The translations under genes were made by a program, and so were the position numbers. A stretch of DNA of 64,000 bases from an uncultured Porphyromonas sp. (GTDB lineage: Bacteria > Bacteroidota > Bacteroidia > Bacteroidales > Porphyromonadaceae). The stretch is taken from the NCBI RefSeq assembly GCF_900538385.1, contig NZ_UWSO01000004.1. The stretch is one strand, 5' to 3'. Positions 1 to 64,000 of this stretch are shown here, piece after piece (the stretch's first letter is position 1; each line of letters starts with the position of its first letter). The notes under the pieces are model-generated. The model ran no database searches and was not told the DNA's origin. It saw nothing but the letters and a program-made list of their open reading frames with translations.

Positions 1-509
1 GTGCCTTCTACGAGAATTTTAAGGTCGACGCGCTCACCGTGGCGCCCTACATGGGGAGCGACAGTGTGCTACCTTTTCTAGAGTATAGCGACAAGTGGGT
101 GATCCTACTCGCCTTGACGAGCAATCAGGGTGCGCAGGACTTTCAGATGCTCCATACGGGCGAGGAGACTTGTCTCTTCGAGCAGGTACTCAAGACGGCT
201 CTGAGCTGGGAGGGTGCGGACCATATCATGTTTGTCGTGGGTGCTACGCAGAGCAATCTGATGGAGCGTGTACGGGCAGTAGCGCCTAATGCGTTCCTCC
301 TTGTGCCTGGTGTAGGTGCTCAGGGCGGTAGCCTAGAGGAAGTCGCAGAGCATGCGATGACGAACGACTGCGGTCTGATCGTCAATAGTTCGCGAGGAAT
401 CATCTATGCAGGCAATGATGAGCGCTTTGCCTCAGCCTCAGCGCAAGCAGCCTCCGACCTAGCACGACAGATGGAGCAGACACTCATAGACAAGGGTATC
501 ATAGACTAA
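1..509 (+). CDS. pyrF: orotidine-5'-phosphate decarboxylase, C-terminal part (5' end lies outside the window; reading frame enters at position 3)
   Basis: The frame is open from position 3 (AFYENFKVDALTVAPYMG...). The 'LVPGVGAQGG' phosphate-binding motif is typical of PyrF. The ORF track shows only the 39..509 portion. Confidence 0.7.
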   Translation, partial: AFYENFKVDALTVAPYMGSDSVLPFLEYSDKWVILLALTSNQGAQDFQMLHTGEETCLFEQVLKTALSWEGADHIMFVVGATQSNLMERVRAVAPNAFLLVPGVGAQGGSLEEVAEHAMTNDCGLIVNSSRGIIYAGNDERFASASAQAASDLARQMEQTLIDKGIID

Positions 510-521
510 TATATAAGGTAG

Positions 522-1550
522 ATGTACACAGTTGCAGACATTGCTAAGCTCATCGGGGGTGCCCTAGAGGGCGATGGCACAGCTCAGCTACAGGGCTTTG
601 CAGGCATTGAGCAGGCGAAGGCGGGGGACTTGAGCTTCCTAGCCAATATGAAGTATGAGCCTTACCTCTACACGACGCACGCCTCGGCGGTACTTGTAGA
701 CGAGCGATTTGTCCCCACGCAGCCCTGCTCTACGACTTTGATCCGTGTGGCCAACCCTTACGAGACGCTCTCACAGCTGATGCGACTCTACGTTTCTCAG
801 CAGGAACCTCACTGGACGGGCGTCCACCCGACGGCTATCGTGGATCCTTCGGTAGAGATCCCCAAAGAGTGCATCATCGGTCCGTACGTTTGCATCGAAG
901 CAGATGTCAAGCTGGGCGAGCAGGTTATCATCTCGGCACATTGCGTCATCGGTGCCAACTGCACGATCGGAGACCACACGACACTACACCCACGGGTCAC
1001 GCTCTACTCGGATAGCATCATCGGGCATCACTGCCGCATTCATGCAGGCACGGTGATTGGTGCCGACGGCTTTGGCTTTGCCCCTACGGAGCATGGCTAT
1101 GACAAAATTCCTCAGATAGGACATGTGGAGATAGGCGACCATGTGGAGATCGGGGCTAACAGTTGCGTCGATCGCGCTACGATGGGTGTGACGCGCATAG
1201 CTTCGGGTGTCAAGATCGACAACCTCGTACAGATAGCGCACAACTGCACCGTCGATGAACACACGGTCATCGCAGCTCAAGCTGGACTAGCTGGCTCAGC
1301 ACACATCAAGGAATGGTGCCAGCTGGGCGGTCAAGTGGGCATCGCTGGTCACCTCACCGTAGGCGACCACTCACAGCTCGGCGGTCAGACAGGCGTCCTG
1401 GGCAATCTCCAGCCACACAGTGTCGTGATGGGTACTCCCGCCATGCCTGTGGGCAAGGCGCTCCGTGCCTTCGCAACGCTTCCTAAGCTTCCTGAGCTGA
1501 TGCGCCGTGTAGACAAGCTCGAAGAGCAGACCTCATCGGCAACCAAATAG
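522..1550 (+). CDS. lpxD: UDP-3-O-acylglucosamine N-acyltransferase
   Basis: 342 aa with long left-handed beta-helix hexapeptide repeats (IGxxxxIGxxxxIG...). It sits directly upstream of lpxC-fabZ and lpxA, the canonical lipid A cluster order. Confidence 0.9.
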   Translation: MYTVADIAKLIGGALEGDGTAQLQGFAGIEQAKAGDLSFLANMKYEPYLYTTHASAVLVDERFVPTQPCSTTLIRVANPYETLSQLMRLYVSQQEPHWTGVHPTAIVDPSVEIPKECIIGPYVCIEADVKLGEQVIISAHCVIGANCTIGDHTTLHPRVTLYSDSIIGHHCRIHAGTVIGADGFGFAPTEHGYDKIPQIGHVEIGDHVEIGANSCVDRATMGVTRIASGVKIDNLVQIAHNCTVDEHTVIAAQAGLAGSAHIKEWCQLGGQVGIAGHLTVGDHSQLGGQTGVLGNLQPHSVVMGTPAMPVGKALRAFATLPKLPELMRRVDKLEEQTSSATK

Positions 1551-1581
1551 ACACATTTGTAAAAGCAGACACACTCACGTT

Positions 1582-2964
1582 ATGAATCAGTACACACTCG
1601 CTACGACACTCACTTTCCAAGGGGTAGGACTTCACACGGGAGCCAACCGCACCTTGACCCTCTCTCCTGCCGAGCCCCATAGTGGTTACCAGATCTGTCG
1701 CTCCGACCTTGAGGGCAGCCCCGTGATCCCCGCTTATGCGGATTATGTCACGACGACGCAGCGTGCTACTCGTATAGAGCGTGGCGCTGTCCAGGTCTCT
1801 ACGCTCGAGCACTGTCTCAGTGCGCTCTACGCACTCGGAGTGGACAACTGTCTTATCACGGTCGATGGCGACGAAGCGCCTATACTAGATGGCTCTGCAC
1901 AGCCTTATGTGCAGGCGATCCAAGAGGCTGGGCTTAAGGAGCAGTCTGCTGCTCGTGAGGTCTTTGTCGTGCGTAAGCCTATTGAGGTGAAAGATGAGGA
2001 GACGGGAGCTTCCATTCTCCTTCTTCCATCTGATCAGCTCGGTGTAGAGGCGCACCTAAGCTTTGCCTCCCCGCTGCTGAGCAACCAATACGCTTCGCTA
2101 CGCGACCTGAGTCGTTACGGCGAGGAGATAGCAGAGGCTCGTTCTTTCGTCTTCGTACGAGAGATACTTCCGCTCCTCAGCCAGGGACTGATCAAGGGCG
2201 GAGACCTAGCCAACGCGATGGTGATCAACGATGAGCCGCTCTCTGAGAGCGACGCCAAGGCGCTGGCAGAGGCTCTGCATCGTCCTGTCGCTGAAGTGAG
2301 TCAGCTCGGCGTGATCAACCCGAAGGAGGGAATATCGAACGAGCCCGCACGCCACAAGATTCTAGACATTCTAGGCGATCTAGCCCTAGCAGGTATCTTC
2401 GTGCAGGGACATATCATAGCGACCAAGCCTGGGCATAAGATCAATAACAAGCTGGCACGAGCCATTCGCAAGGAGATCAAGGGAATGGAGACACAGCCCC
2501 CCGTTTATGATCCCAATGCAACACCCGTACTCGACCTTAACCAGATCAAAGGGCTCCTACCGCACCGCTATCCCTTCCTTCTGGTGGACAAGGTGATCCA
2601 CCTAGACAAGGATCATATCGTGGGGGTTAAGAACGTGAGCTTCAACGAGACTTTCTTCCTCGGTCACTTCCCCACAGAGCCGGTCATGCCGGGCGTGCTC
2701 ATCGTCGAGGCGATGGCGCAGACGGCTGGTCTACTCGTGCTCAGTGGCATCGAGGATCCTGAGCGCTACTCGACCTACTTCCTGACGATCAACAATGTGA
2801 AGTTCAGAAACAAGGTGGTGCCAGGCGATACGCTTCTTTTTAAGGTGATGCTCACCAGTGAGGTGCGTCGAGGCTTGGCAAGTGTCAGGGGACTTACCTT
2901 CGTGGGCGACCAACTCGTTTGCGAAGCAGACTTCATGGCGCAGATAGTAAAGAATAAGGAGTAA
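1582..2964 (+). CDS. lpxC-fabZ: bifunctional UDP-3-O-acyl-GlcNAc deacetylase / 3-hydroxyacyl-ACP dehydratase
   Basis: 460 aa. The N-terminal LpxC fold is followed by a C-terminal hotdog FabZ domain ([14 protein letters not shown]...HFP). This fusion is typical of Bacteroidetes. Confidence 0.9.
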
Positions 2965-2981
2965 ACAATCATATCCACTAT

Positions 2982-3773
2982 ATGGCTCAAACGCATATAT
3001 CTCCTCTCGCTCAGGTGCATCCTGAAGCACAGATAGGAGCTGAGGTGACGATCGGACCCTTTGTCACCATCGAGGCCAACACGGTCATCGGAGATCGTTG
3101 TGTCTTAGACCAAGGCTGCATGATACGCAGCGGAGCACGCATCGGTAGCGACTGTCACATACATCCCTACGCCGTCATCGCAGGGATCCCGCAAGACCTT
3201 AAGTTCAAAGGTGAGGAGACCACAGCCGTCATCGGTGACCACACAACCATCCGAGAGTACGCCACTGTCAATCGTGGTACCGCTTCGCGTGGCACTACAG
3301 TCATCGGCAGTAACTGTCTCATCATGGCTTACTCACACGTAGCGCATGACTGCATCCTCAAGGATCACATCATCCTAGGTAATGCGACCCAGCTCGCTGG
3401 GGAGGTCGAGATAGACGACTACGCCATCCTCAGTGGCGCTGTGCTGGTACATCAGTTCGTACGTATCTCACAGCACGTGATGATACAGGGAGGCTCTAAG
3501 GTGACCAAAGACATACCACCCTACTGTCTCGTGGGGCGCGATCCGATCGTTTACTGCGGCATCAACATCGTGGGACTACGTCGCAGAGGCTTCACCAATG
3601 AGCAGATCTTCCTCATAAACGATGTCTACCGCACACTTTACCAAGGGGGGCTCAACAACAGCGAGGCACTCGTAGAGATACAGAGTCGCTATCCGCAATG
3701 CTACGAGCGAGACCTCATCTACAACTTCATTAGCGACAGCAAGCGCGGCATCGTACGGGGATCTATGGATTAA
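2982..3773 (+). CDS. lpxA: acyl-ACP--UDP-N-acetylglucosamine O-acyltransferase
   Basis: 263 aa of hexapeptide-repeat protein beginning 'IHPLAQVHPEAQIGAEVTIGPFV', followed by the C-terminal helical domain. Confidence 0.9.
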   Translation: MAQTHISPLAQVHPEAQIGAEVTIGPFVTIEANTVIGDRCVLDQGCMIRSGARIGSDCHIHPYAVIAGIPQDLKFKGEETTAVIGDHTTIREYATVNRGTASRGTTVIGSNCLIMAYSHVAHDCILKDHIILGNATQLAGEVEIDDYAILSGAVLVHQFVRISQHVMIQGGSKVTKDIPPYCLVGRDPIVYCGINIVGLRRRGFTNEQIFLINDVYRTLYQGGLNNSEALVEIQSRYPQCYERDLIYNFISDSKRGIVRGSMD

Positions 3774-3840
3774 CTCTAGACAAAAGCCCCGAGACCGTAG
3801 CTAAGTCGCAACCAACCAACTAAACATACCAGCTGAAACA

Positions 3841-5373
3841 ATGAAAAAGATACTCATCGGACGCCAATGGGGCACCACGGATAGTTATATCCTCGAGCGT
3901 GATCACATCTCCATCCACGACCTTGTGGAGCGTGTCGCTCAGCGCTTTGTAGCAGAGCTCAGGAGTATCTCAGACCTGCCACAGGGCATCGTCTACGTCT
4001 TCGCAGGTCCTGGCAATAACGGAGCAGATGGACTAGCCATCGCACGGCGCTTACTGCAGGACGGACACCGAGTGCACTGCTACCTCTTTTGCAAGCAAGA
4101 GGAAGAGCTCTCGGAGGCTTGCGCCTGGCAGCAGACGAAGCTCCAGGAGTTTCACGCAGACGCTTTGACCATTGTTGCAGACGAGTTTCAGCCCCCGCTT
4201 CTGACCGCTCAGACTCTCGTCATCGATGCGCTCTTTGGCACGGGACTATCGCGTCCTCTAGAGGGAGGCTTTGCCGTGCTGGTAGATCAATTGATCAACG
4301 CTTCGCCAGCCACCGTCATCGCTGTGGACATTCCCTCGGGACTCTATGACAAGGACAATAGCGAGAACAACCTGCAGGCGATCATCAAGGCGGACTACAC
4401 CCTCACCTGCGAGAGCCCCAAGATAGCCCTCCTCCTATCAGACAATGAGTGCTACACGGGCACGTTACGCATCCTCTCGCTCAGTCTTAATATGGATGAC
4501 GACCCCGCCATCCAAGCCGACTACTATCTCTACACCCCTCTGGATGCCCACAAAGCCTTGAAGCCCCTCTCACACTTTGCGCACAAAGGGACGCAAGGGC
4601 ATGCGCTCCTCATCGCAGGCTCTGAAGCGATGGCAGGTGCGGCTATGCTTGCTGGAATGGGCGCTATGCGCTCGGGACTAGGCAAGCTCACGATGCATAT
4701 ACCCAGTTCACTGACTCCGTTAGCGAATACACTCCTCCCAGAGGCACTCGTCGAGAAGGACAAAGAGGAGACCATCGTCGGTAGCCTTCCTAAGGAGCTG
4801 CACAACTACCAGGCTATTGCTATGGGACCTGGCATTGGCTCAGCACCGCTCACGCTACATCTCTTGGAGCATTTGCTGCAAAACATCCAGCCTACCACCC
4901 CGCTACTACTCGATGCCGATGCGTTGAACCTCTTGGCACTCCACCCCGAGCTGCTGAGCGTTCTGCCCAAGGACACCATCCTCACACCGCATCCAGGCGA
5001 GCTAGACCGTATCATAGGCAATGCGCTTGATGACCACCACCGCCTGACCAAAGCACAGGAACTAGCTATGGATCAGGAGCTCATCGTCGTACTCAAGGGG
5101 GCTAACACTGCCACTTGCCTACCCACTGGCGAGGTTATCTTCAACAGCTCAGGCACACCAGCCCTTGCCACCGCAGGCAGCGGAGATGTGCTCACAGGCA
5201 TCATCCTCTCGCTCTTGGCACAAGGCTACACACCCGCTGAGGCGGCTCCTCTGGGCGTTTACACTCATGGACTGACAGCCAATCATTATGGTGAGCGACA
5301 CTCGCCACGCGGTATGATAGCCCGCGATATAGCAGAGATGCTGCCCACTGTCCTCAAGATGGTCGAGCAGTAA
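3841..5373 (+). CDS. nnr: bifunctional NAD(P)H-hydrate epimerase/dehydratase
   Basis: 510 aa. The N-terminal YjeF_N domain carries the 'GPGNNGADGL' motif. The C-terminal carbohydrate-kinase-like domain has 'GAAMLAG...GSGDVL' motifs. Confidence 0.8.
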   Translation: MKKILIGRQWGTTDSYILERDHISIHDLVERVAQRFVAELRSISDLPQGIVYVFAGPGNNGADGLAIARRLLQDGHRVHCYLFCKQEEELSEACAWQQTKLQEFHADALTIVADEFQPPLLTAQTLVIDALFGTGLSRPLEGGFAVLVDQLINASPATVIAVDIPSGLYDKDNSENNLQAIIKADYTLTCESPKIALLLSDNECYTGTLRILSLSLNMDDDPAIQADYYLYTPLDAHKALKPLSHFAHKGTQGHALLIAGSEAMAGAAMLAGMGAMRSGLGKLTMHIPSSLTPLANTLLPEALVEKDKEETIVGSLPKELHNYQAIAMGPGIGSAPLTLHLLEHLLQNIQPTTPLLLDADALNLLALHPELLSVLPKDTILTPHPGELDRIIGNALDDHHRLTKAQELAMDQELIVVLKGANTATCLPTGEVIFNSSGTPALATAGSGDVLTGIILSLLAQGYTPAEAAPLGVYTHGLTANHYGERHSPRGMIARDIAEMLPTVLKMVEQ

Positions 5374-5403
5374 CCCCGTATAGATATCTAGTACTGCACA
5401 GTT

Positions 5404-6099
5404 ATGAAGCATCTTCGGCACCAATGCCTCTTACTGCTCACAGCACTCCTCTGCTTGCTCGTGAGCCTGCCTAGTTGCTCCAAGCGCAAGACTGCAGAAG
5501 AGCTGCTACAAGAGGCGATCGTACAACAGTATCAGAGCGTTGGCAAGCTACTCCTTACGGAGACCACGCTCCAGAAGGCGGTCACCCTGCAGGATCCCAA
5601 GATTACTTTTTACGATATCGATAGCTTCAAGGACTTCGCCACATGGCTGGGTAACCAAACGAAGATAGGCAATCGTGTCGGCATTTACTCCTTTGATGCG
5701 ACACTGGTAAGCTATACCGACTTAACCAGCTTCTCCGCAGATGATGTAACCTACGACACCGACCAGCAGCAGCTCACCGTCTACATATCTCCCATACAGG
5801 TAGAGCTGCGAGGGCGAGACTTCACGCTAAGTACTGAGTACGAGTATGTAGCGCCTCTCCGAGAGGCTATCACCCCGCAAGATCGTGCCCGTGTCAAGGA
5901 GAGAGCCTACCAAGTACTCCAGCAGGAGATTGCCTCCAATGATCAGCTCATCGCTCAGATACGACAGCGCTCTATCGAGAAGCTACGCCGATGGCTCACG
6001 CAACTCCTCCTCTCCTACGAGTTGCCACCTACGGTCGTCATTGTAGAGCGCGGCTCAGCACTGGCACAGCCCAGCACTCATTCCACCTCACCTCAGTAG
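5404..6099 (+). CDS. hypothetical lipoprotein
   Basis: Lipoprotein signal 'LLCLLVSLPSC'. No recognisable catalytic motif. Co-directional and tightly spaced with nnr and the following ORF. Confidence 0.5.
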   Translation: MKHLRHQCLLLLTALLCLLVSLPSCSKRKTAEELLQEAIVQQYQSVGKLLLTETTLQKAVTLQDPKITFYDIDSFKDFATWLGNQTKIGNRVGIYSFDATLVSYTDLTSFSADDVTYDTDQQQLTVYISPIQVELRGRDFTLSTEYEYVAPLREAITPQDRARVKERAYQVLQQEIASNDQLIAQIRQRSIEKLRRWLTQLLLSYELPPTVVIVERGSALAQPSTHSTSPQ

Positions 6100-6111
6100 C
6101 ACTACAATCCT

Positions 6112-6738
6112 ATGAGCAAATGGCTTAAGCGCATCCTCTACATACTCTTAGCGATACTGCTTTTAGTCGGTATCGTCCTCCTATGGCGTAGCTGCTCCAA
6201 GAGCCAGAGCGAGGACTACAGCGACGTCGTCACGCACGCTATGACCGTCCGCTCGATCGAGGAGATACTCAAGCTCTCTACAGGCGAATGCTATCAAGAG
6301 ATCCCCATGGTCGATACCATCGATGGCATGGTGCTAGCGTACGTCATACAGGCTCGCACCTACATAGACTTCGACATAGACCAGCTCCCCACCCAGTTGC
6401 AGGGTGACACGCTCTATGTACAGCTTCCCCCCGAAGAAGTCACTCCACACGAGATTGGATACAATGTGATCGATGTACATCCGCTACGTCAAGGCTTCAC
6501 GACTAGGACACTCACCTCAGAGCAAGAGAATAGAGCCAAGCGACGCATCCCGCAGAGACTGATCGATGAAGTCTACCGCTCAGGCTACATCCGTAATGCA
6601 CGACAACAGGCCCGCGAAGAGTTGGCACGCTTTCTCTCCATCGCTCACCCTACGGTCATCGTCGTAGACCGTTATCCCGATGGGGTACGAGGCGCCTTCT
6701 TTGCCGATACCGTCTACATAGACCACCGCACACTGTAA
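6112..6738 (+). CDS. hypothetical protein with an N-terminal membrane anchor
   Basis: Hydrophobic N-terminal segment 'ILYILLAILLLVGIVLLW'. No recognisable domain. Followed by a hairpin terminator. Confidence 0.5.
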   Translation: MSKWLKRILYILLAILLLVGIVLLWRSCSKSQSEDYSDVVTHAMTVRSIEEILKLSTGECYQEIPMVDTIDGMVLAYVIQARTYIDFDIDQLPTQLQGDTLYVQLPPEEVTPHEIGYNVIDVHPLRQGFTTRTLTSEQENRAKRRIPQRLIDEVYRSGYIRNARQQAREELARFLSIAHPTVIVVDRYPDGVRGAFFADTVYIDHRTL

Positions 6739-6786
6739 AACAGGCTCTCTATGTAGCTCTTACACTACAAGCTGCAGGTCCTTCAA

Positions 6787-6980
6787 AATCTCCACCGAAG
6801 AAATCGCCAATTCTTCGGTGGAGATTTTTTATTTCCCACGGAGGAAAGAAAAAACTCTTCGGATATATCGTTTGATTCTTCCGAAGTTTCATTTGATTCT
6901 TCCGAAGAATTGTTTGATTCTTCCGAAGAAATAGAGCTTTTCCTCGGAGCTATTCGGAGGTTTCTTCCGAAGAAATCGAG
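6787..6980 (+). repeat. dispersed intergenic repeat, family A copy 1 (terminator-like hairpin plus a structured core with tandem 'tttgattcttccgaag' units)
   Basis: Hairpin 'atctccaccgaagaaatcgccaattcttcggtggagat' plus a T-run, then the core 'ggaggaaagaaaaaactcttcggatatatcgtttgattcttccgaagtttcatttgattcttccgaagaattgtttgattcttccgaag...gagctattcgg'. Close copies sit at 13775, 27671 and 53222. Confidence 0.75.
6788..6831 (+). terminator. rho-independent terminator (hairpin and T6) downstream of ORF 6112..6738; also the 5' module of the family A repeat
   Basis: The perfect inverted repeat atctccaccgaagaa / ttcttcggtggagat is followed by 'tttttt'. Confidence 0.5.
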
Positions 6981-7221
6981 AATTAGAGGTCACTCGTTTC
7001 AGCAAGCCACTCAACTTGCGAGAGCAAGGTTTCACCTTTATTGAACTGCTGTAAGGAAATAATAAGTATATTTGCCTAGCGGCAGTCACAGAAGAGGATT
7101 GTAGCGAATCTTCTCCCCAATAGGCTTCTTCGTAGATCCCATATAGGAGGAGCCAAGTTGCAATGTTCTCTTCTAGCTTCGCAAATCAACACTAACCTAT
7201 TTACTTATTGCATAATAACCT

Positions 7222-8616
7222 ATGAAGTATAGTTCGACTTTTGGCTTAGTCCTAATGCTTGCGGTGGCACTTGTCACACTGAGCGCTTGCGACGAGGAGC
7301 TGCGAGACCCCAAGGAGGGTCCTATCACTTTCTTAGTTGGCGGCAAGGCTCCCACAGCCGGTACGCCTATGCCTAAGACCCCCAACGTGTCTCATGCCTC
7401 CCTGCCCGCAGAGAGCATGCCTCTGGTAGAGGCTGGCAATGCCTTTAGCCTTAAGCTCTTTGGGGCTCTTCTGGAGAATCGGGCTTCCAGTGCTAACCTT
7501 GTGCTCTCACCGATCTCTATCGAGACAGCCCTTGGGATGAATGCAACAGGTCTGTCGGACGAAGCTTTTGATGAATACAGATCGGCTCTGAAGCTACCCG
7601 CTACACAGAGCATTGCCTCTGTAGCAAAGTATGTCCAGCAGCTCAACGCGGTGATGTGTAGTGCGGGTGAATACGCCTGCTACTTCCCATCTAATAGCTT
7701 TTGGGTCTCCTCAAAGTATCAAAGTCACTTGATCAAGTCCTATCCACGGCAACTCTTTGACTTCTTTGGTGCTCCGACAGCGACGCTCGACCTCAGCGAT
7801 CCAGCCTCTTACGAGGCGATCAATGCTTGGATCAGTCGCAAGACCTACGGCAAGATACCGCATATGCTAGATCCTAGTCATGCTGGGGAGCAAGATCCGC
7901 TTGCCTTTCTAGTTAATACCGCATTCTTTGCAGCTGCGTGGCAATGGAAGACGAACGAAGAGCGAACCCAGACGGGTAAGTTTACCAATGCCACTGGCGA
8001 GGAGGAGCCTGCTATGATGATGTCTATCCACAATGACACCTCCATCGACTACTTCGCCGATGATCGCTTTGAGGCGCTTTCGGTTGGTCTACAAGCTAGA
8101 GAAGAGTTGCAAGAGTATGGTGAGACACCGTTTCGTATGCTACTCATCTTACCGAAAGATCGTACGCTACCGCTCTCACAGAGTCTACCGACAACTGAAG
8201 AGCTACGCAAATTCACCACAGCTGGCAAGCGCTACGCACTAGATATACGACTGCCTCGCCTGAACGCTGGGATCCCCACGCTAGACTTGACGCCTGAGCT
8301 GATGGAGCTAGGACTATGCAAGACGCTGGGTGTACCTCTCACGGAGCTCAGCCGTATGTTTGACCCGAAGTTTCTAGCGCAGCAGATGAGCGAGCAGTCG
8401 GGTCGACAGAACCGCCTATACCACCAAGCGACACTCCAGTGGAATGAGAAGGGTGTCGAAGGAGCCGCTGCAACGGTTATAGGCCCCGTGATGCCTAGTG
8501 CTGGAGATCCGCTTGAGTCTCGTAGCATTGCTTTCGACAGACCATTCTTTGCAGCTATTGTACACCCCGAGACGGGCAAGATACTTTTCATCGCTGCCAT
8601 CAACACATTACGCTGA
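7222..8616 (+). CDS. serpin-family serine protease inhibitor, lipoprotein
   Basis: 464 aa with a lipoprotein signal (LSAC). The serpin hinge 'EKGVEGAAATVIG' sits ~40 aa upstream of the conserved C-terminal 'FDRPFFAAIVHPETGKILFIAAI' motif. Its size fits the serpin fold. Confidence 0.8.
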   Translation: MKYSSTFGLVLMLAVALVTLSACDEELRDPKEGPITFLVGGKAPTAGTPMPKTPNVSHASLPAESMPLVEAGNAFSLKLFGALLENRASSANLVLSPISIETALGMNATGLSDEAFDEYRSALKLPATQSIASVAKYVQQLNAVMCSAGEYACYFPSNSFWVSSKYQSHLIKSYPRQLFDFFGAPTATLDLSDPASYEAINAWISRKTYGKIPHMLDPSHAGEQDPLAFLVNTAFFAAAWQWKTNEERTQTGKFTNATGEEEPAMMMSIHNDTSIDYFADDRFEALSVGLQAREELQEYGETPFRMLLILPKDRTLPLSQSLPTTEELRKFTTAGKRYALDIRLPRLNAGIPTLDLTPELMELGLCKTLGVPLTELSRMFDPKFLAQQMSEQSGRQNRLYHQATLQWNEKGVEGAAATVIGPVMPSAGDPLESRSIAFDRPFFAAIVHPETGKILFIAAINTLR

Positions 8617-8672
8617 TAACGCGTGCTAAGCGAACATACACACTAAACAGTTTAACTATAAGTTTCCCCCCT

Positions 8673-10130
8673 ATGAAAAGACTCACATCAATCCTCCTGC
8701 TTCTCATAGCAGGACTCTTCACCTTCACGAGCTGTGATGAAGACAACCCCATCACGGGTGGTGACACGCCAAAATGGCCTGAGAAGATCTCACAGTGGAT
8801 GCTCCCCATCGAGCGCTACGGCATCTCCATCGACGAGGTGGCTCAGATCGAAGAGGGGCGTGGTAACAAGGTCGAGCGCTCAGAAGAGCTGATGACCCTG
8901 ACCGCTACACCTCAAGACACCAAGGCGGTACGAGAGATCGTCTACTACTTTGACCGGGCTGGGCTCTATCAGGTTGCTCGCGTACAGTTTGCTTCGCAAG
9001 AGACCGCCAAGCAGTTCATCGACGAGTATCTGCTCAACAACGGCTTCGTCAAGAGCAACCTCCGCACCGCCAAGGCTACGGAAGAGATCTACGTTAGCGC
9101 GCCACGTGGTAGCCGTGTCTCCTCAGTCGTCCTCGTAGACGGTGACAAGACCGAGCCTATCTTCTGGTGGGGTAGCAACGACAACAAAAAGACCAATTGG
9201 CTACGTGTCGATCCTCTTCAGGACCAGACTACCGGTATCTGGATGCCCCTCCTACCTTACGGAGCTACCCTTGAGATGGTTCAGCTCTTTGAGGCTCGCA
9301 TGGGACACACTTTCGATGCTGAGGCGAGCAAGCCTGACAAGGGTGTCTTAAAGTTCAAGACTGGTCATGAGGTTTACACAGAAGTAACCTATTGGCTAGA
9401 CCTCAAGACCAACCACTTCCTTGAGGAGAGCAAGGTCTCTTGCGACACGCTCCATCGTCCTACCCCTGAACAGGTCGATGCTTACCTTACGGCACAAGGC
9501 TTTAAACCTTCAGGTCTACAAGACAAGAATGGCAACTCTCTTTACTACGACAAATCTCTCAAGCTAGTCGCTCACATCGATATGAACATCCCTAATGAGG
9601 CTGAAAAAAAAGCGACCTTCCGTCCTGGGATTCAGTACTATGTTGAGGATCTTGACGACAAAATACCTTATGAAGAGGTAGACTTCCCGATGCCACTTTT
9701 TGGCTTTAATAGGGACACGTTAGAGACTGTCATGAAGGAGTACGCCAACCTAGACTATACGGCTGCTGTCGTTGACATGCTAGCTGAAGAGATGCCTTTC
9801 CCAGCAGTACAGACACGTTGCAAGTACTTCCCGACGATAATCTTGCTTCCTTCTGATACCGAGCCACTTTATGGAGCTGCTCTCATTATCTGTACAGACC
9901 TCAAAGCACTACACTCGCCGATGATTATTGATCGCCTAGAGCGCAGAGGCTTCGTGTATGATCCTAAGAGGACCATACTCCTACCTACTTATGTCAACGA
10001 GCAGGAAGGTGTGATGGTTCAGATAGATGATGGCTCCGTAACTGGTATTACAAATATCAGCTTCAGCCCTATCGAGGACTTCACCAGCTCAGCGACTCCA
10101 ATAGCACAACGTTTGAAGCGTTTGCGCTAG
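8673..10130 (+). CDS. hypothetical lipoprotein
   Basis: Signal 'LLLLIAGLFTFTSC'. No recognisable motif. A C6 tract lies immediately 5' of the ATG and an in-frame A8 tract at 9604..9611. Confidence 0.5.
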   Translation: MKRLTSILLLLIAGLFTFTSCDEDNPITGGDTPKWPEKISQWMLPIERYGISIDEVAQIEEGRGNKVERSEELMTLTATPQDTKAVREIVYYFDRAGLYQVARVQFASQETAKQFIDEYLLNNGFVKSNLRTAKATEEIYVSAPRGSRVSSVVLVDGDKTEPIFWWGSNDNKKTNWLRVDPLQDQTTGIWMPLLPYGATLEMVQLFEARMGHTFDAEASKPDKGVLKFKTGHEVYTEVTYWLDLKTNHFLEESKVSCDTLHRPTPEQVDAYLTAQGFKPSGLQDKNGNSLYYDKSLKLVAHIDMNIPNEAEKKATFRPGIQYYVEDLDDKIPYEEVDFPMPLFGFNRDTLETVMKEYANLDYTAAVVDMLAEEMPFPAVQTRCKYFPTIILLPSDTEPLYGAALIICTDLKALHSPMIIDRLERRGFVYDPKRTILLPTYVNEQEGVMVQIDDGSVTGITNISFSPIEDFTSSATPIAQRLKRLR

Positions 10131-10161
10131 ACCGAGCGATATAAACTTCGACAATAATAAT

Positions 10162-10192
10162 GCGGGCGGGCTCACCTAGATGAGTCCGCCCG
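10162..10192. terminator. putative bidirectional hairpin terminator between convergent genes
   Basis: The imperfect inverted repeat gcgggcgggctca / tgagtccgcccg lies between the 3' ends of 8673..10130 (+) and 10272..11117 (-). Confidence 0.35.
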
Positions 10193-10271
10193 TTGTCGTC
10201 TATAACGAAAGGCGATCGGCCACTGTCTCAATAGTCAGCAGGTTCCAATCTTGCTTGGCAAGTGAGCCTTA

Positions 10272-11117
10272 CTACTCAAAGCAGAAGGTGAGCATGATCA
10301 TCCGTCCCGTGCCACGGCGCAGCGCATTGGTGTAGCGCATGCTAGCCCCGTCATCCAGGTCGGGTCGGTTGTGACGAATCAGGTCGGTAAAGCCAAAGTC
10401 AAAGCGTAGCTCAGGCGAAAGCTTGAAGTAACGCAGGTAAATGTCGCAACCTACACCAAAGGTCCAGCCTGCCGAGAGCGGGGCAAACTGCAGCGGGGCT
10501 CCCTTTTTCTGTCCCATGTGTAGCAAACCGTAGACGCCCCCCACGAGATAGGGGCGGGTATCGTTGAAGCGCACAGAACTGTACTTAACCAGCAGTGGCA
10601 GCTCAATCTGACTGGTGCGCATCGGCATAGACTCAAAGGCCTCTTCGCCCGTTTCCTCCCAAGTCCTAAAGAGTAGTCGCTGCTCCCCAAAGTGTAGTGT
10701 CGGGAGCAGTCGTATACTCCAGTCTATATGCGGATTGTAGTTGGCGATGACCCCCACGCTAAAGCCTGGGCTATAGCTCGGTACTGCCGCATAGAGCGTC
10801 TGTGCCTCCCCTTCCGTCGGGCCAAAGTTGTCGATGATCAGATCCTCCACATGCGCTCCCACGTGAAATCCCCAGTTAAATCGTCTATGATCCGCATAGG
10901 GCCGCGTCATCGGTCTCGCCGTCTGTGCAGAGAGCGTGGTAGCCATCGGCACCACCAGCAACAGGAGCAACAGGAGCAGCAGCCCCACCAGCCAGTAGCG
11001 ACGACCTAGTGAATAGGTGTGATGTGTACTTACGTCTTGCTTCACAAAAGAGTAATTGACTACGTGATTCAAACGTCTATCCGACAAAGATATTGTATAT
11101 TTGCTTGATTTAAGCAC
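10272..11117 (-). CDS. predicted outer-membrane beta-barrel protein (small porin/OmpA-like family)
   Basis: It has an N-terminal poly-Leu signal peptide, alternating amphipathic beta-strand patterns, an aromatic-rich C-terminus and a terminal F. The start codon is uncertain. Confidence 0.45.
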   Translation of the reverse strand: MLKSSKYTISLSDRRLNHVVNYSFVKQDVSTHHTYSLGRRYWLVGLLLLLLLLLVVPMATTLSAQTARPMTRPYADHRRFNWGFHVGAHVEDLIIDNFGPTEGEAQTLYAAVPSYSPGFSVGVIANYNPHIDWSIRLLPTLHFGEQRLLFRTWEETGEEAFESMPMRTSQIELPLLVKYSSVRFNDTRPYLVGGVYGLLHMGQKKGAPLQFAPLSAGWTFGVGCDIYLRYFKLSPELRFDFGFTDLIRHNRPDLDDGASMRYTNALRRGTGRMIMLTFCFE

Positions 11118-11135
11118 CCAAACATAGTAAAGCTC

Positions 11136-11795
11136 ATGCAGGTATACAATCTATCCGAGAGACCTTCACTCCTAACCCACTTCATCTCTGAGATACGAGA
11201 CCGAGAGATCCAGAGAGATCCCTTACGCTTTAGAGCAAACATCGAGCGCATCGGCCATATCATGGCTTACGAACTGAGCAAGCAGCTCCACTACCAGACA
11301 CGTCCCGTGGAGACGCCTCTCGGCACCGCACCCACGGCTGTACTAGACGAGCAGCTCGTCGTGGCAACGATCCTACGTGCCGGACTGCCCCTTCATCACG
11401 GCTTCCTAGACTTCTTCGATCGTGCCGAAAATGCTTTCATCTCCGCCTATCGCAAGGTCAAGGATGACGAAGACTTTGACATACATGTTGAGTATGTGGC
11501 TGCGCCAGACTTGACAGGCAAGGAGCTACTCCTCGTCGACCCGATGCTCGCCACGGGAGGCTCTATGCATCTCTCCTGGCAGGCACTCCTCAAGAGCTGT
11601 GGCACACCTCGCCACACCCACATGGTCGCTATCGTAGCCAGCCAGCAAGCTATTGACTTCCTCCACTCCCAGTTTGACGACAAGGCGCCTGTCACGCTAT
11701 GGGTGGGTGTCATCGACCCAGCGCTTAATGAGCACGCTTACATCGTCCCAGGACTGGGCGATGCGGGCGATCTAGCCTTCGGTAGTAAGCTTTAA
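11136..11795 (+). CDS. upp: uracil phosphoribosyltransferase
   Basis: 219 aa. The PRPP-binding motif 'LLVDPMLATGGS' and the overall Upp layout are present. Confidence 0.9.
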   Translation: MQVYNLSERPSLLTHFISEIRDREIQRDPLRFRANIERIGHIMAYELSKQLHYQTRPVETPLGTAPTAVLDEQLVVATILRAGLPLHHGFLDFFDRAENAFISAYRKVKDDEDFDIHVEYVAAPDLTGKELLLVDPMLATGGSMHLSWQALLKSCGTPRHTHMVAIVASQQAIDFLHSQFDDKAPVTLWVGVIDPALNEHAYIVPGLGDAGDLAFGSKL

Positions 11796-11808
11796 AAGGA
11801 AAGCTTCA

Positions 11809-13749
11809 TTGACCACACTACGTGACATAGAGCTATTGGCTCCCGCCTCCTCGCTAGAGGGCGGTCTGGTGTCGCTCTCGGCGGGTGCCGATGCGGTCTA
11901 TGTGGGTGCTCCTCAGTATGGTGCCAGGAGTGCTGTCGGGGTCTCGCTCGAGGATATACGGCAGCTCTGCGAAGCGGCTCACGCCTATGCCGCACGGGTC
12001 TATGTTGCCCTCAACACGATCCTCACAGATAGCCAATTAGCTCACGCTGTGGAGCTGGCGCATCAACTCTACGAGGCGGGTGCCGACGCGCTCATCATAC
12101 AGGATCTCGGACTACTCACCCAGGAGCTACCGCCTATCCCGCTACACGCTAGCACGCAGTGCCATAACCATTCGCTAGAGCAGCTGCAGATGCTCTCCGA
12201 TCTAGGCTTCGAGCAGGCTGTCTTGCCGCGCGAGTGGAGCTGTCAGGACATTGCAGCGGTGCGCGACAAGACTCCGCTGCGACTGGAGGCGTTCGTTCAT
12301 GGGGCGCTCTGCGTCTCTTACAGTGGTCGCTGCTTTATCTCCGAGGCACTCTCACAGCGCAGTGCCAATAGAGGACAATGCGCTCAGTACTGCCGGATGA
12401 CTTATGATCTCGTTGATGCTCAGGGACAAAAGCTTCGCCAAGGCGAGCACCTCCTCTCTCTGAAAGATCTCAACCGCACCGAGATCATCGAAGAGATGAT
12501 CGATGCGGGCGTCAGCTCCTTCAAGGTCGAGGGGCGACTCAAGGCGATCCCTTACGTGCGCAACGTCATCGCCCACTATCGCCAGGTGCTAGACGATATC
12601 TTGACCCGCCGTAGTGGTGAGTTGCGACGTCCCTCATGGGGAGCTGTGGAGTACACCTTCACGCCGCAGCCTGAGGCGACCTTTGCCCGCCCCTTTACTA
12701 CCTATAATACGCCTCTAGGTTCGCCCATCCCTACCGACAGCATCACACCTTATAGCAGCAAAAGCCTCGGTCAGCCGATCGGCACGGTAACCCAGAGTCG
12801 AGGCAAAGAGCTAGAGATAGCGCTCCTGAGCGACGACATCACGCTCGCTAATGGCGACGGGGTGGTCGCTTACGCTATCGACAAGAAGCTCATCGGAGCA
12901 CAGATCAACCAAGTGACGCCCGCTAGGCGAGCTGGACACTATCGTCTGCGTCTCTCCCAAGCGATCGAGCTACCGCAGGGGTCGACGCTCTGGCGCAACC
13001 TCAACCATCTCCTAGAGGCTCAGCTCCTACGCCCCGATGCCTCTACCCGCACCATACCGGTGTCGCTACATTTGGAGGCAATGCCCGACCGGCTCGCACT
13101 ACAGATGCAACTCTCGGAGGCTCCCGATCTGTCGGTCACACGTAGCAGATCGGTCACGCTAGAGCCTGCACAGCGAGACAATACGGCTCACGTAGAGCGC
13201 ACGCTCCGCAAGCTCGGCGACACGCCATACCGAGCTCAAGAGGTTACCATAAAGCTAGACGGACTCTTCGTCCCGCCTTCAATCGTTGCTGAGCTGCGAC
13301 GAGAGCTCTCGGAGGAGCTGCAGCGTCAATGTCTTGCTCTAGCACTACAATGCAGAGATACCATCGGCAAGCCCCTACAGCAGAAGCGCATCGATCGGCT
13401 CCGCACACCAGACCCTACGGCACGTCAGCGGTATGGTCTGCCCGACACGCTAGACTTCACCTACAATGTAGCCAATGAGTCGGCACGTCAACTCTATCAC
13501 CAGCTAGGAGTCTCTGGGAGGATCGAACCCGCCTTGGAGGTAGAGAGTCCCGAACGCGTGATCCCCGTGATGTTTACCCGTCACTGTCTGCTACATCAGC
13601 TCGGCTACTGCACACGGACAGGGCGCAAGCCACCCTTTGCGCTGCCACTCTATCTAGTCCGTGGACGAGACCGTCTGCGTGTCGAGAACGACTGTCGCCA
13701 CTGCATGATGACCCTATGGCTAGATCCCTCCCCTCTAACTAACTTCTGA
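11809..13749 (+). CDS. peptidase U32 family protein (collagenase-like, long form with C-terminal extension)
   Basis: The N-terminus 'ELLAPASSLEGG...ADAVYVGAPQYGARS' is typical of U32. It has a TTG start in the ORF track. Confidence 0.8.
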   Translation: MTTLRDIELLAPASSLEGGLVSLSAGADAVYVGAPQYGARSAVGVSLEDIRQLCEAAHAYAARVYVALNTILTDSQLAHAVELAHQLYEAGADALIIQDLGLLTQELPPIPLHASTQCHNHSLEQLQMLSDLGFEQAVLPREWSCQDIAAVRDKTPLRLEAFVHGALCVSYSGRCFISEALSQRSANRGQCAQYCRMTYDLVDAQGQKLRQGEHLLSLKDLNRTEIIEEMIDAGVSSFKVEGRLKAIPYVRNVIAHYRQVLDDILTRRSGELRRPSWGAVEYTFTPQPEATFARPFTTYNTPLGSPIPTDSITPYSSKSLGQPIGTVTQSRGKELEIALLSDDITLANGDGVVAYAIDKKLIGAQINQVTPARRAGHYRLRLSQAIELPQGSTLWRNLNHLLEAQLLRPDASTRTIPVSLHLEAMPDRLALQMQLSEAPDLSVTRSRSVTLEPAQRDNTAHVERTLRKLGDTPYRAQEVTIKLDGLFVPPSIVAELRRELSEELQRQCLALALQCRDTIGKPLQQKRIDRLRTPDPTARQRYGLPDTLDFTYNVANESARQLYHQLGVSGRIEPALEVESPERVIPVMFTRHCLLHQLGYCTRTGRKPPFALPLYLVRGRDRLRVENDCRHCMMTLWLDPSPLTNF

Positions 13750-13774
13750 TTTCTAATCTCTAACCTCTACACCG

Positions 13775-13821
13775 ATATCTCCGTGGAAATTTCGAAATCT
13801 CCACGGAGATATTTTCGTTTT
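13775..13821 (+). terminator. rho-independent terminator after the U32 peptidase gene (the same hairpin as the repeat's 5' module)
   Basis: Inverted repeat atatctccgtgg...ccacggagatat followed by 'tttcgttttt'. Confidence 0.5.
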
Positions 13822-13965
13822 TCTCTGGAGGAAAGAAAAATTTCTTCGGACATATCATTCGATTCTTCCGAAGTTTCATTTGATACTTCCGAAGAATTTT
13901 TTCTTTCCTCCCGAAGGAATTCCGATTTTCTCGGGAGCTATTTGGGGAATTCCTCGGGAGGAACC
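13775..13965 (+). repeat. family A repeat copy 2 (hairpin and T-run then the conserved core)
   Basis: Hairpin 'atatctccgtggaaatttcgaaatctccacggagatat' plus a T-run, then 'ggaggaaagaaaaatttcttcggacatatcattcgattcttccgaagtttcatttgatacttccgaagaatt...gagctatttgg'. The ORF-track ORF 13783..14007 is an artefact of this repeat. Confidence 0.75.
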
Positions 13966-14168
13966 CGAATCATCGGAGAGGTAGGCGTAATCAGTGAGGA
14001 TTTGTAGCCACCGTGTAGCGATACTCGTACCGTGTATCATGTGTAGCTCCTAGCAAACTGATTATAATGCGTCAGCCTTGTATATGTCCTGTACCTCTTT
14101 GCGAGTTTGAGGGGAAATAACTACCTTAGCGAGTAGATAACAACATATTTTACATAATAACAATCCAT

Positions 14169-15422
14169 ATGAAACCAAAAACATTTCTCATCACCCTTCC
14201 CATGGTGCTTCTTTTGAGTGCCTGTTGCGATCCTGCACCCAACCCAGAGCCTCCTAAGCAGACTACCATCACCGTCTCGCCAGAGAGTCTCTCCTTGACT
14301 GTTGGTAAGAGCGAGCAACTCTCAGTTGTGGTCTCTCCTAAGGAGGTCGCCGTCACTTACCAAAGTAAGAACCCAACTATCGCTACCGTTGATGCCCAGG
14401 GTGTTGTGACCGGTGTAGCTGTCGGAGAAACCGTTGTCATCATACAGGCTGGTGAGGCTACAAAGAGCGTCCCCGTGACCGTCAAAGAAGCTCCTATACA
14501 AGTGCCTCAAGAACTCCCGATGCTCAAGTTCGGGATCCCTCGCAATGATTATGAAAAGATAGAGGACGCCGAGGTGATCACATACGAGCAAAAGCTAGGA
14601 CGTACCCAGCAAGAGGTGGACTTTCGTCCATCGGGCTTCTACGGAGAGGGGCTGACCACCATTCCTGCCGTCGTCTATGCTATACCCATCGCCGATGATG
14701 CCGACCTAATCCTGGCTTATAGCAAGGAGTCAGTGGCTGACTGCAAGCGCACCCAAGCGATGCTCTACCAGCTTGGCTTTGGTGAAGTACAGGAGGCTGA
14801 GGTGAGCAACTACCTCGGAGATGTCAAGAAGGGTTTGCGTGCTACGCTCAAAAGTGACCCCAGCGTGACTGTTTCGATGATGGATCTGCCTAATGAAAAG
14901 CTCGGGACGGTCATGTTTATGGAGTTTGCTAAGCGAATTAGCTCCAATCCTCTAGTGCAAGCAAAGCATGGGATACTCTCTGACGTCAAAGACTTCCCCT
15001 CACTAGACGCCTTGAGAACCAAAGATATCGAGCAGTTTAAGGCCTTTGAGGAGAAGCTCGCACTACGCACCTACCGACGAAACGAATCGCCCAAGGACAC
15101 GCACCTTTTCTTCCGCACTGAAGAAGCAAAGGTCGAGAAGACAAACCTAGAGTATGCCTTCTATGTAGCACCTGACAAGGAGGTCGACGGCTTTGGACTG
15201 ATTATCACGGAGCTCCTTTGTCTCTCTAGTGAGAGAGACCTGCGCTCGCTAGAATTCAAGCAGTACCTAGCTAACAATGGCTTCGATCAAAACTATACCA
15301 TCTCCGAAGATAATGTCTTGGACGTTTACAACGCTCACGGAGACCGTTGCCGCGTAACTCTCGTTAGACTAGGACAGGATGACTACGTCTATCAGATGTA
15401 CCTCTTTCCCAAAGAGTCCTAA
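14169..15422 (+). CDS. lipoprotein with a bacterial Ig-like (Big_2) domain
   Basis: Signal 'LLLSACC'. The segment 'ITVSPESLSLTVGKSEQLSVVVSPKEVAVTYQSKNPTIATVDAQGVVTGVAVGETVVIIQA' has the Big_2 pattern. Confidence 0.6.
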   Translation: MKPKTFLITLPMVLLLSACCDPAPNPEPPKQTTITVSPESLSLTVGKSEQLSVVVSPKEVAVTYQSKNPTIATVDAQGVVTGVAVGETVVIIQAGEATKSVPVTVKEAPIQVPQELPMLKFGIPRNDYEKIEDAEVITYEQKLGRTQQEVDFRPSGFYGEGLTTIPAVVYAIPIADDADLILAYSKESVADCKRTQAMLYQLGFGEVQEAEVSNYLGDVKKGLRATLKSDPSVTVSMMDLPNEKLGTVMFMEFAKRISSNPLVQAKHGILSDVKDFPSLDALRTKDIEQFKAFEEKLALRTYRRNESPKDTHLFFRTEEAKVEKTNLEYAFYVAPDKEVDGFGLIITELLCLSSERDLRSLEFKQYLANNGFDQNYTISEDNVLDVYNAHGDRCRVTLVRLGQDDYVYQMYLFPKES

Positions 15423-15446
15423 CCACCTCACCAGCGTAGTTTCAAT

Positions 15447-17045
15447 ATGCAAACAAGTAGATTACTACACCAGCGGATTATCTGCTCAGTGCTCTGCGGG
15501 TTCCTCCTCGCGACCTTTGCGCTCAGGCTCTCTGGTCAGACTGCCTATAAGGGTGTCAAGACGCCCCCACAGGATATGATCGTCGATGGTTCGATAGAGA
15601 CCAAGGCGTATGTCAGAGGAGTCTCCCCCAGTGGTCGCTATATATGGGCTGCTTACTACTACAATCAGGCAGCCTATGTATATGACACTGAGCTGAAGAA
15701 GTGCATCTGGCAAAAGAGTGATGCGGGCAGTGAGATCGACCTCAAGTATGTCTCCGACGAGGGGGACATCGTATACCAAAAGGATCGAACGACGACGCTC
15801 TACATTTCTCACTCGGGGCAGGAGATCGCCATTACCTCTCCTGATAGCAACTATCCTGTGATAGAGATCACTGGTGTCTCACAGCGAGCTGATCGCCTGG
15901 TGGGCAATATGAAGCCCCAAGATCCGCTCCAGAGAGATGTGCGTCCCTTTGTCGCCAATCGTACGGCGCAGGGAGACTTTGCTATCACGCCGCTACCCAT
16001 ACCTGCCGAAGATGCGCTCGGAGGAAAGCCCGAAGGCACCTCTGTACTAGCTCTTTCGCCCGATGGGATGACTCTGATAGGGCGACAGGTCAACTCAGAT
16101 AGCTATTACCCACGACTGATACAGTGGACTATTCCAGAGGGAGAGCTGGTAGCGACGGGCTACACCTTTCCTGGCGAATCTCTATTCTTCAATCTAGACA
16201 AGAAGAAGCCTGGGGCTCAGCCTAAGAGTGAGGACTACAGTGATGAGCAAGAGTGGGAGAGAGCTTACGATGCTTGGGAAAAGGCTGTGCTGACCTACTG
16301 TAAGAAGCCTATGCTTGACCCGACGAGGTGCTACTACTCGCCCTCGACGCAGCGTATCCTCTTTGCTACTCGGCAACTGGTACTAGACCAAGAGAGTGGT
16401 GCCATAGATCAGGTCTTGATGCCTGGCTACTGGGATCTACGAGAGCAGAGTGGTGAGGTGCTGACTAAGTATGAGGGCTACACTGCGACGGAAGCTCTTG
16501 ACGATGGCTCGCTCCTCTGTATCGAGGAGGAGAAGTCCTTCTACCACTGCTATCGCATAGATCCCAAGCGTGACACAAAGGAAAACTTCGCCCTCTGGAT
16601 CAAGCAACACACGGGTATCCCTATGGAGGACTTTTACTCCTCTGATGATCATGGAGAGTTGATACTCGGATGGCCCTCCATCAGCCAAGATGGGAAGACG
16701 CTAGCACTCTTTGGTCCCGACCTCAGCAACCCCTATCTCTTCCGTGGTACCTATATACAGTTTACCGATCCGCTAGGATCGCATACAGCTGTTCAAGCAC
16801 CACTCCCCGCACAGCCACACCAGCTACGGGTGAGCAGCGAGGGACTCCTAGAGATGCCTGAGATGGCTCATCATCAGATCACCGTCTACTCAGCTCAAGG
16901 TGAGCTCATAGCTGTCGGTGTGATCTCTCCATCAGGGCACTACCAGATCCCGCAGTCATCGCTAGGATCCATCCTGCTGATACATATAGTCTCCCCTCTT
17001 ACGGGTGCATCTTACGGCTATCGGCTATTGCCTAGAGCTAACTGA
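15447..17045 (+). CDS. hypothetical secreted protein
   Basis: It has an N-terminal signal peptide and no catalytic motif. The C-terminal ~80 aa form a beta-rich segment that could be a divergent T9SS sorting domain. Confidence 0.5.
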   Translation: MQTSRLLHQRIICSVLCGFLLATFALRLSGQTAYKGVKTPPQDMIVDGSIETKAYVRGVSPSGRYIWAAYYYNQAAYVYDTELKKCIWQKSDAGSEIDLKYVSDEGDIVYQKDRTTTLYISHSGQEIAITSPDSNYPVIEITGVSQRADRLVGNMKPQDPLQRDVRPFVANRTAQGDFAITPLPIPAEDALGGKPEGTSVLALSPDGMTLIGRQVNSDSYYPRLIQWTIPEGELVATGYTFPGESLFFNLDKKKPGAQPKSEDYSDEQEWERAYDAWEKAVLTYCKKPMLDPTRCYYSPSTQRILFATRQLVLDQESGAIDQVLMPGYWDLREQSGEVLTKYEGYTATEALDDGSLLCIEEEKSFYHCYRIDPKRDTKENFALWIKQHTGIPMEDFYSSDDHGELILGWPSISQDGKTLALFGPDLSNPYLFRGTYIQFTDPLGSHTAVQAPLPAQPHQLRVSSEGLLEMPEMAHHQITVYSAQGELIAVGVISPSGHYQIPQSSLGSILLIHIVSPLTGASYGYRLLPRAN

Positions 17046-17080
17046 CTACACGACTAACGATACATATAACACTATAACCT

Positions 17081-18595
17081 ATGAAACGACTGAATACCCT
17101 ATTTCTAATCCTATCAGCAGCTCTGGTGACGCTTACCGCTGCTCCTGAGCTTCGCGCTCAGACTACGGATGCCCCTACGACTGGCGAAAGCATCACGATA
17201 AAACTCTCAGAGACTAAAGACAAAGTGCTCAGCGTCGGGGCCTTTACTCCAGATCGCAATGCTTGGATCGACATCAATGGCGATGGCATCTGCCAAGACA
17301 ACGAGCGACTAGGACGAGACTCCGAGCGCCCAGAGGACTACACAGACATTTTCTATATGGGGCCTGAGGTACAATACTTCAATCTAGATGAAAATACCCA
17401 AACGATACATATCTATGGCGAGCTCGAAGCTCTTCGATTAGAAAACTCGGAGACACATACGACTCCTCTCACGATAGACTTGTCTAAGACGACAAAGATG
17501 AAGTTCTTCAAAGCCTATGAATGCGAAGAGCTACAAGATGTGACCTTCCCAGACAAAGAGCACAACTGCTGCGAAGTACTCATCATACAGTACTCAGCAC
17601 TGGAGGAGCTTGACCTGTCGAGCTTTGAGAGCTTGAAGGTGCTTGTAGCTTCTTTCAACAAGCAACTGAGGAGCGTCACGCAAGCGCACTGTAAAGATAT
17701 GGAGGAGCTGGACTTTTCCTTTACAATGATCCCCTCTGTAGACCTGAGTCTCACTCCAGGACTTGAAGACCTCTACCTATGTAAGGCGCAGCTCTCCGAG
17801 ATCGACCTCTCTCCCACGCCAGGCCTAGAGAAGCTATCGATCGGAGCTAACTATCTCACCAAGATAGACCTGAGCAAGACGCCAAATCTCTACTACCTAA
17901 GTATCTCCGAAAACGAACTCGAGGAGATAGACGTGACCCCACTAGAGGGTCTAGAGATCCTAGAGGTCGAGCAGAACAAGCTGACCAAGCTAGACCTGAG
18001 CAAAAATGTCAACCTGGAGGAGCTCACGCTGCACCTCAACAAGATCAACGCTCTAGATCTCTCCATGCTCAAGGAGCTACACCTGCTCTCGATCTACGAG
18101 AATAACATCTCGGAGCAGGAAATGGAGCAAGTCATTGCTAAGATGCCTCAGTGCAAAAAGCCTTCGGAAGATGATGAGTATGAGGAGCTATGGGGACACC
18201 TTTACATAGTAAATACGCTATCACCTCAGGGCAATGTGTGCAACATCCTACAGGTCGCTAAGCTCAAAGAGAAGGGCTGGACACCATTCGATGTCAAAGG
18301 TGCTGACCCACAGGAATTCATGAACGATGCTGTCGAGTACGCTGGATCGACACCTACAGGACTTTGCAATCCAATACAGCAAGACAAGGTACAGATCACG
18401 TATACTCCGACGGCTATACGAGTAGAAGGACTGGCACCACGCACGGCAGTAACGCTCTTTGACGCTCAAGGACAGCTCCTGACGAGGGTCAACTCTCTGC
18501 GTTCTCCGATGGTGCAGATCTCTCGTGAGGCACTCCCCGCTGGAGCCTATATCCTCTCCATCGCAGGCAAGAGCTATAAGGTAGTGCTTGACTGA
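17081..18595 (+). CDS. leucine-rich-repeat surface protein with a T9SS C-terminal sorting domain
   Basis: Signal peptide, then an N-terminal beta domain with an 'INGDG' motif, then repeated 'L..L.L..N.L..LDLS' LRR units. The C-terminus 'LPAGAYILSIAGKSYKVVLD' matches the T9SS CTD. It is a paralogue of 27967..29916 and 46276..49359. Confidence 0.75.
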   Translation: MKRLNTLFLILSAALVTLTAAPELRAQTTDAPTTGESITIKLSETKDKVLSVGAFTPDRNAWIDINGDGICQDNERLGRDSERPEDYTDIFYMGPEVQYFNLDENTQTIHIYGELEALRLENSETHTTPLTIDLSKTTKMKFFKAYECEELQDVTFPDKEHNCCEVLIIQYSALEELDLSSFESLKVLVASFNKQLRSVTQAHCKDMEELDFSFTMIPSVDLSLTPGLEDLYLCKAQLSEIDLSPTPGLEKLSIGANYLTKIDLSKTPNLYYLSISENELEEIDVTPLEGLEILEVEQNKLTKLDLSKNVNLEELTLHLNKINALDLSMLKELHLLSIYENNISEQEMEQVIAKMPQCKKPSEDDEYEELWGHLYIVNTLSPQGNVCNILQVAKLKEKGWTPFDVKGADPQEFMNDAVEYAGSTPTGLCNPIQQDKVQITYTPTAIRVEGLAPRTAVTLFDAQGQLLTRVNSLRSPMVQISREALPAGAYILSIAGKSYKVVLD

Positions 18596-18679
18596 GACCC
18601 TTCCTAAGGTGTATTCGTACGCTAACATAAAGTGCCCGAGACGTGCTAAAGTTCTAGCCATCTCGGGCGCTGGTATATA

Positions 18680-18726
18680 AATTATGGAGCTGGTCACAAT
18701 GGCTAAATTTGTACCTTTGTGAAGTC
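18680..18726 (+). promoter_or_regulatory. Bacteroidetes-type promoter (-7 box TAnnTTTG) upstream of slyD
   Basis: 'aaatttgTACCTTTGt' at 18712..18719. The same extended motif recurs at 30141, 42372, 49543, 53547 and 63555. Confidence 0.4.
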
Positions 18727-18825
18727 TAGGTGATGGCTCGGCTATCGCTCAGACGAATGAGTCACAGGTTGAGACTGCTGACCTACTCATCAGGCTCTCC
18801 TTATTACGAAACAATTATACCTAAT

Positions 18826-19389
18826 ATGAAGATTACAAAAGATAGCTACGTAACCTGCGAATACGAACTCTACACAGGTGAAGGAAAGGAAGACATCGTC
18901 GAGAAGGCCACTCCTGAGGCTCCCCTAGCGCTGATCGTAGGAGCTGGATTTCTACTAGAAGCTTTCGAGAAGCAACTGATGGGACTAGAGGCTGGCGACA
19001 AGTTTGACTTTACCCTCAAGCCCGAGGAGGCGTATGGAGAGATCTCTGACGCTTACATACTGGAACTGGAGAAGGATCTCTTCAAAAACGAAAAGGGCGA
19101 ATTCCACTCAGATGTCGTTTTCGAGGGCAACGCTGTCCCTATGCTCGATAACCAAGGCAATCAGCTGGTTGGTATCGTCGAGAAGATCACGGACGATACG
19201 GTGACGATGGACTTTAACCACCCGCTGGCTGGTCAGACGCTACACTTCATCGGATCTGTCCTGGAGGCACGTCCAGCTACCGAGGAGGATCGTCAGAGAC
19301 TGACGGCTCAGTTCTCGGGACATGCGGGCGGTTGCTGCGACGGCGACGACCATGAGGGTGGCTGCTCTTGCTGCAGCGGTTGCCACTAA
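18826..19389 (+). CDS. slyD: FKBP-type peptidyl-prolyl cis-trans isomerase (SlyD-like) with a Cys/His-rich metal-binding tail
   Basis: The FKBP domain with an insert-in-flap begins at 'MKITKDSYVTCEYELYTG'. The C-terminus is 'GHAGGCCDGDDHEGGCSCCSGCH'. The ORF-track start at 18730 would sit within a few bases of the predicted transcription start, so the ATG at 18826 is preferred. Confidence 0.75.
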   Translation: MKITKDSYVTCEYELYTGEGKEDIVEKATPEAPLALIVGAGFLLEAFEKQLMGLEAGDKFDFTLKPEEAYGEISDAYILELEKDLFKNEKGEFHSDVVFEGNAVPMLDNQGNQLVGIVEKITDDTVTMDFNHPLAGQTLHFIGSVLEARPATEEDRQRLTAQFSGHAGGCCDGDDHEGGCSCCSGCH

Positions 19390-19398
19390 GCAATCACG

Positions 19399-20487
19399 AT
19401 GAATAGCTTCGGACGGCATCTGCGACTGACCACCTTTGGGGAGTCGCATGGAGCTGCCATGGGGGGAATCCTCGATGGTATGCCTGCGGGCTTCTTGATA
19501 GATCGGGAGGCCGTGCAGCACTTTGTCAACCTACGTCGTCCGGGCTACTCACGATCTACTACAAAACGCCGAGAGCCAGACGAAGTGGTCTGGCTCTCAG
19601 GCTTGACGGACGAGGGACGGACGCTGGGGAGTCCGATAGCCTTCGTAATACAAAACAAGGACGCTCGCTCTCAAGACTACGCCACCGCTACGAGCTTGGG
19701 CGGAAAGCCCTTTAGAGCAAATCATGCCGACCTGACTTACTGGCTTAAGTATGGCCTCGAGCCGCAGCCTGGTGGAGGTCGGTCGAGTGGTCGTGAGACG
19801 GTCGCTCGCGTGGTGGCGGGAGCCATCGCTCAGCAGTGGTTAGAGCAGCTGCGAGGCGTCACGGTGCAGGCTTTCATACAGCAGGTGGGCACTCTGTCGC
19901 TAGCTGGCGACTACACGACCTACCCTATAGAGCATACTTACGATCGCCTCTGCTACTGTCCCGATGCTGCACTAGATGAGGAGATAGCAGCCTACCTGAC
20001 TAAGGTACAAGCTGATCGAGACAGCGTGGGCGGTGTCGTGGGCTGTGTGGTGCGTGGTGTGCCTGCGGGCCTTGGAGACCCCGTCTTCGACCGCATACCA
20101 GCACTGCTGAGCTATGCCGTGATGAGCATTCCGGGGAGTCGTGCTTTTGCCTTTGGCGATGGCTTTGACCTAGCGGGGCAGCGGGGCAGTGCCGTACTTG
20201 ACGAATTGCTCGCGATGAGCGATGAGAGCAAGGTGACCTTCGGCAGCAATCACAATGGCGGTGCACTCGGCGGGATCACGACGGGACAGGATCTGGTGAT
20301 GAAGGTGGCATTTAAGCCGACCCCGACCATTGCCCGTCCGCAGCATACGCTCACGACCGAAGGGGCGAGCGTGACACACACATTCACGGGGCGTCACGAC
20401 CCGTGCATAGCGCTACGGGCGGTGCCTGTCGTGCAGTCGATGGTGGCTCTTACCCTCGCCGACCTACTGATCACTGTCTGCGATTAG
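19399..20487 (+). CDS. aroC: chorismate synthase
   Basis: 362 aa. The N-terminus 'FGESHGAAMGGILDGMPAG' and the internal 'GGRSSGRET' motif are present. Confidence 0.9.
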   Translation: MNSFGRHLRLTTFGESHGAAMGGILDGMPAGFLIDREAVQHFVNLRRPGYSRSTTKRREPDEVVWLSGLTDEGRTLGSPIAFVIQNKDARSQDYATATSLGGKPFRANHADLTYWLKYGLEPQPGGGRSSGRETVARVVAGAIAQQWLEQLRGVTVQAFIQQVGTLSLAGDYTTYPIEHTYDRLCYCPDAALDEEIAAYLTKVQADRDSVGGVVGCVVRGVPAGLGDPVFDRIPALLSYAVMSIPGSRAFAFGDGFDLAGQRGSAVLDELLAMSDESKVTFGSNHNGGALGGITTGQDLVMKVAFKPTPTIARPQHTLTTEGASVTHTFTGRHDPCIALRAVPVVQSMVALTLADLLITVCD

Positions 20488-21837
20488 TTGCTGGGCAACC
20501 TGTGTGCCTTGCGTGATGCGGTGCGCCATGCCGATACCGTCCCGACAATTGCCCGCAATGATGAGTCCAGGGTAGCGACGCTCTACTTCCGCAATGGCTG
20601 CACAGCGTCTCTCGCTGTCGGCACCGTACTGCGGGATCGCATGGCGATGGCGCGAGATATGCACCATACTGGGCACTATGCGTGGGTCGATGTCGAGCAC
20701 TTTGTAGAGATCCTTGAGTGCCAAAGCTTGCAGCTCTTTCTCTTCCATATCGATTAAGTCGGGGCGTCGCGTGCCTCCCATGAAGATGCTGTAGAGCACC
20801 CCTTCAGCAGTCGGTGTACGGTCGACAAAGCAGTCCGACGGGAAGAGAACCCCGAGGATGTCTACCGGCTCTGACGAAGGCATGAGCGCACCGAAGCCGC
20901 GATAGTTGCTGACCTTACGGTCAAAGCCAACAGCCACCTCCACGATCGGTGCGTAGTAGAGACTTGTAATGGGAGATAAGAGTTCGTCTGGGAGGGTCTC
21001 ACCGAGGAAGCTCGCCAAGGCATGGGCACCTACGGTCGAGACCACGCGCTCGGCTGAGGCTTCGTGTAGCTCTCCGTCTTGCTCGTAGGTGACGAGCCAA
21101 TCGCCCGCTGTGTCCTGTTTGACCGAAGTGACGGTAGCTTCCGTGCGGATGAGGTCCGTGCCAATTTGATCGGCCATCTCGTGGATCATTGTCTCCAGTC
21201 CGTGACGTGCTGAGTAGACCTCTTTGGTGGCTAGGCGATCACGATCACTCTTGGGCTCTTTGGCTTTTGCCATAGCTCCACGGATGAAGCTCCCATACTC
21301 CTGCTCTAGATTGTAGAGCTTGGGAAGTGCGTGGCGGGTCTCCAGCTTCATCGGATCGCCAGCGTAGATGCCCCCGACGAAGGGGTCGACGGCATACTGC
21401 AGGAAGCTCTCCCCTAGACGTCGCTTCGCAAGTGCGCCAACAGATTCGTAGGGATCGGTGCCTTTCTTGCGCCACGGCTCACCGAGCAGACGAAACTTGT
21501 CACTCAGCGTGAAGAGTGGTGTCGTGAGTCCGCTCCAAGGGCCTGAAGGGAGCTGGTGTAGCCTTCCTTTCTTATAGATGTATCGGCAGTTGCCCGCTGG
21601 GGTGGCAGCTTCGTAGCCTGAGGGCAAGAGGGCAAAGAGCTCGGCGACTTCGGGGAAAGAGACCGACCCTGTGTTAGGTCCCGTCTCGAAGGTGTAGCCC
21701 TCTTCCTGCAAAGTGCGTATTTGTCCACCAGCGCGCTCCGCCCCCTCGAGAACGAGCACGGGTATTCCCGCTCTCCGTAGGTAGAGTGCCGTGGTGAGTC
21801 CTGTGATCCCTGCGCCAATGACTATCGTTTGTTTCAT
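20464..21837 (-). CDS. hemY: protoporphyrinogen oxidase (HemY/PPOX-type FAD-dependent oxidase)
   Basis: N-terminal Rossmann motif 'IVIGAGITGLTTA', 'GGQIRT', and the conserved PPOX motif 'DPFVGGIYAGDP'. Its 3' end overlaps aroC convergently by 24 nt. Confidence 0.65.
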   Translation of the reverse strand: MKQTIVIGAGITGLTTALYLRRAGIPVLVLEGAERAGGQIRTLQEEGYTFETGPNTGSVSFPEVAELFALLPSGYEAATPAGNCRYIYKKGRLHQLPSGPWSGLTTPLFTLSDKFRLLGEPWRKKGTDPYESVGALAKRRLGESFLQYAVDPFVGGIYAGDPMKLETRHALPKLYNLEQEYGSFIRGAMAKAKEPKSDRDRLATKEVYSARHGLETMIHEMADQIGTDLIRTEATVTSVKQDTAGDWLVTYEQDGELHEASAERVVSTVGAHALASFLGETLPDELLSPITSLYYAPIVEVAVGFDRKVSNYRGFGALMPSSEPVDILGVLFPSDCFVDRTPTAEGVLYSIFMGGTRRPDLIDMEEKELQALALKDLYKVLDIDPRIVPSMVHISRHRHAIPQYGADSERRCAAIAEVERRYPGLIIAGNCRDGIGMAHRITQGTQVAQQLIADSDQ

Positions 21838-21849
21838 ACTGCGTGACTT

Positions 21850-23163
21850 TTATCGTGATTGTCTAGTGACCATCTCCTGGACGACCGTGAGCAAGCCTGC
21901 GGTGAGCTGGGAGAGTTCGTCGGGTTGGATGATGTATGGGGGCATAATGTAGCAGAGCCGGCCGAAAGGTCGTACCCAGATGCCTAGCTCTACAAAGCGT
22001 CGCTGCATAAAGGCCATATCGACTGGCTCATCTAGCTCGATCACGCCGATAGTGCCGAGGACGCGCACCTCGGTGACCCCGGCGAAGGTGCTGGCAGGCG
22101 CTAACTCACGCTTCAGTTGCGCCTCGATCTTGGCGACACGCTCTAGCGTTGGTTCACGCTGCAGGAGTTGCAGGCTGGCGAGGGCTACGGAGCAAGCCAA
22201 AGGGTTGGCCATAAAGGTCGGCCCGTGCATAAAGCAACCCGCCTCGCCACGACAAACGGTCTCAGCGACGCGCTGCGTCGTGACAATGGCGGAGAGGGTC
22301 ATATAACCTCCCGTGAGAGCCTTGCCGAGGGTGACGATGTCGGGCAAGACGCCCGCATGCTCCATCGCAAACATACGGCCCGTACGTCCGAAGCCGGTGG
22401 CTATCTCGTCGAAGATCAGCAGCACGCCGTACTGGTCGCACAGCTTACGCGCCTCCACGAGGCAGTTGGGATGGTAAAAGTACATACCGCCAGCTCCCTG
22501 CACGATAGGCTCTAAGATGAGTGCTGCGATCTGCTCGCCATGCTGAGCAAGCACTTGACGGAGAGGCTCCATAGCATCGTCACGCCATGGCTCGCCCCAC
22601 TTGACCGAAGGCGGCGCGAGGAAGTGTTGCTGCGGGAGTGCCGTGCCAAAGATACTATGCATCCCCGTGACGGGATCGCAGACACTCATAGCGTGCCAGG
22701 TGTCGCCGTGGTAGCCTCGACGAATGGTGACGAAGTGATCTCGCTGCGTCTCACCGAGGGACTGCTGGTACTGGATCGCCATCTTGAGCGCCACCTCGAC
22801 AGCCACCGAACCGCTGTCGGCGTAGAAGATCCAGTCGAAGCCATCGGGAAGCATCTTCAGGAGTTCCTCCCCGAGCGCTATGGCAGGCTGATGCGTTAGC
22901 CCGCCAAACATGACGTGACTCATCTTCCCTATCTGCGTCTCCACGGCAGCATTGAGCACAGGGTGGTTGTACCCGTGCACAGCGCACCACCAGGAGCTCA
23001 TACCGTCGATCAACTCTGTGCCGTCGGCTAGGTAGATGCGTACCCCCTCAGCGTGCGATACAGGGTAGACTGGTAGCGGATCTTCGGTGGAGGTGTAGGG
23101 ATGCCACAGGTGCTTGTGATCCCACTCTAAGGCTTGCTGGACTGTTGGGTCGTATTGCTTCAT
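21850..23163 (-). CDS. bioA: adenosylmethionine-8-amino-7-oxononanoate aminotransferase
   Basis: 437 aa class-III PLP aminotransferase. It lies immediately downstream of bioB in the same orientation. Confidence 0.8.
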
Positions 23164-23166
23164 AGT

Positions 23167-24177
23167 TTAAGCGGTTTCTTCGGTACGCCAATCCTTTTCG
23201 TTGGTGTTGCGATAGCCCATCTCGGCGATGAGCTGCATGTCTTCGCGAGCCTGCATGCCGCTGGTCGTCAGCATGTCGCCCGTGATGGCACTATTGATAC
23301 CGATGTACATAGCTTGGCGCATCACCTCTGGCGAAAGCCTCAGCCGACCTCCACTAAAGCGCAGGAAAGCCGTCGGATTGATCAGACGAAAGAGTGCTAC
23401 CGTACGCAGGTACTCCTCGTCCGTCAGGCGAGGCTCCTCGGCTAGTGGCGTCCCAGCGATCGGTTGGAGTATATTAATAGGTATGGAGCGTATGGCGAGC
23501 GAACGGAGATAGCAGGCGAACTCGATGCGCTGTGCCATCGTCTCGCCCATGCCGAAGATCCCTCCCGAGCAAACCTGCAGCCCTACCTCACGAGCCCAAC
23601 GAATGGTCTGCTCTTTCTCCGCCTGCGTGTGAGTCGTGCAGAGCTTGGGAAAGTGTGACGGAGCGCTCTCCAGATTGCAGTGATAGGTGGTGACACCTGC
23701 CTCGTGAAGGCGTCGTAACTGCTCTTTCGTCAGTAGTCCCATAGAGGAGCAAAGCTTGATGTCGCTCGCCTGATGCATCGCCTCATAGTGCTGAGCGATA
23801 CGCTCTATCTCCCGATCACTCTGCCCTCGGCCACTAGCAACGAGTGCAATGCGCCCGATGCCTGCCTGGCGATTGGCCCGTGACTCAGCCACGCACGGCT
23901 CGACATCCAGCAGCGGATAGGCATCTGCCTGCGTATGGTAGTGAGCACTCTGCGCGCACCAGTGACAATCCTCGGAGCAGTGTCCGCTCTTGACGTTGAT
24001 GATCGAGCAAGTGTCGAAGGCGTCTCCCATACAGTGCCGCGTCACGCGGTGCGCTGCCTCGTAGAGAGCCTCGCTAGTCGCTTCTTTGGCGAGTTGGAGT
24101 GCTTCTTCTTGTGTTACCTCCACGGGATCGGAAGAGCAGAGAGAGGTGACGATGTCTGATAAAGGTCTCATGAGCAT
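23167..24177 (-). CDS. bioB: biotin synthase
   Basis: Radical-SAM '[11 protein letters not shown]' motif. Size and C-terminal motifs fit BioB. Confidence 0.9.
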
Positions 24178-24314
24178 TCTATTGTATATCTATAATCGAA
24201 TGGACGCATCGCCCACCCCTTGCTTAGTAAAGGAGTCTGCGATACGTCCATCGTTATTGGTGGAGAATTGATACAGTCTTTTGTTGGAGACTGTTATCTC
24301 ATAGTACAGCCTCT

Positions 24315-26354
24315 TTAGTCAGCCGTAGCGCGCTCGAGTCGCTTCATAACAGCAAATATGAAAGCGGCAGAGAGGAGACAGCAGATGATTAGCACGCCCC
24401 AGTACCAGCCCATAGGCATCTTGTCCCAGAGAGAGCCCATCACGCCGACGAGCAGGTTACCGATAGCGGTTGCTGCGAGCCATCCACCCTGCATAAGACC
24501 AGCGTACTGTGGAGGAGCTACCTTAGAGACGAAGGAAAGACCCATCGGACTGAGGAAGAGCTCAGCAAGTGTCAGTACGAAGTAAGTACCGATCAGCCAA
24601 TTGGGCGATACGAGCGTATCACTGGTACCATGGATATGAGCAGGAGCAGGCAGTGCGTATATGATCGTTGGGATCAGTAGCACGCAGAATCCGATAGCTG
24701 CTAGGAGCATACCGATACCGATCTTGCGAGGAGCTGAGGGCTCCTTACCACGATTGGCTAGGTAACCAAAGAGACCTACCGTGACAGGCGTTAGCAGGAT
24801 GATGAAGAACGGGTTGAACTGCTGGAAGATCTGAGGTGTAATGTTTTTCAGAGCATCACCGATAGGCTTGATGTCTACGAAGTATCCACCAGCGAGACCA
24901 GCGATACCTAGCACGACGAGGACTAAGCCTGTCTTGACATTTTTCTTACCGCCTAGTAGTCCGAAGGTAGAAAGGTAGATACCATACATAAAGCAGATGA
25001 AAGGTATCAGCATCAGTAGACTAAACGGCATATAGCCCGCAGCGTCTACACGTGATACGGTATAGTCTCGTGCGAAGAAGGTCATCGTCAAGCCGTTCTG
25101 GTGGAAAGCCATCCAGAAGAAGATCACAACGAAGAAGACCAGTCCTAGTGCGATGAGACGCTCCTTAACCTCAGCCTTAGACATCTCGACGACATGCGCT
25201 GAGCTGTCGCCCTGTGCTGCCATAGCCTTAGCTTGCTTGACGGTTACGTCTGCTGCCTTCCAGGTCTTACGACAGAGTACGAAGATCAAGATAGATATGA
25301 TCAAGCTGATACAAGCCACAAAGAACGAGAGACTATAAGACTGTGACAAGGTCGTCGACACATAGTGCTCACCGAAGGCACGCTCGAAGCTCAACTCCTG
25401 AGCTGCTTCACCCTTGTCTATGCGCTCCGCATTGAGCTTACTGTTTAGATCAGCCGTCCACTCAGCTGGGATCTGAAGCATAGCCACACGCTCATTGATG
25501 GCGAACTTGGCAGGCTCGTCCTTTGCATCGCGACTGATGAGGATCTCATGGTCAGCATCCGTGATCTGCAGTTGCGGATCAGTCACTAGCCCAGCTTTAG
25601 TATACTGGCGGAGAGCTGCTATACGTAGGTCGTGAAGAACCTGAGCCTCGTCCTCGGGGAACATGACGCCAGCCTTCTTCTTAGCAGCTGTAACCTTTTG
25701 ACTCTGCTCTTCAGCCGTCAGCTGAGCATACTCAGGGTGCTTAGCTTGTAGCTCTGCGATAAAGGCATCGGCATCGACTGTCTCATCGTTGAGCTTATTG
25801 TAGTTTGCGGGAATGGTTGCATCGTAGAAGTAGTTCTCCTTAGCTAGTACATTGTTCGTAATCCAGTTACCCATGCTAGGAGCAAAGAAGGCACCGATGT
25901 TGATGAACATGTAGAAGATAGAGAACGCCATATCACGTCCCTTAGAGTAGCGTGGGTCGTCATATATCTTACCCACGAGTGCTTGTAGGTTACCCTTGAA
26001 GAGTCCCGTACCAGCAGCGATGAGGAAGAGGGACAAGAGCATGATCGTGACGCCAGCAGCTCCAGAACCAAAAGGTAACCCTAGGAGGAGGTAACCAGCG
26101 AACATGATCGTGACACCTGTAAAGATGGTCTTACCATATCCGAGCCATTTATCAGCTATGATACCACCGAAGATTGGGAGGAAGTAGACTAGCGCTAGGA
26201 AGGTACCATATAGCATACTAGTCGTTGCCGAGGAGAAGCCGAACTTCGCCTGTAGGTAGAGCGTCAATATGGCTAGCATCGTGTAGTAGCCAAAGCGCTC
26301 TCCCATGTTCGTTAGGGCTAATACGATAAGCCCCTTGGGGTGTTTATTTTCCAT
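24315..26354 (-). CDS. proton-dependent oligopeptide transporter (POT/PTR2 family) with a large internal hydrophilic insertion
   Basis: The POT signature near the N-terminus is 'GERFGYYTMLAILTLYL'. There are ~14 TM segments. A ~200-aa soluble insert makes it longer than the canonical ~500 aa. Confidence 0.8.
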   Translation of the reverse strand: MENKHPKGLIVLALTNMGERFGYYTMLAILTLYLQAKFGFSSATTSMLYGTFLALVYFLPIFGGIIADKWLGYGKTIFTGVTIMFAGYLLLGLPFGSGAAGVTIMLLSLFLIAAGTGLFKGNLQALVGKIYDDPRYSKGRDMAFSIFYMFINIGAFFAPSMGNWITNNVLAKENYFYDATIPANYNKLNDETVDADAFIAELQAKHPEYAQLTAEEQSQKVTAAKKKAGVMFPEDEAQVLHDLRIAALRQYTKAGLVTDPQLQITDADHEILISRDAKDEPAKFAINERVAMLQIPAEWTADLNSKLNAERIDKGEAAQELSFERAFGEHYVSTTLSQSYSLSFFVACISLIISILIFVLCRKTWKAADVTVKQAKAMAAQGDSSAHVVEMSKAEVKERLIALGLVFFVVIFFWMAFHQNGLTMTFFARDYTVSRVDAAGYMPFSLLMLIPFICFMYGIYLSTFGLLGGKKNVKTGLVLVVLGIAGLAGGYFVDIKPIGDALKNITPQIFQQFNPFFIILLTPVTVGLFGYLANRGKEPSAPRKIGIGMLLAAIGFCVLLIPTIIYALPAPAHIHGTSDTLVSPNWLIGTYFVLTLAELFLSPMGLSFVSKVAPPQYAGLMQGGWLAATAIGNLLVGVMGSLWDKMPMGWYWGVLIICCLLSAAFIFAVMKRLERATAD

Positions 26355-26393
26355 ATGAATGGTTCGTTTATAGATTAGTATTTTTCAAGTTAT

Positions 26394-27503
26394 TCATTGC
26401 TGCGGCAGTTCGATCAGCTCAATAGAGCCACTCGTGAGGTCGAAGTAGATTGTGTAGGGGAGCTGCCCCAGCTTGTCCGCACCTAGCTTGTGCTCTAGGA
26501 GTGCTGCGCGTCCCCACTGCGCCACAGAGAGCTCTAGCGTGATCGCCTGGCTGCGCTCGGGGAGCTGTAGCGATACACGAGCGCGTCCTGGCTCGATGTA
26601 GCGGAGTGACTTGCTCCTGGTCAGTTTATGCAGCTCGGCATCGCTCTGCGTCGCAGGGCGCTTCACTGCTTCTACATTTACATATATAGGAGCACCCGAT
26701 AGGTCCTTCTTGTCAACCAAGCCGTACTGCGGAGCGAAGCGAGCTACCACCTGTTGCGAGATCGGCTCGTCAATGGGTATATCCACCACCTCCTCGTAGT
26801 ATCGCTTCGTAGTACGACCTGCGAAGAGTGCTTGCAGCGCTGCTATCTCTTTGTCCAGCCCGTCTAGAACCATCTTGAGCGCTGGTCCATCGCACGGCAT
26901 CGTCTCGACTTGACCCGAGAGCAGCTCCACACGGCGCTCTCGTAGCTCGAAGAGTCGACTAGCTGCTACCTCTGCCTGCTTGGCACGCGAGGTCGCTAAG
27001 GCATACTCTTGAGGCAGTGCTTGACTAGCCTCCTGCTGGGTTACCCCCTTAGGGTAGTCTGCGAGGTAGTCTGTCGTGGCGGGTTGGTACGCTTTGCCAT
27101 GGAGTGAGTAGAGCAGTCCCTCAGGCGTTAGTGCCGCCAGCTGCTCGACAGAAGGCGTCGCCACCGACTGGATCAGATAGCCCTGTGTTGTGTCGGGTAC
27201 TCCATGAGCATGCATCGCCACACGTTCTATCTGGTAGCGTGTCGTAGGCTGCGTGGCATAGCTCTCACCTAGATACCTAGAGGCATAAGCGACCAGTGCA
27301 CCAGGCTCAAACTGCGCCTCCGAGAGGACAAAGTGTATGCGTAGTTGTGTCTTCGGTAGATAGTAAACGACCCCGTTCGCAGGCTGTTCGCCAGCCACGT
27401 ACGGAGTCACAGTCGCCTGACGAGTAGCGCAGCTTGTGAGCCACACCATCGCCATCGCAAGAACCCATCTAGTTAGTCGGACCAAGGTCTGAGATCTGTA
27501 CAT
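26394..27503 (-). CDS. hypothetical lipoprotein
   Basis: Signal 'MAMVWLTSC'. No recognisable motif. Confidence 0.45.
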   Translation of the reverse strand: MYRSQTLVRLTRWVLAMAMVWLTSCATRQATVTPYVAGEQPANGVVYYLPKTQLRIHFVLSEAQFEPGALVAYASRYLGESYATQPTTRYQIERVAMHAHGVPDTTQGYLIQSVATPSVEQLAALTPEGLLYSLHGKAYQPATTDYLADYPKGVTQQEASQALPQEYALATSRAKQAEVAASRLFELRERRVELLSGQVETMPCDGPALKMVLDGLDKEIAALQALFAGRTTKRYYEEVVDIPIDEPISQQVVARFAPQYGLVDKKDLSGAPIYVNVEAVKRPATQSDAELHKLTRSKSLRYIEPGRARVSLQLPERSQAITLELSVAQWGRAALLEHKLGADKLGQLPYTIYFDLTSGSIELIELPQQ

Positions 27504-27546
27504 AATCTACCAATGAAAAATAGACTTGGCACAAAGATACGAAAAA

Positions 27547-27660
27547 GAGATTAGAGACTAGAAATTAGAGATTAGAAGACTTTCTCTAGGAGCAGTAGTA
27601 TTTCCTAGGAGCGCTAGAGGTACTAGAAACACTAGCACCACTAGAAGACCTAGTATTCCC
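27547..27660. repeat. family C tag-rich low-complexity repeat ('ttagag/ttagaa' and 'ctaggag' units)
   Basis: 'gagattagagactagaaattagagattagaagac...ctaggagcagtagtatttcctaggagcgctagaggtactagaaacactagcaccactagaagacctag'. Related strings lie at 13750..13770 (reverse orientation) and 63181..63300. Confidence 0.45.
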
Positions 27661-27670
27661 ATCCAACAGC

Positions 27671-27860
27671 TCTCCACCGAGGAAATCCGAATTTCTTCGG
27701 TGGAGTTTTTTCCTTCCCCAGTGAAGAACGAAAAAATTCTTCGGACTTATCATTTCATTCTTCCGAAGTTTCATTTGATTCCTCCGAAGAATTTTTCATT
27801 TCTTCCGTGGAGAATTTTCATTTTCCAGCGAACTATTTGGTGTTTTCTTCGGACGCACTG
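27671..27860 (+). repeat. family A repeat copy 3
   Basis: Hairpin 'ctccaccgaggaaatccgaatttcttcggtggag' plus T6, then 'gaagaacgaaaaaattcttcggacttatcatttcattcttccgaagtttcatttgattcctccgaagaattttt...gaactatttgg'. No co-directional gene lies upstream, so the hairpin belongs to the element rather than serving as a gene's terminator. Confidence 0.75.
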
Positions 27861-27966
27861 ACGAGTAAGTCCACCGATATTGTTTCGAGCAGTTGACTTT
27901 ACAGCAGCTTTGTACGAGGCATTAATCTGCACATCAATGTTTTTTGTACTTTTGTACGAATCAATC

Positions 27967-29916
27967 ATGCAAAGCAAAAGTCCTATGACACAACGACTAC
28001 ACAGTTTACTACTTCTACTTACAGCGCTGCTACTAGGGCAGGCGATCTGTACCGCACAAGCCCCCGCTGAGACCGCTCAGATCGAGCTGATCGTACCTAA
28101 GGGTACGCAGTATGTCAACTTTGAGGTAACCTACCTTGAAGGTGCCGAGGCGAGCAGCATTGACTTTGGTGATGGCATCGTAGAGCCGTACAAGGGACGC
28201 GCTCAGCTTGTCACCCATAACTACGGCTCCGCGATAACGGAGGAGATGATCATCAAAATTGACGCCGCCAAGCTCACTCGTCTGCGTAATGCCTCGCAAG
28301 GGTCTCGCAATCTAGCTCCAGGCTTCTCAGGCTTTGGCAAAATTGCAGCTCCAGAGTTGGAGATGCTTCGTCTAGGTATCAACAACTACACGCTCCGAGA
28401 TAGTCGTGAGCAAATGGTAGACCTATCTGAGTGTCCTAAGCTCGAAGAGGTTTACCTACACAATGTGCCAGGAGTCAAGCTGCCTACAGAGCTCACGGCT
28501 CTGAAAAAAGTCGCTTTCTACAGTTCCGCTTCTAGCACAGATCGAAACTATGCGACTCTCTCTAACAAGCATCTAGACCTATCAGGCTACACAGCTTTAA
28601 AGGAGATCGATATACAGCGTCAGCCCAACCTAGAGACGGTCGACCTGACAGGTCTGACCGTCCTCACCAAGCTCACCATCAAGCAGTGCAATCTCTACAA
28701 GATCGACGGTATCAAGGATCTAGCAACGCTCACGGAGGTAGACCTCTCGCGCAATTACCTCCCCTACTCTTCGTTACCGCTCAAGCGTCCGGCGCTCACC
28801 AAGTTTGAATATGGGCAGGCTGGCATACGCCTAGCTCCTGAGTGCGTGGACAAGAACACGATCCACCTAGCCGATATGCTCGAGGTGAAAGATGCCGACG
28901 GTGTAGCACAGCCTACCACAATCAAGCAGGTTCGACAGCTCAACACGCCACGTACGCTCAAAGAGGGACAGGACTACATCCTCAAGGGGAGCGATCTCAT
29001 CATCCTCGAGCGTGGCTTCGGTGGCTTTGGCGGCGACAACCCGCTAGACGCTATCCAGCTAAGCATCAAGACCACCAATGTCTACTACCCCGACTACGGT
29101 AAGAGCAGGTATGAAGATCCTGAGCTCAAGCTATACATCGCTCGCGAGGGCGCCGTCTATCCTGGGGAGAAGCAGCTGCTCACCTTCTCTGCTGGTGAGG
29201 GTGGGTTTATCAAGGCTATGGCAGGCGACACTGAGCTCGCCACTGGAGCCGAGGTAGAGCCTGGCACACCGCTCACCTTCACCGCAACTCCTGCTGATGG
29301 CTATATGATCACCGAGTGGCGCGTCAATGACAAGGTCCAGATGACCCCAGGACTTGACAAGAAGCCGATTACGGATGCTACCTTTAAGGTCAATATGTAC
29401 AGTGAGCCGATGACGGTGACCGTCTCCTTTGCCAAGGCTGAGGACAATTATGCTGTCACCTTCTCCAAGGAGGGCGAGGGCAAGCTGACGGCCACGGTCG
29501 ATGGCAAGCCATTTACCTCAGGAACCTTCGTTGCCAAAGGTACGAAGGTGCTCTTCGAGGCAGAAGCCTTCATGGGCTACACTGTTGAGAAGTGGCTGGT
29601 CAATGATGAGGTCATCCCCGTTCATGAGCTGCAAGCAAGCTACACGCTGACTGTCGACAAGACATCGGATGTCAAGGTGTTCTTTGTAGTTTGTGACGCG
29701 ATCGATGCAGTCAGTGCCACACGCTATCAGATCGCTCAGACCGATCAGACGCTCACCGTACTGGGCACTGCGGCTAACGAGACAATCGGTCTCTACACGC
29801 TCACGGGCACTCCAGTCGCTGCGGCGACGGGAGACGCCACGCTCTCCATCGCACAGCTCCCCGCTGGCGTCTACCTCCTACAGATCGGCAACGACTGGGT
29901 CAAGGTAACGCTCTAA
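27967..29916 (+). CDS. leucine-rich-repeat surface protein with a T9SS C-terminal sorting domain
   Basis: Signal peptide 'LLLLLTALLLGQAICTAQA' from the ATG at 27967. It has LRR units and the C-terminus 'LPAGVYLLQIGNDWVKVTL'. It is a paralogue of 17081 and 46276. Confidence 0.75.
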   Translation: MQSKSPMTQRLHSLLLLLTALLLGQAICTAQAPAETAQIELIVPKGTQYVNFEVTYLEGAEASSIDFGDGIVEPYKGRAQLVTHNYGSAITEEMIIKIDAAKLTRLRNASQGSRNLAPGFSGFGKIAAPELEMLRLGINNYTLRDSREQMVDLSECPKLEEVYLHNVPGVKLPTELTALKKVAFYSSASSTDRNYATLSNKHLDLSGYTALKEIDIQRQPNLETVDLTGLTVLTKLTIKQCNLYKIDGIKDLATLTEVDLSRNYLPYSSLPLKRPALTKFEYGQAGIRLAPECVDKNTIHLADMLEVKDADGVAQPTTIKQVRQLNTPRTLKEGQDYILKGSDLIILERGFGGFGGDNPLDAIQLSIKTTNVYYPDYGKSRYEDPELKLYIAREGAVYPGEKQLLTFSAGEGGFIKAMAGDTELATGAEVEPGTPLTFTATPADGYMITEWRVNDKVQMTPGLDKKPITDATFKVNMYSEPMTVTVSFAKAEDNYAVTFSKEGEGKLTATVDGKPFTSGTFVAKGTKVLFEAEAFMGYTVEKWLVNDEVIPVHELQASYTLTVDKTSDVKVFFVVCDAIDAVSATRYQIAQTDQTLTVLGTAANETIGLYTLTGTPVAAATGDATLSIAQLPAGVYLLQIGNDWVKVTL

Positions 29917-29934
29917 CGTGTAACAACTTGACGT

Positions 29935-30073
29935 GTAACCCGCTGTAGGGACGCACGGTCTGTGCGTCCGTTGTATCAAAGGTTACAGCATCAAGATTGT
30001 TATCCGTTTTGGCTGGTTCGACAACGGACGCCATCCCACTAGACACGAGCCGAGAGTCCCTACAGCGGGTTAC
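29935..30073. repeat. family B palindromic MITE-like element copy 1
   Basis: Terminal inverted repeats gtaacccgctgtaggga / tccctacagcgggttac flank the internal palindromes gacgcacggtctgtgcgtc and tccgttg...caacgga. Copies lie at 52929, 55166 and 63311. Confidence 0.75.
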
Positions 30074-30107
30074 TCGTCTCATCAAGCCACACGGCTTCAT
30101 CTAGAAA

Positions 30108-30155
30108 AGTATCGAGGGGCGAAGATTCAGATATTTATTGTACCTTTGCCCCTCG
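30108..30155 (+). promoter_or_regulatory. Bacteroidetes-type promoter (-7 box) about 190 nt upstream of rpmE2
   Basis: 'atttattgTACCTTTGc' at 30141..30148. Confidence 0.4.
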
Positions 30156-30330
30156 AAGCTTGTCTCCCCAAGTGTGAGCAGCTCACCGATTGCTACTTGA
30201 TCGGGACAAGCCCTTGCGGTATCCACGTGGTGCTAGACGATAGGATAGACCTTCGGTAGCCCTTTTGCCACCTGATGAAAGGAGAGCCACGCCCCTGCAA
30301 GATTATTAACTACTTAAACGCATCAAAGCA

Positions 30331-30594
30331 ATGAAAAAGGATCTACATCCTGAGAATTACCGTCCAGTGGCATTCAAAGATATGTCCAACGACGAAGTCT
30401 TCATCACGAAGAGTACCGCCAACGCTAAGGAGACCATCGAGATCGATGGCGAGACCTATCCGCTCATCAAGATAGAGATCTCCAACACGTCTCACCCCTT
30501 CTACACGGGCAAGGCTAAGCTCGTCGATACAGCAGGACGTGTTGATAAGTTCATGAGCCGTTACGGCAATCGTGGCAAGAAGGCTGACAAGTAA
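30331..30594 (+). CDS. rpmE2: 50S ribosomal protein L31, type B (zinc-independent)
   Basis: 87 aa. The sequence 'MKKDLHPENYRPV...HPFYTGK' is present and the CxxC zinc ribbon is absent. Confidence 0.9.
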   Translation: MKKDLHPENYRPVAFKDMSNDEVFITKSTANAKETIEIDGETYPLIKIEISNTSHPFYTGKAKLVDTAGRVDKFMSRYGNRGKKADK

Positions 30595-30828
30595 GCCACA
30601 CATCGGAGTCTGAGAGCGCTGACCTGCGACTCTCGTCCCCTACTAAATGACAAAGCACGCTACACACCCTCATCGGTGCGTAGCGTGCTTTTCGTATATG
30701 GCAGCTTTGTGCAACAAGCTCATAAAGCAACTGCCGTGCTATCCTTCATCTCCGTCTCACTCTCCACAGTCACAGCGGACGGACAACAAAAAAGACGCAC
30801 CCCAAAGAAAGGATACGTCTATCGTTAG

Positions 30829-30900
<72 letters not shown>

Positions 30901-31035
30901 ATCGTTTGCATCTGCAAAGGTACGAAGAATATCTGAGACCACCAAACACCCACAAATGCAACCACTCCATACGTTCGCATCTATTCTCTACAAAGAAGAT
31001 ATAGGCGCCAAAGCTGAACCTAGCGAAGGTACAAA

Positions 31036-31926
31036 CTACTGATAGTAGTCTGCAGGGTTAAATCCTTTCTTGCTAATAGGAATACGCATCGCAACGAGAG
31101 TTCCTCGAACGCCTATATTGGTAGGAAGCCCCATAATGCGCTCTCCCTTAGGGTTGCTCACGAAAAGGGCACAGCCCGAGTAAATTAAAAACTCTCCACC
31201 GAGACCCTTTACTAGCATTTTTCTTGAAGTGCGAATACCAAAGCCTCGATTCTCTGCTTCCGGGAGGTTTTTTGTAGATATATGGTCGTTTATGACAGCT
31301 TCCATAGCCTCTACGTCGGTATTGGTCTCATTCATGCGCCCAGCCTCTCTAAAGCTACCTATCAACGAGATGCCATTGTCAAAGATAGACAAATCTACAT
31401 AACCCAATCTAGAATAGGCTTGACAACTTATATATCCACTCTTAGAGTATGCGTGCTCGAAAATGTTGTCAATGACCTCTGACACCATATAAGTTAGAGC
31501 CATATGTGTCTCTGTAGGCAAACTTGCTCGCCTTTTCAGAAACTCTGCAACGTTGGAGCCTATATGAGCCCCTCTCTGCATGCCTAGACCTTCTGTTGTA
31601 AATCGGAGTATTGGAAGGTATGTCTTATTTTCAAAAGCTCTAAAGCAATCACTTGTAGCTTCGGGCGAATCCAACTGTAGACCATAGCTATCGAAATGAA
31701 CAGTACTTAGATAATTGTTTGCCGTTAAGTTGACCTTCTTATTTACCGATAGAAGCTTGATCAGTACAGCACTCATGAAAAGAGGCGTCACAAAGATGGA
31801 CTCTCCAAAGCAAAGGGTAATCTCATCGTCAGAGCTCTGCTCTATCTGCGCAATAATCTTGACGGCCTCCTCCAGCCCGTTTAAAAACACAGAGGAGACA
31901 CTCTTGACATAACTGATCTGCATCAA
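31036..31926 (-). CDS. GHKL (histidine-kinase-like) ATPase domain protein with an uncharacterised N-terminal domain
   Basis: N-box 'EVIDNIFEHA', G1 'FDNGISL' and G2 'NRGFGIRTSRKMLVKGLGGEF'. There is no HisKA/DHp domain. GC is lower than in the flanks. It overlaps the downstream STAS-like gene by 4 nt. Confidence 0.6.
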   Translation of the reverse strand: MMQISYVKSVSSVFLNGLEEAVKIIAQIEQSSDDEITLCFGESIFVTPLFMSAVLIKLLSVNKKVNLTANNYLSTVHFDSYGLQLDSPEATSDCFRAFENKTYLPILRFTTEGLGMQRGAHIGSNVAEFLKRRASLPTETHMALTYMVSEVIDNIFEHAYSKSGYISCQAYSRLGYVDLSIFDNGISLIGSFREAGRMNETNTDVEAMEAVINDHISTKNLPEAENRGFGIRTSRKMLVKGLGGEFLIYSGCALFVSNPKGERIMGLPTNIGVRGTLVAMRIPISKKGFNPADYYQ

Positions 31927-32288
31927 AAGGTATAAGCTAGCTGATCAAGGACTTCTTCCACTGCCTGAACACTTCCGAGGGTAATCGTTTTGACTTTGCT
32001 TGACGCCCTTTTAGCGATCTTGCCCTGCGTTTGCTTTACAGCATTCCAAACCTCTAAAACTGCAGGCTCAAGATTGACGTATTGCACGCGATCGTTGCCT
32101 AAGGTCTCTGAGTTGTACAGCTCATCCATAAAGCTACGACTAGCAAACGTGACATCAGAAAAATCTATGACAACAGACTCGCCGTCTCTCCTAGCGACCT
32201 CCTCTTCCAAGAGGCTCACGCTCTTACGAGACACTAGGGTAGTCCCCAGATCTCTAGCTACTAATATGATAGTCTGAGATGTTTTCAT
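31923..32288 (-). CDS. STAS-like small protein (DUF4325-like anti-sigma-antagonist fold)
   Basis: 121 aa. The 'VVIDFSDVTFASRSFMDEL' segment fits the STAS/SpoIIAA-like core. It is translationally coupled to the GHKL ATPase. Confidence 0.5.
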   Translation of the reverse strand: MKTSQTIILVARDLGTTLVSRKSVSLLEEEVARRDGESVVIDFSDVTFASRSFMDELYNSETLGNDRVQYVNLEPAVLEVWNAVKQTQGKIAKRASSKVKTITLGSVQAVEEVLDQLAYTF

Positions 32289-32493
32289 AGAGTCTTGTGG
32301 TCTAACTTGTATAGTCTTCGTTTATCTTTACTAGAACAAAGGTAAACAAACAAACTATCAAATACAAGAACTAGACCTAGCTCAAGTTGCACGGAAGGGG
32401 TTGTATAATTGTTACTCCTAGTGAGCAGTCGGGTTGGGGGAATATACTTTGTGCCCTACAAATCAAAATCCGACACGTTCACCAATGGTCCTT

Positions 32494-33273
32494 TTACGAC
32501 TCTTCGTAGAGCGCGAGGGTGAGGGTATCGCCGTCCCAGCGAGCGTAAGAGTTGTAATGGATCCAGTCGCCGAGGATGATGCAGCGACGATCGTCGGGGA
32601 GCGATAGATTGAGCAGCAGGTGGCGGTGACCATATATATAGTAGTCTATCTCGGGGTCCTGCGGGATCAGCTCTTTGGTGTACTGCACGAGCCACTCGTC
32701 TCGCTCTACATTCATCTGCGGATTGTGCCCAGGTCGTGACGGATCGTCGGCAGCTCGCATCTGTCGCAGGCGGTTGCGGTAAGCCCACCGCTGTGCGAAG
32801 CCGACGGTCCAGCGAGGGTGAATCGCAGCATAGAGACACCGTGCCAGACGACTCTCGAAGGTGCCAAAGAGCCACCGCTCCTTCTTGTAGCGTAGGGCAT
32901 ACTCCCGATGTCCGTGTGACAGGCGGAAGGTGCGTCCTTTGAGCTGGCAGACGACCGTGTCGCGATGCACGATGACGCCTAGCTCCTTGGTAAAGTAGTC
33001 GGTGAGCCAGAGGTCGTGATTGCCCATAATGTAGTGCACCTCGACACCTCGCTCCACGAGGTCTGCCAGAGCAGCGAGGAAGCGTACCGCCCCCCTTGGC
33101 ACGACATACTTGTAGTCAAACCAGTAGTCGAGCATATCGCCCAGCAGGTAGACCGCCTCGGCGTCGTCCGCTATGGAGCGTAGCCAGGCGACCAGTCGTA
33201 GTTCAGCACGCCTAGGATCGTCGTGGTAGGGCGACCCTAGGTGTGCATCGGAGAGAAAGTATATAGCTCCCAT
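32494..33273 (-). CDS. lpxH: UDP-2,3-diacylglucosamine pyrophosphatase (calcineurin-like metallophosphoesterase)
   Basis: Motifs 'FLSDAHLG', 'LLGDMLDYW', 'GNHD', 'SHGH' and 'GHRH' appear in LpxH order. Confidence 0.7.
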   Translation of the reverse strand: MGAIYFLSDAHLGSPYHDDPRRAELRLVAWLRSIADDAEAVYLLGDMLDYWFDYKYVVPRGAVRFLAALADLVERGVEVHYIMGNHDLWLTDYFTKELGVIVHRDTVVCQLKGRTFRLSHGHREYALRYKKERWLFGTFESRLARCLYAAIHPRWTVGFAQRWAYRNRLRQMRAADDPSRPGHNPQMNVERDEWLVQYTKELIPQDPEIDYYIYGHRHLLLNLSLPDDRRCIILGDWIHYNSYARWDGDTLTLALYEES

Positions 33274-33299
33274 AGGTAGGGTGTCAGCAACGCTTTGCC

Positions 33300-33614
33300 C
33301 TAGAGGAAGCCCAGCTCCAGCTGTGCCTCTTCGGACATCATCGAGCTATCCCACGGTGGGTCGAAGGTGAGCTCGATGTCACACCGCTTGACGCCTTTGA
33401 TGCTCTCGACCTTGATCTGTACATCCTGTAGGATAAAGTCTGCGGCCGGGCAATTGGGCGCCGTGAGTGTCATCGTGATCACCACCTTAGCTTCCTCCTC
33501 CTGTACATCCACATTGTAGATGAGACCTAGGTCGTAGATATTGACAGGGATCTCAGGGTCGTAGACGGTGCGGAGCATCTTGACGATCTGCTCCTCTAGT
33601 TGTAGTGTCTCCAT
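33300..33614 (-). CDS. DUF59/MIP18-family Fe-S cluster assembly protein (SufT-like)
   Basis: 104 aa with 'VYDPEIPVNIYDLGLIY...TLTAPNCPAADFI'. Confidence 0.75.
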   Translation of the reverse strand: METLQLEEQIVKMLRTVYDPEIPVNIYDLGLIYNVDVQEEEAKVVITMTLTAPNCPAADFILQDVQIKVESIKGVKRCDIELTFDPPWDSSMMSEEAQLELGFL

Positions 33615-33620
33615 AGGCAG

Positions 33621-35783
33621 TTACTTAACAAGGTTCATCTCGTCGAGCAGACGCTGGCAGTGACCATACTTGTCGACCAGCATGAGGAGGTAACGAATGT
33701 CTAGGATAATGCTTCTCTGGTAGTCTGGCAGGTACTCGATGTCGCCACCGACGCCCTCCCAGTTGCGGTCAAAGTTCAGTCCAATGAGGCGCCCCTTGCT
33801 GTCGAAGACCGGGCTACCCGAGTTACCGCCCGTCGTGTGGGTCGTAGCGCAGAAGTTGACCGGCATCTCGCCATTCGGTATCGCATAGACACCATAGTCC
33901 TTCTGCTTGTAGATCTCTTTGATCTGGTCAGGCAGGGCAAACTCCCAGCTGTTGGGGTCTTCCTTTTCCATCACACCCGTGAGGGTCGTCTGATGGCCGT
34001 AGTAGACGTTGTCGCGAGGAGTATAGCCACGCACATTACCGTAGGTAAAGCGGAGCGTCAGGTTAGCATCGGGCCACACCTTGCGCGCACCCTGCATATC
34101 CATCGCACCACGCACATAGTCTCTGTGAGCCAGCTTGATCGGATCATCGTAAGCAGCCTGCTGCTCACGCATCTGGACAAAGAGATTGATGGTCGATGCG
34201 GCAAACTGCATCATCGGATCGTTCAAGAGCTGCTCACGTGAGGGAGTCTTGAGGAAAGCGTCGAAGCGTGCTGGATCAGCAAAGATCGAGCTGTCGAAGA
34301 GATGAGCCACATACGCCTGTACCGAGTGATACTGAGCCACGCCCTCACGAAGAGCTTCTGGCCAGTGCGCCTCATCGATACGCTCCGTGTAGCGCTGCAG
34401 GAGTACTGTCGCGACCTCCTTGTCGACCGTTGGATCGTAGTCCTTATTATAGAAGGCAGCGTAGCCACTACGCAGCTCGCTAATGATCTCCTCGCGCACC
34501 TTCGGGTCACTCCACTGCTGGAGCTTCTTACCGTCAACTAGCGGTATCTGTAGGAACTCGATCGGCGTCAGGATACCCTCCATGAGGTACCACTGCACAC
34601 GACGAGCCTCCCGACGCGCAGCGACACAGTCAGCGATCGTCTGGATAGCTTTGGTCACCTCGGGGCGGTTGTTGGCCTTAGCCCAGCTAGCCAACTCATC
34701 CTGCTGCGCACGCTTGGTCGCTTGTAGGTTACGGGTACGGATTGCCCAGTTGGCACCTTGAGCGCGCTTGTAGCCATTCTGCGAGTAAGCGTACTTAGCA
34801 GCGTACTGTATGTTGACCTTCTCGTCAGCGAGCATACGACGCAGCATCACCTCCTGACGCAGGCCACGCATCTCGATACGTATGTTATTGTCTATCTCAG
34901 ACCACTCGTCCACTTGCGCCTCTGTGAAGAAGTGATTGGTCGTGCCGGGGAAGCCCATGATCAGCGCAAAGTCGTCACGCTGCACGCCTGAAGTAGAGAC
35001 TGCGGCAAAACGCTCTGGCTTATAAGGCACATTGTCGGCACTGTAGTCGGCTGGATTGTTGTTCTTGTCCACATAGACACGGAATATAGAGAAGTCTCCC
35101 GTGTGGCGAGGCCACATCCAGTTGTCCGTGTCGGAGCCATACTTACCAATAGCGCTGGGCGGAGCCGCTACAAGCCGTACGTCGGTAAAGACCTTCTTGG
35201 TAAAGAGGTAGTAGCGGTTGCCCCCGTAGAAAGGCTTCAGCTCGTAACGTATGCCAGGCTGCTTCATTGCCTCCTCACCAACGATCGCAGGGATCATCTT
35301 GGTGAGCGTTGCAATGGAGAATGCCGCCATCGGATCCTCCTTGTAGGGAGACTCCTGGAGTAGCTTATTCACCTGGTCGGTCACGTTGGTGATCTTATCG
35401 ATCGAGATCACCTCCAATCCAGGACAGGGCAGCTCCTCACGCATCGACTGCGTCCAGATGCCGTCACGCAGATAGTTGTGCTCTACGGCTGAATGGCTCT
35501 GTATCTGATCGTAACCACAGTGGTGGTTGGTCAAAACGAGGCCTTGGTCCGAGACGAAGACGCCTGAGCAGCCCCCGTCAAACATCACGACCGCCCGCTG
35601 CAAGCAAGGGCCGTCGGGATTGTATATCTCCTCCACAGGGATCTGTAGCCCCTTAGCTCGGAGTTCGTCAGCTTGGTCAGCCATCTGCTCCAGTAGCCAC
35701 ATACCGCCATCGGCCAGTGCTACGGCCGAGAGGGTGAGACTGGTAAGCAGGAGTAGGAGTACTCTTCTTAGGTGAGTTGTCAT
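33621..35783 (-). CDS. dpp11: S46-family dipeptidyl-peptidase, DPP11-like (predicted acidic P1 specificity)
   Basis: 720 aa with a signal peptide. Catalytic motifs are 'LTNHHC' (His) and 'GGNSGSPV' (Ser). An Arg sits 18 residues after the catalytic Ser ('FDRNWE'), the position that separates Asp/Glu-specific DPP11 from DPP7, which has Gly there. Confidence 0.75.
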   Translation of the reverse strand: MTTHLRRVLLLLLTSLTLSAVALADGGMWLLEQMADQADELRAKGLQIPVEEIYNPDGPCLQRAVVMFDGGCSGVFVSDQGLVLTNHHCGYDQIQSHSAVEHNYLRDGIWTQSMREELPCPGLEVISIDKITNVTDQVNKLLQESPYKEDPMAAFSIATLTKMIPAIVGEEAMKQPGIRYELKPFYGGNRYYLFTKKVFTDVRLVAAPPSAIGKYGSDTDNWMWPRHTGDFSIFRVYVDKNNNPADYSADNVPYKPERFAAVSTSGVQRDDFALIMGFPGTTNHFFTEAQVDEWSEIDNNIRIEMRGLRQEVMLRRMLADEKVNIQYAAKYAYSQNGYKRAQGANWAIRTRNLQATKRAQQDELASWAKANNRPEVTKAIQTIADCVAARREARRVQWYLMEGILTPIEFLQIPLVDGKKLQQWSDPKVREEIISELRSGYAAFYNKDYDPTVDKEVATVLLQRYTERIDEAHWPEALREGVAQYHSVQAYVAHLFDSSIFADPARFDAFLKTPSREQLLNDPMMQFAASTINLFVQMREQQAAYDDPIKLAHRDYVRGAMDMQGARKVWPDANLTLRFTYGNVRGYTPRDNVYYGHQTTLTGVMEKEDPNSWEFALPDQIKEIYKQKDYGVYAIPNGEMPVNFCATTHTTGGNSGSPVFDSKGRLIGLNFDRNWEGVGGDIEYLPDYQRSIILDIRYLLMLVDKYGHCQRLLDEMNLVK

Positions 35784-35819
35784 AGGTAGTTATCTTTATA
35801 TAGTGTATTATTGATTCTC

Positions 35820-36293
35820 TTAGGTAGTGGGTGGTGGCGCCAGCTCTTGCGCTAGCATAGCGTTGTAGTAGCGTGGGTCGCCCGTCACCTCACGCCCCAG
35901 CCAGGTGGGTAACGCAGGGCAATCTGTCGGGCTCGTCAGCTCCACCTCTGCCATGACCAAGCCTTCTAGTCGCCCGACGAAGCGGTCTACCTCCCACACG
36001 AAGCCCTCGTAAGGCACGTAGTAGCGCACCTTCTCGAGGCTACTGCTAGCACACTGGCGCAACATCTCCTCAGCATCAGCGACAGGGATCGGGTACTCCC
36101 ACTCGGAGCGGATCAGTCCGTCGGGGGTGGAGCATCCCTTGATGGTAAGTCTCGCCTCCTCGTCGATGATGCGCACCCGCACCGTCACCCGTCCGTCTGC
36201 TGTCAGATAGCCCTGACGGATATGGTGGCGGTGAGACGCCTCTCGGAGGTAGTCATCACGACAGACGAGGTACTTGCGCTCGATCTCTAACAC
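35820..36293 (-). CDS. CYTH-domain protein (triphosphate tunnel metalloenzyme / CyaB-ThTPase family)
   Basis: The N-terminal 'EIERKYLV' signature and a 157-aa size fit the family. Confidence 0.75.
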   Translation of the reverse strand: MLEIERKYLVCRDDYLREASHRHHIRQGYLTADGRVTVRVRIIDEEARLTIKGCSTPDGLIRSEWEYPIPVADAEEMLRQCASSSLEKVRYYVPYEGFVWEVDRFVGRLEGLVMAEVELTSPTDCPALPTWLGREVTGDPRYYNAMLAQELAPPPTT

Positions 36294-36303
36294 GATGTTG
36301 TCG

Positions 36304-37569
36304 TTACTTTGCTGAAATGGTAACTTCGATAGCGCCCATCGGGAAGCCGTCGAACGTGACGTCTCGATACTGCACCATCGGGTAGTCCTGCTCGATGCGG
36401 TTGATGATCAACTGATGCAGGACGCCCTGACCAGCCCCATGGATGAAGATCACCTTGCTACCACGACGATCGAGTCGCTTGTCTAGCTCACGGCGGAAGT
36501 TCTTCAGCTGATAGAGCAGCACCTCGTGCGGAGTCATCCCCGTAGCATTCGGGAGGATACGCTCCGCCTCTAGCCCCACCTTCTCGATGGTTTGCTCGGG
36601 CGTTGCTGGCGCAACTTGTGGAGCTGCTGGGGCCTCGGGACGCTTGGGCTCAGACTTAGTCTTAGCTGTACTCTTCTTTGTAGGCTTTTGCGGTGCCTTT
36701 TGCGGTGCCTTTTGTGTAGCTGTCGCCTGCTCCGCACGCTCGATAGCACGCTGCGGCAAAGCTCCTGAGCGACTAGGCGTTGGCAGTGGCTCCTCTGCAG
36801 GAGCTTGCTGGGTGCCATCGTACGCCTCTAGGACGGGGATCACAAGCGCATCCTCATCAAAGAAGGGGTTCTCACGAAAGGAGTGACGCTTCACCAGTTT
36901 GACCACATCAATCCGCACTTGACGCTCTACGGGTGGCATGGAGCGATATGTACGCTCAGGCTTGTAGGCGATAAACTGGAAGTGTGAGACGGCATGATCG
37001 TTGATCTCCGACGCGTCAAACTCCTCGACGAGCACCCGCATATCCGGCTCTAGGACGCCTGCTGAGCGGAGTTTGTAGCCTCCCGCTGAGGTTGTCGTGC
37101 TATAAGTGAAGAGGAGATGGTAGTTGCTCTCGTTGATCAGATAAGTTTCGTAGGGAGACTGTCCGAAGTGCTCGTACGATACAGGCAGATAGGCGACATG
37201 CACCTGTAGCTGCTCGCCTCCTGAGCGGTCAAACCAAGGGCCCTTGGAGAGAGGAGCCACAAAGCTCAAGTCTTGATCTGCGCTATCGACCACCTCTGGG
37301 GTGGCGGGAGTCGCAGTGGGCGTACTGCTTTTGTCTGGCTTTGCAGGCGGCTGCACTGCTGGCTCTTGTCGCTTCACTACGGGGGGTTTGTATGCTGGTA
37401 CGAAGGTGTCACGGCTGTCCACCACGACGCATTCATGTATCGGTGTGGGTAGCTCGAAGCCGTCGGGGCCCTCGACCCACGCCACGCCACGCTCGATGCG
37501 CTTGACGACACCACCGCCCGACGCATTGAGGTAGCGGATAGTGTCTCCTACTTTTATATTCTGTGCCAT
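36304..37569 (-). CDS. Smr-domain protein (DUF2027-like N-terminus, Pro/Ala/Lys-rich linker, C-terminal Smr nuclease-like domain)
   Basis: The C-terminal 'KVIFIHGAGQGVLHQLI' resembles the Smr LDLHG region. The central low-complexity 'QKAPQKAPQKP' is encoded by a 12-nt tandem repeat. Confidence 0.55.
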   Translation of the reverse strand: MAQNIKVGDTIRYLNASGGGVVKRIERGVAWVEGPDGFELPTPIHECVVVDSRDTFVPAYKPPVVKRQEPAVQPPAKPDKSSTPTATPATPEVVDSADQDLSFVAPLSKGPWFDRSGGEQLQVHVAYLPVSYEHFGQSPYETYLINESNYHLLFTYSTTTSAGGYKLRSAGVLEPDMRVLVEEFDASEINDHAVSHFQFIAYKPERTYRSMPPVERQVRIDVVKLVKRHSFRENPFFDEDALVIPVLEAYDGTQQAPAEEPLPTPSRSGALPQRAIERAEQATATQKAPQKAPQKPTKKSTAKTKSEPKRPEAPAAPQVAPATPEQTIEKVGLEAERILPNATGMTPHEVLLYQLKNFRRELDKRLDRRGSKVIFIHGAGQGVLHQLIINRIEQDYPMVQYRDVTFDGFPMGAIEVTISAK

Positions 37570-37640
37570 TGCTTATTTCTGTTTTCTATGCGAAGATACC
37601 AAAAATAGCCCAATCCGCTCACCTCATCGTCTTACGAAAA

Positions 37641-37766
37641 TTCCATTTCCTCCGGAGGAATCGAAAAGTTCCTCCCTTGGAACTAAAAAGTTCCTCCCTT
37701 GGAACTCGAAAGTTCCTGCCTTGGAACTAAAAAGTTCCAAGAGGGGAACCATTTTTGGAACTCGTA
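37641..37766 (+). repeat. tandem array of ~20-nt hairpin units, family A-like variant
   Basis: The palindrome 'ttcctccggaggaa' is followed by 3.5 copies of 'aaaagttcctcccttggaact', each unit an agttcc/ggaact inverted repeat. Confidence 0.6.
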
Positions 37767-37973
37767 TATATAACGAATTCAGCACGATACAAACGACCTA
37801 CACGAGTACCCCGCTCTATGGTGTCTCACAGATCAAGGTTTTAAGGGACGCTCGATCACCTTGTCCTCTCGATGAGAATGGGTACATTTGTGGTGCTGTA
37901 GCTCTACAAAACATGATGCTAGAGCGATCAATTTCTCAAACGCTCCGATGACACTAATCAAATCACATAGTAT

Positions 37974-40373
37974 ATGAAGCATTTCTACTCCTTATTAACC
38001 TATGCACTCTCCTTACTCTTATGGTGGGGGCTTGTGCCACTATCGGCTCAGACCACGATCGAGGTCACAGAGCCTGGCTCGCTACAGAAGAAGCTAAGCG
38101 AGACGACCGAACTGTCTAATCTAGTAATCACGGGGTCGCTCAATGCGGACGACTTCGGAGCGCTGAGAAAGACGGCTGGCATCACGACGCTTGATCTCTC
38201 TGGCGTGGCGGTGGTCGCTGGCGGTAGCTACGAAGGCAATCCCTATCTGTCGGAGAAGGTCGAAACGGTGCCTGGCACTATGCCTGGTTACTTCCTCTTT
38301 GCGGGCGAGCTAGCAGAGAGTCTCACCACCATCACGCTACCTAACAGCGTGACTCGACTAGGTACTCGCTGCTTGCAAAATGGTGGCAAGCTGACCGAAA
38401 TACATCTGCCTAGCGGACTCTCCTATGTAGGCGAATTGTCATTTGGCTGGTGCGAGAGCCTAGAGGCTATTGAGCTCCCTGAGTCGATTGACTCGCTTGG
38501 GTCTTCAGCCTTCGAGGGGTGCAAGCTACTCGCACAGGTGGAGATACCTAGCGAGGTCAGCTATATAGGTAAGTCTCTCTTTCAGGATTGCGCGGCGCTC
38601 TCCAAGGTAACGCTACCCGCTACGATGCGTGAGATCTCCTTCTCTACCTTTAAGGGCTGTACCTCTCTTGAGGAGCTAGACCTCCCAGAGATGCTTAGCA
38701 CGATCGGCGTCTCAGCCTTCGAGGGATGCACGAGTCTCTCCGAGATACAGCTGCCACCACTGATGCGCACTATCGAGCATGACGCATTCAATGGCTGCGT
38801 GGAACTCAAGAGTGTCACCATACAGAGTATGGCGCTGGAGACTATCGGCGACCAAGCATTTATGAACTGCAAGGCACTGAAGGAGATCATGCTCCCTGCT
38901 GGTGTGACTAGAATCGGAGGCAACGCCTTCAGCGGTTGCGAGGCTCTTGCTAGTATCGTCTTGCCCTCTAAGCTCAAGACACTGATGGGCGGTGCTTTCG
39001 CTCGCACAGCGATTACTGAGGTGACGATACCGAACAGGTGCGAGGAGATACTCTACGGAGCTTTTGCCAATTGTAAGAGTCTAAAGACGGTGACACTGCC
39101 TCACTCGATGCAAAAAATGAGTGACAAGGCTTTCGGTGGTTGTGAAGCGCTCAAGACTGTGATCGTGACCAATCCGACGCCCATCGTCCCTAACAAGGAG
39201 GAGGATCTAGCTGGTCTAGCCGACCTCTCCGCTATGAGCGAGCTGACGCTCGTCGTACCTGAGGGTACCAAGGCTGCTTACGCTGCTGCTGATGGGTGGA
39301 AGGCGTTTGCCAATGTATCGGAGATGCTGACGCTCACCGCTGAGGTCTCTGCCGAGAAGCCATTAGAGGGGACCATCATCGCTCTGACGACTCCTGAGTT
39401 ATACCGTGTAGTCAAGCTCACTGGTACGATAACGAGTGCCGACCTGGAAGCGCTCGCAGAGCTGCATCGTATGCAGGAGCTAGACCTCGGCGAGGTCACT
39501 TACGATGCTGAGGAGAATCCGCTAGAGGGCTTCAACTTCAAAGAGTACGCTCAGCTGCGCAAGCTGACCTATCCTAAGCAGCTCACGACGATTCCCGCCT
39601 CTAGTTGTAGTCAAGCGATGCTTCTCGAGGAGGTAGTGCTACCAGAGGGTGTGACCAACATTGAGGAGGAAGCCTTTAGCTACTGCACCGCACTGCGTAG
39701 TATAGCGCTACCTCAGACCGCTCTGAACCTTGGCGAGAGCGTTTTCCATGGCTGCGCTTCGCTAGAGGCAATCGTCTTCCCCGATAGCATAGAGCTAATT
39801 CCAGACTACGGCTTCTTCGACTGTGTCTCGCTGCAGGAAGTTCGCTTTCCTAAGAAGGTTGCCGACATAGGTGAGCAAGCTTTTGCCAATTGCTCACACA
39901 TCAAGCAGATCTGGCTGGACGAGAACGTTAAAGAGATCAAGGAGATGGCTTTCTTCGCATGTGATGCCCTAGAGACGATCACGACGCTTCGTGAGGAGGC
40001 TCCTGTCACGTCAGAGAGCGCTTTCACCGAGGAGCATTACGAGAAGGTGATGGTCGTTGTCGCTTCAGAGGAAATCAAGGAGGCTTACCAAGCAGCGGAG
40101 ACATGGTGCAACTTTAAGAACTACAAGGTCGACCCGACGATCGCCGTTCCCATACAGCAGCCAGAGATGGTCATACCTGCTGTCGTGTACGGTGCTTTAG
40201 CTGCGCTTCATCTCGAGCTAGCTGATGCTAAGAGTCTCGTCTCTATCTACTCGCCTAGCGGTCTACAGCTAGCTTCTCATTATCTGCCTGCTGGTACTTA
40301 TGAGCTGCCACTCGCAGAGGGTCTTTATATTGTTACTGTCAATCAATCAAGCTACAAGGTATATGTACGCTAA
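37974..40373 (+). CDS. BspA-like leucine-rich-repeat (LRR_5 type) surface protein with a T9SS C-terminal domain
   Basis: Repeated ~23-aa 'IP.SV..IG..AF.GC..L..I.LP' units. The C-terminus 'LPAGTYELPLAEGLYIVTVNQSSYKVYVR' matches the T9SS CTD. Confidence 0.8.
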   Translation: MKHFYSLLTYALSLLLWWGLVPLSAQTTIEVTEPGSLQKKLSETTELSNLVITGSLNADDFGALRKTAGITTLDLSGVAVVAGGSYEGNPYLSEKVETVPGTMPGYFLFAGELAESLTTITLPNSVTRLGTRCLQNGGKLTEIHLPSGLSYVGELSFGWCESLEAIELPESIDSLGSSAFEGCKLLAQVEIPSEVSYIGKSLFQDCAALSKVTLPATMREISFSTFKGCTSLEELDLPEMLSTIGVSAFEGCTSLSEIQLPPLMRTIEHDAFNGCVELKSVTIQSMALETIGDQAFMNCKALKEIMLPAGVTRIGGNAFSGCEALASIVLPSKLKTLMGGAFARTAITEVTIPNRCEEILYGAFANCKSLKTVTLPHSMQKMSDKAFGGCEALKTVIVTNPTPIVPNKEEDLAGLADLSAMSELTLVVPEGTKAAYAAADGWKAFANVSEMLTLTAEVSAEKPLEGTIIALTTPELYRVVKLTGTITSADLEALAELHRMQELDLGEVTYDAEENPLEGFNFKEYAQLRKLTYPKQLTTIPASSCSQAMLLEEVVLPEGVTNIEEEAFSYCTALRSIALPQTALNLGESVFHGCASLEAIVFPDSIELIPDYGFFDCVSLQEVRFPKKVADIGEQAFANCSHIKQIWLDENVKEIKEMAFFACDALETITTLREEAPVTSESAFTEEHYEKVMVVVASEEIKEAYQAAETWCNFKNYKVDPTIAVPIQQPEMVIPAVVYGALAALHLELADAKSLVSIYSPSGLQLASHYLPAGTYELPLAEGLYIVTVNQSSYKVYVR

Positions 40374-42222
40374 GCAATCACAACTCTATACGATATTTCT
40401 AGCTAGTCTCCTCCTCCTTTTCGGCTGGGGGAGCACTAGCTCCTCGCTACAAGCACAGAGCGTCATCCCCGCATCGGAACAGCAGGCTCTACTCGAGATC
40501 TATGACCAGTGCGGTGGCTCTGGTTGGGCTGAGGGGTACAATTGGCGCACTGCTTCAGGAGCAGACAAGTACGCTGGTGTAATCATCGAAGGCGGACACG
40601 TGCAGGGCATTGCCCTCGATGGGGTAGGACTGACGGGACAACTACCGAAGAGCTTCTTTACCGCCTTCCCAGAGCTACGCCTTGTGGGACTATCCAGCAA
40701 TAAGCTCTCAGGTCCTATCCCCGAAGCATTTGGCTCAATGACTAAGTTGCAGGCGCTCACGCTCAGTGGCAATCTATGGACGGGACAGCTACCTAACCTA
40801 GATAAGCTGGTCAATCTGAAGATCCTACACTTGGCAAACTTCTATAATGTAGACGACAAAGACAATGTGATCTCAGAGGTGACAGGTACGCTACCCGACA
40901 TCTCCAAGATGCCTCAGCTGGAGTATCTCGATGCTTCCTTCTCCAATCTCTCAGGACAGCTGCCCGAGCAGATCGGACGCTGTCGCAATCTGCAGGTCCT
41001 AGAGCTGTCCGCTAATCAGCTGACGGGCTCTATCCCCGCCTCTATCGGTGAGTGTACCGAGCTGCAGATCCTCTCTGTCCAAAACAACAAGATGAGTGGC
41101 GAGATACCAGATCTAAGCTCCCTTGTCAACCTCGGCAAGCCCCTAGAGTTAGGACTTGGCGTTACAGAGCCGGGACGACTTTACCTCAACAGCAACCAGT
41201 TCACAGGACCCTTCCCCGAGAGTATCGTAATGTTGCCTCGCTTGCAACGCTTCTCCTGTGCTGACAATAAGCTTACTGGCTCTCTGCCAGAAGACTTAAG
41301 CACGATGGAGGACTGCGAAGCGTTTTTTGCTGATCATAACCAGTTCACAGGTGCATTGCCTCAACAATTACCGACGAAGCTCTGGTACTTGGATCTAGGG
41401 TACAACCAGTTCACAGGCTCCATCCCCGCCACTTGGCAAGATGCGACTGAGCTGGGTAAGATATCCCTGAGAAACAACAACCTCTCAGGCACCGTGCCAG
41501 CGATCTACAAGAAGCTCAAGAACCTAGACATGATTGATGTGCGCAACTGTCGCCTTTCCTTTGCGGACTTTAAGGCGTGGGATGCCTTCATCAAAAACAA
41601 AGACTGCATCTTCCGCTTTGGTATGCAGCAAGCTTATAGTGAGCGTCATGAGGAGAGCGTCACGTCAGGTAGCGATGTCACTTTTGACGCGACCTATCCT
41701 GGCACGCTCATCGGCGATGAGCACTATAGGTGGTACAATCTGACCACGCTACAGCCGGTCCCCAACGCTAATGAGGCTAAGCTAACGCTCCACGGAGTCT
41801 CCAAAGAGGACGCTTGTCGTTACGTCTGCCTTATCACGAGTGTCAAGATGGGCAGCACACAGCCACGCTCGGCGCTACGTGAAGCCGATAATGAAGGGGT
41901 GGAGTCAGACGACCTGCAGCCGACACTGCGATCAGGATTTTGGGAGCTAACGGTCGACGGATACTTCAACGGTACCGACACGCCCATCCCGACAGCAGAC
42001 AACCCGCAGGTTTACTACGACAGTGAGGCGCAGCAGCTCCATCTAGAGAGCGCAGAGTCTGTCACGTCGCTGATGATCGTTGATCTCTCGGGTGCCGTCG
42101 TGGCACGTCTGGAGCCTGCTGGAGTCGCCGTGCTGGCGCTACCTCTAGCGACAGGCAAGTATGTCGCACTGCTCAATAGAGCAGACGGAAGCCACGCTGC
42201 GATCCCCTTCCTCGTACGATAA
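40363..42222 (+). CDS. plant-type (PS) leucine-rich-repeat secreted protein with a probable T9SS CTD
   Basis: Signal peptide from the ATG at 40363. The 24-aa repeat 'L..L..L.LS.N.LSG.IP..IG.C..L' recurs throughout. The C-terminal beta domain ends 'AAIPFLVR'. Confidence 0.7.
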   Translation: MYAKQSQLYTIFLASLLLLFGWGSTSSSLQAQSVIPASEQQALLEIYDQCGGSGWAEGYNWRTASGADKYAGVIIEGGHVQGIALDGVGLTGQLPKSFFTAFPELRLVGLSSNKLSGPIPEAFGSMTKLQALTLSGNLWTGQLPNLDKLVNLKILHLANFYNVDDKDNVISEVTGTLPDISKMPQLEYLDASFSNLSGQLPEQIGRCRNLQVLELSANQLTGSIPASIGECTELQILSVQNNKMSGEIPDLSSLVNLGKPLELGLGVTEPGRLYLNSNQFTGPFPESIVMLPRLQRFSCADNKLTGSLPEDLSTMEDCEAFFADHNQFTGALPQQLPTKLWYLDLGYNQFTGSIPATWQDATELGKISLRNNNLSGTVPAIYKKLKNLDMIDVRNCRLSFADFKAWDAFIKNKDCIFRFGMQQAYSERHEESVTSGSDVTFDATYPGTLIGDEHYRWYNLTTLQPVPNANEAKLTLHGVSKEDACRYVCLITSVKMGSTQPRSALREADNEGVESDDLQPTLRSGFWELTVDGYFNGTDTPIPTADNPQVYYDSEAQQLHLESAESVTSLMIVDLSGAVVARLEPAGVAVLALPLATGKYVALLNRADGSHAAIPFLVR

Positions 42223-42270
42223 CACGATCAGCCGTCCACCTGCGTGGTGTGGTGAGGCTATCCCCTCAAG

Positions 42271-42312
42271 ATAGGAGCTATACCCGCGAAGGTGTAGCTC
42301 CTATTTTATTTT
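42271..42312 (+). terminator. rho-independent terminator after the PS-LRR gene
   Basis: 'ataggagctatacccgcgaaggtgtagctcctat' followed by 'tttatttt'. Confidence 0.55.
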
Positions 42313-42339
42313 CATCGCTGCTAGATGGCAATCCCGCTT

Positions 42340-42386
42340 CAGATAAATCTTCGCTTGTGCGAGTTTATTTGTACCTTTGAGAGAAT
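42340..42386 (+). promoter_or_regulatory. Bacteroidetes-type promoter (-7 box) for the S1 peptidase gene
   Basis: 'tttatttgTACCTTTGa' at 42372..42379, 26 nt upstream of the ATG. Confidence 0.45.
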
Positions 42387-42404
42387 ATCTTTCGGACTAT
42401 CCCT

Positions 42405-44777
42405 ATGAATAGACTCGACACAGCTCTAGTGACGACAGCTTTGCGTCGGTTCATGACTTGCTCCCGTGCGTATCTCTTGTCCTACGGCAAGTGCGTATGC
42501 TTCTCTCTCATTGCGCTTCTGCTTGCTCTGCCCGTAGCGGCTCAACTAGCGACGCCTATCCCAGCTGCTATAGTGACGGATCTGGGTGAGCGTCATGCTA
42601 CGCTACGTAATGCGCAAGGAGCTTACCAGCTCCATGCGACCTCTCGCACGGAGTCTGCTAGCACATTACGGCAGCAGACTGAGACAGCACCATCGGGCTT
42701 ACGGCTCCTAGAGCTACCCACGATAGAGTACCGCCAGCTACCCGAGAGCAAGCTCTGGGGCGACTGGCTGGTGATGCCCTCGGGAAGGTATGCTTGGCAG
42801 GGTATCCTGCAGCTTGAGAAGGCTGGCTGGAACACGCTTTACTTTGATCAATATCAGCTGAACCGTGGGGATATGCTCCTTATAACTAATGAAGAAGGTG
42901 AGGTGCGAGGCGCTTTTACCGAGGCAAACAATGTCTCGTCTCATAGTCTTACTACCGCTCCGCTTTATGGAGAGCGACTCATGGTCTACTACTATCCCGC
43001 TAGTGGTGAGCGCCGAAATATCCCGTGGCAACTGTCGGGCATTACGACAGCTCTGCTCACAACTGTTGGCGAGGAGCTACCACCTGCAGTCGGAGGACAT
43101 CAAGAACCAGGCTCTCCGTGGTTTATCTTGAAGGGACTGGAGTGCGCGGAGGCTACGGTGCGGCATCCAGAGGTAGAGCGCATCGCTCGCAGTGAGCTCT
43201 TGCTGATAGTGCGGGGGCGCTACTTATCGTCAGGTACATTGATCAACAACAGTCGCCTAGATGGAGATCCACTCGTCCTGACGGCAGCCCACTGTCTCAA
43301 TGCTAGCTATAAGAACAGAGAGCTCGACTATGTGCGTCAGAGTGCAGAGCAGACGGTCTTTTACTTCAACTACTTTAGCCCTACGGGCGAGCCTCTAGTT
43401 AATGGCATCGAGGAGCAAACACTAGCCGGTGCCGAGCTAGTAGCCTACAATGAGGAACACGACATGTGCTTACTCCGTATCACGGGCGTTCAGCCCGCTA
43501 CGCCACAAGGGCAGTGCCCTATTCCTCAGAGCTATAGGCCGTACCTTGCTGGTTGGAATGCTGAGCGTGAATTTCCCGCGCCTGTCATCGGTATACACCA
43601 TCCGAAAGCCTCTGTACGTCGCTATAATAGAGCTGACGAAAAGCCCCCTCTAGAGAGTTACGATATAGCCTCGGTGCCTGTTCAGTGGGTCAATTCGCAC
43701 CTACACATTAAGAAGTGGGATGTCGGGACGACAGCTGGAGGCTCATCGGGGTCGGGACTCTTTGATAAGAATCATCACCTCATCGGTGCCCTCTCTGGAG
43801 GAAACTCCTACTGCTCGACTCCGTACAATGACTATTACTACGCTCTGAGCGAAGTCTTCACGGGCTATCCAGACGATAAGTGTCTGAAGCCGCACTTAGC
43901 TCCAACGAGTGACCAGACTATACTCGAGGGATTAGATCCTTTTGCAGCAATGCCTCCCGTACGTCTCTCACATCAACTTTACAGTCTGATGCGTGACAGT
44001 GTCGCTATTCGCACCATCAATACAGCTGTCAGGGGCATAGCTGTGCGCTACGACATCGACACCTCCGTGCTGTACCTCGGCTCCGTGCTGGTCATGGGAG
44101 CTATGCGGGAGTGGCCTCCTGTGACGCTCGCTATATATAGAGACGAGGGGGGCAAACCTGGCAAGAAGCTCTACGAGCAGACGCTACCGAAGCCTTCGTA
44201 TCTATTAGTAAATGATGCAGGACAAAGTCCGCAGCAGCGAATACTCTCAGATGCCTTCCAAGCCTTCTTCCCTGCAAAGGAAGGCGAGCCTCTGACACTG
44301 TCCGCAGGCTCTTACTACATAGCACTAGAGGGGAGCGAGGGCAAGGCTCTGTCAGCGCCTTTGCTCATGAGCAAAGCGCAGCCTCACACCACACCCTATG
44401 CGTGGCACCTAGTCGGCTCTACTTGGGAGCCCGCAAAGCTAAGCGGAGCTCCTTATCTGGGTCATTACTGGGTAGATCCCATCTTCTTGGGGAAGCTCAA
44501 AGCGGGCGGAACAACCGCTCCAGAGTCTGCGAACGAACCTCGTGTGATGCTGTCGGGGGAGCGTCTATACATCCTGTTACCAGACTCATGGTTCGTAGGA
44601 GATACCCCCGTAGAGCTTGAGCTATACAGTGCTACTGGTCAGCACATCTTGTCGCTTCCACTGACGAACGTTTCCTCATCCCTATCCCTTGCCGACTACG
44701 CTCTGCAGTCAGGCATTTACATCGTACATCTTACTGGAGCTGGTGAGCGGTACAACTGCAAGCTCATTCGCCCATAA
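42405..44777 (+). CDS. trypsin-like (S1 family) serine peptidase with a T9SS C-terminal domain
   Basis: Signal peptide. Catalytic motifs are 'LVLTAAHC' (His) and 'GGSSGSGLF' (Ser). The C-terminus is 'SGIYIVHLTGAGERYNCKLIRP'. Confidence 0.7.
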   Translation: MNRLDTALVTTALRRFMTCSRAYLLSYGKCVCFSLIALLLALPVAAQLATPIPAAIVTDLGERHATLRNAQGAYQLHATSRTESASTLRQQTETAPSGLRLLELPTIEYRQLPESKLWGDWLVMPSGRYAWQGILQLEKAGWNTLYFDQYQLNRGDMLLITNEEGEVRGAFTEANNVSSHSLTTAPLYGERLMVYYYPASGERRNIPWQLSGITTALLTTVGEELPPAVGGHQEPGSPWFILKGLECAEATVRHPEVERIARSELLLIVRGRYLSSGTLINNSRLDGDPLVLTAAHCLNASYKNRELDYVRQSAEQTVFYFNYFSPTGEPLVNGIEEQTLAGAELVAYNEEHDMCLLRITGVQPATPQGQCPIPQSYRPYLAGWNAEREFPAPVIGIHHPKASVRRYNRADEKPPLESYDIASVPVQWVNSHLHIKKWDVGTTAGGSSGSGLFDKNHHLIGALSGGNSYCSTPYNDYYYALSEVFTGYPDDKCLKPHLAPTSDQTILEGLDPFAAMPPVRLSHQLYSLMRDSVAIRTINTAVRGIAVRYDIDTSVLYLGSVLVMGAMREWPPVTLAIYRDEGGKPGKKLYEQTLPKPSYLLVNDAGQSPQQRILSDAFQAFFPAKEGEPLTLSAGSYYIALEGSEGKALSAPLLMSKAQPHTTPYAWHLVGSTWEPAKLSGAPYLGHYWVDPIFLGKLKAGGTTAPESANEPRVMLSGERLYILLPDSWFVGDTPVELELYSATGQHILSLPLTNVSSSLSLADYALQSGIYIVHLTGAGERYNCKLIRP

Positions 44778-44813
44778 CCACTTAACTAGACAGTTTACTT
44801 ACACACTTAATAT

Positions 44814-45656
44814 ATGCGTACAATATCCTCTACAGCCATCACAGACTTGGTGGAGAAGCTTTGCATAGAGGCCTGTGTCAACCTATCGCCCGACATCGAG
44901 GCTGCCATGCAGCAGGGCGCAGAGCGAGACCGCTCGCCTCTAGCACGAAACGTACTGAATACCATCATCGAAAACGTTCACATAGCACGCAGTGAGCGTG
45001 CTCCCATGTGTCAAGATACGGGTATGACCGTCATCTTCGTCGACATGGGACAGGATCTGCACGTCGAGGGAGATCTGATCGAAGACGCTATCAACGAGGG
45101 CGTCCGCAGAGGCTACACCCACGGCTACCTGCGCAAGTCCGTCGTGAGCGATCCGATACATCGACACAATACGGGAGACAACACCCCCGCCGTCATCCAC
45201 TACCGCATTGTGCCTGGTGACAAGATGCATATCACCGTCGCTCCAAAAGGCTTCGGCAGTGAAAACAAAAGTGCACTTTCGATGCTTACTCCCAGCCAAG
45301 GGGTAGCCGGCATCAAGCAGTTTGTCCTCGATACCATCTCTCACGCTGGCGGCAACCCCTGTCCGCCGATCATCGTCGGCATCGGCATCGGAGGCACGAT
45401 GGAGCGCTCGGCTGAGCTAGCCAAGCGTGCCTTACTACGTCCTATCGGTGAGCGTCATCCCGATCCCGCCGTCGCTGAGATCGAGGAGGAGCTACTCCAA
45501 GAGATCAATAAGATGGGCATCGGCCCGGCCGGCTTCGGTGGAGACACCACGGCTCTAGCCGTCGCCATCAATACGGGTGCAACACACATTGCCGGACTAC
45601 CCGTAGCGGTCAATATCAGTTGCCATGCGACACGTCACGCTGAGGGTACACTATAA
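44814..45656 (+). CDS. Fe-S hydro-lyase alpha subunit (class I fumarate hydratase / L(+)-tartrate dehydratase family)
   Basis: 280 aa. 'CQDTGM' cluster-ligand motifs. It pairs with the adjacent beta subunit. Confidence 0.8.
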   Translation: MRTISSTAITDLVEKLCIEACVNLSPDIEAAMQQGAERDRSPLARNVLNTIIENVHIARSERAPMCQDTGMTVIFVDMGQDLHVEGDLIEDAINEGVRRGYTHGYLRKSVVSDPIHRHNTGDNTPAVIHYRIVPGDKMHITVAPKGFGSENKSALSMLTPSQGVAGIKQFVLDTISHAGGNPCPPIIVGIGIGGTMERSAELAKRALLRPIGERHPDPAVAEIEEELLQEINKMGIGPAGFGGDTTALAVAINTGATHIAGLPVAVNISCHATRHAEGTL

Positions 45657-45667
45657 TATATAGAGAC

Positions 45668-46225
45668 ATGGAAGAGAAAAAGATACTCAGAGCCCCCTTT
45701 ACGACAGAGATGATTACTCCGCTCAGAGCGGGAGATATGTGCTACATCTCGGGGACTATATACACAGCACGTGACGCAGCGCATCTGCGTCTTGTCGAGA
45801 TGCTAGAGCGAGGTGAGGAAATGCCCTTTGACTTTGCTGGGCAGGTCGTTTACTATGCCGGTCCTTGCCCTGCTAAGCCTGGACAACCTATCGGCTCCGT
45901 CGGCCCCACTACGGGAGGACGTATGGATGCCTATTCGCCAACGCTCATAGCGCACGGTCTGCGTGTGATGATCGGCAAGGGCTTGCGTAGCCCGGAGGTC
46001 GTTGATGCGATCAAGCAGTACAAAGGCGTTTACTTCGCCGCCATCGGTGGAGCAGCTGCCCTGATGGGCAAGTGCGTCAAGGAGGCCGAGGTGATCGCCT
46101 TCGACGACTTAGGGCCCGAAGCAATCCGCAAGCTGCGTGTCGAGGAGCTCCCCGTCATCGTAGCTGTAGACAGCCTCGGAGGTGACGTCTACTCGCTCGG
46201 ACGCTCGCAGTACGCCCGCCGCTAG
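45668..46225 (+). CDS. Fe-S hydro-lyase beta subunit (fumarate hydratase / tartrate dehydratase family)
   Basis: 185 aa. The swivel beta domain with 'GKGLRSPEV' lies 11 nt after the alpha subunit. Confidence 0.8.
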   Translation: MEEKKILRAPFTTEMITPLRAGDMCYISGTIYTARDAAHLRLVEMLERGEEMPFDFAGQVVYYAGPCPAKPGQPIGSVGPTTGGRMDAYSPTLIAHGLRVMIGKGLRSPEVVDAIKQYKGVYFAAIGGAAALMGKCVKEAEVIAFDDLGPEAIRKLRVEELPVIVAVDSLGGDVYSLGRSQYARR

Positions 46226-46275
46226 TCTGCAAGACTCAAGACACTTTATACAACAATATCCCTAGTAAAACTATG

Positions 46276-49200
46276 ATGAAAAGATTAACTCCTTTACTAC
46301 TGCTGCTCTTGGTTCTCTGCCTCCCTGCGATGGGGCATGCGAGCGAGAGCCCTTTTGCCTCAGGCGATGGTCTGAGAGAGCTAGGCGAGCCGACGATACG
46401 CTTGACCACATCTGGAGCGGTCGGGACCAACTACTCCTTCACAATCATCGGGGGGACTACTCCCATTCAGATAGACTGGGGTGATGGCACACTTGTTTCA
46501 CCCACTTCTACTATGGTCAAGGGGAAGAAGGCTGGCGACGAGATTAAGATCTATGGGGACTGCCTGTCATTTCTAGCTACAGGAGCTAAGATTACAGCAA
46601 TCACTATTGATGCTCCTGCGATGGGTATGCTATCCCTAGCAGACAATGAGCTCACGACACTAGATCTTTCCAAGACTCCAGCCATAGAGTCTCTTAACTT
46701 GCAAAACAATAAGTTGACGAGCCTCGATCTGCATGGGCTTGTATCCATTACTACGCTTAATGTAAAGCAGAATAACCTGGAGTCCCTTAACCTGTCTGGC
46801 TTAAATAAGCTGAAGAGATTGATTGCTTCAGACAATCCCGCTCTGACTTCGCTTGAAGCCTCTACGCTCACTAGTCTCAGCTCCGTACGAGCTGAAAATT
46901 GTGCCTTAGAGCAAGTATCTCTCCCAGCATCTATCACCGAGTTTTATGCAAAGGGTAACAAGCTCACTAAGCTCGGCGAAGGGGCTGTCTCTTTCCCGAA
47001 GCTACAACGTCTGAGACTACCTAACAATCAAATCACTGAGTTTACCGTAGGAGAGTGTCCGCTCCTCAACGACCTCGAGCTCGATGGCAATAAACTCACG
47101 TCTCTTACGCTTGGTTCACTTCCCGCATTGAAGACTCTATACCTTCAGAAGAATCTCCTCAGTGCGGATGCTCTCAACAAGGTTTATAATGCTTTACCTT
47201 CTGTTTCAGGGACCATCAAGGTGGCCGAGAATCCTGGCGCAGAGAAGGCTTATGGCTATATAGCTACGGACAAGGGCTGGAAGATAGACATCCTGGGCCA
47301 GGAGAATAATCTAGGTGAGCCAACGATACGCCTGACCACCTCCACAGAGATTGGAACGGACTGCTCATTTAGAATCATGGGTGATGGTAGTACGCCCATC
47401 CAGATTGACTGGGGCGATGGTACACTCACAACCGTCTCTCCTACTTCACCAGCGGCCAAGGGTAAGAAAGCTGGCGAGGAGATCAAGATCTACGGAAACT
47501 GCTCAGTCCTTATGGCTCCAGGAGCTAATATCACCTCCATAGCGATCAATTCGGAACAGCTTGGTATGCTCTCCCTAGAGAACAATGAGCTTACGACGCT
47601 AGACCACGTCAATGCGCCAAACCTTGGAATCCTTAAGATACAAAATAACAAGCTGACGAGCTTCCACTACAAGGAGCTAAAGTCGCTCTCAACCGTTGAT
47701 CTGAGACGCAACGATCTAGAGACTATCGAGCTCAGGGGCTTAGATAAACTCAAGAATCTAGATGTCTCATACAACGCTCGCTTAAGTGTCATAGACGGCT
47801 CTATAATGCCCAGTCTAACCTCCATAAAAGCTGATAGCTGCGCCTTAGAGCAGGTCGCTCTCCCAGAGCAGATCGCTGAGTTTTACGCAAAGGCCAACAA
47901 GCTCACTAAGATCGGTGAGGGGGCTGTCGCTTACCCCAAGCTGCTACGTCTGAGACTACAGGGCAACGACTTCGCTGAGCTCACGTTTGGGGAGTGCCCG
48001 CTCCTTAACGATCTCGAGCTAGAGGGCAATAAGCTCACGGCTCTTACACTAGGCACACTACCTAGTCTGAGGACGCTATTCCTCCAGGAGAACCTCCTCA
48101 GTGCGGACGCTCTCAACAAGGTTTACAATGCCTTACCGACCCTCTCTGGGACTATCAAGGTGGCCGATAACCCTGGCGCAGAGAAGGCCCTCGGTTATAT
48201 AGCTACGGAGAGGGGCTGGGAGATAGACATTCCAGGTCAAAAGAGCCAAGACCCAGATCCCGTCATTACGATAAAGACAAAGCCCGACAAGGAGATCAAC
48301 TTGGGCCTGTCTGGCTTTGCAGCCGAGAGTAAGGTGCAGATAGAGACAGACGAAGGCGTAGTCGTAGAGAAGACGATCACGAGTGGCGTGCCTCCTATCG
48401 AGAAGTACAAGTCGACGAGAGGTCTCATACGAATTATCGGACTAGTACATACGATAGACTGCTCCGAAAACGGCTCTATCGCATACGATATTGACGCCTC
48501 ACAGAGTCCTAAGCTGGTCAAGTTTTATGCTCTGCACAATACGATGACCTCTGTCAACGTCAAGGGCTGCGCTGACCTTACCTTTATCAACTGTGCGGGT
48601 AGTGAGCTCCCAGAGATTGATCTCTCAGATTGCAAGCAACTAGAGACTGTATGGCTGCCAGGTAATAAGATGATAAGCATCGACCTGACTGGGCTGACGA
48701 ACCTCCAAGAGCTTAGCCTAGAGCGCAACCTACTGACCGAGATACATGGCCTCTCAGACTGCACTAAGCTGACAGAGCTCAATGTCGCTGAGAACGAACT
48801 CACAACGCTCGTGCTCACGGGGCTGTCTAGCCTGAATAAGCTTGACTGTCGCGAGAACAAGCTAACCGCTCTCGACCTCAGCTCTTGTACGGCTCTGACG
48901 GAGGCATTCTGCTACAAGAACGCTATCAAAGAGCCTGCCATGAAGCAACTCTTCGAGAGCCTCCCCACAAGAAGTGCTAGTGAGCGTGGTGAACTCTATG
49001 CCATTGACTCTTCAGAGCAAAGCGAGGAGAATGAAGTAAACGACGCTGATGTCAAGATCGCTACTGACAAGTCTTGGCTCGTCTATGACTACAAGAACTA
49101 CGACAACAGTGGCAAGAATCCACTTGCCAACGCCCCAGTCGTCTCGGCAGATCACTATCGTCTCATGATCACAGGAGACTACATCGAGATCACTCAGACT

Positions 49201-49359
49201 ACTCCCCACGCTGTCGTGGAGCTATATGCGCTAGATGGTACGCTCCTACAGAGCGCACGTGCTGACCAAAGTGGTGAGCTGCGACTCAGCATCGCAGAGC
49301 TACCCACGGGGAGCTACCTACTCTCTGTCGATGGCGAGGCAAACAAGGTAATCCTCTAG
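46276..49359 (+). CDS. large leucine-rich-repeat surface protein with an internal ~311-aa tandem duplication and a T9SS C-terminal domain
   Basis: Signal 'LLLLLLVLCLPAMGHA'. The module 'LGEPTIRLTTS...IDWGDGTL...(LRRs)...ATDKGW.IDI' occurs twice, with nt copies at about 46381 and 47313. The C-terminus is 'LPTGSYLLSVDGEANKVIL'. Confidence 0.75.
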   Translation: MKRLTPLLLLLLVLCLPAMGHASESPFASGDGLRELGEPTIRLTTSGAVGTNYSFTIIGGTTPIQIDWGDGTLVSPTSTMVKGKKAGDEIKIYGDCLSFLATGAKITAITIDAPAMGMLSLADNELTTLDLSKTPAIESLNLQNNKLTSLDLHGLVSITTLNVKQNNLESLNLSGLNKLKRLIASDNPALTSLEASTLTSLSSVRAENCALEQVSLPASITEFYAKGNKLTKLGEGAVSFPKLQRLRLPNNQITEFTVGECPLLNDLELDGNKLTSLTLGSLPALKTLYLQKNLLSADALNKVYNALPSVSGTIKVAENPGAEKAYGYIATDKGWKIDILGQENNLGEPTIRLTTSTEIGTDCSFRIMGDGSTPIQIDWGDGTLTTVSPTSPAAKGKKAGEEIKIYGNCSVLMAPGANITSIAINSEQLGMLSLENNELTTLDHVNAPNLGILKIQNNKLTSFHYKELKSLSTVDLRRNDLETIELRGLDKLKNLDVSYNARLSVIDGSIMPSLTSIKADSCALEQVALPEQIAEFYAKANKLTKIGEGAVAYPKLLRLRLQGNDFAELTFGECPLLNDLELEGNKLTALTLGTLPSLRTLFLQENLLSADALNKVYNALPTLSGTIKVADNPGAEKALGYIATERGWEIDIPGQKSQDPDPVITIKTKPDKEINLGLSGFAAESKVQIETDEGVVVEKTITSGVPPIEKYKSTRGLIRIIGLVHTIDCSENGSIAYDIDASQSPKLVKFYALHNTMTSVNVKGCADLTFINCAGSELPEIDLSDCKQLETVWLPGNKMISIDLTGLTNLQELSLERNLLTEIHGLSDCTKLTELNVAENELTTLVLTGLSSLNKLDCRENKLTALDLSSCTALTEAFCYKNAIKEPAMKQLFESLPTRSASERGELYAIDSSEQSEENEVNDADVKIATDKSWLVYDYKNYDNSGKNPLANAPVVSADHYRLMITGDYIEITQTTPHAVVELYALDGTLLQSARADQSGELRLSIAELPTGSYLLSVDGEANKVIL

Positions 49360-49423
49360 CGACTGCCACCGTGTCTGACGGGGGGCTCCAAAGAGAGCCT
49401 CCACCAGAGACACTATATAATAT

Positions 49424-49485
49424 AAGAGGACTCTCCCAGCAGCAGGTCGTATGGCCTAACGCTGAGGGAGTCCTCTTATTCGTTA
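49424..49485 (+). terminator. putative terminator hairpin after the 46276..49359 gene
   Basis: 'aagaggactctccc...gggagtcctctt' followed by 'attcgtt'. The loop is long. Confidence 0.35.
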
Positions 49486-49509
49486 TCGTATGCTTATGAT
49501 GCTGCCACT

Positions 49510-49557
49510 GCAGAGACGTATTTCCCATTCCAAAATTTATTGTACCTTTGCTTCCAC
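49510..49557 (+). promoter_or_regulatory. Bacteroidetes-type promoter (-7 box) for tRNA-Gly
   Basis: 'atttattgTACCTTTGc' at 49543..49550, 74 nt upstream of the tRNA. Confidence 0.45.
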
Positions 49558-49623
49558 AATCCGAGGGGCGATTATGTGACTATGATCGCGTAGTCGCAGG
49601 ATAGCAATCCGAGGAGGTAACAT

Positions 49624-49696
49624 GCGGAAATAGCTCAGTTGGTAGAGCATCAGCTTCCCAAGCTGAGGGTCGCGAGTTCGAGCCTCGTTTTCCGCT
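49624..49696 (+). tRNA. tRNA-Gly (anticodon CCC)
   Basis: gcggaaa-ta-gctc-agttggta-gagc-a-tcagc-ttCCCaa-gctga-gggtc-gcgag-ttcgagc-ctcgt-tttccgc-t forms a canonical cloverleaf. Confidence 0.85.
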
Positions 49697-49890
49697 CTAT
49701 AAAAGATTGGACGGTGCTTAGGTGCCGTCCTTTTTTCGTTTCTTATAGCGACGTTTGGGTACTTCTGCGGATCGGTATACCGATGTTTTTCGGACGATTG
49801 CGAGGGTATTTGTTTGCCAGTAGTATATTTTAGCGTAACTTTGTGGCAATCTAGACTACGTGAAATAATAACGATATATCAAATATACTC

Positions 49891-52821
49891 ATGCAGAACA
49901 AAGGATTTGTGATCCTCTTCGCCTCTCTACTGACGATCATCTGCGCTTTCTACATCTCCTTTACCCCAGTGGTAAGGCACTACGATCAGAAGGCGCTGGC
50001 GATGACCGCAGCTGGCGAGGATGGCAAAGCGTATCTCGACTCAATGGCCAACGAGAAGGTGTGGTTTGGCTACACGCTCAAGAAAGCCCGCAACCAGCAG
50101 ATAGGTCTCGGACTAGACCTCAAGGGCGGTATGAACGTCGTCCTCAAGGTCAATGGACGTGATCTCCTGCGCAACCTCTCAGGACATAACCAGTCGCCAG
50201 CCTTCATCGAGGCTATCGATAGGGCTGCCAAGGAAGGCGCCAATGACTTCGTCGGGACTTTCGTAAAGGCTTACAAAGAGCTCGAGCCCTCAGGCTCGCT
50301 CGCGGTAATCTTTAGCAATGGTCCCCTCCGTGATGTCATCTCGCCTAAGTCTAGCGACCAGGAGGTTATCAAGGTGCTTCAGGAGAAGTACAGCAGTGCT
50401 ATCGACGCTGCTATCAACGTCCTCAAGACTCGTATCGACCGCTTTGGTGTCGTCGCTCCAAACGTACAGCGCATCGAGGGCCAGGGACGTATCCTCGTCG
50501 AGCTACCAGGTGTCACCGAGCCTCAGCGTGTTCGTGAGCTACTGCAGCGCAGTGCTAACCTACAGTTCTGGCGCACCTACACCTATGATGAGATTGCTAG
50601 CGACCTCGTCGACGCTAATAATCGTCTCACCGCTATGGCAAACGGCAACGACCTGACGCCTGCCGATACGGCTACTACGGCAGCTGACTCGACCGCTACG
50701 GTGGCTGACTCTACAGCAGTACAGACGCCAGCTTCCACAGGTGTAGAGAATGTCCTCTTTAGCAAGCTCAACGTCACCAATCGTGGTACCATCGTCGGCT
50801 ACGCTCGTCGTGCAGATCTAGACAAGATCGATGAAATGCTCGAGGAGGCTCAGAAGCAAAAGATGATCCGTGAGGATCTGATGCTCCTCTGGAGCAACTC
50901 GCCTATCAAAGATCCACAGTCTGGCAAGGAGACAGACATCTACGAGCTTTACGCTATCCGTGGTAACCGCAATGCACTCCCCGATCTAGGTGGTGAGGTG
51001 GTCACCTCGGCACGTAGTGAGGTGCGCAACGACCTAGGTCAGAACCGTCCCGTCGTCACCATGACGATGAATGATGAGGGTGCTCGTAAGTGGGCTCGCC
51101 TGACCGGTGACAACATCGGTCGAAACATCGCTATCGTCCTCGATGGTGTCGTCTACTCAGCACCTAATGTCAATAACGAGATCACGGGCGGACGCTCTGA
51201 GATCTCGGGTCACTTCACCGTCGATGAGACGACCGACCTTGCTAACGTCCTCAACTCTGGACGTATGGAGGCTTCTGTCGAGATCGAGCAGGAGAGTGTC
51301 GTCGGACCAACGCTTGGTAGTGAGTCCATCAAGGCTGGTATCATCTCCTTTATCATTGCGATCATCCTGCTGATGATCTACATGTGCCTCGCTTACGGCC
51401 TCATCCCAGGTCTTATTGCCGATGGTGCTCTGATCCTCAACAGCTTCTTCACCCTCGGTGTCCTTGCCTCTTTCCACAGTGTCTTGACGCTGTCCGGTAT
51501 TGCGGGACTTGTGCTGACGCTCGGTATGGCGGTGGATGCTAACATTCTGATCTTCGAGCGTATCAAGGAAGAGCTACGTGCTGGCAAGTCTATGACGCGT
51601 GCTATACAAGACGGTTACGGCAATGCCTTCTCAGCAATCTTTGACTCCAACCTCACGACCGTCATCACGGGTGGTGTGCTCTATGCCTTTGGTACAGGTC
51701 CTATCCGTGGCTTCGCTACGACGCTCATCATCGGTGTCATCGCTTCCTTTATCACGGCAGTCTTCTTGACACGTATCGTCGTTGAGGCGCTTGATAAGAA
51801 GGGACGTATGGACAAGGTTACCTATACAACTTTCCTCACACGCAACCTGCTAAACAACCCCACCTACAAGATCCTGGAGAACCGCAACAAGGGCTTCATC
51901 ATCTTTGGCTCTATCCTCGTGCTCGGTCTCATTGGCTCGTTCGTATGGGGTCTCAATAGAGGTATCGAGTTCTCAGGCGGTCGCAACTATATCGTTGCCT
52001 TTGAGCAGCCTGTCTCTTCGGCTGAGGTACGTGAGGCTCTGACGAAGCCCCTAGAGGAGCATGTCCTCGTCACCTCTATCGGTACGGAGGGCAATCAGGT
52101 TCGTATCTCGACCAACTATGGTATCGGTATGACTCAGGAGAGCGAAGACGAGGAGCTACTCGTCATCGGTAAGGTCTTCGAGGGCGTACAGAAGTTCCTA
52201 CCACAGGGCACGACCCAGCAGCAGTTTGTCGACAACTATGTCGTCAGCTCACAGCGTGTCAGCCCAAGTATGTCTAAGGATATCTCTCGTCAGGCTATCA
52301 TAGCGGTGCTCCTCTCCCTGATCTTCATGGGACTGTACATCTTGCTTCGCTTCCGCAACTGGGCCTTCTCGCTAGGAGCTTTTGCCTCTGTGGCTACCAC
52401 CACGCTACTCATTGTGTCTAGCTACATACTGCTCTGGCAGATCATGCCCTTCACGATGGAGCTCGATCAAAACTTCATCGCAGCGCTGCTAGCGATCATC
52501 GGATACTCGATCAACGATGTGGTCGTCGTCTTCGACCGTGTCCGTGAGACGCTACACAACTATCCCAACCGTGAGGAGAAGCTTGTGATGAACGATGCGC
52601 TCAATAGCACGCTAGCTCGTACCGTACAGACGACCTTCTCGACCTTCCTAGTGGTCTTCATCATCTTCCTACTCGGTGGAGCCTCTATGCGTAGCTTTAC
52701 CTTTGCGCTACTCATCGGTATCGTTTACGGTATCTTCTGTACGCTCTTTGTCGCATCGCCTATTGCCTACCTAGTACGCAATAAGCAGCAACAGAGGAAG
52801 CTCGCAGCAGCTAAGAAGTAA
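49891..52821 (+). CDS. secDF: protein translocase subunit SecDF (fused)
   Basis: 976 aa with two 6-TM blocks, a periplasmic P1 domain, and the fusion arrangement typical of Bacteroidetes. Confidence 0.9.
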   Translation: MQNKGFVILFASLLTIICAFYISFTPVVRHYDQKALAMTAAGEDGKAYLDSMANEKVWFGYTLKKARNQQIGLGLDLKGGMNVVLKVNGRDLLRNLSGHNQSPAFIEAIDRAAKEGANDFVGTFVKAYKELEPSGSLAVIFSNGPLRDVISPKSSDQEVIKVLQEKYSSAIDAAINVLKTRIDRFGVVAPNVQRIEGQGRILVELPGVTEPQRVRELLQRSANLQFWRTYTYDEIASDLVDANNRLTAMANGNDLTPADTATTAADSTATVADSTAVQTPASTGVENVLFSKLNVTNRGTIVGYARRADLDKIDEMLEEAQKQKMIREDLMLLWSNSPIKDPQSGKETDIYELYAIRGNRNALPDLGGEVVTSARSEVRNDLGQNRPVVTMTMNDEGARKWARLTGDNIGRNIAIVLDGVVYSAPNVNNEITGGRSEISGHFTVDETTDLANVLNSGRMEASVEIEQESVVGPTLGSESIKAGIISFIIAIILLMIYMCLAYGLIPGLIADGALILNSFFTLGVLASFHSVLTLSGIAGLVLTLGMAVDANILIFERIKEELRAGKSMTRAIQDGYGNAFSAIFDSNLTTVITGGVLYAFGTGPIRGFATTLIIGVIASFITAVFLTRIVVEALDKKGRMDKVTYTTFLTRNLLNNPTYKILENRNKGFIIFGSILVLGLIGSFVWGLNRGIEFSGGRNYIVAFEQPVSSAEVREALTKPLEEHVLVTSIGTEGNQVRISTNYGIGMTQESEDEELLVIGKVFEGVQKFLPQGTTQQQFVDNYVVSSQRVSPSMSKDISRQAIIAVLLSLIFMGLYILLRFRNWAFSLGAFASVATTTLLIVSSYILLWQIMPFTMELDQNFIAALLAIIGYSINDVVVVFDRVRETLHNYPNREEKLVMNDALNSTLARTVQTTFSTFLVVFIIFLLGGASMRSFTFALLIGIVYGIFCTLFVASPIAYLVRNKQQQRKLAAAKK

Positions 52822-52856
52822 GCTTTCCCCTACTCGCTCTCCAGTTAGAGCGGTAG

Positions 52857-52908
52857 TAAAAAAATCGGAGCCTATCCACCATCGTGTGGGTAGGCTCCGA
52901 TTTTTTTA
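52857..52908. terminator. strong rho-independent terminator after secDF (A-tract, hairpin, T-tract; potentially bidirectional)
   Basis: 'gtaaaaaaatcggagcctatccacc atcgtg tgggtaggctccgatttttttac'. Confidence 0.7.
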
Positions 52909-52928
52909 CGCCGCCGACCGCACCGACC

Positions 52929-53150
52929 GTGAAACCCGCTGTGCGGACGCACGGGGCGTGTAAACCTCATCGACCAACCCACGTCGCCTTGTAGGGACGC
53001 TCGGTCTGAGCGTCCGTTGTATCAAAGCGAGACGTGTAACGATTTGTAGGGACGCTCGGTCTGAGCGTCCGTTGTGTCAAATGTTACAGCGTCATGGTTT
53101 TAACGGAAACGGACGCACAGACCGTGCGTCCCTACAGGAGTCGTTTCCGT
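52929..53150. repeat. family B palindromic element copy 2 (contains a tandem internal duplication)
   Basis: 'gtagggacgctcggtctgagcgtccgttgt' occurs twice in tandem. It closes with 'acggacgcacagaccgtgcgtccctacagg', the reverse complement of the family B TIR. Confidence 0.7.
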
Positions 53151-53221
53151 GGTTCCGCACACCAGACTACAGGTTTCACCACTCGTCGTCCCGACGACTT
53201 CCCGATTCCTCTGGAACTATT

Positions 53222-53410
53222 TTGGGATTTCTTCCGTGGATATTTTTTATTTCCCAGGGAGGAAAGGAAAAATTCTTCGGACTTATCGTTTGATTCTTCC
53301 GAAGTATCATTTGATTCTTCCGAGGAAATTTTTCTTGCCCTCGTGGAAAATCAAAAATATCCCCATGGAGAATCGAAAATATCCACCGAGGCATCCCGAA
53401 GACCCTCGTG
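53222..53410 (+). repeat. family A repeat copy 4
   Basis: 'gatttcttccgtggatattttttatttcccagggaggaaaggaaaaattcttcggacttatcgtttgattcttccgaagtatcatttgattcttccgagg...'. Artefactual ORFs 53072..53522 lie inside it. Confidence 0.75.
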
Positions 53411-53514
53411 CGTTACGGACTTGCTAGCTGTTGAGAGACTATGTGTAGAGGCTGTTTTTGATCAAAATTCCATCGGGCGAAATGTTAACGATCGATTTTG
53501 TCAAAAAGAAAACC

Positions 53515-53561
53515 GATTTTGACAAACGGGGGGGGGGGATTTTACATACCTTTGCATCAAA
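53515..53561 (+). promoter_or_regulatory. Bacteroidetes-type promoter (-33 TTTG, G11 spacer, -7 TACCTTTG) of the Mfa-like pilus operon
   Basis: 'cgaTTTGacaaacG11attttacaTACCTTTGcatc'. The -7 box is 46 nt upstream of the ATG at 53600. Confidence 0.45.
53528..53538. repeat. homopolymeric G11 tract inside the promoter spacer of the type V pilus operon
   Basis: 'caaac ggggggggggg attttacatacctttg'. It lies between a TTTG at 53518 and the -7 box at 53547. Confidence 0.9.
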
Positions 53562-53599
53562 GATTCAACAGCTTTATAAACAATCAAACCAATTCAACT

Positions 53600-55135
53600 A
53601 TGAAAAAGTTTCTTTATGCAACGTTGGCTCTCGCCGCAGTTCTGCTCTTCGCAAGCTGCAAGAACGACAAGAACCAACCCAATGATCAGGAGAAGGCTGA
53701 TGCTTTCATCTCCTTTACTTTCAACCTACCACAAGGTGGTACAAGAGCTGAGGCTGGCAATGTCGCTGGTGCAAACGCTGGCGATACTTTCGTTGGTACT
53801 GCTGATGAGCAGGCTATCAAGGAGGTCCGCGTCGTACTTTACGATCCAAATGAAGGCATAGTTAAGTACGCCCTTACTTACAACATCACAGCAACAGGTG
53901 GTCAGGCACCTACAGGAGATGGTCTTGCTGACGCCCCAGCTAGCGCAGCTACAGCAGCTAACTTTACCACAAAAGCTGAGCAGGTCGTAAGTCAAGACTA
54001 TCAGATGCTTGCTATCATCAATCCAACATCTGATGTCATCGCAGCTACCGCAGAGGGTAAGTACCTCAAGGATGCTCAGGCTGCTCTTGAGTCAACCGTC
54101 AAAGATCTATCTGCAGATGGTAAGGCTATCCTGATGTCTAACGATCGTGGCCTCGTTAAGGTTGCACCTGCTGATATGAAGGCTGCTGCAGCTGATGCCG
54201 AGGGTCATCCGATCAAGGTAAATGTAGATCGTATCCTCGCCAAGGTATACGTGGGTGGTACACCAGATCTTCCTGCTGGTGTTACATTCTCCGACACCAA
54301 GTGGGAGCTCAATACGACCAACAAGAAGACCTTTATCTATCGTCAGTTTGCCCAGGTTACGACTGGCTTAGATCAGTTTGCCCCTGAGACGGTAGATAAC
54401 AATACTGATCGCTTCGCTCGCTACGCTAAGGATCCTAACTACCTAGCTGGTGAATTTAACGAGGCAGACTTCAACTACAAGAAGGATGTCGACGTTCTCG
54501 CTAACGAGTGGGGCTTTGAAGACACTAAGGGTCAGTACTGCCTTGAGAACACGATGGATGCTGGTCAGCAGCTAAACAACCAGACTACTTCATTTATCCT
54601 GAGCGGTACCTGGAAGCCTGCAGACCATGACGGCATTTCCTTTACAAAGGGTCAGACTTGGTACAGCTATATGGGCTTTACCTTTACTGTGGCAAAGATG
54701 AAAGAGTACATCGGTATCGTAACTGATGCATCAAAAGCTGCCGAGAAAGAGATTGTTGGCACGCCAGCAGGCTTCAAGGCTGCTCTTAAGACTCTTGTAG
54801 AGGATGCTAACAGCCCAGTTGACAAGACTGAGGGAACCATCACTAAGTCTTTTGTCGCTCACAACTTCAAGGGCTATAAGGATGGTGTTTGCTACTACCA
54901 GACGAACTTAATCCGTCACTTCAACGATACTCAGTCTAGCAAGGATATGGGTTACGGTCGCTACGGTGTAGTTCGTAACAACATCTACAAGGTTACGATC
55001 AAGAAGATCTCACAACCAGGTGAGCCTACAATTGTTCCTGAAAAGCCTAATCCAGATGATCCAACGAAGCTATTCGTAGCCTTCGATATTACGATCAATC
55101 CTTGGATTGTTCGTACACAGGAGATTTCTCTATAA
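53600..55135 (+). CDS. type V pilus major subunit (Mfa1/FimA-family fimbrillin lipoprotein)
   Basis: Lipoprotein signal 'LLFASC'. 'ISFTFNLPQGGTR-AEAG' parallels the FimA/Mfa1 N-terminal strand and Arg maturation site. The C-terminus 'ITINPWIVRTQEISL' resembles the donor-strand region of type V pilins. 511 aa is Mfa1-like. Confidence 0.65.
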   Translation: MKKFLYATLALAAVLLFASCKNDKNQPNDQEKADAFISFTFNLPQGGTRAEAGNVAGANAGDTFVGTADEQAIKEVRVVLYDPNEGIVKYALTYNITATGGQAPTGDGLADAPASAATAANFTTKAEQVVSQDYQMLAIINPTSDVIAATAEGKYLKDAQAALESTVKDLSADGKAILMSNDRGLVKVAPADMKAAAADAEGHPIKVNVDRILAKVYVGGTPDLPAGVTFSDTKWELNTTNKKTFIYRQFAQVTTGLDQFAPETVDNNTDRFARYAKDPNYLAGEFNEADFNYKKDVDVLANEWGFEDTKGQYCLENTMDAGQQLNNQTTSFILSGTWKPADHDGISFTKGQTWYSYMGFTFTVAKMKEYIGIVTDASKAAEKEIVGTPAGFKAALKTLVEDANSPVDKTEGTITKSFVAHNFKGYKDGVCYYQTNLIRHFNDTQSSKDMGYGRYGVVRNNIYKVTIKKISQPGEPTIVPEKPNPDDPTKLFVAFDITINPWIVRTQEISL

Positions 55136-55165
55136 TCCCTGAGTACACTTTGCTTGTCGATTAGC

Positions 55166-55333
55166 GAGACGTGTAACCCGCTGTAGGGACGTACGAGACG
55201 TGTAACGATTTGTAGGGACGCTCGGTCTGAGCGTCCGTTGCATCAAAGGTTACAGCGTCAAGGATTTAACGAGAACGGACGCACAGACCGTGCGTCCCTA
55301 CAAAGGGTTACACGTTTGAGCGGGTTACACGTC
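55166..55333. repeat. family B palindromic element copy 3
   Basis: The outer TIR gacgtgtaacccgct / agcgggttacacgtc is perfect. The internal 'gtagggacgctcggtctgagcgtccgttg' and 'acggacgcacagaccgtgcgtccctaca' match the family. Confidence 0.75.
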
Positions 55334-55414
55334 ATCGACAGCAATACTATCCTATGAGGGGTTGAATGTTCCCCTCATAGGAACTATTCACACAAAAGAG
55401 GTCTAAGACTCACG

Positions 55415-56416
55415 TTGACTATGGTACCACATACGCTATCTCGATCGAGACTATTATATATAGGAGTCATGCTCCTGCTGAGCTGGAGCTTCGTCTCTTG
55501 TGACAAGTGCATCTATGAGGATCTGTCCACCTGCCCGCTCCGTGTGCAGCTACGCTACGACTACAATATGCAGTACGTAGATCGCTGGCATCGCGAGGCA
55601 GAGGATGTGCATCTCTACATCTTCGACAAGACAGGGCACCTGGTCTCGGAGATGACTGATGCGGCTGCACCCTATGCTGAGGGGCAGACCTTCGAGCTAC
55701 AGCTCGCCCCGGGCGACTACTCCATCGTAGCGCTCTGCGGCCACCGTATGGGTACCCTCTATCAGGAGAGCAAGCTACAGGTCGGCACCTCGACCATGCA
55801 GGATCTGCTCATACAACTCTCGAGAGCTGAGGACAAGCGGATCGCCGCTGAGCTGCCACCACTACTCTATGGTATCTCCAAGGAGGTCCAGGTGCTGGGC
55901 GATGGCAGCCGGCTCATCGTCGTGCCGATGGCTAAGTGGACCAACAGTATACGCCTCGTCATGCAGGATCTCTCTGAGGGTGGCAAGTCTAACATTAAGG
56001 TCGACAACTACGACTTTAAGATTACCGCTCCCAACGGTCGCTACAACGGCGCTGGCGAAGTACTCACCGACGACGTACTCACCTACACCCCGTACTATGC
56101 TGAGCAGGTCAAGGGGTCGGGCGGTATCGCTGTCGAGCTCAACACCCTCCGCCTACTGACCAACCAGGATCAGCGACTTATCATCACCGAGCGCGCTACG
56201 GGCGATGAGCTCCTCAACATAGATCTGCTGTCGCTACTGCTGCAGACGAAGTTCTACGCGAACAACAAGCTCTCCGATCAGGAGTACCTCGACCGTGAGG
56301 ATCACTACGCCGTCATCTTCGCTTTCGATGGTCGCCCCGTGACGCGAGAGACTTTCCTAGCGGTGAACGTATGGATCAATGGCTGGCTCATCCGTGAGCA
56401 AGACCATAATATATAA
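55415..56416 (+). CDS. type V pilus anchor-like subunit (Mfa2/FimB-family lipoprotein)
   Basis: 333 aa with lipoprotein signal 'LLSWSFVSC' and a pilin-like C-terminal strand 'VNVWINGWLIREQ'. Its position is second in the operon. Confidence 0.55.
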   Translation: MTMVPHTLSRSRLLYIGVMLLLSWSFVSCDKCIYEDLSTCPLRVQLRYDYNMQYVDRWHREAEDVHLYIFDKTGHLVSEMTDAAAPYAEGQTFELQLAPGDYSIVALCGHRMGTLYQESKLQVGTSTMQDLLIQLSRAEDKRIAAELPPLLYGISKEVQVLGDGSRLIVVPMAKWTNSIRLVMQDLSEGGKSNIKVDNYDFKITAPNGRYNGAGEVLTDDVLTYTPYYAEQVKGSGGIAVELNTLRLLTNQDQRLIITERATGDELLNIDLLSLLLQTKFYANNKLSDQEYLDREDHYAVIFAFDGRPVTRETFLAVNVWINGWLIREQDHNI

Positions 56417-56444
56417 TGTGTCTAACCTCTCGAGCTACAAAGCC

Positions 56445-57758
56445 ATGACGAAATGCAATCTATATAGCATACAAGGAGGCTCCCGCACGATCCTTGCGTG
56501 GCTGCTCTCCGCGGTGCTCCTGCTGACGGGGCTAACTAGCTGCGTCAAGGAGGATCCATCCGCCTGTCCGCCTGGTCAGGGGGACTTCTACCTCTCGATG
56601 AGCGTGGCGCCGCAGTCGACCTTCCGTCAGGGGGAGGTGCCTCTGTCTGAGCTACAGGAGAAGCTCAAAAATGCAGAGAATAAGGTCAAGTCTGTACGTG
56701 TCCTCGTCTTCGACCACAATACGGGCGAGTGTCTAGTCAACCAAGTCTTAGGAGGCTATACACAGCCTAAGGACAATGTCACTCCTTGGAGTCACCCAGT
56801 GATGATCCCGAAAGGGATCCAAAGCTTTGACTTCTACTTCGTCGCCAATGAGGCTTCCAAAACCTACAACCTGACGACAGCCCTGCAGGGTGTCACCGAA
56901 CGGGGGCAGCTCTACTCGCTCTCTGGGTTGACGCAGATCCCCTGGCAACCGGAGTTTCTCCCCAGCTTAGCGGATGGTGGTAGCGGTGAGGACGACCTCA
57001 TCCCGATGACCGCCATCTGTCCCAACGTCAGCATCGATGCCATCAAGCAGATGCTCGGAAAGGGCACCGAGCCAGACCCATACCGCTTCCTAGCCACACC
57101 GACGGAGCGACATCCCGTGCGTCTGACGCGTGTCCTGGCGCGTATCGACATCACGATGCCCGACATGATTGCCAACAGCGTGCTGGGCGACCCCACCTCG
57201 GATCAGGTGCTTGTGCTGGACTATATAGAGGACTTTCAGATGGCTCTATATAATGTACCTCGTTACTTCGCTCTCTTCGCCTCTCGCTACTACGACGAGA
57301 ACCAGTGGACCACAACGCTCTACAATCCTATCAACTCCAACTACTACCGGGCTCCTCAGGACGGGCAGGACTGCTACTATATAGAGCGGGACAAGAACAA
57401 GGTGCGTCGCAATATGATTAGCACTGAAAGCGCCGGTCAAGCTATCGGTGAGCTCAGGACATCCGACTACTACACGACGCTCTACGTACCGGAGTTTATC
57501 CGCCAGACGAGTGCCGATGCGGGGCTAACGCCCGACCAATTGGCAGCGATGCAGCTCAGGCTCACCTTCCAGGTCAATGATTGGGACCCCAAGCACCGCA
57601 ATGGCTATCAAGTAACCAGGCACCCGCTCGTCGACAAGTTTGACGACCGCAACACGGAAGAAACTGGTCAGCTTGCAGCACAGAATGCGGGCGTGAGCAC
57701 CTACTCCGTCATCCGCAATACTTGGTACCAGATCAAGATCACGCAGGTAGACTTCTAG
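56445..57758 (+). CDS. type V pilus accessory subunit (Mfa3-like lipoprotein)
   Basis: 437 aa from the ATG at 56445. Lipoprotein signal 'LLLTGLTSC' and C-terminal 'NTWYQIKITQVDF'. Confidence 0.5.
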   Translation: MTKCNLYSIQGGSRTILAWLLSAVLLLTGLTSCVKEDPSACPPGQGDFYLSMSVAPQSTFRQGEVPLSELQEKLKNAENKVKSVRVLVFDHNTGECLVNQVLGGYTQPKDNVTPWSHPVMIPKGIQSFDFYFVANEASKTYNLTTALQGVTERGQLYSLSGLTQIPWQPEFLPSLADGGSGEDDLIPMTAICPNVSIDAIKQMLGKGTEPDPYRFLATPTERHPVRLTRVLARIDITMPDMIANSVLGDPTSDQVLVLDYIEDFQMALYNVPRYFALFASRYYDENQWTTTLYNPINSNYYRAPQDGQDCYYIERDKNKVRRNMISTESAGQAIGELRTSDYYTTLYVPEFIRQTSADAGLTPDQLAAMQLRLTFQVNDWDPKHRNGYQVTRHPLVDKFDDRNTEETGQLAAQNAGVSTYSVIRNTWYQIKITQVDF

Positions 57759-57817
57759 TTTCGTGTCCCAATGCCGCACTCTCTCCCCTTACCCATCTAT
57801 CTTATGTCCCATACGCT

Positions 57818-60800
57818 ATGAAACGATATAGATACATCACCCTCTCCCTCCTTCTCCTCCTTCTGTCGATCTCTGCGCTCTCCGCGCAGAAGACATCCCA
57901 ACAAGGCTCAGATAAGGATGGGAACTTCCATTTTGAAGTGACGACGACCCCCTCTTATTGTCAGAATGAGGGTACGATGGAGGTTAAGCTACTTACACCA
58001 TTTTGGGGAGCTCCGCTAGCTCTCTCTCAGATAGAGAGGGTGGAGTACGAGGTCAAGGATGGGGAAGGTCATAGTTACACTCAGGGTTACAAGCCAGCGC
58101 CAGCTCCTACAGAGGCACTTCTGATCGAGCAACTACCAGGGCGCGAGGACTACAGTATCTCTATTAGACTGATAGCTAAAGAAGGAATAGGCAAGTCTGA
58201 CGTTGAGACCTTCCTCCGCTGGAATGCAAAGGTTGAGAACAAGTATGTAGCGCTGGAGGTGACCCAGGAGAAGTTTGATGCCTATAGGTTGCCTTGTAGA
58301 CCGTACGGTAGCTTTCATATCGTAGCGCGAGGGGGTACGGAGAGACCTCCCGTCTTGAATATTAAGACCCCCAGTGCTCTTACGGCTAAGAAGATGCAAC
58401 CCACTAAGCGGGAGGTCAAGGGTGACACAACCCTCTACCACTTTGAGTATAGCGGGGCACTACCACAAGGCACTTACGAATATACTTTAGAGAGTGACTG
58501 TCGAGAGACTACTGCCAAGTCGTTCACCGTATATGGTCCTACGACCAATCTGCCTACGGTGCCATCGGATCTCAAGATCCCCTTCGGCATCGACATCATG
58601 AGTGGTGAGGGTTGCGCTAGTAGCATCAGTGCGTTTGGAGCCAGCTTCGATAAGGATAAGCCAGAGCTACGTGAGCTCTTTAAGGAGATCAATAAGGGCT
58701 ACCAAGGAGATGCGGAGAGACTTTTTCCTGAGTATGCAGACTCTTTCCCCTCTACCTTTATCAAAAACTACGAGGTAGCTGTCGTCACTCAGCAAGAGTA
58801 TGCAAAGCTCCAGCAGGGTACGCTAGACGCCAGCACGCTCCTCTGGAGTAGTCAAACGGGATCTCTCACGAAGGTCGACGCCAATGACTCGGAGAGTGGT
58901 GGTGTCAGCATCTCTTATAGACTGCCTCAGTCGATGTCTCTACAAGAGCTTCGTACGCAGCAGGCACTCCCAGCTGCCGTGCTGATACGTGTCAAGAGAC
59001 CCAACGAAGGGTGCAACGACTATATCACCATACCCATTACTGTGGACTTGGACTTTCACAAGAATCGCTTTGAGATCCTTGAGACAGAAGACGCCTCTGA
59101 CTGCTCCATAGGTCAGATTATATGGTTCCAAGGGTGGAACTTCTGTACGCTACGCTTTAAGTACTACGAGCTACCAGACGGTTCTGACAAGCCCGACCCA
59201 TCGGCTACGCCTATCCACACTTCAGATGATTTTGGTCCAGCAGTCTCTACTTCGATAGACAAGCGATACACTTTTGAGGGATATGACCCGACGAAGCGCT
59301 ACTACGTCGAGATAGAGGGCACGGATCTCTATGGCAATCCCATCATACCCAAGCCTAGCCTCATCCTAGCCCCCACAAACAAAAAGCCTATAAAGAATCG
59401 TCTCTACGACTTCTCTAGCATCTACGCCCACCTGCCTCAGCCGATGCTGGATAGAATAAAGCTTGGTAGTCTTACCGCTTATTTAAGTCCAGGTTATCAC
59501 ACTTATCTTTTTTCCTTTTACGGGAAGTCTCTCAATGCTATGGCTGGCATGGAAATCACGCTTGTCGAGGCTCCCGAAGGGTATGAAGAGTATCGCCGTA
59601 CGTGTGAGAGCTACTACTTCAATACGCCCAATCCTACGGATGCTGAAAATCCTTATGGTGGTGGTATGATAGGGCTGGGAGAGAAGATCAAAATGTCCAA
59701 CACCTTTACAGGTCCTGGGGGGACTGGCACCCCTGAATACTTTTTCCCATTTAGGTTTATCTATAAGGTAGGCAAAAACGGAGAGCGCATAGTCTATCCT
59801 TACAAAGACAACTATTCTAAACCCTCTCCGCTTAAAGACATTCTTACTAAGGATCCAGAGAAGGATGCTTATTTGGAGAAGCATCCTATGCCTCGTGGCA
59901 TCTACCGTCTCAAGTTTGAGCATCCTTGTCAGCCGGGAGAGTCCTTCTATATAGATCTAGATATGAGTGAGCCAGACTTCAAGCCCGAGCTTACGGAACT
60001 CATTAAGCCGGTGGTGGATCGAACCTCTTGTGATGAGGTGCGTGTCTACCCCTTTGCTGATGGTCGCCTAGACTATGCTATAAATAAGGAGGGTAAGCCT
60101 CGCAATATTATCTTTTATGTTACGCTTGCTGGAGGTCAAAAGAAGTGGCTCTACTTTTACCCCAAGGATCGTGATGGCAATCCGATAGATCATACTAAGT
60201 TCTATATTCCTGTCAAAAGTGTAGATCTCCCGCTCACACTGAATCTTCGCTACGTCTATCCAAAGCCTCGCTGGCAGTGGATAAAGTGGGATAAGCCGAC
60301 GTCTACTTCAGTCAACCCCATTGGGGTCAATCAGTTTGTCAAGGGAGAGCTGGAGGGAGGAAATGTAGGTGATGGATATTACAAATTACCTCTTGATGGG
60401 TACAATCCAAACAATGACCAAGACGATTGGGGTGAGGATGGCTTTTCGTGGTCTTCTTGGTCTGCAGAGTCGTTTGTCCCTTGGATTTCAGTTGATGTGC
60501 CTATAGATACAAAAGATCTGCCCCCCTCGTACGCACGTCCTACTTACGTAGGGTATCGCTGCTCCAAGGAGATGGGCTATATGGAGTTTAAGCTGATCAA
60601 TATCCCGAACAAGGTCGGTACCGTGGTACTCAAAGATGGAGATAAGGTCATCATGAGCTCAAAGATTGAGGAGTTGCCCGAAGACCTGATGGTTCGCTGG
60701 GATCTTACTGCCGAGTTGGGTAGTGAACTCAAGAATGAGTACAGGCTGGAGATTATAACCAGTCTATGTGGTGAAGCAAATATGCAGACGGAGAAGTTTA

Positions 60801-63169
60801 CCGTCAAGCTCGAGAACCTCTCTGAGGGTATTTCGGTGACCGTCTCTCCGCAGGGAGCTCACTGCCCTGGCGATGTGGTGACCCTGACGGCGACAAATCT
60901 AGGTGTGCCGGATGGTGCGTACAAGTGGACCTTTGACAATGGAGACACTGACTTTGGACGTACTATCCGTCGCAAGGTGTCCGCTCCCCGTGTAGTCAAC
61001 GGTAAGGCGCAGTATAACACCTACACGCTAACCGTCACAGGGACTAAGTGTGGTACTGCTACGAGTAAGGGTGTCATCCCCGTCTCGCCAGACGAACTCT
61101 GGTGGATGCCTCGTCCAACCTCCGCAGAAGGACACGGCACGCTACCTGAAGGACCAATTGGAGCGAACGAAACATACAATGCGCTCGTAGTGCCACAACA
61201 GGGAAATGATCCCACAGATCCTAGCGACAAGAGAGCTGGTTCAGAGCACTACGACTGGAATAACCCCGATAACTGGTCATTCCTCTATAATGGCGAGTTT
61301 TATCCAGCGAATGCTGTGCCAAGTAGCTGCACCAATGTGCATATAGTGAATATGGCGTACTTCAAGCTAGAGAATGAATTTGGTCAGCCGATTTGTCCAC
61401 AGCCAGACCTCGATAAGACGGTTACCTTTCGTGACTTGTACGGAGAGCCGACCTGTATTGATATCACTTTCCACTCGGGAGGGTTTATCTATAACCTCTC
61501 CCAGCTCAACTATCGACGGGCTATGATACGCTACAACTTTGGCGTTGCGAAGGGTACAGAGTACGAGAGTGACAAGCATATTTATACTTTAAAATCCTTC
61601 GATACCGATGAGTGGCTTCATGGGCGTAAAGAGCTTAATCTAATAGCGGCTCCGCTCTACGATATCTACGCTGGAGATTACAGCTTCAGTGCCTCTCCCT
61701 ACACCTATCAGCTTGGCTTACGAGTCTTGCCTGGTATCGAGGCGAATGATGTGTATGATATGGCTGAGTTTGACGCTAGTGCTTTCAACGACCCCTCACC
61801 ACTACAGTCTATCTCGATGGCGAGCAATAATAATAGTATCGCTCTGATCGTGGCTCCCGATGATAAGGGCTTCAACCGCAAGGGTAGCTCAGTCCCTATC
61901 ATCAAGCAGCGCCATGGTATCTTGGAGCTACCATACTTCGACAGACCAGATATAGCCCAGTCCTTCTACCATCAGACATACGATGCGAGCAAGGGGCAGA
62001 GTCGCTTCCAATATTTCGACGGCAAGGCTCAGCGCTTCCGTGGTTACTACTCGTATGCTCAGCGTAGCAAGATGGCTTACCGCTTTATCTTTGAGAACCC
62101 CACGACGCAGCGTATTCCTAAGCTCGCCAATGGTACCGAGAGTTACACGATGGAGGTCAATGCGACCGCTGCTGGTCAGGAAGTGATGGTGGGCAATCCA
62201 TTTATGACACCGCTACAGATAGCTCCTTTCCTAGATGCTAATAAAGAAGTTATAGAACCCTATGTGAGATTCTTGAGCCGTGTTGAGGTGAAAGGCTATG
62301 ATCCTCTGAAGCTAGATGGGTCTATCTTGACCTACCACCGAGCTACAGCAGAGAATAAGACGATTAATCAGCTCGAAGCATTTGTGGTCAAGCTTAAGGA
62401 GGGTGTCGGTTCTGGTGCGAAGTTGATCTTCCCAACAACCGCTCTCGACTCATATGCGAAACAACATACTCAGAGCGGTAGCCTAAGTAGTGAGAGTGGG
62501 GACGCTGGCGAAGAGGCTGCACGCTACCTATCGCTGACGCTACAGAGTCGTCTCGGCAAGGATCGTGCGCTGGTCACCTATGGCTACGAGTCTGGCTCGG
62601 TCAATAAGCTTCTGATGAGTGCGGAGAGTCGCTACCCCTCGATTGCGATTATCGATCCCGCAGGTGGTCCCTATAAGGATCTCTATGCCGATGATGTAGC
62701 TACGGGTCACTACCAGCTAGCCACACGGGTCTCCGAACCGATCGATGTGACGCTCTCGCTCGTTGGTAGTGTGATGGGTCATGTCGTGACGGCTCGTCTA
62801 ATAGACCACAAGAGCGGCCTGGAGCATGACCTGACGGGTGGTAAGAGTTGCCAGATCAAGCTCTTCCCCGATGATGCCGAGGGTCGTCTCGAGCTACGCG
62901 TGGACGGCGACTTTACGTCGGTCGCTCCGATGGCTGCGCCTACAGCCGAGCTGCAGGCGCAGTACAGCGAGGGTATGCTGACTGTCCGCACGACACAGGA
63001 GATGTCGTCCCTACGGCTTGTACAGGGAGACGGTATCACGGTCTACACGCAGTCGCTACCAGGGCTGACGGAGTACAGCGAGCGTATCCTCCTCTCGTCA
63101 GGCAGCTACGTCGTCGAGGCGATCGGCACGGACGGTGTCGCACGTCGTGCGGTGCTCGTCGTGAAGTAG
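57818..63169 (+). CDS. giant (1783 aa) secreted protein with a T9SS C-terminal domain; by position a candidate Mfa5-like pilus tip/accessory protein
   Basis: Signal 'LLLLLLSISALSAQ' from the ATG at 57818. The C-terminus 'LSSGSYVVEAIGTDGVARRAVLVVK' matches the T9SS CTD. No vWA MIDAS motif could be confirmed by eye. Confidence 0.6.
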   Translation: MKRYRYITLSLLLLLLSISALSAQKTSQQGSDKDGNFHFEVTTTPSYCQNEGTMEVKLLTPFWGAPLALSQIERVEYEVKDGEGHSYTQGYKPAPAPTEALLIEQLPGREDYSISIRLIAKEGIGKSDVETFLRWNAKVENKYVALEVTQEKFDAYRLPCRPYGSFHIVARGGTERPPVLNIKTPSALTAKKMQPTKREVKGDTTLYHFEYSGALPQGTYEYTLESDCRETTAKSFTVYGPTTNLPTVPSDLKIPFGIDIMSGEGCASSISAFGASFDKDKPELRELFKEINKGYQGDAERLFPEYADSFPSTFIKNYEVAVVTQQEYAKLQQGTLDASTLLWSSQTGSLTKVDANDSESGGVSISYRLPQSMSLQELRTQQALPAAVLIRVKRPNEGCNDYITIPITVDLDFHKNRFEILETEDASDCSIGQIIWFQGWNFCTLRFKYYELPDGSDKPDPSATPIHTSDDFGPAVSTSIDKRYTFEGYDPTKRYYVEIEGTDLYGNPIIPKPSLILAPTNKKPIKNRLYDFSSIYAHLPQPMLDRIKLGSLTAYLSPGYHTYLFSFYGKSLNAMAGMEITLVEAPEGYEEYRRTCESYYFNTPNPTDAENPYGGGMIGLGEKIKMSNTFTGPGGTGTPEYFFPFRFIYKVGKNGERIVYPYKDNYSKPSPLKDILTKDPEKDAYLEKHPMPRGIYRLKFEHPCQPGESFYIDLDMSEPDFKPELTELIKPVVDRTSCDEVRVYPFADGRLDYAINKEGKPRNIIFYVTLAGGQKKWLYFYPKDRDGNPIDHTKFYIPVKSVDLPLTLNLRYVYPKPRWQWIKWDKPTSTSVNPIGVNQFVKGELEGGNVGDGYYKLPLDGYNPNNDQDDWGEDGFSWSSWSAESFVPWISVDVPIDTKDLPPSYARPTYVGYRCSKEMGYMEFKLINIPNKVGTVVLKDGDKVIMSSKIEELPEDLMVRWDLTAELGSELKNEYRLEIITSLCGEANMQTEKFTVKLENLSEGISVTVSPQGAHCPGDVVTLTATNLGVPDGAYKWTFDNGDTDFGRTIRRKVSAPRVVNGKAQYNTYTLTVTGTKCGTATSKGVIPVSPDELWWMPRPTSAEGHGTLPEGPIGANETYNALVVPQQGNDPTDPSDKRAGSEHYDWNNPDNWSFLYNGEFYPANAVPSSCTNVHIVNMAYFKLENEFGQPICPQPDLDKTVTFRDLYGEPTCIDITFHSGGFIYNLSQLNYRRAMIRYNFGVAKGTEYESDKHIYTLKSFDTDEWLHGRKELNLIAAPLYDIYAGDYSFSASPYTYQLGLRVLPGIEANDVYDMAEFDASAFNDPSPLQSISMASNNNSIALIVAPDDKGFNRKGSSVPIIKQRHGILELPYFDRPDIAQSFYHQTYDASKGQSRFQYFDGKAQRFRGYYSYAQRSKMAYRFIFENPTTQRIPKLANGTESYTMEVNATAAGQEVMVGNPFMTPLQIAPFLDANKEVIEPYVRFLSRVEVKGYDPLKLDGSILTYHRATAENKTINQLEAFVVKLKEGVGSGAKLIFPTTALDSYAKQHTQSGSLSSESGDAGEEAARYLSLTLQSRLGKDRALVTYGYESGSVNKLLMSAESRYPSIAIIDPAGGPYKDLYADDVATGHYQLATRVSEPIDVTLSLVGSVMGHVVTARLIDHKSGLEHDLTGGKSCQIKLFPDDAEGRLELRVDGDFTSVAPMAAPTAELQAQYSEGMLTVRTTQEMSSLRLVQGDGITVYTQSLPGLTEYSERILLSSGSYVVEAIGTDGVARRAVLVVK

Positions 63170-63180
63170 ATCTTTTAGAA

Positions 63181-63300
63181 ATTAGAAGTTAGAGGTTAGT
63201 GGTCAGAGGCACTGGTACTCCTAGGAGTGCTGGTGCCTCTGCTGGTGTTAGAGCTATCGGAGGTAATCAGAGGTATCGGAGGTAATCAGAGCTATCGGAA
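63181..63300. repeat. family C tag-rich low-complexity and tandem repeats with an imperfect long hairpin
   Basis: 'agaaattagaagttagaggttagtggtcagaggcactggtactcctaggagtgctggtgcctctg' forms a hairpin. It is followed by 2.5 tandem copies of 'tatcggaggtaatcagagg'. Confidence 0.45.
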
Positions 63301-63310
63301 CGAATCGGAG

Positions 63311-63470
63311 CGAGACGTGTAACTATCACGTCGCCCTGTAGGGACGCACGGTCTGTGCGTCCGTTGTCGAACAACGAAACGTGCAGCCGATCGTTCTGAC
63401 AGCTTGATGCCGTAACCTTTAACGGGGACGGACGCAATCCCACTAGACACCAGCCGTGCGTCCCTACAAG
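63311..63470. repeat. family B palindromic element copy 4
   Basis: 'ctgtagggacgcacggtctgtgcgtccgttg...gacgcaatcccactagacaccagccgtgcgtccctacaagg'. It shares the internal 'atcccactagacac' with copy 1. Confidence 0.75.
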
Positions 63471-63521
63471 GAGTCGTCAGCTCCGATCGCCTCCGACTCA
63501 CCACGATGAGTGTTCGGTCTG

Positions 63522-63569
63522 ACCTTGGCGTGCTCATAGCACGTCACTATTTAGTACCTTTGCCAGCGG
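63522..63569 (+). promoter_or_regulatory. Bacteroidetes-type promoter (-7 box) for the downstream lipoprotein gene
   Basis: 'tatttagTACCTTTGc' at 63555..63562. Confidence 0.4.
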
Positions 63570-63610
63570 TTGATGTATCACCACAAGCCCGCTCGCGTTA
63601 TTAATAGCAC

Positions 63611-64000
63611 ATGTCTAGCTCTGTCATAGTTCCTCGCTCGCTCCTGCGGCTGCTCCTACTGCTTGTCGTAGGCGTGGCGATCGTGTCGTGTGCGACGCAG
63701 GTACGACGCACGGAGCCACCCGCAGCTACGCCGTCACAGACGGAGCCGCTAGACACGGTCGTGGCGGACCTCTCATCAGACACAACCCGACTGCTGGACA
63801 CGCTTGCCACGGCACCAGACACCCTCAAGACTCCCCTAGACTCTCTCTCCGTAGACTCTCTGGCAACTGTCAGGGACAGCCTTGCTCTCGAAGCGGATAC
63901 GACGCTGACACCTACAGCGACTGACACGCTGGCGAATGAAACAGTGGAGCTCTTTAAGCTGGAGGCGCCTGTGACCTTCTCGGCTCAGGATTCGCTGGTC
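63611..64000 (+). CDS. lipoprotein, Thr/Leu/Asp-rich, N-terminal part (3' end lies outside the window)
   Basis: The ATG at 63611 opens a frame that runs to the window end. Signal 'LLLLLVVGVAIVSC'. It is absent from the ORF track because it has no stop; the listed minus-strand ORF 63601..63927 is antisense to it. Confidence 0.5.
   Translation, partial: MSSSVIVPRSLLRLLLLLVVGVAIVSCATQVRRTEPPAATPSQTEPLDTVVADLSSDTTRLLDTLATAPDTLKTPLDSLSVDSLATVRDSLALEADTTLTPTATDTLANETVELFKLEAPVTFSAQDSLV

Follow-up and report, generated by a model that had tools for sequence, protein, structure and literature searches.

A dispersed intergenic repeat of the Porphyromonas uenonis group, probably an ISAs1-type MITE with an internal quasi-palindromic minisatellite

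In our study, a short intergenic repeat, here called family A, was found to be a dispersed repeat of the Porphyromonas uenonis group. Four close copies of it are present in the window, which is the whole stretch of 64,000 nucleotides that was analysed. The explanation that accounts best for the findings overall, and which we regard as probable, is that family A is a dispersed non-coding MITE of the ISAs1 type that carries a quasi-palindromic minisatellite of 21–22-nt units. The assignment to ISAs1-type MITEs follows from the 19-bp ends, the 10-bp target duplications, the empty sites and the end of a parent insertion sequence (IS). The element would be transposed in trans by an ISAs1-family transposase, which would yield the 10-bp target duplications. 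Close strains would inherit the copies stably, and reshuffling would come about by recombination or by gene conversion between copies. Apart from its first hairpin (H1), the core would be structural baggage that the element may need in order to propagate.

Copies in the window and distribution of the family

The earlier note on this DNA had listed four close copies on the plus strand, and this was confirmed. A repeat search of the window found a four-copy direct repeat family at 6789–6925, 13776–13912, 27671–27807 and 53207–53343, with an identity of 71–83%. A profile built from the four copies, each about 195 nt long, was used to place them and to set their strand; it placed them at 6787–6981, 13771–13969, 27666–27864 and 53214–53400, with scores of 181–197 bits on the plus strand against 64–92 bits on the minus strand. 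The lower but real scores on the minus strand indicate that the element is quasi-palindromic, yet its orientation is definable from the gap between the two strands. TRF detected 21-nt arrays in each of the four copies and, at 37657–37749, one of 22 nt. The motif TTCTTCCGAAG, with at most one mismatch, occurred 16 times in the window, whereas 0.94 occurrences were expected. In a MAFFT alignment the copies shared the blocks that the earlier note had listed. The features of the window are as follows.

6781..6981, plus strand: copy 1, core-only (positions 30–228 of the full-MITE model)
6785..6828, plus strand: hairpin H1 of copy 1, 18 pairs followed by TTATTT, terminator-like (top terminator-like match in the region)
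6854..6930, plus strand: centre of copy 1, the TCTTCGGA box followed by three 21-nt units (..TTTGATTCTTCCGAAG) (motif count, TRF)
13745..13770, plus strand: heptamer microsatellite (TCTAAYY)n adjoining copy 2 (TRF)
13771..13969, plus strand: core of copy 2, with H1 at about 13774–13812 (profile, folding)
13970..14061, plus strand: MITE tail segment of copy 2, homologous to the tails of full-length elements (model positions 36–354)
14062..14080, plus strand: right terminal inverted repeat of copy 2, TTATAATGCGTCAGCCTTG, an ISAs1-type end; the left repeat is absent
27666..27864, plus strand: copy 3, core-only, in a divergent intergenic region; H1 at 27672–27705 (15 pairs) followed by TTTTTT
37641..37766, minus strand: related 22-nt array of GTTCC-N6-GGAAC hairpin units with A/T spacers (TRF, profile)
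53200..53400, plus strand: copy 4, 5'-truncated core without the left arm of H1 (model positions 32–199)

Copy 1 (at 6787) starts 48 nt past the stop of a DUF4230 gene (6112–6738) and ends 241 nt before the ATG of a serpin gene (7222). The H1 of copy 2 (at 13775) lies 25 nt past the stop of a U32 peptidase gene (11809–13749). The core of copy 2 had been correctly recognised, but the copy continues past the end first given to it, as far as 14080. A hairpin and a 'gctatttgg' tail had been ascribed to each close copy, but copy 4 (at 53222) is truncated at its 5' end and contains neither the left arm of the hairpin nor the tail. The sequences aattcttcgga and tccgaagaatt are exact reverse complements only in copy 3 (at 27671), whereas copies 1 and 2 have one mismatch each. 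In copy 2 the long-range stem is nearly perfect and 24 bp long (GGAGGAAAGAAAAATTTCTTCGGA with TCCGAAGAATTTTTTCTTTCCTCC). The absence of ATG holds on the plus strand for four of the intervals, but one ATG is present at 53365. No target-site duplication was found at the window copies, and no inverted repeats at copies 1, 3 and 4; a single right repeat was present, at copy 2. Copy 4 directly follows another family of palindromic repeats (52926–53140). A tract of the (TCTAAYY)n type is also found at 27546–27576 on the minus strand, near copy 3, and the tract beside copy 1 differs in length in a related strain.

The array at 37641 had been described as a related plus-strand array. It is related to the family, since one of the collected loci (denoted here by L and a number), L089, unites its GTTCCAAGGGAGGAAC units with the centre of family A. 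The plus strand could not be upheld: the match of the array to the family profile is weak (22 bits) and on the opposite strand, and on the minus strand every unit is a hairpin plus TTTT. Close counterparts of the array were found in P. uenonis (L020) and in a metagenome-derived genome (L022). The genes downstream of the window copies were as described before, namely Serpin, Big_2, Flg_new_2/LRR, Fimbrillin_C and BspA-type LRR_5.

A scan of a genome collection with ATTCTTCCGAAGNNNNNTTTGAT gave at least 76 loci, at least 59 of them in Porphyromonas. Among the matches listed, 14 Porphyromonas loci belong to P. uenonis DSM 23387 and 30 to the MAG MGYG-HGUT-03897, and the rest to four further uncultured species; 17 loci lie in unrelated taxa, which is about the number that chance predicts for an 18-base pattern in the collection, and profile search found the element absent from these 17. 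A further 113 loci came from metagenomes, which were scanned with a stricter pattern; where their source was labelled, they were human-gut assemblies. Over all loci, profile searches detected at least 221 copies (195–378 nt), which clustering by flanks assigned to no fewer than about 121 distinct sites. A contig from a human-gut metagenome matches the window itself, and all four window copies are found at the same sites in contigs that are 96–99% identical to it (L150, L125, L100, L092, L115). None of the loci of the genome scan had flanks orthologous to those of the window; these were obtained from the metagenome scan instead. A search of viral contigs for the core, which would point to carriage by phage, gave no matches. 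With Rfam 15, only two tRNAs of the window passed the gathering score; the best score on the element was 21.6 bits against a threshold of 90, and permissive thresholds also gave nothing. The earlier note had not recognised the element as one already described, and a full-text literature search likewise found no published description of it.

Terminal repeats, parent IS and the origin of the core

The alignment extended into the flanks contained conserved sequence on both sides, which is itself an inverted repeat. Ten copies were found to be bounded by the 19-bp repeats CAGGGCTGACGCATTATAA ... TTATAATGCGTCAGCCCTG (CAGGGCTGACGCA...TGCGTCAGCCCTG), with a length of 302–378 nt, and about one-sixth of the copies lie inside such an element of about 360 nt. 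The full form contains, in order, the 19-bp repeat, a leader of about 25 nt, the quasi-palindromic core of about 195 nt, a tail of about 120 nt and the second repeat. Perfect 10-bp target duplications flank four of the ten full copies: GCGTGAGGAG in L032, AAGGGAGGAA in L061, ACCGCTCACA in L024 and ACCTCCTTCG in L041. In L020 the duplication of the full copy matches at 9 of 10 positions. At the orthologous site in L035 the L024 insertion is absent and a single copy of the target is present, and an insertion of about 330 nt in L044 is missing from the orthologous L029.

The parent IS was searched for with the E. coli protein YhhI, a transposase of the H-repeat/ISAs1 type, as tblastn query against the DNA of all collected loci. 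One match was found (E 1e-4), at the edge of L044, where the locus ends. The ORF at this edge matches the NCBIfam model NF033564 (ISAs1 family transposase) with an E value of 8e-14 over profile positions 270–314 of 314, that is, its last 45 positions, and directly adjoining its 3' end, at 4967–4985, is an exact 19-bp end of the MITE. From this adjoining transposase ORF and identical end, an autonomous ISAs1-family IS with the same ends is predicted to exist in the lineage. The parent is thus seen by one end, in a genome related to that of the window, which weakens the case to that extent. Pairs of inverted repeats 0.7–2.5 kb apart within the loci were also considered as a parent IS, and none was convincing.

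Members of the ISAs1 family have inverted repeats of 14–22 bp that start with CAGGG and make a 10-bp direct repeat (PMC11946415). The left repeat of ISArsp11 is CAGGGCTGATGCAAAGTCG (CAGGGCTGATGCA...), and its direct repeat is also 10 bp (PMC6305408). Family A agrees with this family in the length of its repeats, in their CAGGG start and in the direct repeat of about 10 bp. The earlier note had suspected a mobile element, and the inverted repeats, duplications, empty sites and ISAs1 parent end bear this out. No conserved ORF was found in the copies on either strand. A minus-strand mini-ORF (MKLRKNQ...) was rejected, as it is present in about half of the copies only, varies in length and is absent from copies 1 and 2.

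The copies were assigned to classes against a model of the full element with 355 positions. The full class covers model positions 1–355, the leader plus core class positions 1 to about 228, and the class of core, tail and right repeat, to which window copy 2 belongs, positions 36–355. The core-only class, which runs from about 30–46 to about 200–240, is the largest and includes the three other window copies. Right-hand ends are also found continuously across positions 259–330. Roughly half of all copies contain neither inverted repeats nor target duplications.

The core contains about nine units of 21–22 nt, in each of which a GC-rich quasi-palindrome is combined with an A/T-rich spacer. Hairpins are formed by the outer two units of either side, H1 on the 5' side and a weaker one on the 3' side. 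H1 and its T-run are followed by the centre, TTCTTCGGA-N12-(TTCTTCCGAAG-N10)2–3, and then by the mirror-image 21–22-nt units; the box GGAGGAAAG-A5–6-TTCTTCGGA pairs across the centre with TCCGAAGAA-T6-CTTTCCTCC. In an alignment of 41 copies the centre, TTCTTCGGACTTATCATTTGATTCTTCCGAAGTTTCATTTGATTCTTCCGAAGAA, was nearly invariant, whereas the outer units varied (CCACCGAGG, CCACGTGG, CCTAGG and CCCGAGG types). The conservation of the centre is partly ascertainment, since the scan patterns lie in it; copies found by the profile alone keep the centre too, and the conserved positions reach beyond the first pattern. Symmetrical, inward-facing terminators at both ends were considered and found in a few copies only (L011, L043), most 3' hairpins having no preceding A-run.

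For the origin of the core-only copies, we infer either decay or truncation of full MITEs or the capture of an independent core, and both have support. According to the latter explanation, the core of about 195 nt is a separate repeat with its own spread that was secondarily captured between ISAs1-type MITE ends. Such a core could be a hairpin-ended element without duplications that is moved by a different enzyme, or it could spread by recombination. The core-only copies are the majority, and their boundaries recur (about 30–46 and 220–240) in a way that is not obviously the simple decay of full MITEs. Their H1 is also much stronger than that of repeat-bearing copies (median −20.3 against −11.2 kcal/mol, p = 6e-5). 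MITE ends occur without the core, as in a 93-nt mini-MITE of a viral contig (L192), and around a different 22-nt array (L186), and this too speaks for capture, as may the leader-plus-core and core-plus-tail chimeras. However, the chimeric forms are shared ground, for they and the continuum of right-hand ends at 259–330 are what decay or loss of the tail predicts. At the core-only ends no target duplication, conserved target or terminal signature was found. No candidate enzyme is known for an independent core, and the insertions demonstrated with duplications all involve ISAs1-type ends. We hold a captured independent core to be a rather unlikely alternative to the ISAs1-type MITE.

The conservation of the centre, which far exceeds that of the periphery, is unusual for the structural baggage that the MITE explanation takes the core to be, although ascertainment accounts for part of it. 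Another explanation is that the core is a DNA module maintained by the host, in which phased quasi-palindromic sites are bound by a dimeric or nucleoid protein, or form bent or cruciform DNA, independently of orientation. The sites, TTCTTC-S-GAAGAA and the variants CCACGTGG or CCTAGG, recur every 21–22 bp with A/T-rich spacers. This period corresponds to two helical turns and is kept over about nine units; the centre of each palindrome is 1 nt, and alone the palindromes cannot form hairpins as RNA; the centre of about 55 nt is nearly invariant across species while its flanks vary; and the free orientation of the element would be compatible with such a module. However, a binding protein is neither known nor predicted, and a need in propagation, under a master-copy model, would explain the conserved centre equally well. 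Between strains that are 96% identical the divergence of the element is about that of the surrounding DNA, and the distance to the promoter is inconsistent, the downstream start lying 137–257 nt away (interquartile range). This explanation is in our view improbable.

Hairpin H1, folding and gene context

A terminator scan placed the H1 of copies 1 and 3 as the top terminator-like sites of their regions. In copy 2, H1 has a 13-bp stem, a 12-nt loop and a T-rich tail, and in copy 4 it is missing. Over the family, H1 was counted as terminator-like where its dG was −15 kcal/mol or lower and at least five T were present in the next 10 nt. Among unique sites, 13 of 19 copies located at most 120 nt downstream of a co-directional gene contained such a hairpin, whereas 8 of 46 others did (Fisher p = 2.4e-4), in line with the terminator character that had been ascribed to the first hairpin. 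Core-only copies, which have the stronger H1, also followed a co-directional gene more often (22:17) than repeat-bearing copies (7:19; p = 0.024). From these sequence features, we infer that H1 with its T-run probably serves, and is retained, as an intrinsic terminator of the upstream gene. At copy 1 of the window it would end the DUF4230 gene, and at copy 2 the U32 peptidase gene. Copy 3 fits less well, as it has a strong H1 and no gene to terminate. In L112, a relative of about 87% identity, the DUF4230 gene is still followed by H1 plus the T-run, but by no more of the element, and synteny is lost within it; retention of a terminator and recombination at copies are both compatible with this state. 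By reading for the consensus, no canonical Bacteroidetes promoter (TTTG ... TAnnTTTG) was found in the core on either strand, and a sigma-70 promoter scan is uninformative for this phylum.

A broader explanation would have the core as a module domesticated by the host and kept under selection, composed of the terminator hairpin and the phased palindromes around the centre of about 55 nt. Bound by a protein or acting as a small RNA, it would modulate envelope and secreted genes, and the MITE would be one of its vehicles. We give this little credence, about as little as the orientation-independent DNA module.

Family A folds strongly (z about −7), as had been claimed for it. As RNA, copy 2 reached −83.1 kcal/mol (z = −7.3 against shuffles), and copy 1 as DNA reached −43.7 kcal/mol (z = −6.4). 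For the count of compensatory changes, H1 and the long stem were defined by hand and drawn from folds of the single sequences. A global RNAalifold consensus had been tried and discarded, as it contained a trivial hairpin of 9 pairs only, the sequence alignment being out of structural register. Paired cells made up 77.8%, against 40–58% in slid controls. Doubly changed cells numbered 93, against 64.6 ± 6.7 in shuffles, of which 0 of 500 reached 93, and against 17–48 in slid controls. Compensatory changes were found in 12 of 16 H1 pairs and in 8 of 22 pairs of the long stem, so the stems do covary. This shows that the inverted-repeat structure is maintained; action as RNA does not follow from it, since covariation of inverted repeats can also arise at the DNA level.

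The orientation and neighbours of the element were counted at 68 deduplicated sites for which both flanking genes were called, with the following result.

Divergent intergenic regions: 24 sites
Tandem regions, element forward: 22 sites
Tandem regions, element reverse: 13 sites
Convergent intergenic regions: 9 sites

In tandem regions, which are the informative ones, the difference of 22 to 13 is not significant, and there is thus no significant bias of orientation relative to genes. An apparent bias of 46:22 toward a co-directional downstream gene is explained by the element being commoner in divergent than in convergent regions; orientation in tandem regions does not account for it. At orthologous sites of related species the element was found in opposite orientations (L037/L166 and L057/L033), and L031 and L171 contain the centre and left arm in inverted orientation with respect to the tail. 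No fixed orientation relative to a regulated gene was therefore found.

Signal peptides were scored by a crude heuristic, with which half of all genes in the window are positive. Over the loci, the heuristic was positive for 48% of the genes that face the element by their 5' end, for 46% of flanking genes that do not face it, and for 34% of other genes at the same loci (p = 0.009). Secreted neighbours, to which the earlier note had drawn attention, are thus mildly enriched, but the enrichment is a neighbourhood effect that is not specific to the downstream gene. A TAnnTTTG −7 box is present between the element and the ATG for four of the five copies in the window, copy 2 being the exception, at about 7066, 27946, 53547 and 37884. 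For these four, the position of the box suggests that the element lies upstream of promoters rather than in a leader.

The earlier note had seen in family A a recruited regulatory RNA, either a terminator-insulator with a structured 5' leader or an sRNA family, that acts in cis on the secreted or surface gene downstream. All five window copies do face a downstream gene with a signal peptide, the strand folds strongly with covarying stems, and the centre is well conserved. However, the unbiased orientation, with nine convergent sites, the opposite orientations at orthologous sites and the mild, two-sided enrichment leave the leader or sRNA explanation not supported, and with the inverted centres, the −7 boxes, the lack of any matching Rfam family and covariation that may arise in DNA we consider it very improbable.

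Comparison with known elements

BrickBuilt is a MITE of Porphyromonas gingivalis and P. gulae (Klein et al., 2015, PMC4596501). It resembles family A in its genus, strictly intergenic location and limited host range, and in its tandem minisatellite of about 22–23 nt, which lies without spacers between a leader and a tail with short terminal inverted repeats (PMC4596501). A minority of BrickBuilt copies keep both repeats, many being leader-only, tail-only or repeat-only, and many of the neighbouring genes encode secreted or T9SS proteins (PMC4596501). However, the repeat unit of BrickBuilt, AGACCATAGTATCCTCTCATATG, has no sequence similarity to that of family A, TTTCATTTGATTCTTCCGAAG. BrickBuilt has IS5-like repeats (GAGACCTTCGCA) and 2–5-bp or irregular duplications, whereas family A has ISAs1-like repeats (CAGGGCTGACGCATTATAA) and 10-bp duplications. 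Its arrays reach about 23 units, whereas family A contains two to three well-conserved units in a quasi-palindromic frame together with a terminator-like hairpin. Homology of family A to BrickBuilt was rejected, since unit and inverted repeats are dissimilar and the architecture alone is common to both. MITEs that contain a minisatellite are thus already known as a kind from BrickBuilt of P. gingivalis (PMC4596501).

Among insertion sequences, ISAs1, the E. coli H-repeat (ISEc1) and ISArsp11 share with family A the repeats starting with CAGGG and the 10-bp target duplication. In ISArsp11, 12 of 13 bases of the left repeat are identical to the repeat of family A, and the transposase gene of L044 ends beside the identical 19-bp repeat. 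Unlike these IS, family A encodes no protein and has only the 19-bp ends in common with the IS, as a non-autonomous derivative would.

The BOX elements of Streptococcus pneumoniae and the Correia/NEMIS elements of Neisseria are modular intergenic repeats too, with a 5' module, variable internal units and a complementary 3' module. They fold into long stem-loops and can give their neighbours terminators, promoters or processing sites. The duplication made by Correia elements is TA, and BOX elements are not known to have defined inverted repeats, duplications or a transposase. The sequences and hosts of both are unrelated to those of family A.

Gut and clinical Porphyromonas of the uenonis group contain this repeat in dozens of intergenic regions per genome, and it is herewith given a name and a proposed mechanism. 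The arrangement of a minisatellite within a MITE is found here again in the genus, with ISAs1 as the transposase family in place of IS5. With its conserved centre and covarying hairpins, family A is a compact test case for the cis requirements of MITEs and for the exaptation of hairpins as terminators. The copies are likely to act as terminators, to be breakpoints of recombination, synteny being broken within the element, and to cause gaps in assemblies, and annotation pipelines sometimes call spurious ORFs across them. In one of the close strains (L125), copy 2 contains clustered substitutions amid otherwise nearly identical DNA, and these clusters suggest gene conversion between copies.

ISAs1-type ends without the core and rearranged copies

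ISAs1-type ends without the core of family A, the ISAs1-type MITE with an internal minisatellite, were found in loci L192 and L044, and chimeric copies of family A in loci L031 and L171.

L192, 7992-8084: 93-nt mini-MITE on the predicted viral IMG/VR contig IMGVR_UViG_3300045988_164258
L044, 4967-5214: end of an ISAs1-family insertion sequence, with the 19-bp inverted repeat and the last 77 transposase codons
L031, 5150-5540: chimeric family-A copy
L171, 1380-1830: chimeric family-A copy

The mini-MITE was composed only of two ISAs1-type inverted repeats and the short ends of the leader and tail, without the core, which shows that ISAs1-type ends are able to travel without the minisatellite. 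As its contig is predicted to be viral, such ends may also be carried on phage DNA. The insertion sequence in L044 lay about 2.5 kb away from a family-A copy and is known from one end only, the locus sequence stopping inside the transposase gene.

In both chimeras, the centre and left arm were the reverse complement of the 3' half of a core, and this inverted part ran on into a normal 3' half, followed by the tail and the right inverted repeat. The copy in L171 was followed, directly 3' of the right inverted repeat, by a further partial core with a duplication of about 33 nt. The arrangement suggests either nested insertion or an event between the inverted arms of the element, namely inversion or template switching.

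Other repeats, some of them adjoining family-A copies

A heptamer microsatellite, (TCTAAYY)n (reverse complement TTAGAGG), and a second dispersed repeat family, unrelated to family A, were present in the window.

13745-13770 (+), 27546-27576 (-) and 63175-63200 (-): heptamer microsatellite
29930-30091, 52926-53140, 55168-55315 and 63327-63470 (both orientations): second repeat family, from the repeat search (families D3-D5, D15 and I6-I25)

The pattern search gave 9 matches to the heptamer, against 0.86 expected. Family-A copies and MITE insertion junctions were often adjoined by such a tract (loci L044/L029, L011, L013 and L008), which may serve as a favoured target or as a substrate for recombination. 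The tract length differed among strains; after copy 6787 the window contained one unit, whereas the orthologous contig L150 contained five.

The second family was based on the palindrome TGTAGGGACGCACGGTCTGTGCGTCCGTT, with flanks GACGTGTAAC.../...GTTACACGTC. Its members were located after the 3' ends of genes, frequently as adjacent inverted pairs, and the family looks REP/BIME- or MITE-like. One cluster immediately preceded family-A copy 53222, and the region at 52981-53152 showed an 81% match to locus L014.

Reading frames and a G-tract

Mechanical ORFs of 80-140 aa were found to run across family-A copies.

Window, 53094-53522: mechanical ORF
Several loci, e.g. L037, 4386-4700, and L050, 7438-7797: mechanical ORFs
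Window, 53528-53538: G11 run, followed after about 10 nt by a TAccTTTG -7-like box

These ORFs were not conserved from copy to copy; gene callers may nevertheless annotate them as hypothetical proteins. The G11 run and the box preceded the fimbrillin gene (ATG at 53600). At the position of this tract, the orthologous contig L115 contained G10 followed by TA, and the run is a candidate tract for phase variation of the major fimbrial subunit by strand slippage.

Follow-up and report, generated by a model that had tools for sequence, protein, structure and literature searches.

Four intergenic clusters of palindromic repeats

The window analyzed here is the whole 64-kb stretch (64,000 nucleotides) of one contig from an uncultured Porphyromonas sp. 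It contains four clusters of short palindromic repeats at about the positions where the preliminary description had placed four copies of a MITE-like element, and, as stated there, all of them are intergenic, with none inside a credible ORF. The clusters are composed of REP units, whose anatomy is described below, and of inverted doublets of these units (REPINs). Two stem types of the unit, A..T and T..A, are distinguished by a variable base pair.

Cluster 1 (29930..30078) is a single REPIN located between the stop codon of a gene for an LRR/T9SS-type surface protein (27880-29916) and a tRNA (30829-30900), with a DNA fold of -43.3 kcal/mol (z -7.9). Its left arm is an A..T unit on the plus strand (29945..29969), which reads GTAG followed by GGACGCAC-GGTCT-GTGCGTCC. 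Its right arm, on the minus strand, is a degenerate long-loop REP variant (30026..30063) that is 90% identical to 63428-63468. The left arm is preceded by a lineage-specific 5' extension on the plus strand, GACGTGTAACCCGC (29930..29943), termed an outer TIR in the preliminary description, whose inverted partner GCGGGTTACTCGTC lies at 30065-30078. This outer inverted motif, GACGTGTAACCCGC/GCGGGTTAC(A/T)CGTC, had been reported in two copies and is indeed found in copy 1, with one mismatch, and in copy 3 (55168-55181 / 55320-55333). The GACGTGTAACCCGC extension is not conserved over all 283 REPs collected, and thus lies outside the universal unit.

Cluster 2 (52926..53144) consists of a half-unit, a single REP and a REPIN, and lies upstream of the fimbrillin gene and downstream of SecDF (49891-52821) and of a terminator-like hairpin (52856-52909), which has a T-run and is separate from the cluster. 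The degenerate half REP TGTGCGGACGCACGG (52937..52953) and a T..A unit (52991..53015) are on the plus strand. In the REPIN (53028-53144; fold -34.6 kcal/mol, z -8.4) the left arm is a plus-strand T..A unit (53046..53070) and the right arm a minus-strand A..T unit (53111..53135). The internal tandem duplication noted earlier for this copy was confirmed and measures 55 nt (52989-53027 and 53044-53082). A contig from another sample (L001) matches the window identically until 53144 and then diverges; this break of synteny, like one in L118, may coincide with a REPIN or may be an artefact of assembly.

Cluster 3 (55168..55333; -63.1 kcal/mol, z -13) occupies the spacer from the fimbrillin gene (53498-55135) to the Mfa2-type anchor gene (55468-56416), and comprises a half-unit, a REPIN and two inverted outer motifs. 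The plus-strand half REP GTAGGGACGTACG (55183..55195) is truncated at the loop and joined to a new GACGTGTAAC module, a junction that recurs in four other loci (L131, L139, L147, L152) and hints at insertion into REP loops. The REPIN (55194-55302) has a T..A left arm on the plus strand (55212..55236) and an A..T right arm on the minus strand (55277..55301). The fimbrillin gene is bracketed by two REPINs, at 53028-53136 and 55194-55302, that are 94% identical.

Cluster 4 (63314..63477; -38.1 kcal/mol, z -7.0) is one REPIN with a 67-nt spacer, lying 3' of the gene for a 1783-aa fimbrial-operon protein (57818-63169) and of a hairpin at 63204-63241; downstream of the cluster, an LptD_2 gene begins at ~63611 and extends past the right end of the window. 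A plus-strand A..T unit (63338..63362) is paired with a minus-strand long-loop variant (63430..63467) reading GTAGGGACGCAC-GGCTGGTGTCTAGTGGGATT-GCGTCC on that strand.

Several points of the preliminary description have to be amended in the light of this inventory. The right arms of copies 1 and 4, said to carry the quoted TIR sequence, are in fact diverged long-loop REP variants (30026-30063, 63430-63467). The position mostly downstream of surface-protein genes needs correction for copy 2, which follows SecDF, not a surface protein, and lies behind the terminator hairpin of SecDF. The claim of very stable hairpins was borne out, as whole-cluster DNA folds of -43 (cluster 1) and -63 kcal/mol (cluster 3) far exceed those of shuffled sequences. 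A Pfam scan of the credible non-overlapping long ORFs of the window revealed no transposase of any kind, in agreement with the elements being non-autonomous. An Rfam 15 scan of the whole window returned, at the gathering score, two tRNAs only, with no RNA family match at the REPs.

The repeat unit is a REP

The 28-nt core GTAGGGACGC[A/T]CGGTCTG[T/A]GCGTCCGTT occurs seven times in the window versus zero expected, the expectation being the 0 matches obtained in 100 dinucleotide-preserving shuffles of the window. The core GTAGGGACGCNCGGTCTGNGCGTCCGTT is matched at 29945+, 52991+, 53046+, 53108-, 55212+, 55274- and 63338+. Besides these seven cores the window has two long-loop variants and two half-units, and together they make up the four intergenic clusters. 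A 9-mer, GTAGGGACG, at 63006-63014 within the 1783-aa ORF has no hairpin and was discarded as a chance match.

The basic unit is about 28 nt long, T-GTAG-GGACGCNC-(4-5 nt loop)-GNGCGTCC-GT, with GGACGCNC/GNGCGTCC as its stem and GGTCT as the loop in the window core, so that the sequence formerly regarded as a TIR is the palindrome itself. In computed folds a single unit forms an 8-bp stem and a 5-nt loop with an unpaired GTAG at the foot (DNA fold about -10 kcal/mol, z -4.8 to -5.1). It thus fits the description of a REP as a short (20-40 nt), GC-rich, imperfect palindrome able to fold into a hairpin. The tetranucleotide GT[AG]G, expected 0-2 nt 5' of the hairpin foot of a REP, is present as GTAG at the foot in essentially all units, a constancy that is partly built in by a scan pattern requiring GTAG. 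Conservation is bounded by T-GTAG...GT; information content falls to about zero further 5', and the loop is variable.

Among 283 units from 113 loci, one stem pair, both positions of which had been left free in the search pattern, is A..T in 181, T..A in 94 and mixed in only 8. Compensatory change is therefore seen at this one variable pair, and the remaining pairs are invariant and hence uninformative. The unit is a REP, an 8-bp GC-rich hairpin that carries the tetranucleotide GTAG at its foot, and not a terminal inverted repeat.

The arrangement of the units was examined in the same set. Among 146 adjacent pairs, 87 are convergent (+-), 31 are --, 15 are ++ and 13 are -+. Convergent doublets thus dominate, with spacers in the range of 30-70 nt and preferred lengths of 30-34, 40-44 and 65-69 nt; extra whole or half units are sometimes added, and the window shows four doublets. 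This layout of inverted doublets with a short spacer is that of REPINs or BIMEs. REP units also occur singly, as direct pairs and as tandem arrays. The shared ~30-bp palindromic TIR of the preliminary description is consequently real as a palindrome, but it is an independent REP unit, found also by itself, in direct orientation and in arrays. A preference for arms of different stem type, as for Y/Z in E. coli BIMEs, was considered and rejected: the REPIN arm pairings (A/T 44, A/A 35, T/T 15) are those of random pairing at the observed unit frequencies.

Distribution among genomes and strains

The REP core was found at 104 or more loci in species-representative genomes, which upholds the earlier expectation of a multi-copy, dispersed repeat, and each of six genomes carries at least 20-35 units on 10-15 contigs, counting fetched pieces only. 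The repeats are thus extragenic, dispersed and present in many copies, the window units all being intergenic and the copy counts coming from other genomes. The exact core is present in isolates of Porphyromonas uenonis, Phocaeicola and Segatella. It is nearly invariant over at least three Bacteroidales families, represented by Porphyromonadaceae, Bacteroidaceae and Prevotellaceae isolates, and is also found in Muribaculaceae MAGs. Carriage of the REP between genera by phages was considered and set aside, as only two viral contigs hold the REP. Several contigs begin or end at REPs, which break metagenome assemblies of gut Porphyromonas. Our literature search returned no specific report of this REP sequence, or of REP or RAYT in Porphyromonas, Bacteroides or Prevotella. 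The REP family is of a known kind, and it has not previously been described for the gut Porphyromonas group.

Strain variation was observed in the spacer orthologous to the site of cluster 3. Among 25 metagenome loci with the fimbrillin-mfa2 spacer, the REP is absent from 7, and the remaining 18 display at least 10 architectures differing by whole REP modules, even where Mfa2 is 98-99% identical. Whole REP modules have thus been gained, lost and reshuffled from strain to strain. No clean insertion event was recovered from these loci: empty and filled alleles differ also in about 40 nt of flank, so that neither an exact insertion point nor a target motif can be read, and the polymorphism could be explained by recombination as well as by transposition. 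The region behind SecDF was likewise compared, in search of an empty site, with the genome of the closest species (L075, 92% identity), where synteny is different.

A candidate RAYT gene within arrays of the REP

No gene for a RAYT, the REP-associated tyrosine transposase also named TnpA_REP, came up when the window was searched with tblastn and phmmer, or in the 10 kb past its right end. Five related Porphyromonas-type genomes or contigs encode a RAYT-type HUH/Y1 protein of 165-185 aa inside arrays of the exact REP. The representative from uncultured Porphyromonas UMGS107 (L026:4537-5061) is 174 aa long and has the motifs NHIH, WQ and YIENNV; its homologues in four further contig sets (L108, L109, L110-115, L119) are 79-97% identical and lie inside the same REP arrays. 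A physical association of the exact REP and a RAYT-type gene is thus seen in each of these five genomes or contigs. Both parts are also present in P. uenonis, a cultured relative that has the REP (L011, L015) as well as RAYT homologues. No sample was common to the RAYT contigs and the window's species among the accessions compared.

The REPs around the gene show a recurrent orientation. Upstream of the gene, the closest REP is a minus-strand unit in four of the five contexts. Its position is -102 to -179 in three contexts; in L109 it overlaps the annotated ORF start, and in L119 it is about 200 nt away. The nearest downstream REP is on the plus strand in four of five (+69 to +172), and the first full downstream REP of L026 is on the minus strand at +161. 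The same REPs also flank a homologue of 57% identity (L120), with one at the stop codon and another in frame within the gene. Such in-frame REPs recur among the homologues: 25 of 120 homologues encode RTHxPCVPT, the translation of CGGACGCACGGnCCGTGCGTCCCTACA, and another 26 contain in-frame copies of a different REP type, while none was found in the Porphyromonas clade of homologues. The GTAG hairpins that flank more distant homologues (L123, L126), or lie inside them, are different ones, so that REP and protein co-vary.

On its sequence, the RAYT candidate is a divergent relative and no equivalog of the curated (proteobacterial) model. The sole NCBIfam match of the L026 protein is NF047646, REP-associated tyrosine transposase (E 1.3e-14), at 54.3 bits against a cut-off of 80, and the match to Pfam Y1_Tnp scores 19.9 bits against a cut-off of 23, both thus below the curated thresholds. 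A profile of 30 homologues has a single sequence match in the PDB, E. coli TnpA_REP (4ER8, E 3.8e-5), and the alignment pairs the HUH, WQ and Tyr motifs. The residues N87-H88-x-H90, W135-Q136, Y156 and N160 are invariant in all 30 homologues, in the order of an HUH motif followed by a single catalytic-type Tyr. An AlphaFold2 model (pLDDT 81, pTM 0.75) predicts a Y1 HUH fold, for which the top 30 Foldseek matches in the PDB are all ISDra2, IS608, IS200 or TnpA_REP, 4ER8 included.

Taken together, the four elements of the window are very probably REP/REPIN clusters, non-autonomous and most likely generated and moved in trans by a RAYT encoded elsewhere. Such a Y1 HUH tyrosine transposase would be supplied from another place in the genome, would bind REP hairpins folded in single-stranded DNA, such as that of a replication fork, and would read the 5' GTAG. 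Cleavage and rejoining would proceed via a 5'-phosphotyrosine intermediate, with neither terminal inverted repeats nor a target-site duplication. RAYTs are described as working on single-stranded hairpins and leaving no target-site duplication (PMC6006769). By inference, a RAYT gene would be present in the genome of the window itself, and this RAYT would be the agent moving the REPs. The repeats may also affect neighboring genes, by forming a hairpin at a 3' mRNA end between fimbrillin and mfa2, or through recombination between the 94%-identical REPINs around the fimbrillin gene. Counting against this explanation are the lack of a RAYT in the window and the next 10 kb, the scores of the candidate below the curated cut-offs, its YIENNV motif, and the failure to recover a clean insertion; in addition, Bertels et al. 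report only a modest abundance of flanking repeats for Group 4 (PMC5581495), the group to which the candidate would belong.

Alternative explanations

The window copies could instead be solo ends or remnants of an autonomous IS200/IS605-type element, in which a Y1 gene moves with its subterminal hairpins. The predicted IS200/IS608/ISDra2 fold of the protein and its weak Pfam Y1_Tnp match would agree with this, and the ends of such elements are likewise short hairpins with a 5' guide tetranucleotide (PMC6006769). We nevertheless consider this very unlikely, as the REP-associated tyrosine transposase is the family that the protein matches best, and TnpA_REP is its sole sequence match in the PDB. 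The gene is embedded in multi-unit REP arrays and not between one left-end and one right-end hairpin, and units far outnumber genes: in UMGS107 the RAYT gene is found in 1 of 11 fetched loci that together hold 35 units, and there is one RAYT locus among the 104 REP loci listed. Both the GTAG foot and the REP copies inserted in frame belong to the traits of RAYT subclass 2.4. The species-level contexts fetched have different genes around the RAYT, which, taken alone, would fit either a mobile IS or a rearranged RAYT neighborhood.

A second alternative is that the hairpins are maintained by host selection, as mRNA 3'-end stabilizers or attenuators, terminators, or sites for nucleoid or topology proteins, and are spread by recombination and selection. 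The near-invariance of the core over at least three Bacteroidales families, the compensatory change that keeps the stem, and the 3' or intercistronic position of units, e.g., from the major fimbrillin to mfa2, are what one would expect in that case, and E. coli REPs do have such secondary roles (PMC6006769). It is nonetheless highly improbable as the main explanation. Read on the plus (gene) strand, the units are followed by GTTG and not by the T-run of a Rho-independent terminator; a loose consensus terminator scan passes two minus-strand units only, opposite to the flanking genes; and cluster 2 lies behind a separate terminator-like hairpin that does have a T-run. Among 25 related strains that have the fimbrillin-mfa2 spacer, 7 dispense with the REP copy, the architecture there is not conserved, and the tight RAYT linkage and the in-frame REP copies would be left unexplained. 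Host use is compatible with RAYT-driven REPs as a form of exaptation; the terminator or mRNA-stabilizer role named as plausible in the preliminary description may exist.

That the elements are TIR-type MITEs, i.e., deletion derivatives of a DDE IS whose transposase binds ~30-bp double-stranded TIRs and makes target-site duplications, is barely credible and already largely refuted: although doublets of 110-220 bp with inverted ends resemble such elements and a transposase is missing from the window, the supposed TIR proves to be a hairpin tagged with GTAG, has a compensatory stem pair and is not confined to element ends, no direct repeats flank the four copies or appear on comparison of the filled and the empty orthologous site, and neither the window nor >150 fetched loci yielded a parent IS with matching TIRs, the sole associated gene being a Y1 HUH transposase. 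The preliminary description was thus partly right, in that the elements are non-autonomous, multi-copy and hairpin-forming, and wrong about the TIR-MITE mechanism; the target-site duplications and the matching IS that it had proposed to look for were not borne out.

Relation to known REP systems and significance

The closest well-known counterpart is the REP/BIME system of E. coli with TnpA_REP (RayT/YafM; 4ER8; "REPtron"). It shares the short, GC-rich, extragenic hairpin with a 5' GTAG guide, the inverted doublets and larger mosaics, the several REP subtypes per genome, and a Y1 HUH gene flanked by its own REPs, whose product matches the candidate in sequence and fold. The REP sequence is unrelated and the phylum different, the proteins are ~19% identical, and the E. 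coli motifs are DHLH and YIHYNP where NHIH and YIENNV are found here, which places it in another subclass (PMC6006769). In P. fluorescens the replicative unit is likewise a REP doublet forming a long hairpin, and the REPINs are non-autonomous, intergenic and linked to a REPIN-flanked RAYT (Bertels and Rainey 2011, PMC3116915), but the RAYTs there are of Groups 2/3. Pseudomonas REPs are described as species- or lineage-specific (PMC3116915), whereas the same 25-nt core is seen here in several Bacteroidales families.

TnpA_REP subclass 2.4 (Quentin et al. 2018, PMC6006769), which is RAYT Group 4 of Bertels et al. 2017, is found in Cyanobacteria, Bacteroidetes and others (PMC6006769). The candidate and its homologues resemble it in the NH[IFV]H, WQ and YIxNN- Tyr motifs and a length of ~165-200 aa, in canonical GT[AG]G REPs lying at most 1 kb from the gene, in "double-foot" REPs (here L039, L126), and in the in-frame REP copies between the HUH and Tyr motifs. 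The candidate differs in the last residue of the Tyr motif (YIENNV here versus YIxNNP), and the nearest Porphyromonas clade has no in-frame insertion. Membership in subclass 2.4 is putative, judged by motifs and shared traits, and PMC6006769 contains no description of Porphyromonas or of this REP sequence. In the literature searched, earlier REP surveys assigned GTAG-type REPs mainly to Proteobacteria and Cyanobacteria, and only CGTC-type repeats to Bacteroidetes (PMC3733652).

IS200/IS605 elements (IS608, ISDra2) share with the candidate the predicted fold and the logic of a subterminal hairpin with a guide tetranucleotide, and they transpose as single strands without target-site duplication; their hairpins form both ends of an autonomous IS present in multiple copies, whereas those described here are dispersed without the gene and arrayed around it. 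Bacterial MITEs, e.g., Correia elements, are small, non-coding, intergenic, multi-copy, hairpin-forming and non-autonomous, as are the REP clusters, but their TIRs are recognized in double-stranded form by DDE transposases with target-site duplications, and the TIR ends and the duplications are both missing at the REPs of the window. We know of no RAYT of subclass 2.4 that has been biochemically tested, and of no experimental model for the subclass.

A broader reading, which we offer tentatively and regard as rather unlikely, is that a frozen 25-nt core (GTAGGGACGCNCGG-N-CNGNGCGTCC) has been kept by one REP-RAYT lineage across at least three families while the transposase diverged to ~50-60% identity, and that REPIN clusters bracketing fimbrial genes act as breakpoints at which fimbrillin cassettes and neighboring surface-protein genes are exchanged between gut Porphyromonas strains. 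If true, the frozen core would contrast with the species-specific REPs of Proteobacteria, and would point to an unusually strong co-constraint between REP and RAYT or to a recent spread between families.

The label of a novel MITE thus gives way to a testable one with a different mechanism, that of a REP/REPIN population probably served by a RAYT. RefSeq names the P. uenonis RAYT homologues, such as WP_027451382.1, only "transposase", an annotation that can therefore be improved. Beside fimbrial and surface-protein genes, the REPs provide strain-variable markers, and cultured P. uenonis, with its simple and well-conserved REP, would be a usable test system for a RAYT of this kind.

REP clusters in the window

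The window derives from a gut bacterium resembling Porphyromonas, has a GC content of about 53% and carries T9SS/LRR surface-protein genes together with an Mfa-type fimbrial operon; contigs identical to it were found in human gut metagenomes. Four palindromic clusters, at 29930-30078, 52926-53144, 55168-55333 (in the fimbrillin-mfa2 spacer) and 63314-63477, share a 28-nt core, GTAGGGACGC[A/T]CGGTCTG[T/A]GCGTCCGTT, which has seven matches on both strands of the window and none in 100 dinucleotide-preserving shuffles. Much of the preliminary description was borne out: all four copies are real, the repeat core is itself palindromic, copies 1 and 3 have an outer inverted motif (GACGTGTAACCCGC) on either side, copy 2 contains an internal tandem duplication (55 nt long), every copy lies outside credible ORFs, and the ORFs of the window include no transposase. 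The right arm quoted for copies 1 and 4 was wrong, being a diverged long-loop variant, and truncated half-units are additionally present in copies 2 and 3. Copy 2 comes after SecDF and the terminator-like hairpin of SecDF, and not after a surface-protein gene. Folding energies as single-stranded DNA are -43 to -63 kcal/mol for the clusters (z from -7.9 to -13) and about -10 kcal/mol for one REP unit alone (z about -5). The fimbrillin gene (53498-55135) lies between two 109-nt REPINs (inverted REP doublets; 53028-53136 and 55194-55302) that are 94% identical and directly oriented.

Several further features adjoin the clusters. An additional copy of the outer motif (AACGTGTAAC, 29914-29924), just before cluster 1, contains the stop codon of an LRR/T9SS surface-protein gene (27880-29916). 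A 142-aa ORF on the plus strand (53094-53522), which public metagenome annotations list as a gene (L002, L116), starts inside cluster 2 and crosses a copy of the family-A repeat; it has no Pfam match and is probably a spurious call. Family A is a second, unrelated repeat of about 140 nt with inverted TTCTTCGGA/TCCGAAGAA motifs and 66% mean column identity, present at 6789-6925, 13776-13912 (inverted), 27671-27807 and 53207-53343; each copy precedes a gene for a secreted or surface protein (serpin, Big_2, LRR/T9SS and fimbrillin) by 70-400 nt. In several related contigs (window 63250-63310; L001 13255-13320; L075 3700-3740), short tandem repeats with 9-19-nt units (e.g., AGAGCTATCGGAGGTAATCAG x3) lie immediately next to REPIN clusters or the ends of genes.

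Anatomy of the repeated unit

The unit was characterized from 283 REP units at 113 loci, taken from the window, genome contigs and metagenome contigs, and both positions of its covarying stem pair were left free in every search. It consists of GTAG abutting the foot of a GC-rich stem of 8 bp (GGACGCNC/GNGCGTCC), whose loop is 4-5 nt long. Across the 283 units the conserved limits are T-GTAG...GT, with nothing kept beyond on either side, and the loop is variable. The sole variable stem pair covaries, with A..T in 181 units, T..A in 94 and the two mixed combinations together in 8. The outer GACGTGTAAC motif is not kept across taxa and is a lineage-specific extension. Adjacent units are convergent, with GTAG outermost, in 87 of 146 pairs, at preferred spacers of 30-34, 40-44 and 65-69 nt; units also occur singly, in direct pairs and in arrays of up to nine. 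This unit and its doublet layout are the anatomy of REPs and REPINs, as in the BIMEs of E. coli (summarized in PMC6006769).

The clusters had been proposed to be MITEs bounded by terminal inverted repeats (TIRs), a reading that the anatomy does not fit, because the repeated unit is a self-contained REP module and not an element end. TIR-only ends, target-site duplications (direct repeats are absent beside all four copies) and a parent IS (in the window and in more than 150 fetched loci) were each sought and not found, and the TIR-type MITE was rejected. No Rfam family matched the REP elements. The suggested terminator role is not supported by the hairpins, which have no T-run on the sense strand; two terminator-like calls at REP hairpins are both on the opposite strand, and cluster 2 sits behind a separate terminator-like hairpin with a T-run. 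Placed between the genes for the major fimbrillin and the anchor, cluster 3 might act as a 3'-end stabilizer or an attenuator, but it is dispensable in a quarter of related strains.

A RAYT-type gene among REP arrays

No Y1 transposase was found in the window or in the 10 kb to its right. The exact core occurs in at least 104 loci among the matches listed in a scan of one genome per species, and one of them, L026 of the uncultured Porphyromonas UMGS107, holds a 174-aa ORF between REP arrays. The encoded protein has the motifs NHIH, WQ and YIENNV. Its only NCBIfam match is "REP-associated tyrosine transposase" (RAYT; E = 1.3e-14), at 54 bits below the equivalog cut-off of 80, and its Pfam Y1_Tnp match is below threshold. 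A profile of 30 homologues gave a single PDB sequence match, 4ER8 (E = 3.8e-5), which is E. coli TnpA_REP in complex with a REP hairpin, and the HUH, WQ and Tyr motifs align. The 30 best PDB matches of the AlphaFold2 model (pLDDT 81) are all Y1 HUH transposases (ISDra2, IS608, IS200, 4ER8).

Four further contig sets (L108, L109, L110-115 and L119) carry RAYT homologues with 79-97% identity, all within arrays of the same REP. On the upstream side, four of the five contexts have a minus-strand REP nearest to the gene; the distance is -102 to -179 in three, L109 has the REP overlapping the start of the annotated ORF, and in L119 it is about 200 nt away. On the downstream side, a plus-strand REP is nearest (+69 to +172) in four of five, the exception being L026, where the first full downstream REP (+161) is on the minus strand. 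Where the minus-upstream, plus-downstream layout holds, the GTAG feet point toward the RAYT gene from both sides. Where RAYT homologues are annotated with N-terminal extensions, these often include the translated upstream REP (VGTHGxCVR). In the window, four tandem copies of a 22-nt repeat, TTCCTCCCTTGGAACTAAAAAG, precede a BspA-type LRR gene (37647-37734), and a 90% match to it adjoins the RAYT REP cluster of L026 (3992-4142).

REPs are also found inside the genes. A 57%-identical homologue in L120 has this same REP at its stop codon and another (3395-3419) lying in frame between the HUH and Tyr motifs, and P0015, P0024, P0031, P0036, P0043 and other homologues likewise carry their own REP in frame as a peptide. 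Among the 120 best homologues, 25 encode RTHxPCVPT, the translation of CGGACGCACGGnCCGTGCGTCCCTACA, and in a further 26 the peptide is DAPGCIPT, translated from a different GTAG hairpin, GGATGCACC...GGTGCATCCCTAC, which adjoins a gene of the DAPGCIPT type in L123; the still more distant homologue in L126 has a "double-foot" REP downstream. Protein and hairpin therefore change together. REP units are far more numerous than the gene: among the matches listed, one RAYT locus stands against 104 REP loci, and the RAYT-bearing genome has 35 REP units in 11 fetched loci, such per-genome copy numbers being lower bounds. The cultured relative P. uenonis has both REPs, including the long-loop variant (L011, L015), and RAYT homologues, which RefSeq names just "transposase."

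The best-supported explanation is that the window elements are REPs and REPINs which a RAYT, encoded at another site in the genome, generates and moves in trans. The expected mechanism follows that of E. coli TnpA_REP and the IS200/IS605 transposases (PMC6006769): the RAYT would bind the folded REP hairpin in single-stranded DNA, with GTAG at the hairpin foot serving as a guide, and would cut and rejoin through a phosphotyrosine link without target-site duplication. The window's own genome presumably encodes such an enzyme, which would move the REP units of the window. Five gut-metagenome homologues (P0016-P0019 and P0025; 76-79% identity) are just 121 aa long, covering 70% of the full protein, and one of the five is found on 31 contigs, which reach 108 kb in length. 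Truncated or mis-started genes may account for these short homologues, and the copy of the window species could be among them.

Turnover of the fimbrillin-mfa2 spacer

Among 27 fetched metagenome loci with an Mfa2-type protein 82-99% identical, 25 hold the orthologous fimbrillin-mfa2 spacer (L129-L154; window 55136-55467); L137, cut just upstream of a conserved hairpin, and L155, in which the start of the gene is absent, were left out. Seven of the 25 spacers have no REP. The 18 filled spacers show at least 10 architectures, even where Mfa2 is 98-99% identical to that of the window. Whole modules distinguish these architectures, namely an additional outer motif or half REP, a long-loop arm in place of a short-loop one, or different spacers. 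On its right the variable segment is bounded by the conserved hairpin CCTATGAGGGG...CCCCTCATAGG (window 55351-55381). A recurrent junction, present at window 55183-55195 and in L131, L139, L142, L147 and L152, links a half REP truncated at its loop (GTAGGGACG[C/T]ACG) to a new GACGTGTAAC-REP module; judged from these junctions, insertion into REP loops, breakage there or hairpin-mediated deletion may have occurred.

The proposed comparison of empty and filled sites found both alleles, but the exact insertion point is not readable because about 40 nt of flank also differs. The spacer polymorphism could therefore stem from recombination as an alternative to transposition. The metagenome contig L001 matches the window exactly as far as the right end of cluster 2 (53144) and differs past that point, and L118 diverges inside the family-A copy at 53207-53343. 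Metagenome contigs often end, start or change synteny near the fimbrillin REPINs (L003 at 53116 and many Mfa2 loci), which may reflect real rearrangement or recombination at the repeats, or assembly breaks.

Relationship to known systems and spread in Bacteroidales

The Porphyromonas REP system appears to work like the E. coli REP/BIME-TnpA_REP "REPtron" and the REPIN-RAYT systems of Pseudomonas. Across the candidate RAYT and its homologues, the traits in common with TnpA_REP subclass 2.4 are NH[IFV]H, WQ and YIxNN- motifs, GT[AG]G REPs of the canonical kind, REPs with a double foot, and REPs inserted in frame between HUH and Tyr. Judged by motifs and shared traits rather than by a tree, and with scores below the curated family thresholds, the candidate RAYT seems closest to this subclass. 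A 2013 survey of tagged palindromes (PMC3733652) reported repeats of the GTAG type in Proteobacteria, Cyanobacteria, Chloroflexi and the PVC group, but for Bacteroidetes it lists CGTC repeats only; our literature search found no paper with the REP core sequence or on REPs in Porphyromonas.

REPs are usually described as species-specific (PMC6006769). Isolates from three families (P. uenonis; Phocaeicola barnesiae and P. coprophilus; Segatella maculosa) have the same 25-nt core with different spacers, and the core is also present in MAGs of Muribaculaceae, Coprobacter and Alloprevotella; only two viral contigs with the core were found. This distribution could be explained by long co-conservation with the RAYT or by transfer between families. 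The least ordinary aspect of the system is that one 25-nt REP core is common to several families of Bacteroidales.

Follow-up and report, generated by a model that had tools for sequence, protein, structure and literature searches.

The gap between secDF and a type V pilus operon in an uncultured Porphyromonas sp. (RefSeq assembly GCF_900538385.1) has a modular anatomy that includes two families of dispersed repeats; it is structurally polymorphic among relatives, and it contains a tract of G residues of hypervariable length. We consider it likely that this gap represents the terminator of secDF, an accumulation of selfish repeats, and the promoter of the pilus operon with a slipping G-tract. 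The Bacteroidales use type V pili as their principal adhesins. In the DNA that we analysed (64,000 nucleotides of contig NZ_UWSO01000004.1; referred to as the window), the stop codon of secDF ends at position 52821 and the ATG of the pilin gene starts at position 53600, so that the gap comprises exactly positions 52822-53599. A first-pass annotation had described five modules in it (a terminator, the second copy of a repeat family B, the fourth copy of a repeat family A, a G11 homopolymer and a promoter), and all five lie where it had placed them. The features of the locus are as follows.

49891-52821, plus strand: secDF (976 aa), the upstream gene; Pfam matches SecD_1st, SecDF_P1_head and SecD_SecF_C on an identical product
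52855-52914, both strands: bidirectional intrinsic-terminator-like hairpin (A7, stem of ~22 bp, T7), from RNA folding
52926-53027, plus strand: family B, a degenerate left-end fragment (52926-52953) and a partial copy with a REP-like hairpin (52991-53015); nhmmer match 52957-53027, E 1.7e-11
53030-53146, plus strand: family B, complete short copy with two GTAG-headed hairpins in inverted orientation (53046-53070, plus; 53111-53135, minus); nhmmer E 6.2e-33 and exact core matches
53202-53404, plus strand: family A copy 4, an imperfect palindrome of ~200 nt built from 21-22-nt units (ATTCTTCCGAAGTATCATTTG); nhmmer E 3.6e-57 (plus) and 1.8e-27 (minus)
53493-53526, plus strand: CGATTTTGnCAAA motif present twice as a direct repeat (53493-53505 and 53514-53526) with a spacing of 21 nt, read from the sequence; putative activator site or upstream promoter element
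53528-53538, plus strand: G11 homopolymer, hypervariable (G8-G12 in the species) and the sole homopolymer of at least 9 bases in the 64 kb
53547-53554, plus strand: TACCTTTG, match to the -7 promoter box (TAnnTTTG), invariant in all contigs with DNA upstream of the pilin gene, including those of sister lineages
53600-55135, plus strand: gene for the major pilin (511 aa), whose signal peptide (MKKFLYATLALAAVLLFASC) is of the lipoprotein type; Pfam Fimbrillin_C, 2.3e-25
55155-55335, plus strand: family B copy 3, one copy nested in the ends of another, between the pilin and anchor genes; nhmmer and core matches
63313-63477, plus strand: family B copy 4, between the last gene of the operon and the next gene; nhmmer

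The SecDF protein of the window is 96-98% identical to SecDF of P. uenonis and of uncultured Porphyromonas. A scan of contigs with SecDF returned 42 loci; the window's own genome was not among them, and the best SecDF match was 98%. Homologues of the pilin carry the NCBI name 'Mfa1 family fimbria major subunit', the next gene (55415-56416) encodes an Mfa2-family anchor, and the LptD_2 and rhomboid flank downstream of the operon is the same in all contigs.

The terminator hairpin folds with -48.6 kcal/mol on the plus strand (z -14.0) and with -41.9 kcal/mol on the minus strand (z -9.5), and it is the sole module that aligns 3' of secDF in ten loci of close relatives (82-97%, 36-81 nt). A hairpin of this stability would insulate the pilus operon from read-through out of secDF. 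It was overlooked by a simple sigma-70/terminator scan, a tool ill-suited to the promoters of Bacteroidota. When the whole window was searched with Rfam at the gathering threshold, two tRNAs were the only matches, and an E-value scan of the region gave only sub-threshold, miRNA-like hairpins; hence, no known RNA family is present in the region.

The functional part of the gap is probably its last ~110 bp, in which the pair of CGATTTTGnCAAA motifs is followed by the G-tract, by the TACCTTTG -7 box and by a predicted leader of 45 nt. TAnnTTTG is the consensus of the Bacteroidota -7 box; TACCTTTGC occurs six times in the window (0.27 expected), in five of these cases just upstream of genes or tRNAs. 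Both CGATTTTGnCAAA motifs are invariant in all conspecific contigs, and at the equivalent place sister lineages possess two to three copies of an analogous 21-nt repeat, CCGAAAATGTCAAAC. The G11 run starts 1 nt downstream of the second CGATTTTGnCAAA motif and ends 8 nt upstream of TACCTTTG. It is lineage-specific and stands in place of a non-repetitive segment of similar length in the sister lineages. In these tract-less lineages, the upstream motifs stand at a fixed distance of 20 nt from the -7 box, against 18, 19 or 20 nt within the species.

The suspicion that the G-run is hypermutable was borne out by eight haplotypes among 24 loci and the window: G8, G9 and G10 on a C..T background, G9 on T..T, G10 on ..T, and G10, G11 and G12 on the plain flank. 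The presence of several tract lengths on the same flanking background points to repeated, independent slippage. Two metagenome-derived genomes, those of the window and of L002, show no mismatch over 22,932 nt and a single gap, positioned in the G-run; L047, L050 and L051 follow the same pattern. In 1.2 Mb of Porphyromonas loci, runs of at least 8 G or C residues are rare, with roughly one per 100 kb.

Homopolymers of at least 10 G residues are error-prone in Illumina libraries, and all tract lengths were taken from consensus contigs of short-read assemblies, so that some miscalls may be contained in them. The clones of the window type, moreover, differ from one another just by G10 vs. G11, as do samples SRR1215918 and SRR1215278, respectively. 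One might hence attribute the length differences altogether to sequencing or assembly noise. We regard this as very improbable, since the same lengths recur within lineages in independent samples and with different assemblers (C-G8-T in five samples, G12 in one ENA and one Logan assembly, G10 at 11 loci), the five different values go beyond the expected error of one base in either direction, and substitutions in the flanks mark distinct backgrounds, each with several lengths. We retain slippage of the tract as the preferred reading. The G-tract would slip during replication and thereby change the spacing of the upstream motifs to the -7 box, and this altered spacing probably acts as a switch or a fine control on transcription of the Mfa1-type pilus operon. 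By analogy to known systems, the tract is thus a candidate slipped-strand switch.

Homopolymers within promoters underlie phase variation of fim2/fim3 in Bordetella pertussis (poly-C) and of porA/opc in Neisseria. The poly-G tracts of the tpr genes of Treponema pallidum provide a further example (PMC7864442). As in these systems, a long G/C run separates upstream elements from the core box of an adhesin or pilus gene, its length is polymorphic in near-identical strains, and spacing changes in steps of 1 nt. The Porphyromonas promoter differs in its Bacteroidota-type -7 box (TAnnTTTG) and in the operon that it would drive, which encodes a type V (Mfa1-family) pilus. In Phocaeicola vulgatus, Mfa1 fimbriae phase-vary by means of an invertible promoter (PMC12940148). 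The pilus studied here belongs to the same class of surface structure and comes from the same bacterial order, and on/off heterogeneity would be expected for it as well; however, its variable element is a homopolymer instead of the invertible segment of Bacteroidales fimbriae. An invertible promoter was considered and rejected for the window, since flanking inverted repeats are absent and every contig with this promoter carries it in one orientation. In the literature that we searched, invertible promoters are the only mechanism given for phase variation of type V pili, the phase variation described for Bacteroidales works by promoter inversion, and homopolymer-based variation of Porphyromonas pili is not reported. 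If real, a homopolymer switch ahead of an Mfa1-type operon would thus constitute a second, simpler mechanism that has not been described for type V pili, and it would account for differences in adhesion between strains of a clinically watched Porphyromonas of the gut and urogenital tract.

The central part of the gap is taken up by two unrelated dispersed repeats, families A and B, as the first reading had it. Family B at 52926-53146 is the second of four copies (the others at 29929-30078, 55155-55335 and 63313-63477). Its core GTAGGGACGCnCGGTCTGnGCGTCC is found seven times in the window (0.00 expected), three of them in the gap (52991, plus; 53046, plus; 53111, minus), and the internal duplication noticed in this copy was recovered with 95% identity between 52989-53027 and 53044-53082. 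The 236-nt family B block forms a single long DNA hairpin (-67.6 kcal/mol, z -7.4). Its unit, GGACGCaCGGTCTGtGCGTCC, has a 9-bp stem and yields RNA folds of -15 to -16 kcal/mol (z about -3). These 21-nt hairpins follow a GTAG head, which is present in 7/7 units of the window and in 36/36 units that a GTAGGGACG-anchored pattern picked out of 300 kb, and they are arranged in inverted doublets (53046 plus with 53111 minus; 55212 plus with 55277 minus). At its boundaries, the element carries 14-nt terminal inverted repeats (GACGTGTAACCCGC); in the copy at 29929-30078, two stretches of 29 nt (29930-29958 and 30050-30078) are 90% complementary, and nested ends are visible at 55155-55335. Among the 36 units, the only stem variants were a compensatory pair (A..T / T..A), with all remaining changes in the loop, and the compensatory stem swap was also present in the orthologous family B copy of L065. 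To judge from these variants, the family B hairpin is structure-constrained.

From its make-up, family B is a REP/REPIN- or MITE-like element. It shares with the REP, REPIN and BIME sequences of Proteobacteria such as E. coli and Pseudomonas a short, imperfectly palindromic unit (9-bp stem, 3-5-nt loop) after a conserved GTAG, the pairing of inverted units into a longer hairpin, compensatory stem variation, and, for all copies seen, an extragenic location, with some copies clustered or nested. It differs in its Bacteroidota host and in the embedding of the units within an element of ~115-165 nt with its own terminal inverted repeats, a more MITE-like organization; furthermore, no RAYT gene (Y1 transposase, PF01797) was noticed in the fetched DNA. 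REP sequences are documented targets of insertion sequences, including IS110-family elements (PMC1525189; PMC11208160).

Family A at 53202-53404 is the last of four copies (the others at 6786-6982, 13771-13970 and 27666-27865). Its unit GATTCTTCCGAAG occurs 17 times in the window (1.4 expected), Tandem Repeats Finder detected a period of 21 at 53272-53323 inside the element, and copy 4 folds as DNA with -36.4 kcal/mol (z -4.1). The whole element is an imperfect palindrome and, in this sense, ends in inverted repeats; its copies open with a hairpin and a T-run. Family A resembles the BrickBuilt repeats of P. gingivalis (PMC4596501), which are likewise Porphyromonas elements that are dispersed, strictly intergenic, clade-restricted and non-coding, consist of spacer-less arrays of ~21-23-nt units with copy- and unit-number variation, and affect genome assembly. 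In contrast to BrickBuilt, family A is much shorter (~200 nt), forms one long imperfect palindrome, and lacks identified IS-like terminal inverted repeats. Homology between the two was rejected because neither the 23-nt BrickBuilt unit AGAYCATARTATCCTCTCRTRTG (with up to 3 mismatches) nor its terminal inverted repeat GAGACCTTTGCA (with up to 1) has a match in the window.

With nhmmer, both families were found in all close loci (L001-L012, L027 and L046-L081), while about 30 loci of more distant Porphyromonas gave none, one weak match excepted. Among the loci sampled, these repeats are, by this search, confined to the P. asaccharolytica/uenonis clade. In the window, each family is dispersed at about one copy per 16 kb, and every copy seen is intergenic; A, B or a related repeat lies in about 8 of some 11 intergenic regions that exceed 250 bp. 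The stacking of two families in one gap, which had been singled out as special, is thus not improbable: that A and B share at least one gap by chance is very likely (about 0.9 by our own estimate). Inspection revealed no direct repeats of the kind expected of target-site duplications around copies 1, 3 and 4 of family B or around copies 1-4 of family A, and the only insertion sequence seen (IS110 family, in L072) has ends unrelated to either family. Filled and empty sites can be compared (one family B body is present in L067 and missing from L057, and L067 has an extra B to the right of A), a comparison in which insertion and deletion are indistinguishable. The most plausible reading of both families is that of selfish or neutral passengers, probably without a dedicated function: two clade-specific, non-coding fold-back families that would have accumulated in permissive intergenic DNA.

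The gap is not identical in its modules among relatives. Alignment across strains, the check proposed with the first-pass annotation, uncovered module variation, so that the refuting condition named there (a region identical and module-complete in all relatives) does not hold. Conspecific secDF-pilin contigs retain the module order with 95-100% identity, which could reflect recent common descent or function. Within this group, L060 lacks one 22-nt unit of family A, and in L059 the middle of the family A palindrome is shortened by 128 nt; both indels are edged by short direct repeats or the base of a hairpin, and both lie in long contigs from other cohorts and assemblers. Sister lineages differ in module order and in the upstream gene. 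L067 reads secDF-terminator-B-B-A-B and stays collinear with the window as far as 53359, beyond which it departs from it, while L071 and L079 read topoisomerase gene-B fragment-A-B-B. In P. uenonis 60-3, DSM 23387 and a related MAG (L004, L008 and L027), secDF is followed only by the terminator and an unrelated four-gene operon. In L072-L074, an IS110-family transposase element begins directly after the ...GTGCGTCCCTAC of a family B copy; this is the single insertion site visible for this element.

The same indels bear on the open reading frames inside the gap, one of which (53094-53522, 142 aa) was called by gene finders in L002, L046 and L065 and is intact in most conspecific contigs. That it encodes a real small protein is scarcely credible. 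The translation is of low complexity and runs across the end of B, all of A and the spacer, it has no Pfam match, its 5' half is replaced in L055, and gene finders left it uncalled in L047 and L051, although both are identical to the window over the frame. Because the 22-nt and 128-nt indels of L060 and L059 are not multiples of three, they break the frame in conspecific contigs, and we agree with the original dismissal of these frames as artefacts.

Could the repeats nevertheless be functional cis-elements of the pilus operon, for instance terminators or insulators, protein-binding arrays (with TTCTTCCGAAGAA palindromes every 21 nt) or RNA-stabilising hairpins? The shared module order of all conspecific secDF-pilin contigs, and the stacking of A and B upstream of the orthologous operon in three lineages, would agree with such a role. 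The hairpin and T-run at the start of family A copies might act as a terminator, an attenuator or a stabiliser of RNA, a REP-type hairpin of the family B copy between the pilin and anchor genes could give differential expression, and the analogous BrickBuilt has promoter activity (PMC4596501). Yet A and B also occupy unrelated gaps, where housekeeping genes, a thiamine operon and a tRNA region are their neighbours; lineages that keep the operon differ in how many copies they have, in how these are ordered and oriented, and in how far they lie from the promoter; family A tolerates both internal deletions; and the intra-operon family B copy, present in L067, is missing from L071. We consider a regulatory role quite improbable, and the proposal of a built-up regulatory region does not fit this variability. 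A and B are probably not regulatory.

As passengers, the repeats would still shape the locus, since their hairpins and dispersed homology probably promote slippage of units, deletion at palindrome centres, gain and loss of copies, IS insertion and recombination. The upstream neighbour of the pilus operon differs by lineage (secDF, a topoisomerase gene or an IS110-family element), probably because the repeats make the region unstable. For the 'landing pad' originally envisaged, the IS110-family insertion at a family B copy and the presence or absence of B are no more than suggestive.

Alternatively, the gap might be no hotspot of recombination or insertion at all, with artefactual junctions and a slow divergence of non-essential spacer DNA between lineages. 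Three contigs that are otherwise clonal with the window (L001, L003 and L055; 0-2 mismatches over the 10-13 kb outside the junction) show alternative junctions, whose breakpoints fall exactly in A or B and which may be assembly artefacts. In L055, the crossover falls within 57 nt that two A copies share without any difference, a length slightly greater than the default maximum k of metaSPAdes (55), the reciprocal junction was not seen among the contigs, and many contigs terminate within repeats (L003, L049, L057, L073 and L074). Chance, in addition, suffices for the co-occupancy of A and B. Against this reading stand the indels of L059 and L060, the location of the same operon downstream of four different neighbours, seen across independent lineages and with the breakpoints at A or B, the IS110-family insertion that adjoins a family B copy in three contigs, and the recovery of the L003-type junction in 10 contigs. 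On balance, we find a gap without hotspot character rather unlikely. A search of all fetched loci with the tail of L003 gave no match. Two specific rearrangements were considered. Insertion of the operon as a cassette between two B copies (at 53146 and 63313) is not supported, as L001 is not a simple deletion of the operon and the downstream flank is constant. Insertion of a fim cluster between secDF and the pilin gene, suggested by a FimE-pilin contig, was rejected, as FimE normally precedes a thiamine operon and L055 joins parts of two A copies.

We put forward a further-reaching proposal tentatively, as possible rather than expected: in asaccharolytica/uenonis-group Porphyromonas of the human gut, the G8-G12 tract would be a true switch or rheostat of the Mfa1-type (type V) pilus, and the repeats would serve as portable homology and IS110 targets for the exchange of pilus-operon alleles (pilins 56-98% identical) and promoters between lineages.

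Although ordinary in kind, the repeat families have practical consequences. They break short-read assemblies at this and other loci and yield spurious open reading frames such as the 142-aa 'gene', and they mark sites at which synteny and pilus alleles change, so that any comparison of MAGs from this clade needs to recognise them. In L012, a family A copy adjoins a family B copy in another intergenic region.

Measured from the stop codon of secDF to the ATG of the pilin gene, the gap ahead of the type V (Mfa1-type) pilus operon is exactly 52822-53599. All the modules that the first-pass annotation had named were recovered in their place and in their order:

49891-52821: secDF, the upstream gene
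52855-52914: bidirectional A7-stem-T7 hairpin (-48.6 kcal/mol, z -14, on the + strand; -41.9 kcal/mol, z -9.5, on the - strand)
52926-53146: family B: first a degenerate piece of one end, then an incomplete copy, then a short but complete copy whose two hairpins are inverted relative to each other
between families B and A: unique spacer of 55 nt
53202-53404: family A
3' of family A: ~90 nt of unique sequence
53493-53505 and 53514-53526: two CGATTTTGnCAAA motifs, 21 nt apart
53528-53538: G11
53547-53554: TACCTTTG, the -7 box, preceded by ATTTTACA
upstream of the pilin ATG: leader of 45 nt
53600-55135: major pilin gene (511 aa, lipoprotein-type, Fimbrillin_C domain; homologues named 'Mfa1 family fimbria major subunit')
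after the pilin gene, in order: Mfa2-family anchor gene, 437-459-aa gene, 1783-1815-aa gene

The repeats stand far above chance, with 17 family A units in the window (1.4 expected), seven family B cores (0.00 expected) and six occurrences of TACCTTTGC (0.27 expected); apart from G11, no homopolymer of at least nine bases occurs in the 64 kb. The open reading frames within the gap are artefacts, as had been proposed: they have no Pfam match, their translation is of low complexity, and their frame is broken by indels of 22 and 128 nt. The last gene of the operon (57722-63169) has no Pfam domain at all and may encode a novel tip adhesin. Large LRR and T9SS-type surface protein genes form a run at 37974-49359; the gene for a 1028-aa LRR protein contains a 300-nt internal direct repeat (46855-47154 versus 47794-48093, 75% identical).

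The most informative part of the gap is the G-tract, which is hypervariable. A survey of 24 related loci and the window yielded eight haplotypes (C-G8-T, C-G9-T and C-G10-T; T-G9-T; G10-T; and G10, G11 and G12 with plain flanks), and the occurrence of several lengths on each flank background implies that slippage took place repeatedly and independently. The related locus L002 aligns to the window over 22,932 nt with 0 mismatches and one gap, which falls in the G-run, and the same holds for L047, L050 and L051. That tract lengths repeat within lineages across samples and assemblers speaks against noise from sequencing. Runs of at least eight Gs or Cs are uncommon among the loci sampled from the genus (~1 per 100 kb). 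The tract is restricted to the window lineage. Sister lineages carry, in the same place, two to three copies of the 21-nt repeat CCGAAAATGTCAAAC, a non-repetitive 20-nt segment and then TACCTTTG; the corresponding distance in the window lineage is 18, 19 or 20 nt, as set by the tract.

Promoters of the Bacteroidota carry TAnnTTTG at -7 and TTTG near -33, and the 3' end of the G-tract lies 8 nt upstream of the -7 box, which places the tract in the spacer/-33 region. Slippage would alter how far the upstream elements lie from the core box and thereby affect transcription; tract length is thus predicted to alter pilin expression, and we regard the tract as a good candidate for slipped-strand control of the type V pilus. 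The poly-C tracts of the Bordetella fim promoters are arranged alike. A similar arrangement is found in the poly-G-bearing tpr promoters of Treponema (PMC7864442). In the literature searched, we found no report of homopolymer slipped-strand control of a type V pilus. Mfa1 fimbriae of Phocaeicola vulgatus are governed by an invertible promoter (PMC12940148); a mechanism of this type does not apply to the pilin gene studied here and was excluded, because there are no inverted repeats around its promoter and the orientation is the same throughout the contigs that carry this promoter. In L071, where the promoter of the orthologous pilus operon has no G-tract, a G9 run (4435-4443) is found upstream of that operon, at the edge of a family A copy.

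Neither repeat family matched any Rfam family. Family A is an imperfect palindrome of ~200 nt (z -4.1) built from 21-22-nt units, many containing TTCTTCCGAAG, and its copies usually begin with a hairpin and a T-run. This architecture resembles that of the BrickBuilt minisatellite-MITE of P. gingivalis (PMC4596501), but neither the BrickBuilt unit nor its TIR is present in the window. A separate array, with units similar in flavour to those of family A, occupies a divergent intergenic region (37647-37734); it has four 22-nt units in tandem (TTCCTCCCTTGGAACTAAAAAG), and every unit contains a TTCC...GGAA palindrome. In family B, the core consists of GTAG followed by GGACGCaCGGTCTGtGCGTCC and has a 9-bp stem; two core units stand face to face, 35-70 nt apart, within outer bounds of GACGTGTAACCCGC and GCGGGTTAC(A/T)CGTC, and the block folds into one long DNA hairpin (z -7.4). 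In 36 units taken from related loci (300 kb), stem variation was confined to a compensatory A..T/T..A pair, and everything else that varied lay in the loop. This is the anatomy of a REP/REPIN, to which family B adds MITE-like outer inverted repeats. At 55155-55335, one family B copy is nested within the ends of another, in the gap that separates the genes for the major pilin and the Mfa2-like anchor within the pilus operon; a copy is present there in L067 and absent from L071, where this gap measures 165 nt. A REP-type hairpin in this position could attenuate transcription or stabilise the 3' end of the pilin mRNA, and so set the pilin:anchor ratio.

Both families were present in all the close relatives sampled (strains of P. 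uenonis and MAGs of uncultured Porphyromonas; SecDF 86-98% identical) and, save for one weak match, in none of ~30 loci of more distant Porphyromonas species. The window itself falls within the P. asaccharolytica/uenonis group, and its assignment to P. asaccharolytica is putative. All their copies in the window are intergenic, and about eight of the roughly 11 gaps longer than 250 bp hold one, so that finding A and B together in one gap is expected by chance; L012 has them together in another gap. Their stacking ahead of the pilus operon is therefore not significant by itself, and we consider A and B to be dispersed REP/MITE-like passengers of an ordinary kind, not a regulatory stack built for the purpose. 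A third recurrent class comprises short degenerate TCTAA/TTAGAG and TCCGAT/ATCGGA repeats adjoining gene 3' ends and A/B copies (window 13745-13770, 27550-27660 and 63170-63310; L067 4915-5000; L071 4200-4235, 4445-4470 and 4770-4830). An intergenic segment of ~180 nt in L001 (16537-16719), 92-96% identical to non-syntenic segments of L009, L012 and L027, is a candidate for a further dispersed repeat or for a conserved small RNA.

Within the species, contigs that have an identical SecDF or share the pilin show terminator, B, A and promoter in this order, at 95-100% identity, and the last ~110 bp of the gap are invariant in all of them. One 22-nt unit of family A is missing from L060-63, and 128 nt from the middle of the A palindrome are missing from L059; L065 carries a compensatory swap in a B hairpin. 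Three alternative junctions, represented by L001, L003 and L055, may be real or may be assembly artefacts; the contigs concerned match the window elsewhere over 10-13 kb with 0-2 mismatches. L001 diverges at the right end of B. The L003 type (10 contigs recovered, ~10-12 in the sample-level tally) diverges inside B, at 53106, beyond which L003 (13217-13447; sample ERZ916914) continues with a different B half and 120 nt of unplaced sequence; the pilin contig of that sample (L049 1-23; likewise ~10-12 contigs) begins at 53084. Either a structural variant within family B or a break in the assembly caused by the repeat may account for this. In L055, a hybrid A copy joins the FimE gene to the pilin gene. 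It is an exact chimera of the window's A copy and the one normally located between FimE and the thiamine operon (L053 11750-12503, compared with L055 11750-12330), with the crossover in a 57-nt stretch identical in both parents. An inversion between inverted A copies would produce such a junction; a k=55 assembly chimera explains it equally well, this contig type having been assembled with metaSPAdes.

Firmer evidence for variability comes from comparisons between lineages. The secDF gene of P. uenonis strains, like that of a related MAG, has only the terminator and an unrelated operon of four genes after it. L067 and L069 have the order secDF-terminator-B-B-A-B; their collinearity with the window extends to 53359, a position inside A, beyond which they differ; in L071 and L079-81 a topoisomerase gene lies upstream of the operon, with a B fragment, A, B and B between. 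The 3' flank of the operon is constant across contigs. The pilus operon thus has an unstable upstream border, with breakpoints that fall at A and B. Pilins of this family are 56-98% identical: P0127 (85% identical to the window's pilin; L079-L081) sits behind a tract-less 'sister' promoter and the topoisomerase gene, and P0178 (65%) behind secDF, which indicates that pilin alleles, promoter types and upstream neighbours have been shuffled. Given the within-species indels and the lineage-specific module orders, the region is neither identical nor module-complete among the relatives. Of the 'landing pad' originally envisaged, an unstable, repeat-laden junction before a highly diverse adhesin operon stands, but a built-up regulatory region is unlikely. 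A and B probably have no dedicated regulatory role, because they adjoin unrelated genes, because their number, order, orientation and distance to the promoter differ among lineages that keep the operon, and because internal deletions are tolerated.

In L072-74, an IS110-family element of ~1.45 kb (L072 146-1600; PF01548/PF02371, DEDD_Tnp_IS110 and Transposase_20; 345-aa transposase, ~250-nt 5' non-coding region) abuts a B copy, beginning immediately after its ...GTGCGTCCCTAC, and lies 340 nt upstream of the orthologous pilin gene. Insertion sequences, those of the IS110 family included, are known to target REPs (PMC1525189; PMC11208160), and this single case may reflect RNA-guided insertion into a REP-like repeat. 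The other flank of secDF is variable too: in some lineages, the position upstream of secDF that a gene for a large LRR protein otherwise occupies is taken by a HigB-like toxin/HTH_3 antitoxin pair (L065 511-1063; L067 426-978).

Follow-up and report, generated by a model that had tools for sequence, protein, structure and literature searches.

The promoter of the type V pilus operon mfa from an uncultured gut Porphyromonas contains a run of 11 G residues whose length differs between strains that are otherwise nearly identical around it. We propose, with a probability of roughly 0.5, that gut Porphyromonas of the asaccharolytica/uenonis clade switch or dim their type V pilus by slipped-strand changes of this poly-G spacer, and not by DNA inversion, each change re-phasing a putative repeat-bound regulator relative to the -7 box. 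All coordinates refer to the window, the whole stretch of 64,000 nucleotides that was analysed.

The genes downstream of the tract form a type V (Mfa1-type) pilus operon, in which the lipoprotein Mfa1 is followed by the Mfa2 anchor and by accessory pilins. The pilus operon announced in the preliminary description is thus borne out by family matches, its pilin start codon being moved from 53601 to 53600. Mfa1 (511 aa) begins with the lipoprotein signal MKKFLYATLALAAVLLFASC and scores 295 bits against NCBIfam NF038041 (Mfa1 family fimbria major subunit; cut-off 130), while Mfa2 scores 191 bits against PF08842. The mfa3-like product matches Fimbrillin_C, P_gingi_FimA and the Mfa1 family only weakly. 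No Pfam or NCBIfam domain above threshold was recognised in the large ORF that closes the operon, and only its position prompts the guess that it encodes a tip or accessory protein of an unusual kind. The operon and the element preceding it are organized as follows:

52856..52909, no strand assigned: hairpin with A/T tails, 3' of secDF (inverted repeat with 24-nt arms, 96% complementary)
53600..55135, + strand: mfa1, Mfa1-family type V pilus major subunit, lipoprotein precursor (NF038041, PF15495)
55469..56416, + strand: mfa2, pilus anchor/terminator (PF08842; start as called in public contigs)
56445..57758, + strand: mfa3-like accessory pilin (start ambiguous, alternative at 56379; weak family matches)
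57818..63169, + strand: 1783-aa ORF at the distal end of the operon, co-linear with it in all contigs

The gene upstream of the mfa promoter is secDF (49891-52821), and the hairpin that follows it is probably a bidirectional terminator insulating the promoter. The remaining large ORFs of the window (35 of the 39 of at least 150 aa were scanned) are housekeeping genes and genes for LRR/T9SS surface proteins; no recombinase, tyrosine recombinases included, and no obvious regulator domain was found among those 35. SecDF, Mfa1 (WP_297113209.1) and chorismate synthase are identical to RefSeq entries from "uncultured Porphyromonas sp.", their 90% clusters include P. asaccharolytica and P. uenonis proteins, and the homologues of Mfa1 come from Porphyromonas without exception. 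The host is placed among the uncultured gut Porphyromonas of the P. asaccharolytica/uenonis clade.

Mfa1 is extremely polymorphic. Its alleles at this one locus are 57-98% identical (homologues P0001-P0120) and vary most in the central part; the signal peptide, the amino- and carboxyl-terminal strands and the 5'UTR are conserved despite this polymorphism. The pattern suggests antigenic diversification. A strongly diversifying surface pilin is typical cargo of contingency loci, which counts for the reading of the tract as a switch.

The G11 homopolymer lies inside the mfa1 promoter, in the sequence gtcaaaaagaaaaCCGATTTTGACAAac-G11-attttacaTACCTTTGcatca (53500-53560). It is, as previously claimed, the longest homopolymer of the window, the next ones being an A8 at 9604-9611, T7 and A7, and no other run of G or C exceeds 6 nt in the 64 kb. 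Runs of 11 or more arose in 3 of 400 first-order Markov simulations of the window. Mononucleotide tracts were regarded as slip-prone from roughly 8-9 uninterrupted nucleotides upwards, a range that includes G11. The end of the tract is 8 nt away from the -7 box TACCTTTG, which fits the Bacteroidota consensus TAnnTTTG perfectly and is found 53 nt from the mfa1 ATG. Because of the position of this box, transcription is predicted to start a few nucleotides past it, about 40 nt before the ATG. On the other side of the tract, a TTTG within cgaTTTTGacaa is separated from the TA of the box by 25 nt (53522-53546), 11 of them G, an interval first given in the preliminary description and reproduced here with its coordinates. 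The TTTG is part of the second of two direct repeats, whose position weight matrix matches nowhere else in the window. The promoter elements are, in order:

53492..53504, + strand: distal direct-repeat copy TCGATTTTGTCAA, putative regulator-binding half-site (repeat search; conserved in orthologs 56 nt from the -7 box)
53513..53525, + strand: proximal direct-repeat copy CCGATTTTGACAA, which includes the TTTG at 53518-53521 (repeat search; orthologs)
53528..53538, + strand: G11, the probable hypermutable spacer (nine alleles in 24 assemblies)
53547..53554, + strand: -7 box TACCTTTG (TA(C/A)CTTTG invariant in orthologs, 53-58 nt before the ATG)
53558..53599, + strand: predicted 5'UTR (from the position of the -7 box; 3' half conserved in orthologs)

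Eight orthologous mfa1 promoters without a tract, representing seven distinct sequences, were compared with this arrangement. They come from P. uenonis DSM 23387 (L042), from uncultured Porphyromonas species representatives (L039, L040, L043, L044), from metagenomic P. uenonis-like contigs (L026, L028) and from the secDF-mfa1 locus of contig L025. Three blocks are conserved: the pair of direct repeats, the -7 box TA(C/A)CTTTG and the 3' part of the 5'UTR. The repeats have the consensus (A)TACCGAAAATGTCAA, with copies of 13 nt spaced by 21 bp from start to start, and the unit CCGAnnnTGnCAA is conserved in these tract-less promoters. All eight have the same two distances to the TA of the -7 box: exactly 35 nt for the CCGA of the proximal repeat and 56 nt for that of the distal one. 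Two CCGAnnnTGnCAA repeats at such exact distances from the box are a candidate regulatory element. The 22-nt spacer between the proximal repeat and the box is not conserved in sequence and is invariant in length. A distance that stays fixed while the sequence spanning it varies argues that the distance is functionally constrained. The G tract fills most of this same spacer in the window, where the proximal repeat is 34 nt from the TA, one nucleotide below the distance in the orthologs. The other tract alleles bring this distance to 33, 34, 35 or 36 nt, and a gap-free alignment with the orthologs is obtained for G12 and CC-G10-T only.

The tract-less promoters show variation of their own. The P. 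uenonis-like contigs L028 (1366-1430) and L026 encode an identical Mfa1 protein and differ in the copy number of the 21-bp unit CCGAAAATGTCAAACAAAATA in the promoter, three in L028 and two in L026, a second way in which repeat number varies in an mfa1 promoter. Contig L025 has the tract-less type of promoter segment (~1184-1578, the counterpart of window 53360-53572) in place of the tract-bearing one at this secDF-mfa1 locus, with flanks 89-94% identical to the window and an Mfa1 96% identical, from which it follows that promoter type and pilin allele recombine independently. In L042 (P. uenonis DSM 23387; 2566-2620, 2800-2850) a G8 run adjoins a (TTAGAGA)n array; a (TCTCTAA)n array in the opposite orientation lies just upstream of the mfa1 promoter repeats. 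Arrays of the TCTCTAA type also precede other tract-less mfa1 promoters.

The length of the tract was compared in public contigs whose Mfa1, SecDF or Mfa2 is identical to that of the window, or whose Mfa1 is a close allele. Further contigs were obtained by a pattern scan of JGI metagenomes, which gave only 3 additional loci, and from the amino-terminal extensions of mis-annotated proteins that translate the tract; a scan of GTDB genomes gave no genome with this exact promoter type. After removal of duplicate contigs, 24 assemblies have a promoter of this type. The segment delimited by GACAAA and ATTTTAC takes nine forms, uninterrupted from G10 to G13 or interrupted at the tract ends from G8 to G10, their lengths being read from Illumina metagenome assemblies of low coverage (~6-7x for some contigs), in which the call of a long G run can be in error by +/-1. 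The forms, with the resulting distance from the proximal repeat to the -7 box, are:

C-G10: 8 assemblies (L002, L003, L004, L006, L021-L023, L055), 33 nt
C-G11: 2 assemblies (the window, L001), 34 nt
C-G12: 2 assemblies (L032, L033), 35 nt
C-G13: 2 assemblies (L058, L059), 36 nt
CC-G8-T: 6 assemblies (L015-L020), 33 nt
CT-G8-T: 1 assembly (L024), 33 nt
CC-G9-T: 1 assembly (L036), 34 nt
CC-G10-T: 1 assembly (L034), 35 nt
C-G10-T: 1 assembly (L035), 34 nt

Sequencing runs behind the alleles include SRR1215278 for G11, SRR1215918 for G10, SRR14017347 for G12, SRR2583982 for G13 and ERR14760549 for CC-G8-T. The commonest spacing is 33 nt (15 of the 24 assemblies). An identical length in all strains was named at the outset as the outcome that would speak against phase variation; the G run spans G8 to G13 in these 24 assemblies. 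The 184 nt of non-coding flank (124 upstream and 60 downstream of the tract) contain three SNPs only. Since the alleles vary while the flanks are nearly invariant, the tract behaves as a genuine mutational hotspot. Two tract lengths are found on each of three haplotypes with identical flanks (G10/G11, CC-G8-T/CC-G10-T and G10/G13). Within the lineage of identical Mfa1, represented by six samples, contigs match the window fully, or fully except for the tract indel, over 7,536-8,932 nt, the G10/G11 indel thus being the sole difference between near-clonal contigs in up to 8.9 kb; L004 has one further difference besides the tract over 5,052 nt. Judged from these comparisons, the tract is very probably hypermutable in the biological sense.

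Calls agree within lineages for CC-G8-T (6 of 6), for G10 in the P0004 allele (3 of 3), for G12 (2 of 2) and for G13 (2 of 2), and this reproducibility argues against pure sequencing noise. The only interrupted-G8 allele sampled several times, CC-G8-T, has no length difference among its six assemblies, and the only length difference within a lineage of identical Mfa1 protein is G10/G11, in an uninterrupted tract of 10 or more. Change in the long uninterrupted tract and stability of the interrupted G8 are as expected from slippage. Note that contig L057 starts directly 3' of the tract, a break that is only suggestive of length change within a population.

The proposed mechanism treats the G tract as a slippage-prone simple-sequence repeat within the mfa1 core promoter, between the direct repeats and the -7 box. 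The box would be read by the primary sigma factor of Bacteroidota, and the direct repeats most likely bind a transcription factor that substitutes for the missing -33 element. They would cover about -68 to -35, provided that transcription starts a few nucleotides past the -7 box. Gain or loss of one G at replication would move the repeats by 1 bp relative to the box, that is by ~34 degrees of helical phase, altering the alignment of the factor with RNA polymerase and raising or lowering transcription of mfa1, mfa2, mfa3 and the large ORF. The effect would be heritable and reversible, either an ON/OFF switch or a dimmer. In the lineage with the tract, a slippery G run would have replaced an ordinary spacer. 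From the promoter sequences we consider it somewhat probable that the tract modulates mfa transcription through the distance between the repeats and the -7 box. Binding of a factor, a start downstream of the tract, an effect of length on transcription and the identity of the ON length are features that we only infer.

The spacing in the orthologs would predict an ON state near 35 nt, with the window one nucleotide short of it. One lineage is effectively locked at 33 nt by the interruptions of its tract, and its mfa1 is intact. Since 33 nt is also the commonest spacing, it either does not mean OFF or is compensated by expression from a second promoter. A strict ON/OFF switch is accordingly less favoured than a graded (dimmer) effect or a second promoter. 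Two considerations count against the proposal: the known mfa regulators of P. gingivalis include repressors, for which spacing would matter less, and the presence of a single such tract in 64 kb gives no sign of a genome-wide contingency-locus strategy.

The main competitor of this proposal is that the tract is a neutral mutational hotspot, a slipping and lineage-specific filler in a promoter that tolerates 33-36 nt, with little or no regulatory effect. We hold it to be a serious rival, though an unlikely one. Neutrality would fit the occurrence of all four length classes in strains that keep an intact mfa operon and are apparently successful, the fixation of interrupted G8 alleles at 33 nt in at least 6 samples, the finding of only one long tract in 64 kb and the existence, at this locus and within the clade, of a tract-less promoter (L025). 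It does not account for the strict 35 nt kept by eight orthologous promoters whose spacer sequence varies freely, nor for the total length being held to 11-14 nt in both end-sequence backgrounds, and a G11 run is unlikely from composition alone (the 3 in 400 simulations given above). It is highly improbable that the tract is real and its length differences technical, produced by slippage in library PCR or clustering or by the calling of a consensus from few reads. Illumina instruments are prone to errors in long G runs, the coverage of some contigs is low, and the break of L057 falls exactly at the tract. Lengths are nevertheless repeated within lineages across different runs and projects, they cover as much as 3 nt where the end sequences are the same, above the usual +/-1, and the substitutions at the tract ends are not slippage errors.

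Two other rivals assign the tract a different function. In the preliminary description the promoter is read as a standard sigma-A promoter of Bacteroidota, in which the tract would set how far a -33 TTTG (53518) stands from the -7 box. TTTG-N19-21-TAnnTTTG is the established consensus of Bacteroides and Flavobacterium promoters, and both TTTG and TACCTTTG are present here, 25 nt apart. The -7 box is indeed at a suitable distance from the ATG, but a -33 TTTG at 19-21 nt is absent. The TTTG belongs to the proximal direct repeat, its position being occupied by AATG in the orthologs, or AAGG in L025, and the observed alleles place it 24-27 nt from the TA, never approaching 19-21. Moreover, of the ~10 TAnnTTTG boxes upstream of genes in the window, only that of secDF has a TTTG at 19-21 nt, so that a -33 box is no general feature of promoters here. 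This geometry is very unlikely to be the one that matters. The preliminary interpretation is supported in part, for the gene, the kind of mechanism and the expected length polymorphism, but not for its -33 box. A translational switch, in which the tract would be part of an N-terminally extended mfa1 frame from the ATG at 53473 and frameshifting would control pilin synthesis, is hardly tenable. That ATG is in frame when the segment has 11 or 14 nt, for example with G10 or G13, and gene callers annotate extended products of 543-558 aa in public data. Against this, the tract precedes the -7 box; the lipoprotein signal peptide, which must be amino-terminal, begins at Met 53600 in every allele; and tract-less orthologs have equally stop-free upstream extensions. 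The extended Mfa1 proteins were consequently set aside as an annotation artefact.

Several other candidates were rejected. An invertible promoter is contradicted by the lack of long inverted repeats bracketing 53490-53560, by the lack of a recombinase in the ORFs scanned and by the single orientation of the promoter in all contigs. A structured RNA or riboswitch was discarded, since against Rfam the region 52700-55500 matched only hairpins of miRNA models, all below threshold. An E. coli-type sigma-70 promoter could be drawn from TTGACA (53519-53524) and TACATA 17-18 nt away; this pair is not called by the promoter scan, neither hexamer is conserved in the orthologs and the grammar of Bacteroidota sigma-A differs. 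A 142-aa ORF (53094-53522) that ends just 5' of the tract was treated as spurious, since it matches no family, overlaps with dispersed repeats and goes uncalled in several strains.

The dispersed repeats form two families of palindrome-rich, REP- or MITE-like intergenic sequences, exemplified by TGTAGGGACGCTCGGTCTGAGCGTCCGTT and its complement. One family is found at 52989-53136, 55194-55302 and 29931-29972, the other at 53229-53400 with copies at 6811-6909 and 27691-27797. They occupy the secDF-mfa1 and mfa1-mfa2 gaps and other intergenic regions. Public contigs break or change partner inside them: L003 joins the window at 53268, L005 leaves it at 53144, and L008-L014 end at 53079-53305. In L003 genes of the FimD/FimE type precede mfa1, and in L005 a different LRR/T9SS gene follows secDF; these junctions reflect either real recombination between repeat copies or switching in the assembly graph. 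A recombination switch deduced from such breaks and junctions between secDF and mfa1 was rejected since the breaks map to the REP-like repeats, 200-500 nt upstream of the promoter, and not to the tract. Other differences between strains were seen nearby. A minor indel, C3 versus C4, is found at window ~53420-53424 (gaaga-ccctcg), ~105 nt upstream of the G tract. The P. uenonis-like contigs L026, L027 and L029-L031 have an IS110-family transposase ~340 nt upstream of mfa1 (positions 124-1161), in place of which L028 has a topoisomerase gene.

The slippage mechanism proposed here is a textbook one; the phylum, the pilus type and the architecture of -7 box and direct repeats are new for it. In the literature searched, phase variation of Bacteroidales is described only as inversion of promoters or genes. 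Against that literature the mfa1 promoter, if the proposal is true, would be the first contingency promoter based on a simple-sequence repeat to be documented in Bacteroidota, and also the first to drive type V pili. The contingency-locus strategy of Neisseria, Haemophilus and Bordetella would then extend to Bacteroidota. The gut and vaginal Porphyromonas clade is linked to disease and the genus is associated with colorectal cancer. Tract length could, if the proposal is true, serve as a marker of the pilus ON/OFF state that is readable from metagenomes, or, the pilin being hypervariable and surface-exposed, as a proxy of adhesin expression in metagenomic cohorts.

A literature search for phase variation by poly-G or other simple-sequence repeats in Porphyromonas, Bacteroidales or type V pili, incomplete in its coverage, found no example. 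Phase variation in Bacteroidales is described as inversion-based (reviewed in PMC11868660). The Mfa1 fimbriae of Phocaeicola vulgatus phase-vary by an invertible promoter, with Tsr tyrosine recombinases and flanking inverted repeats (PMC12940148). They belong to the same Mfa1-type family of type V pili of gut Bacteroidales, and their heritable, reversible heterogeneity is the outcome proposed here; however, neither the inverted repeats nor the recombinase was found in the promoter region and the 35 of 39 ORFs scanned, respectively. The mfa1 of P. gingivalis, which heads an orthologous type of operon, has a proximal transcription start 44 bp upstream of the ATG, as quoted in PMC1974823, and a distal promoter at -434 that is bound by FimR (PMC1974823). 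CrpPg binds to the P. gingivalis mfa promoter and CdhR is cited as well, both among repressors (PMC12040651). The start at -44 fits the one predicted here ~40 nt before the ATG, whereas homopolymer-based variation is not reported for P. gingivalis mfa1 in the literature found.

Repeats in promoter spacers, whose length sets promoter strength in a graded or ON/OFF manner, are known from porA and opc of Neisseria meningitidis and from hifA/hifB of Haemophilus influenzae. As in the mfa1 promoter, the simple-sequence repeat is found in the core promoter of a gene for a surface protein or pilus, but those tracts separate recognised -35 and -10 hexamers while here the upstream partner is a pair of direct repeats and no -33 element is conserved. 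This class of promoters is reviewed in general in PMC11868660. Fim2 and fim3 of Bordetella pertussis are regarded as the closest functional analogue. Their poly(C) separates the site of BvgA~P from that of RNA polymerase; changes of a single C alter the alignment and abolish or restore fimbriae and several lengths are found in one culture (PMC10172299). Both systems have a G:C homopolymer of ~10-15 bp in the promoter of a major fimbrial subunit, placed between an upstream regulator site, putative in the case of mfa1, and the element equivalent to -10. They differ in phylum, in pilus (chaperone-usher for fim2/fim3 and type V here), in sigma factor and in the TAnnTTTG grammar of the -7 box, and they have no sequence homology.
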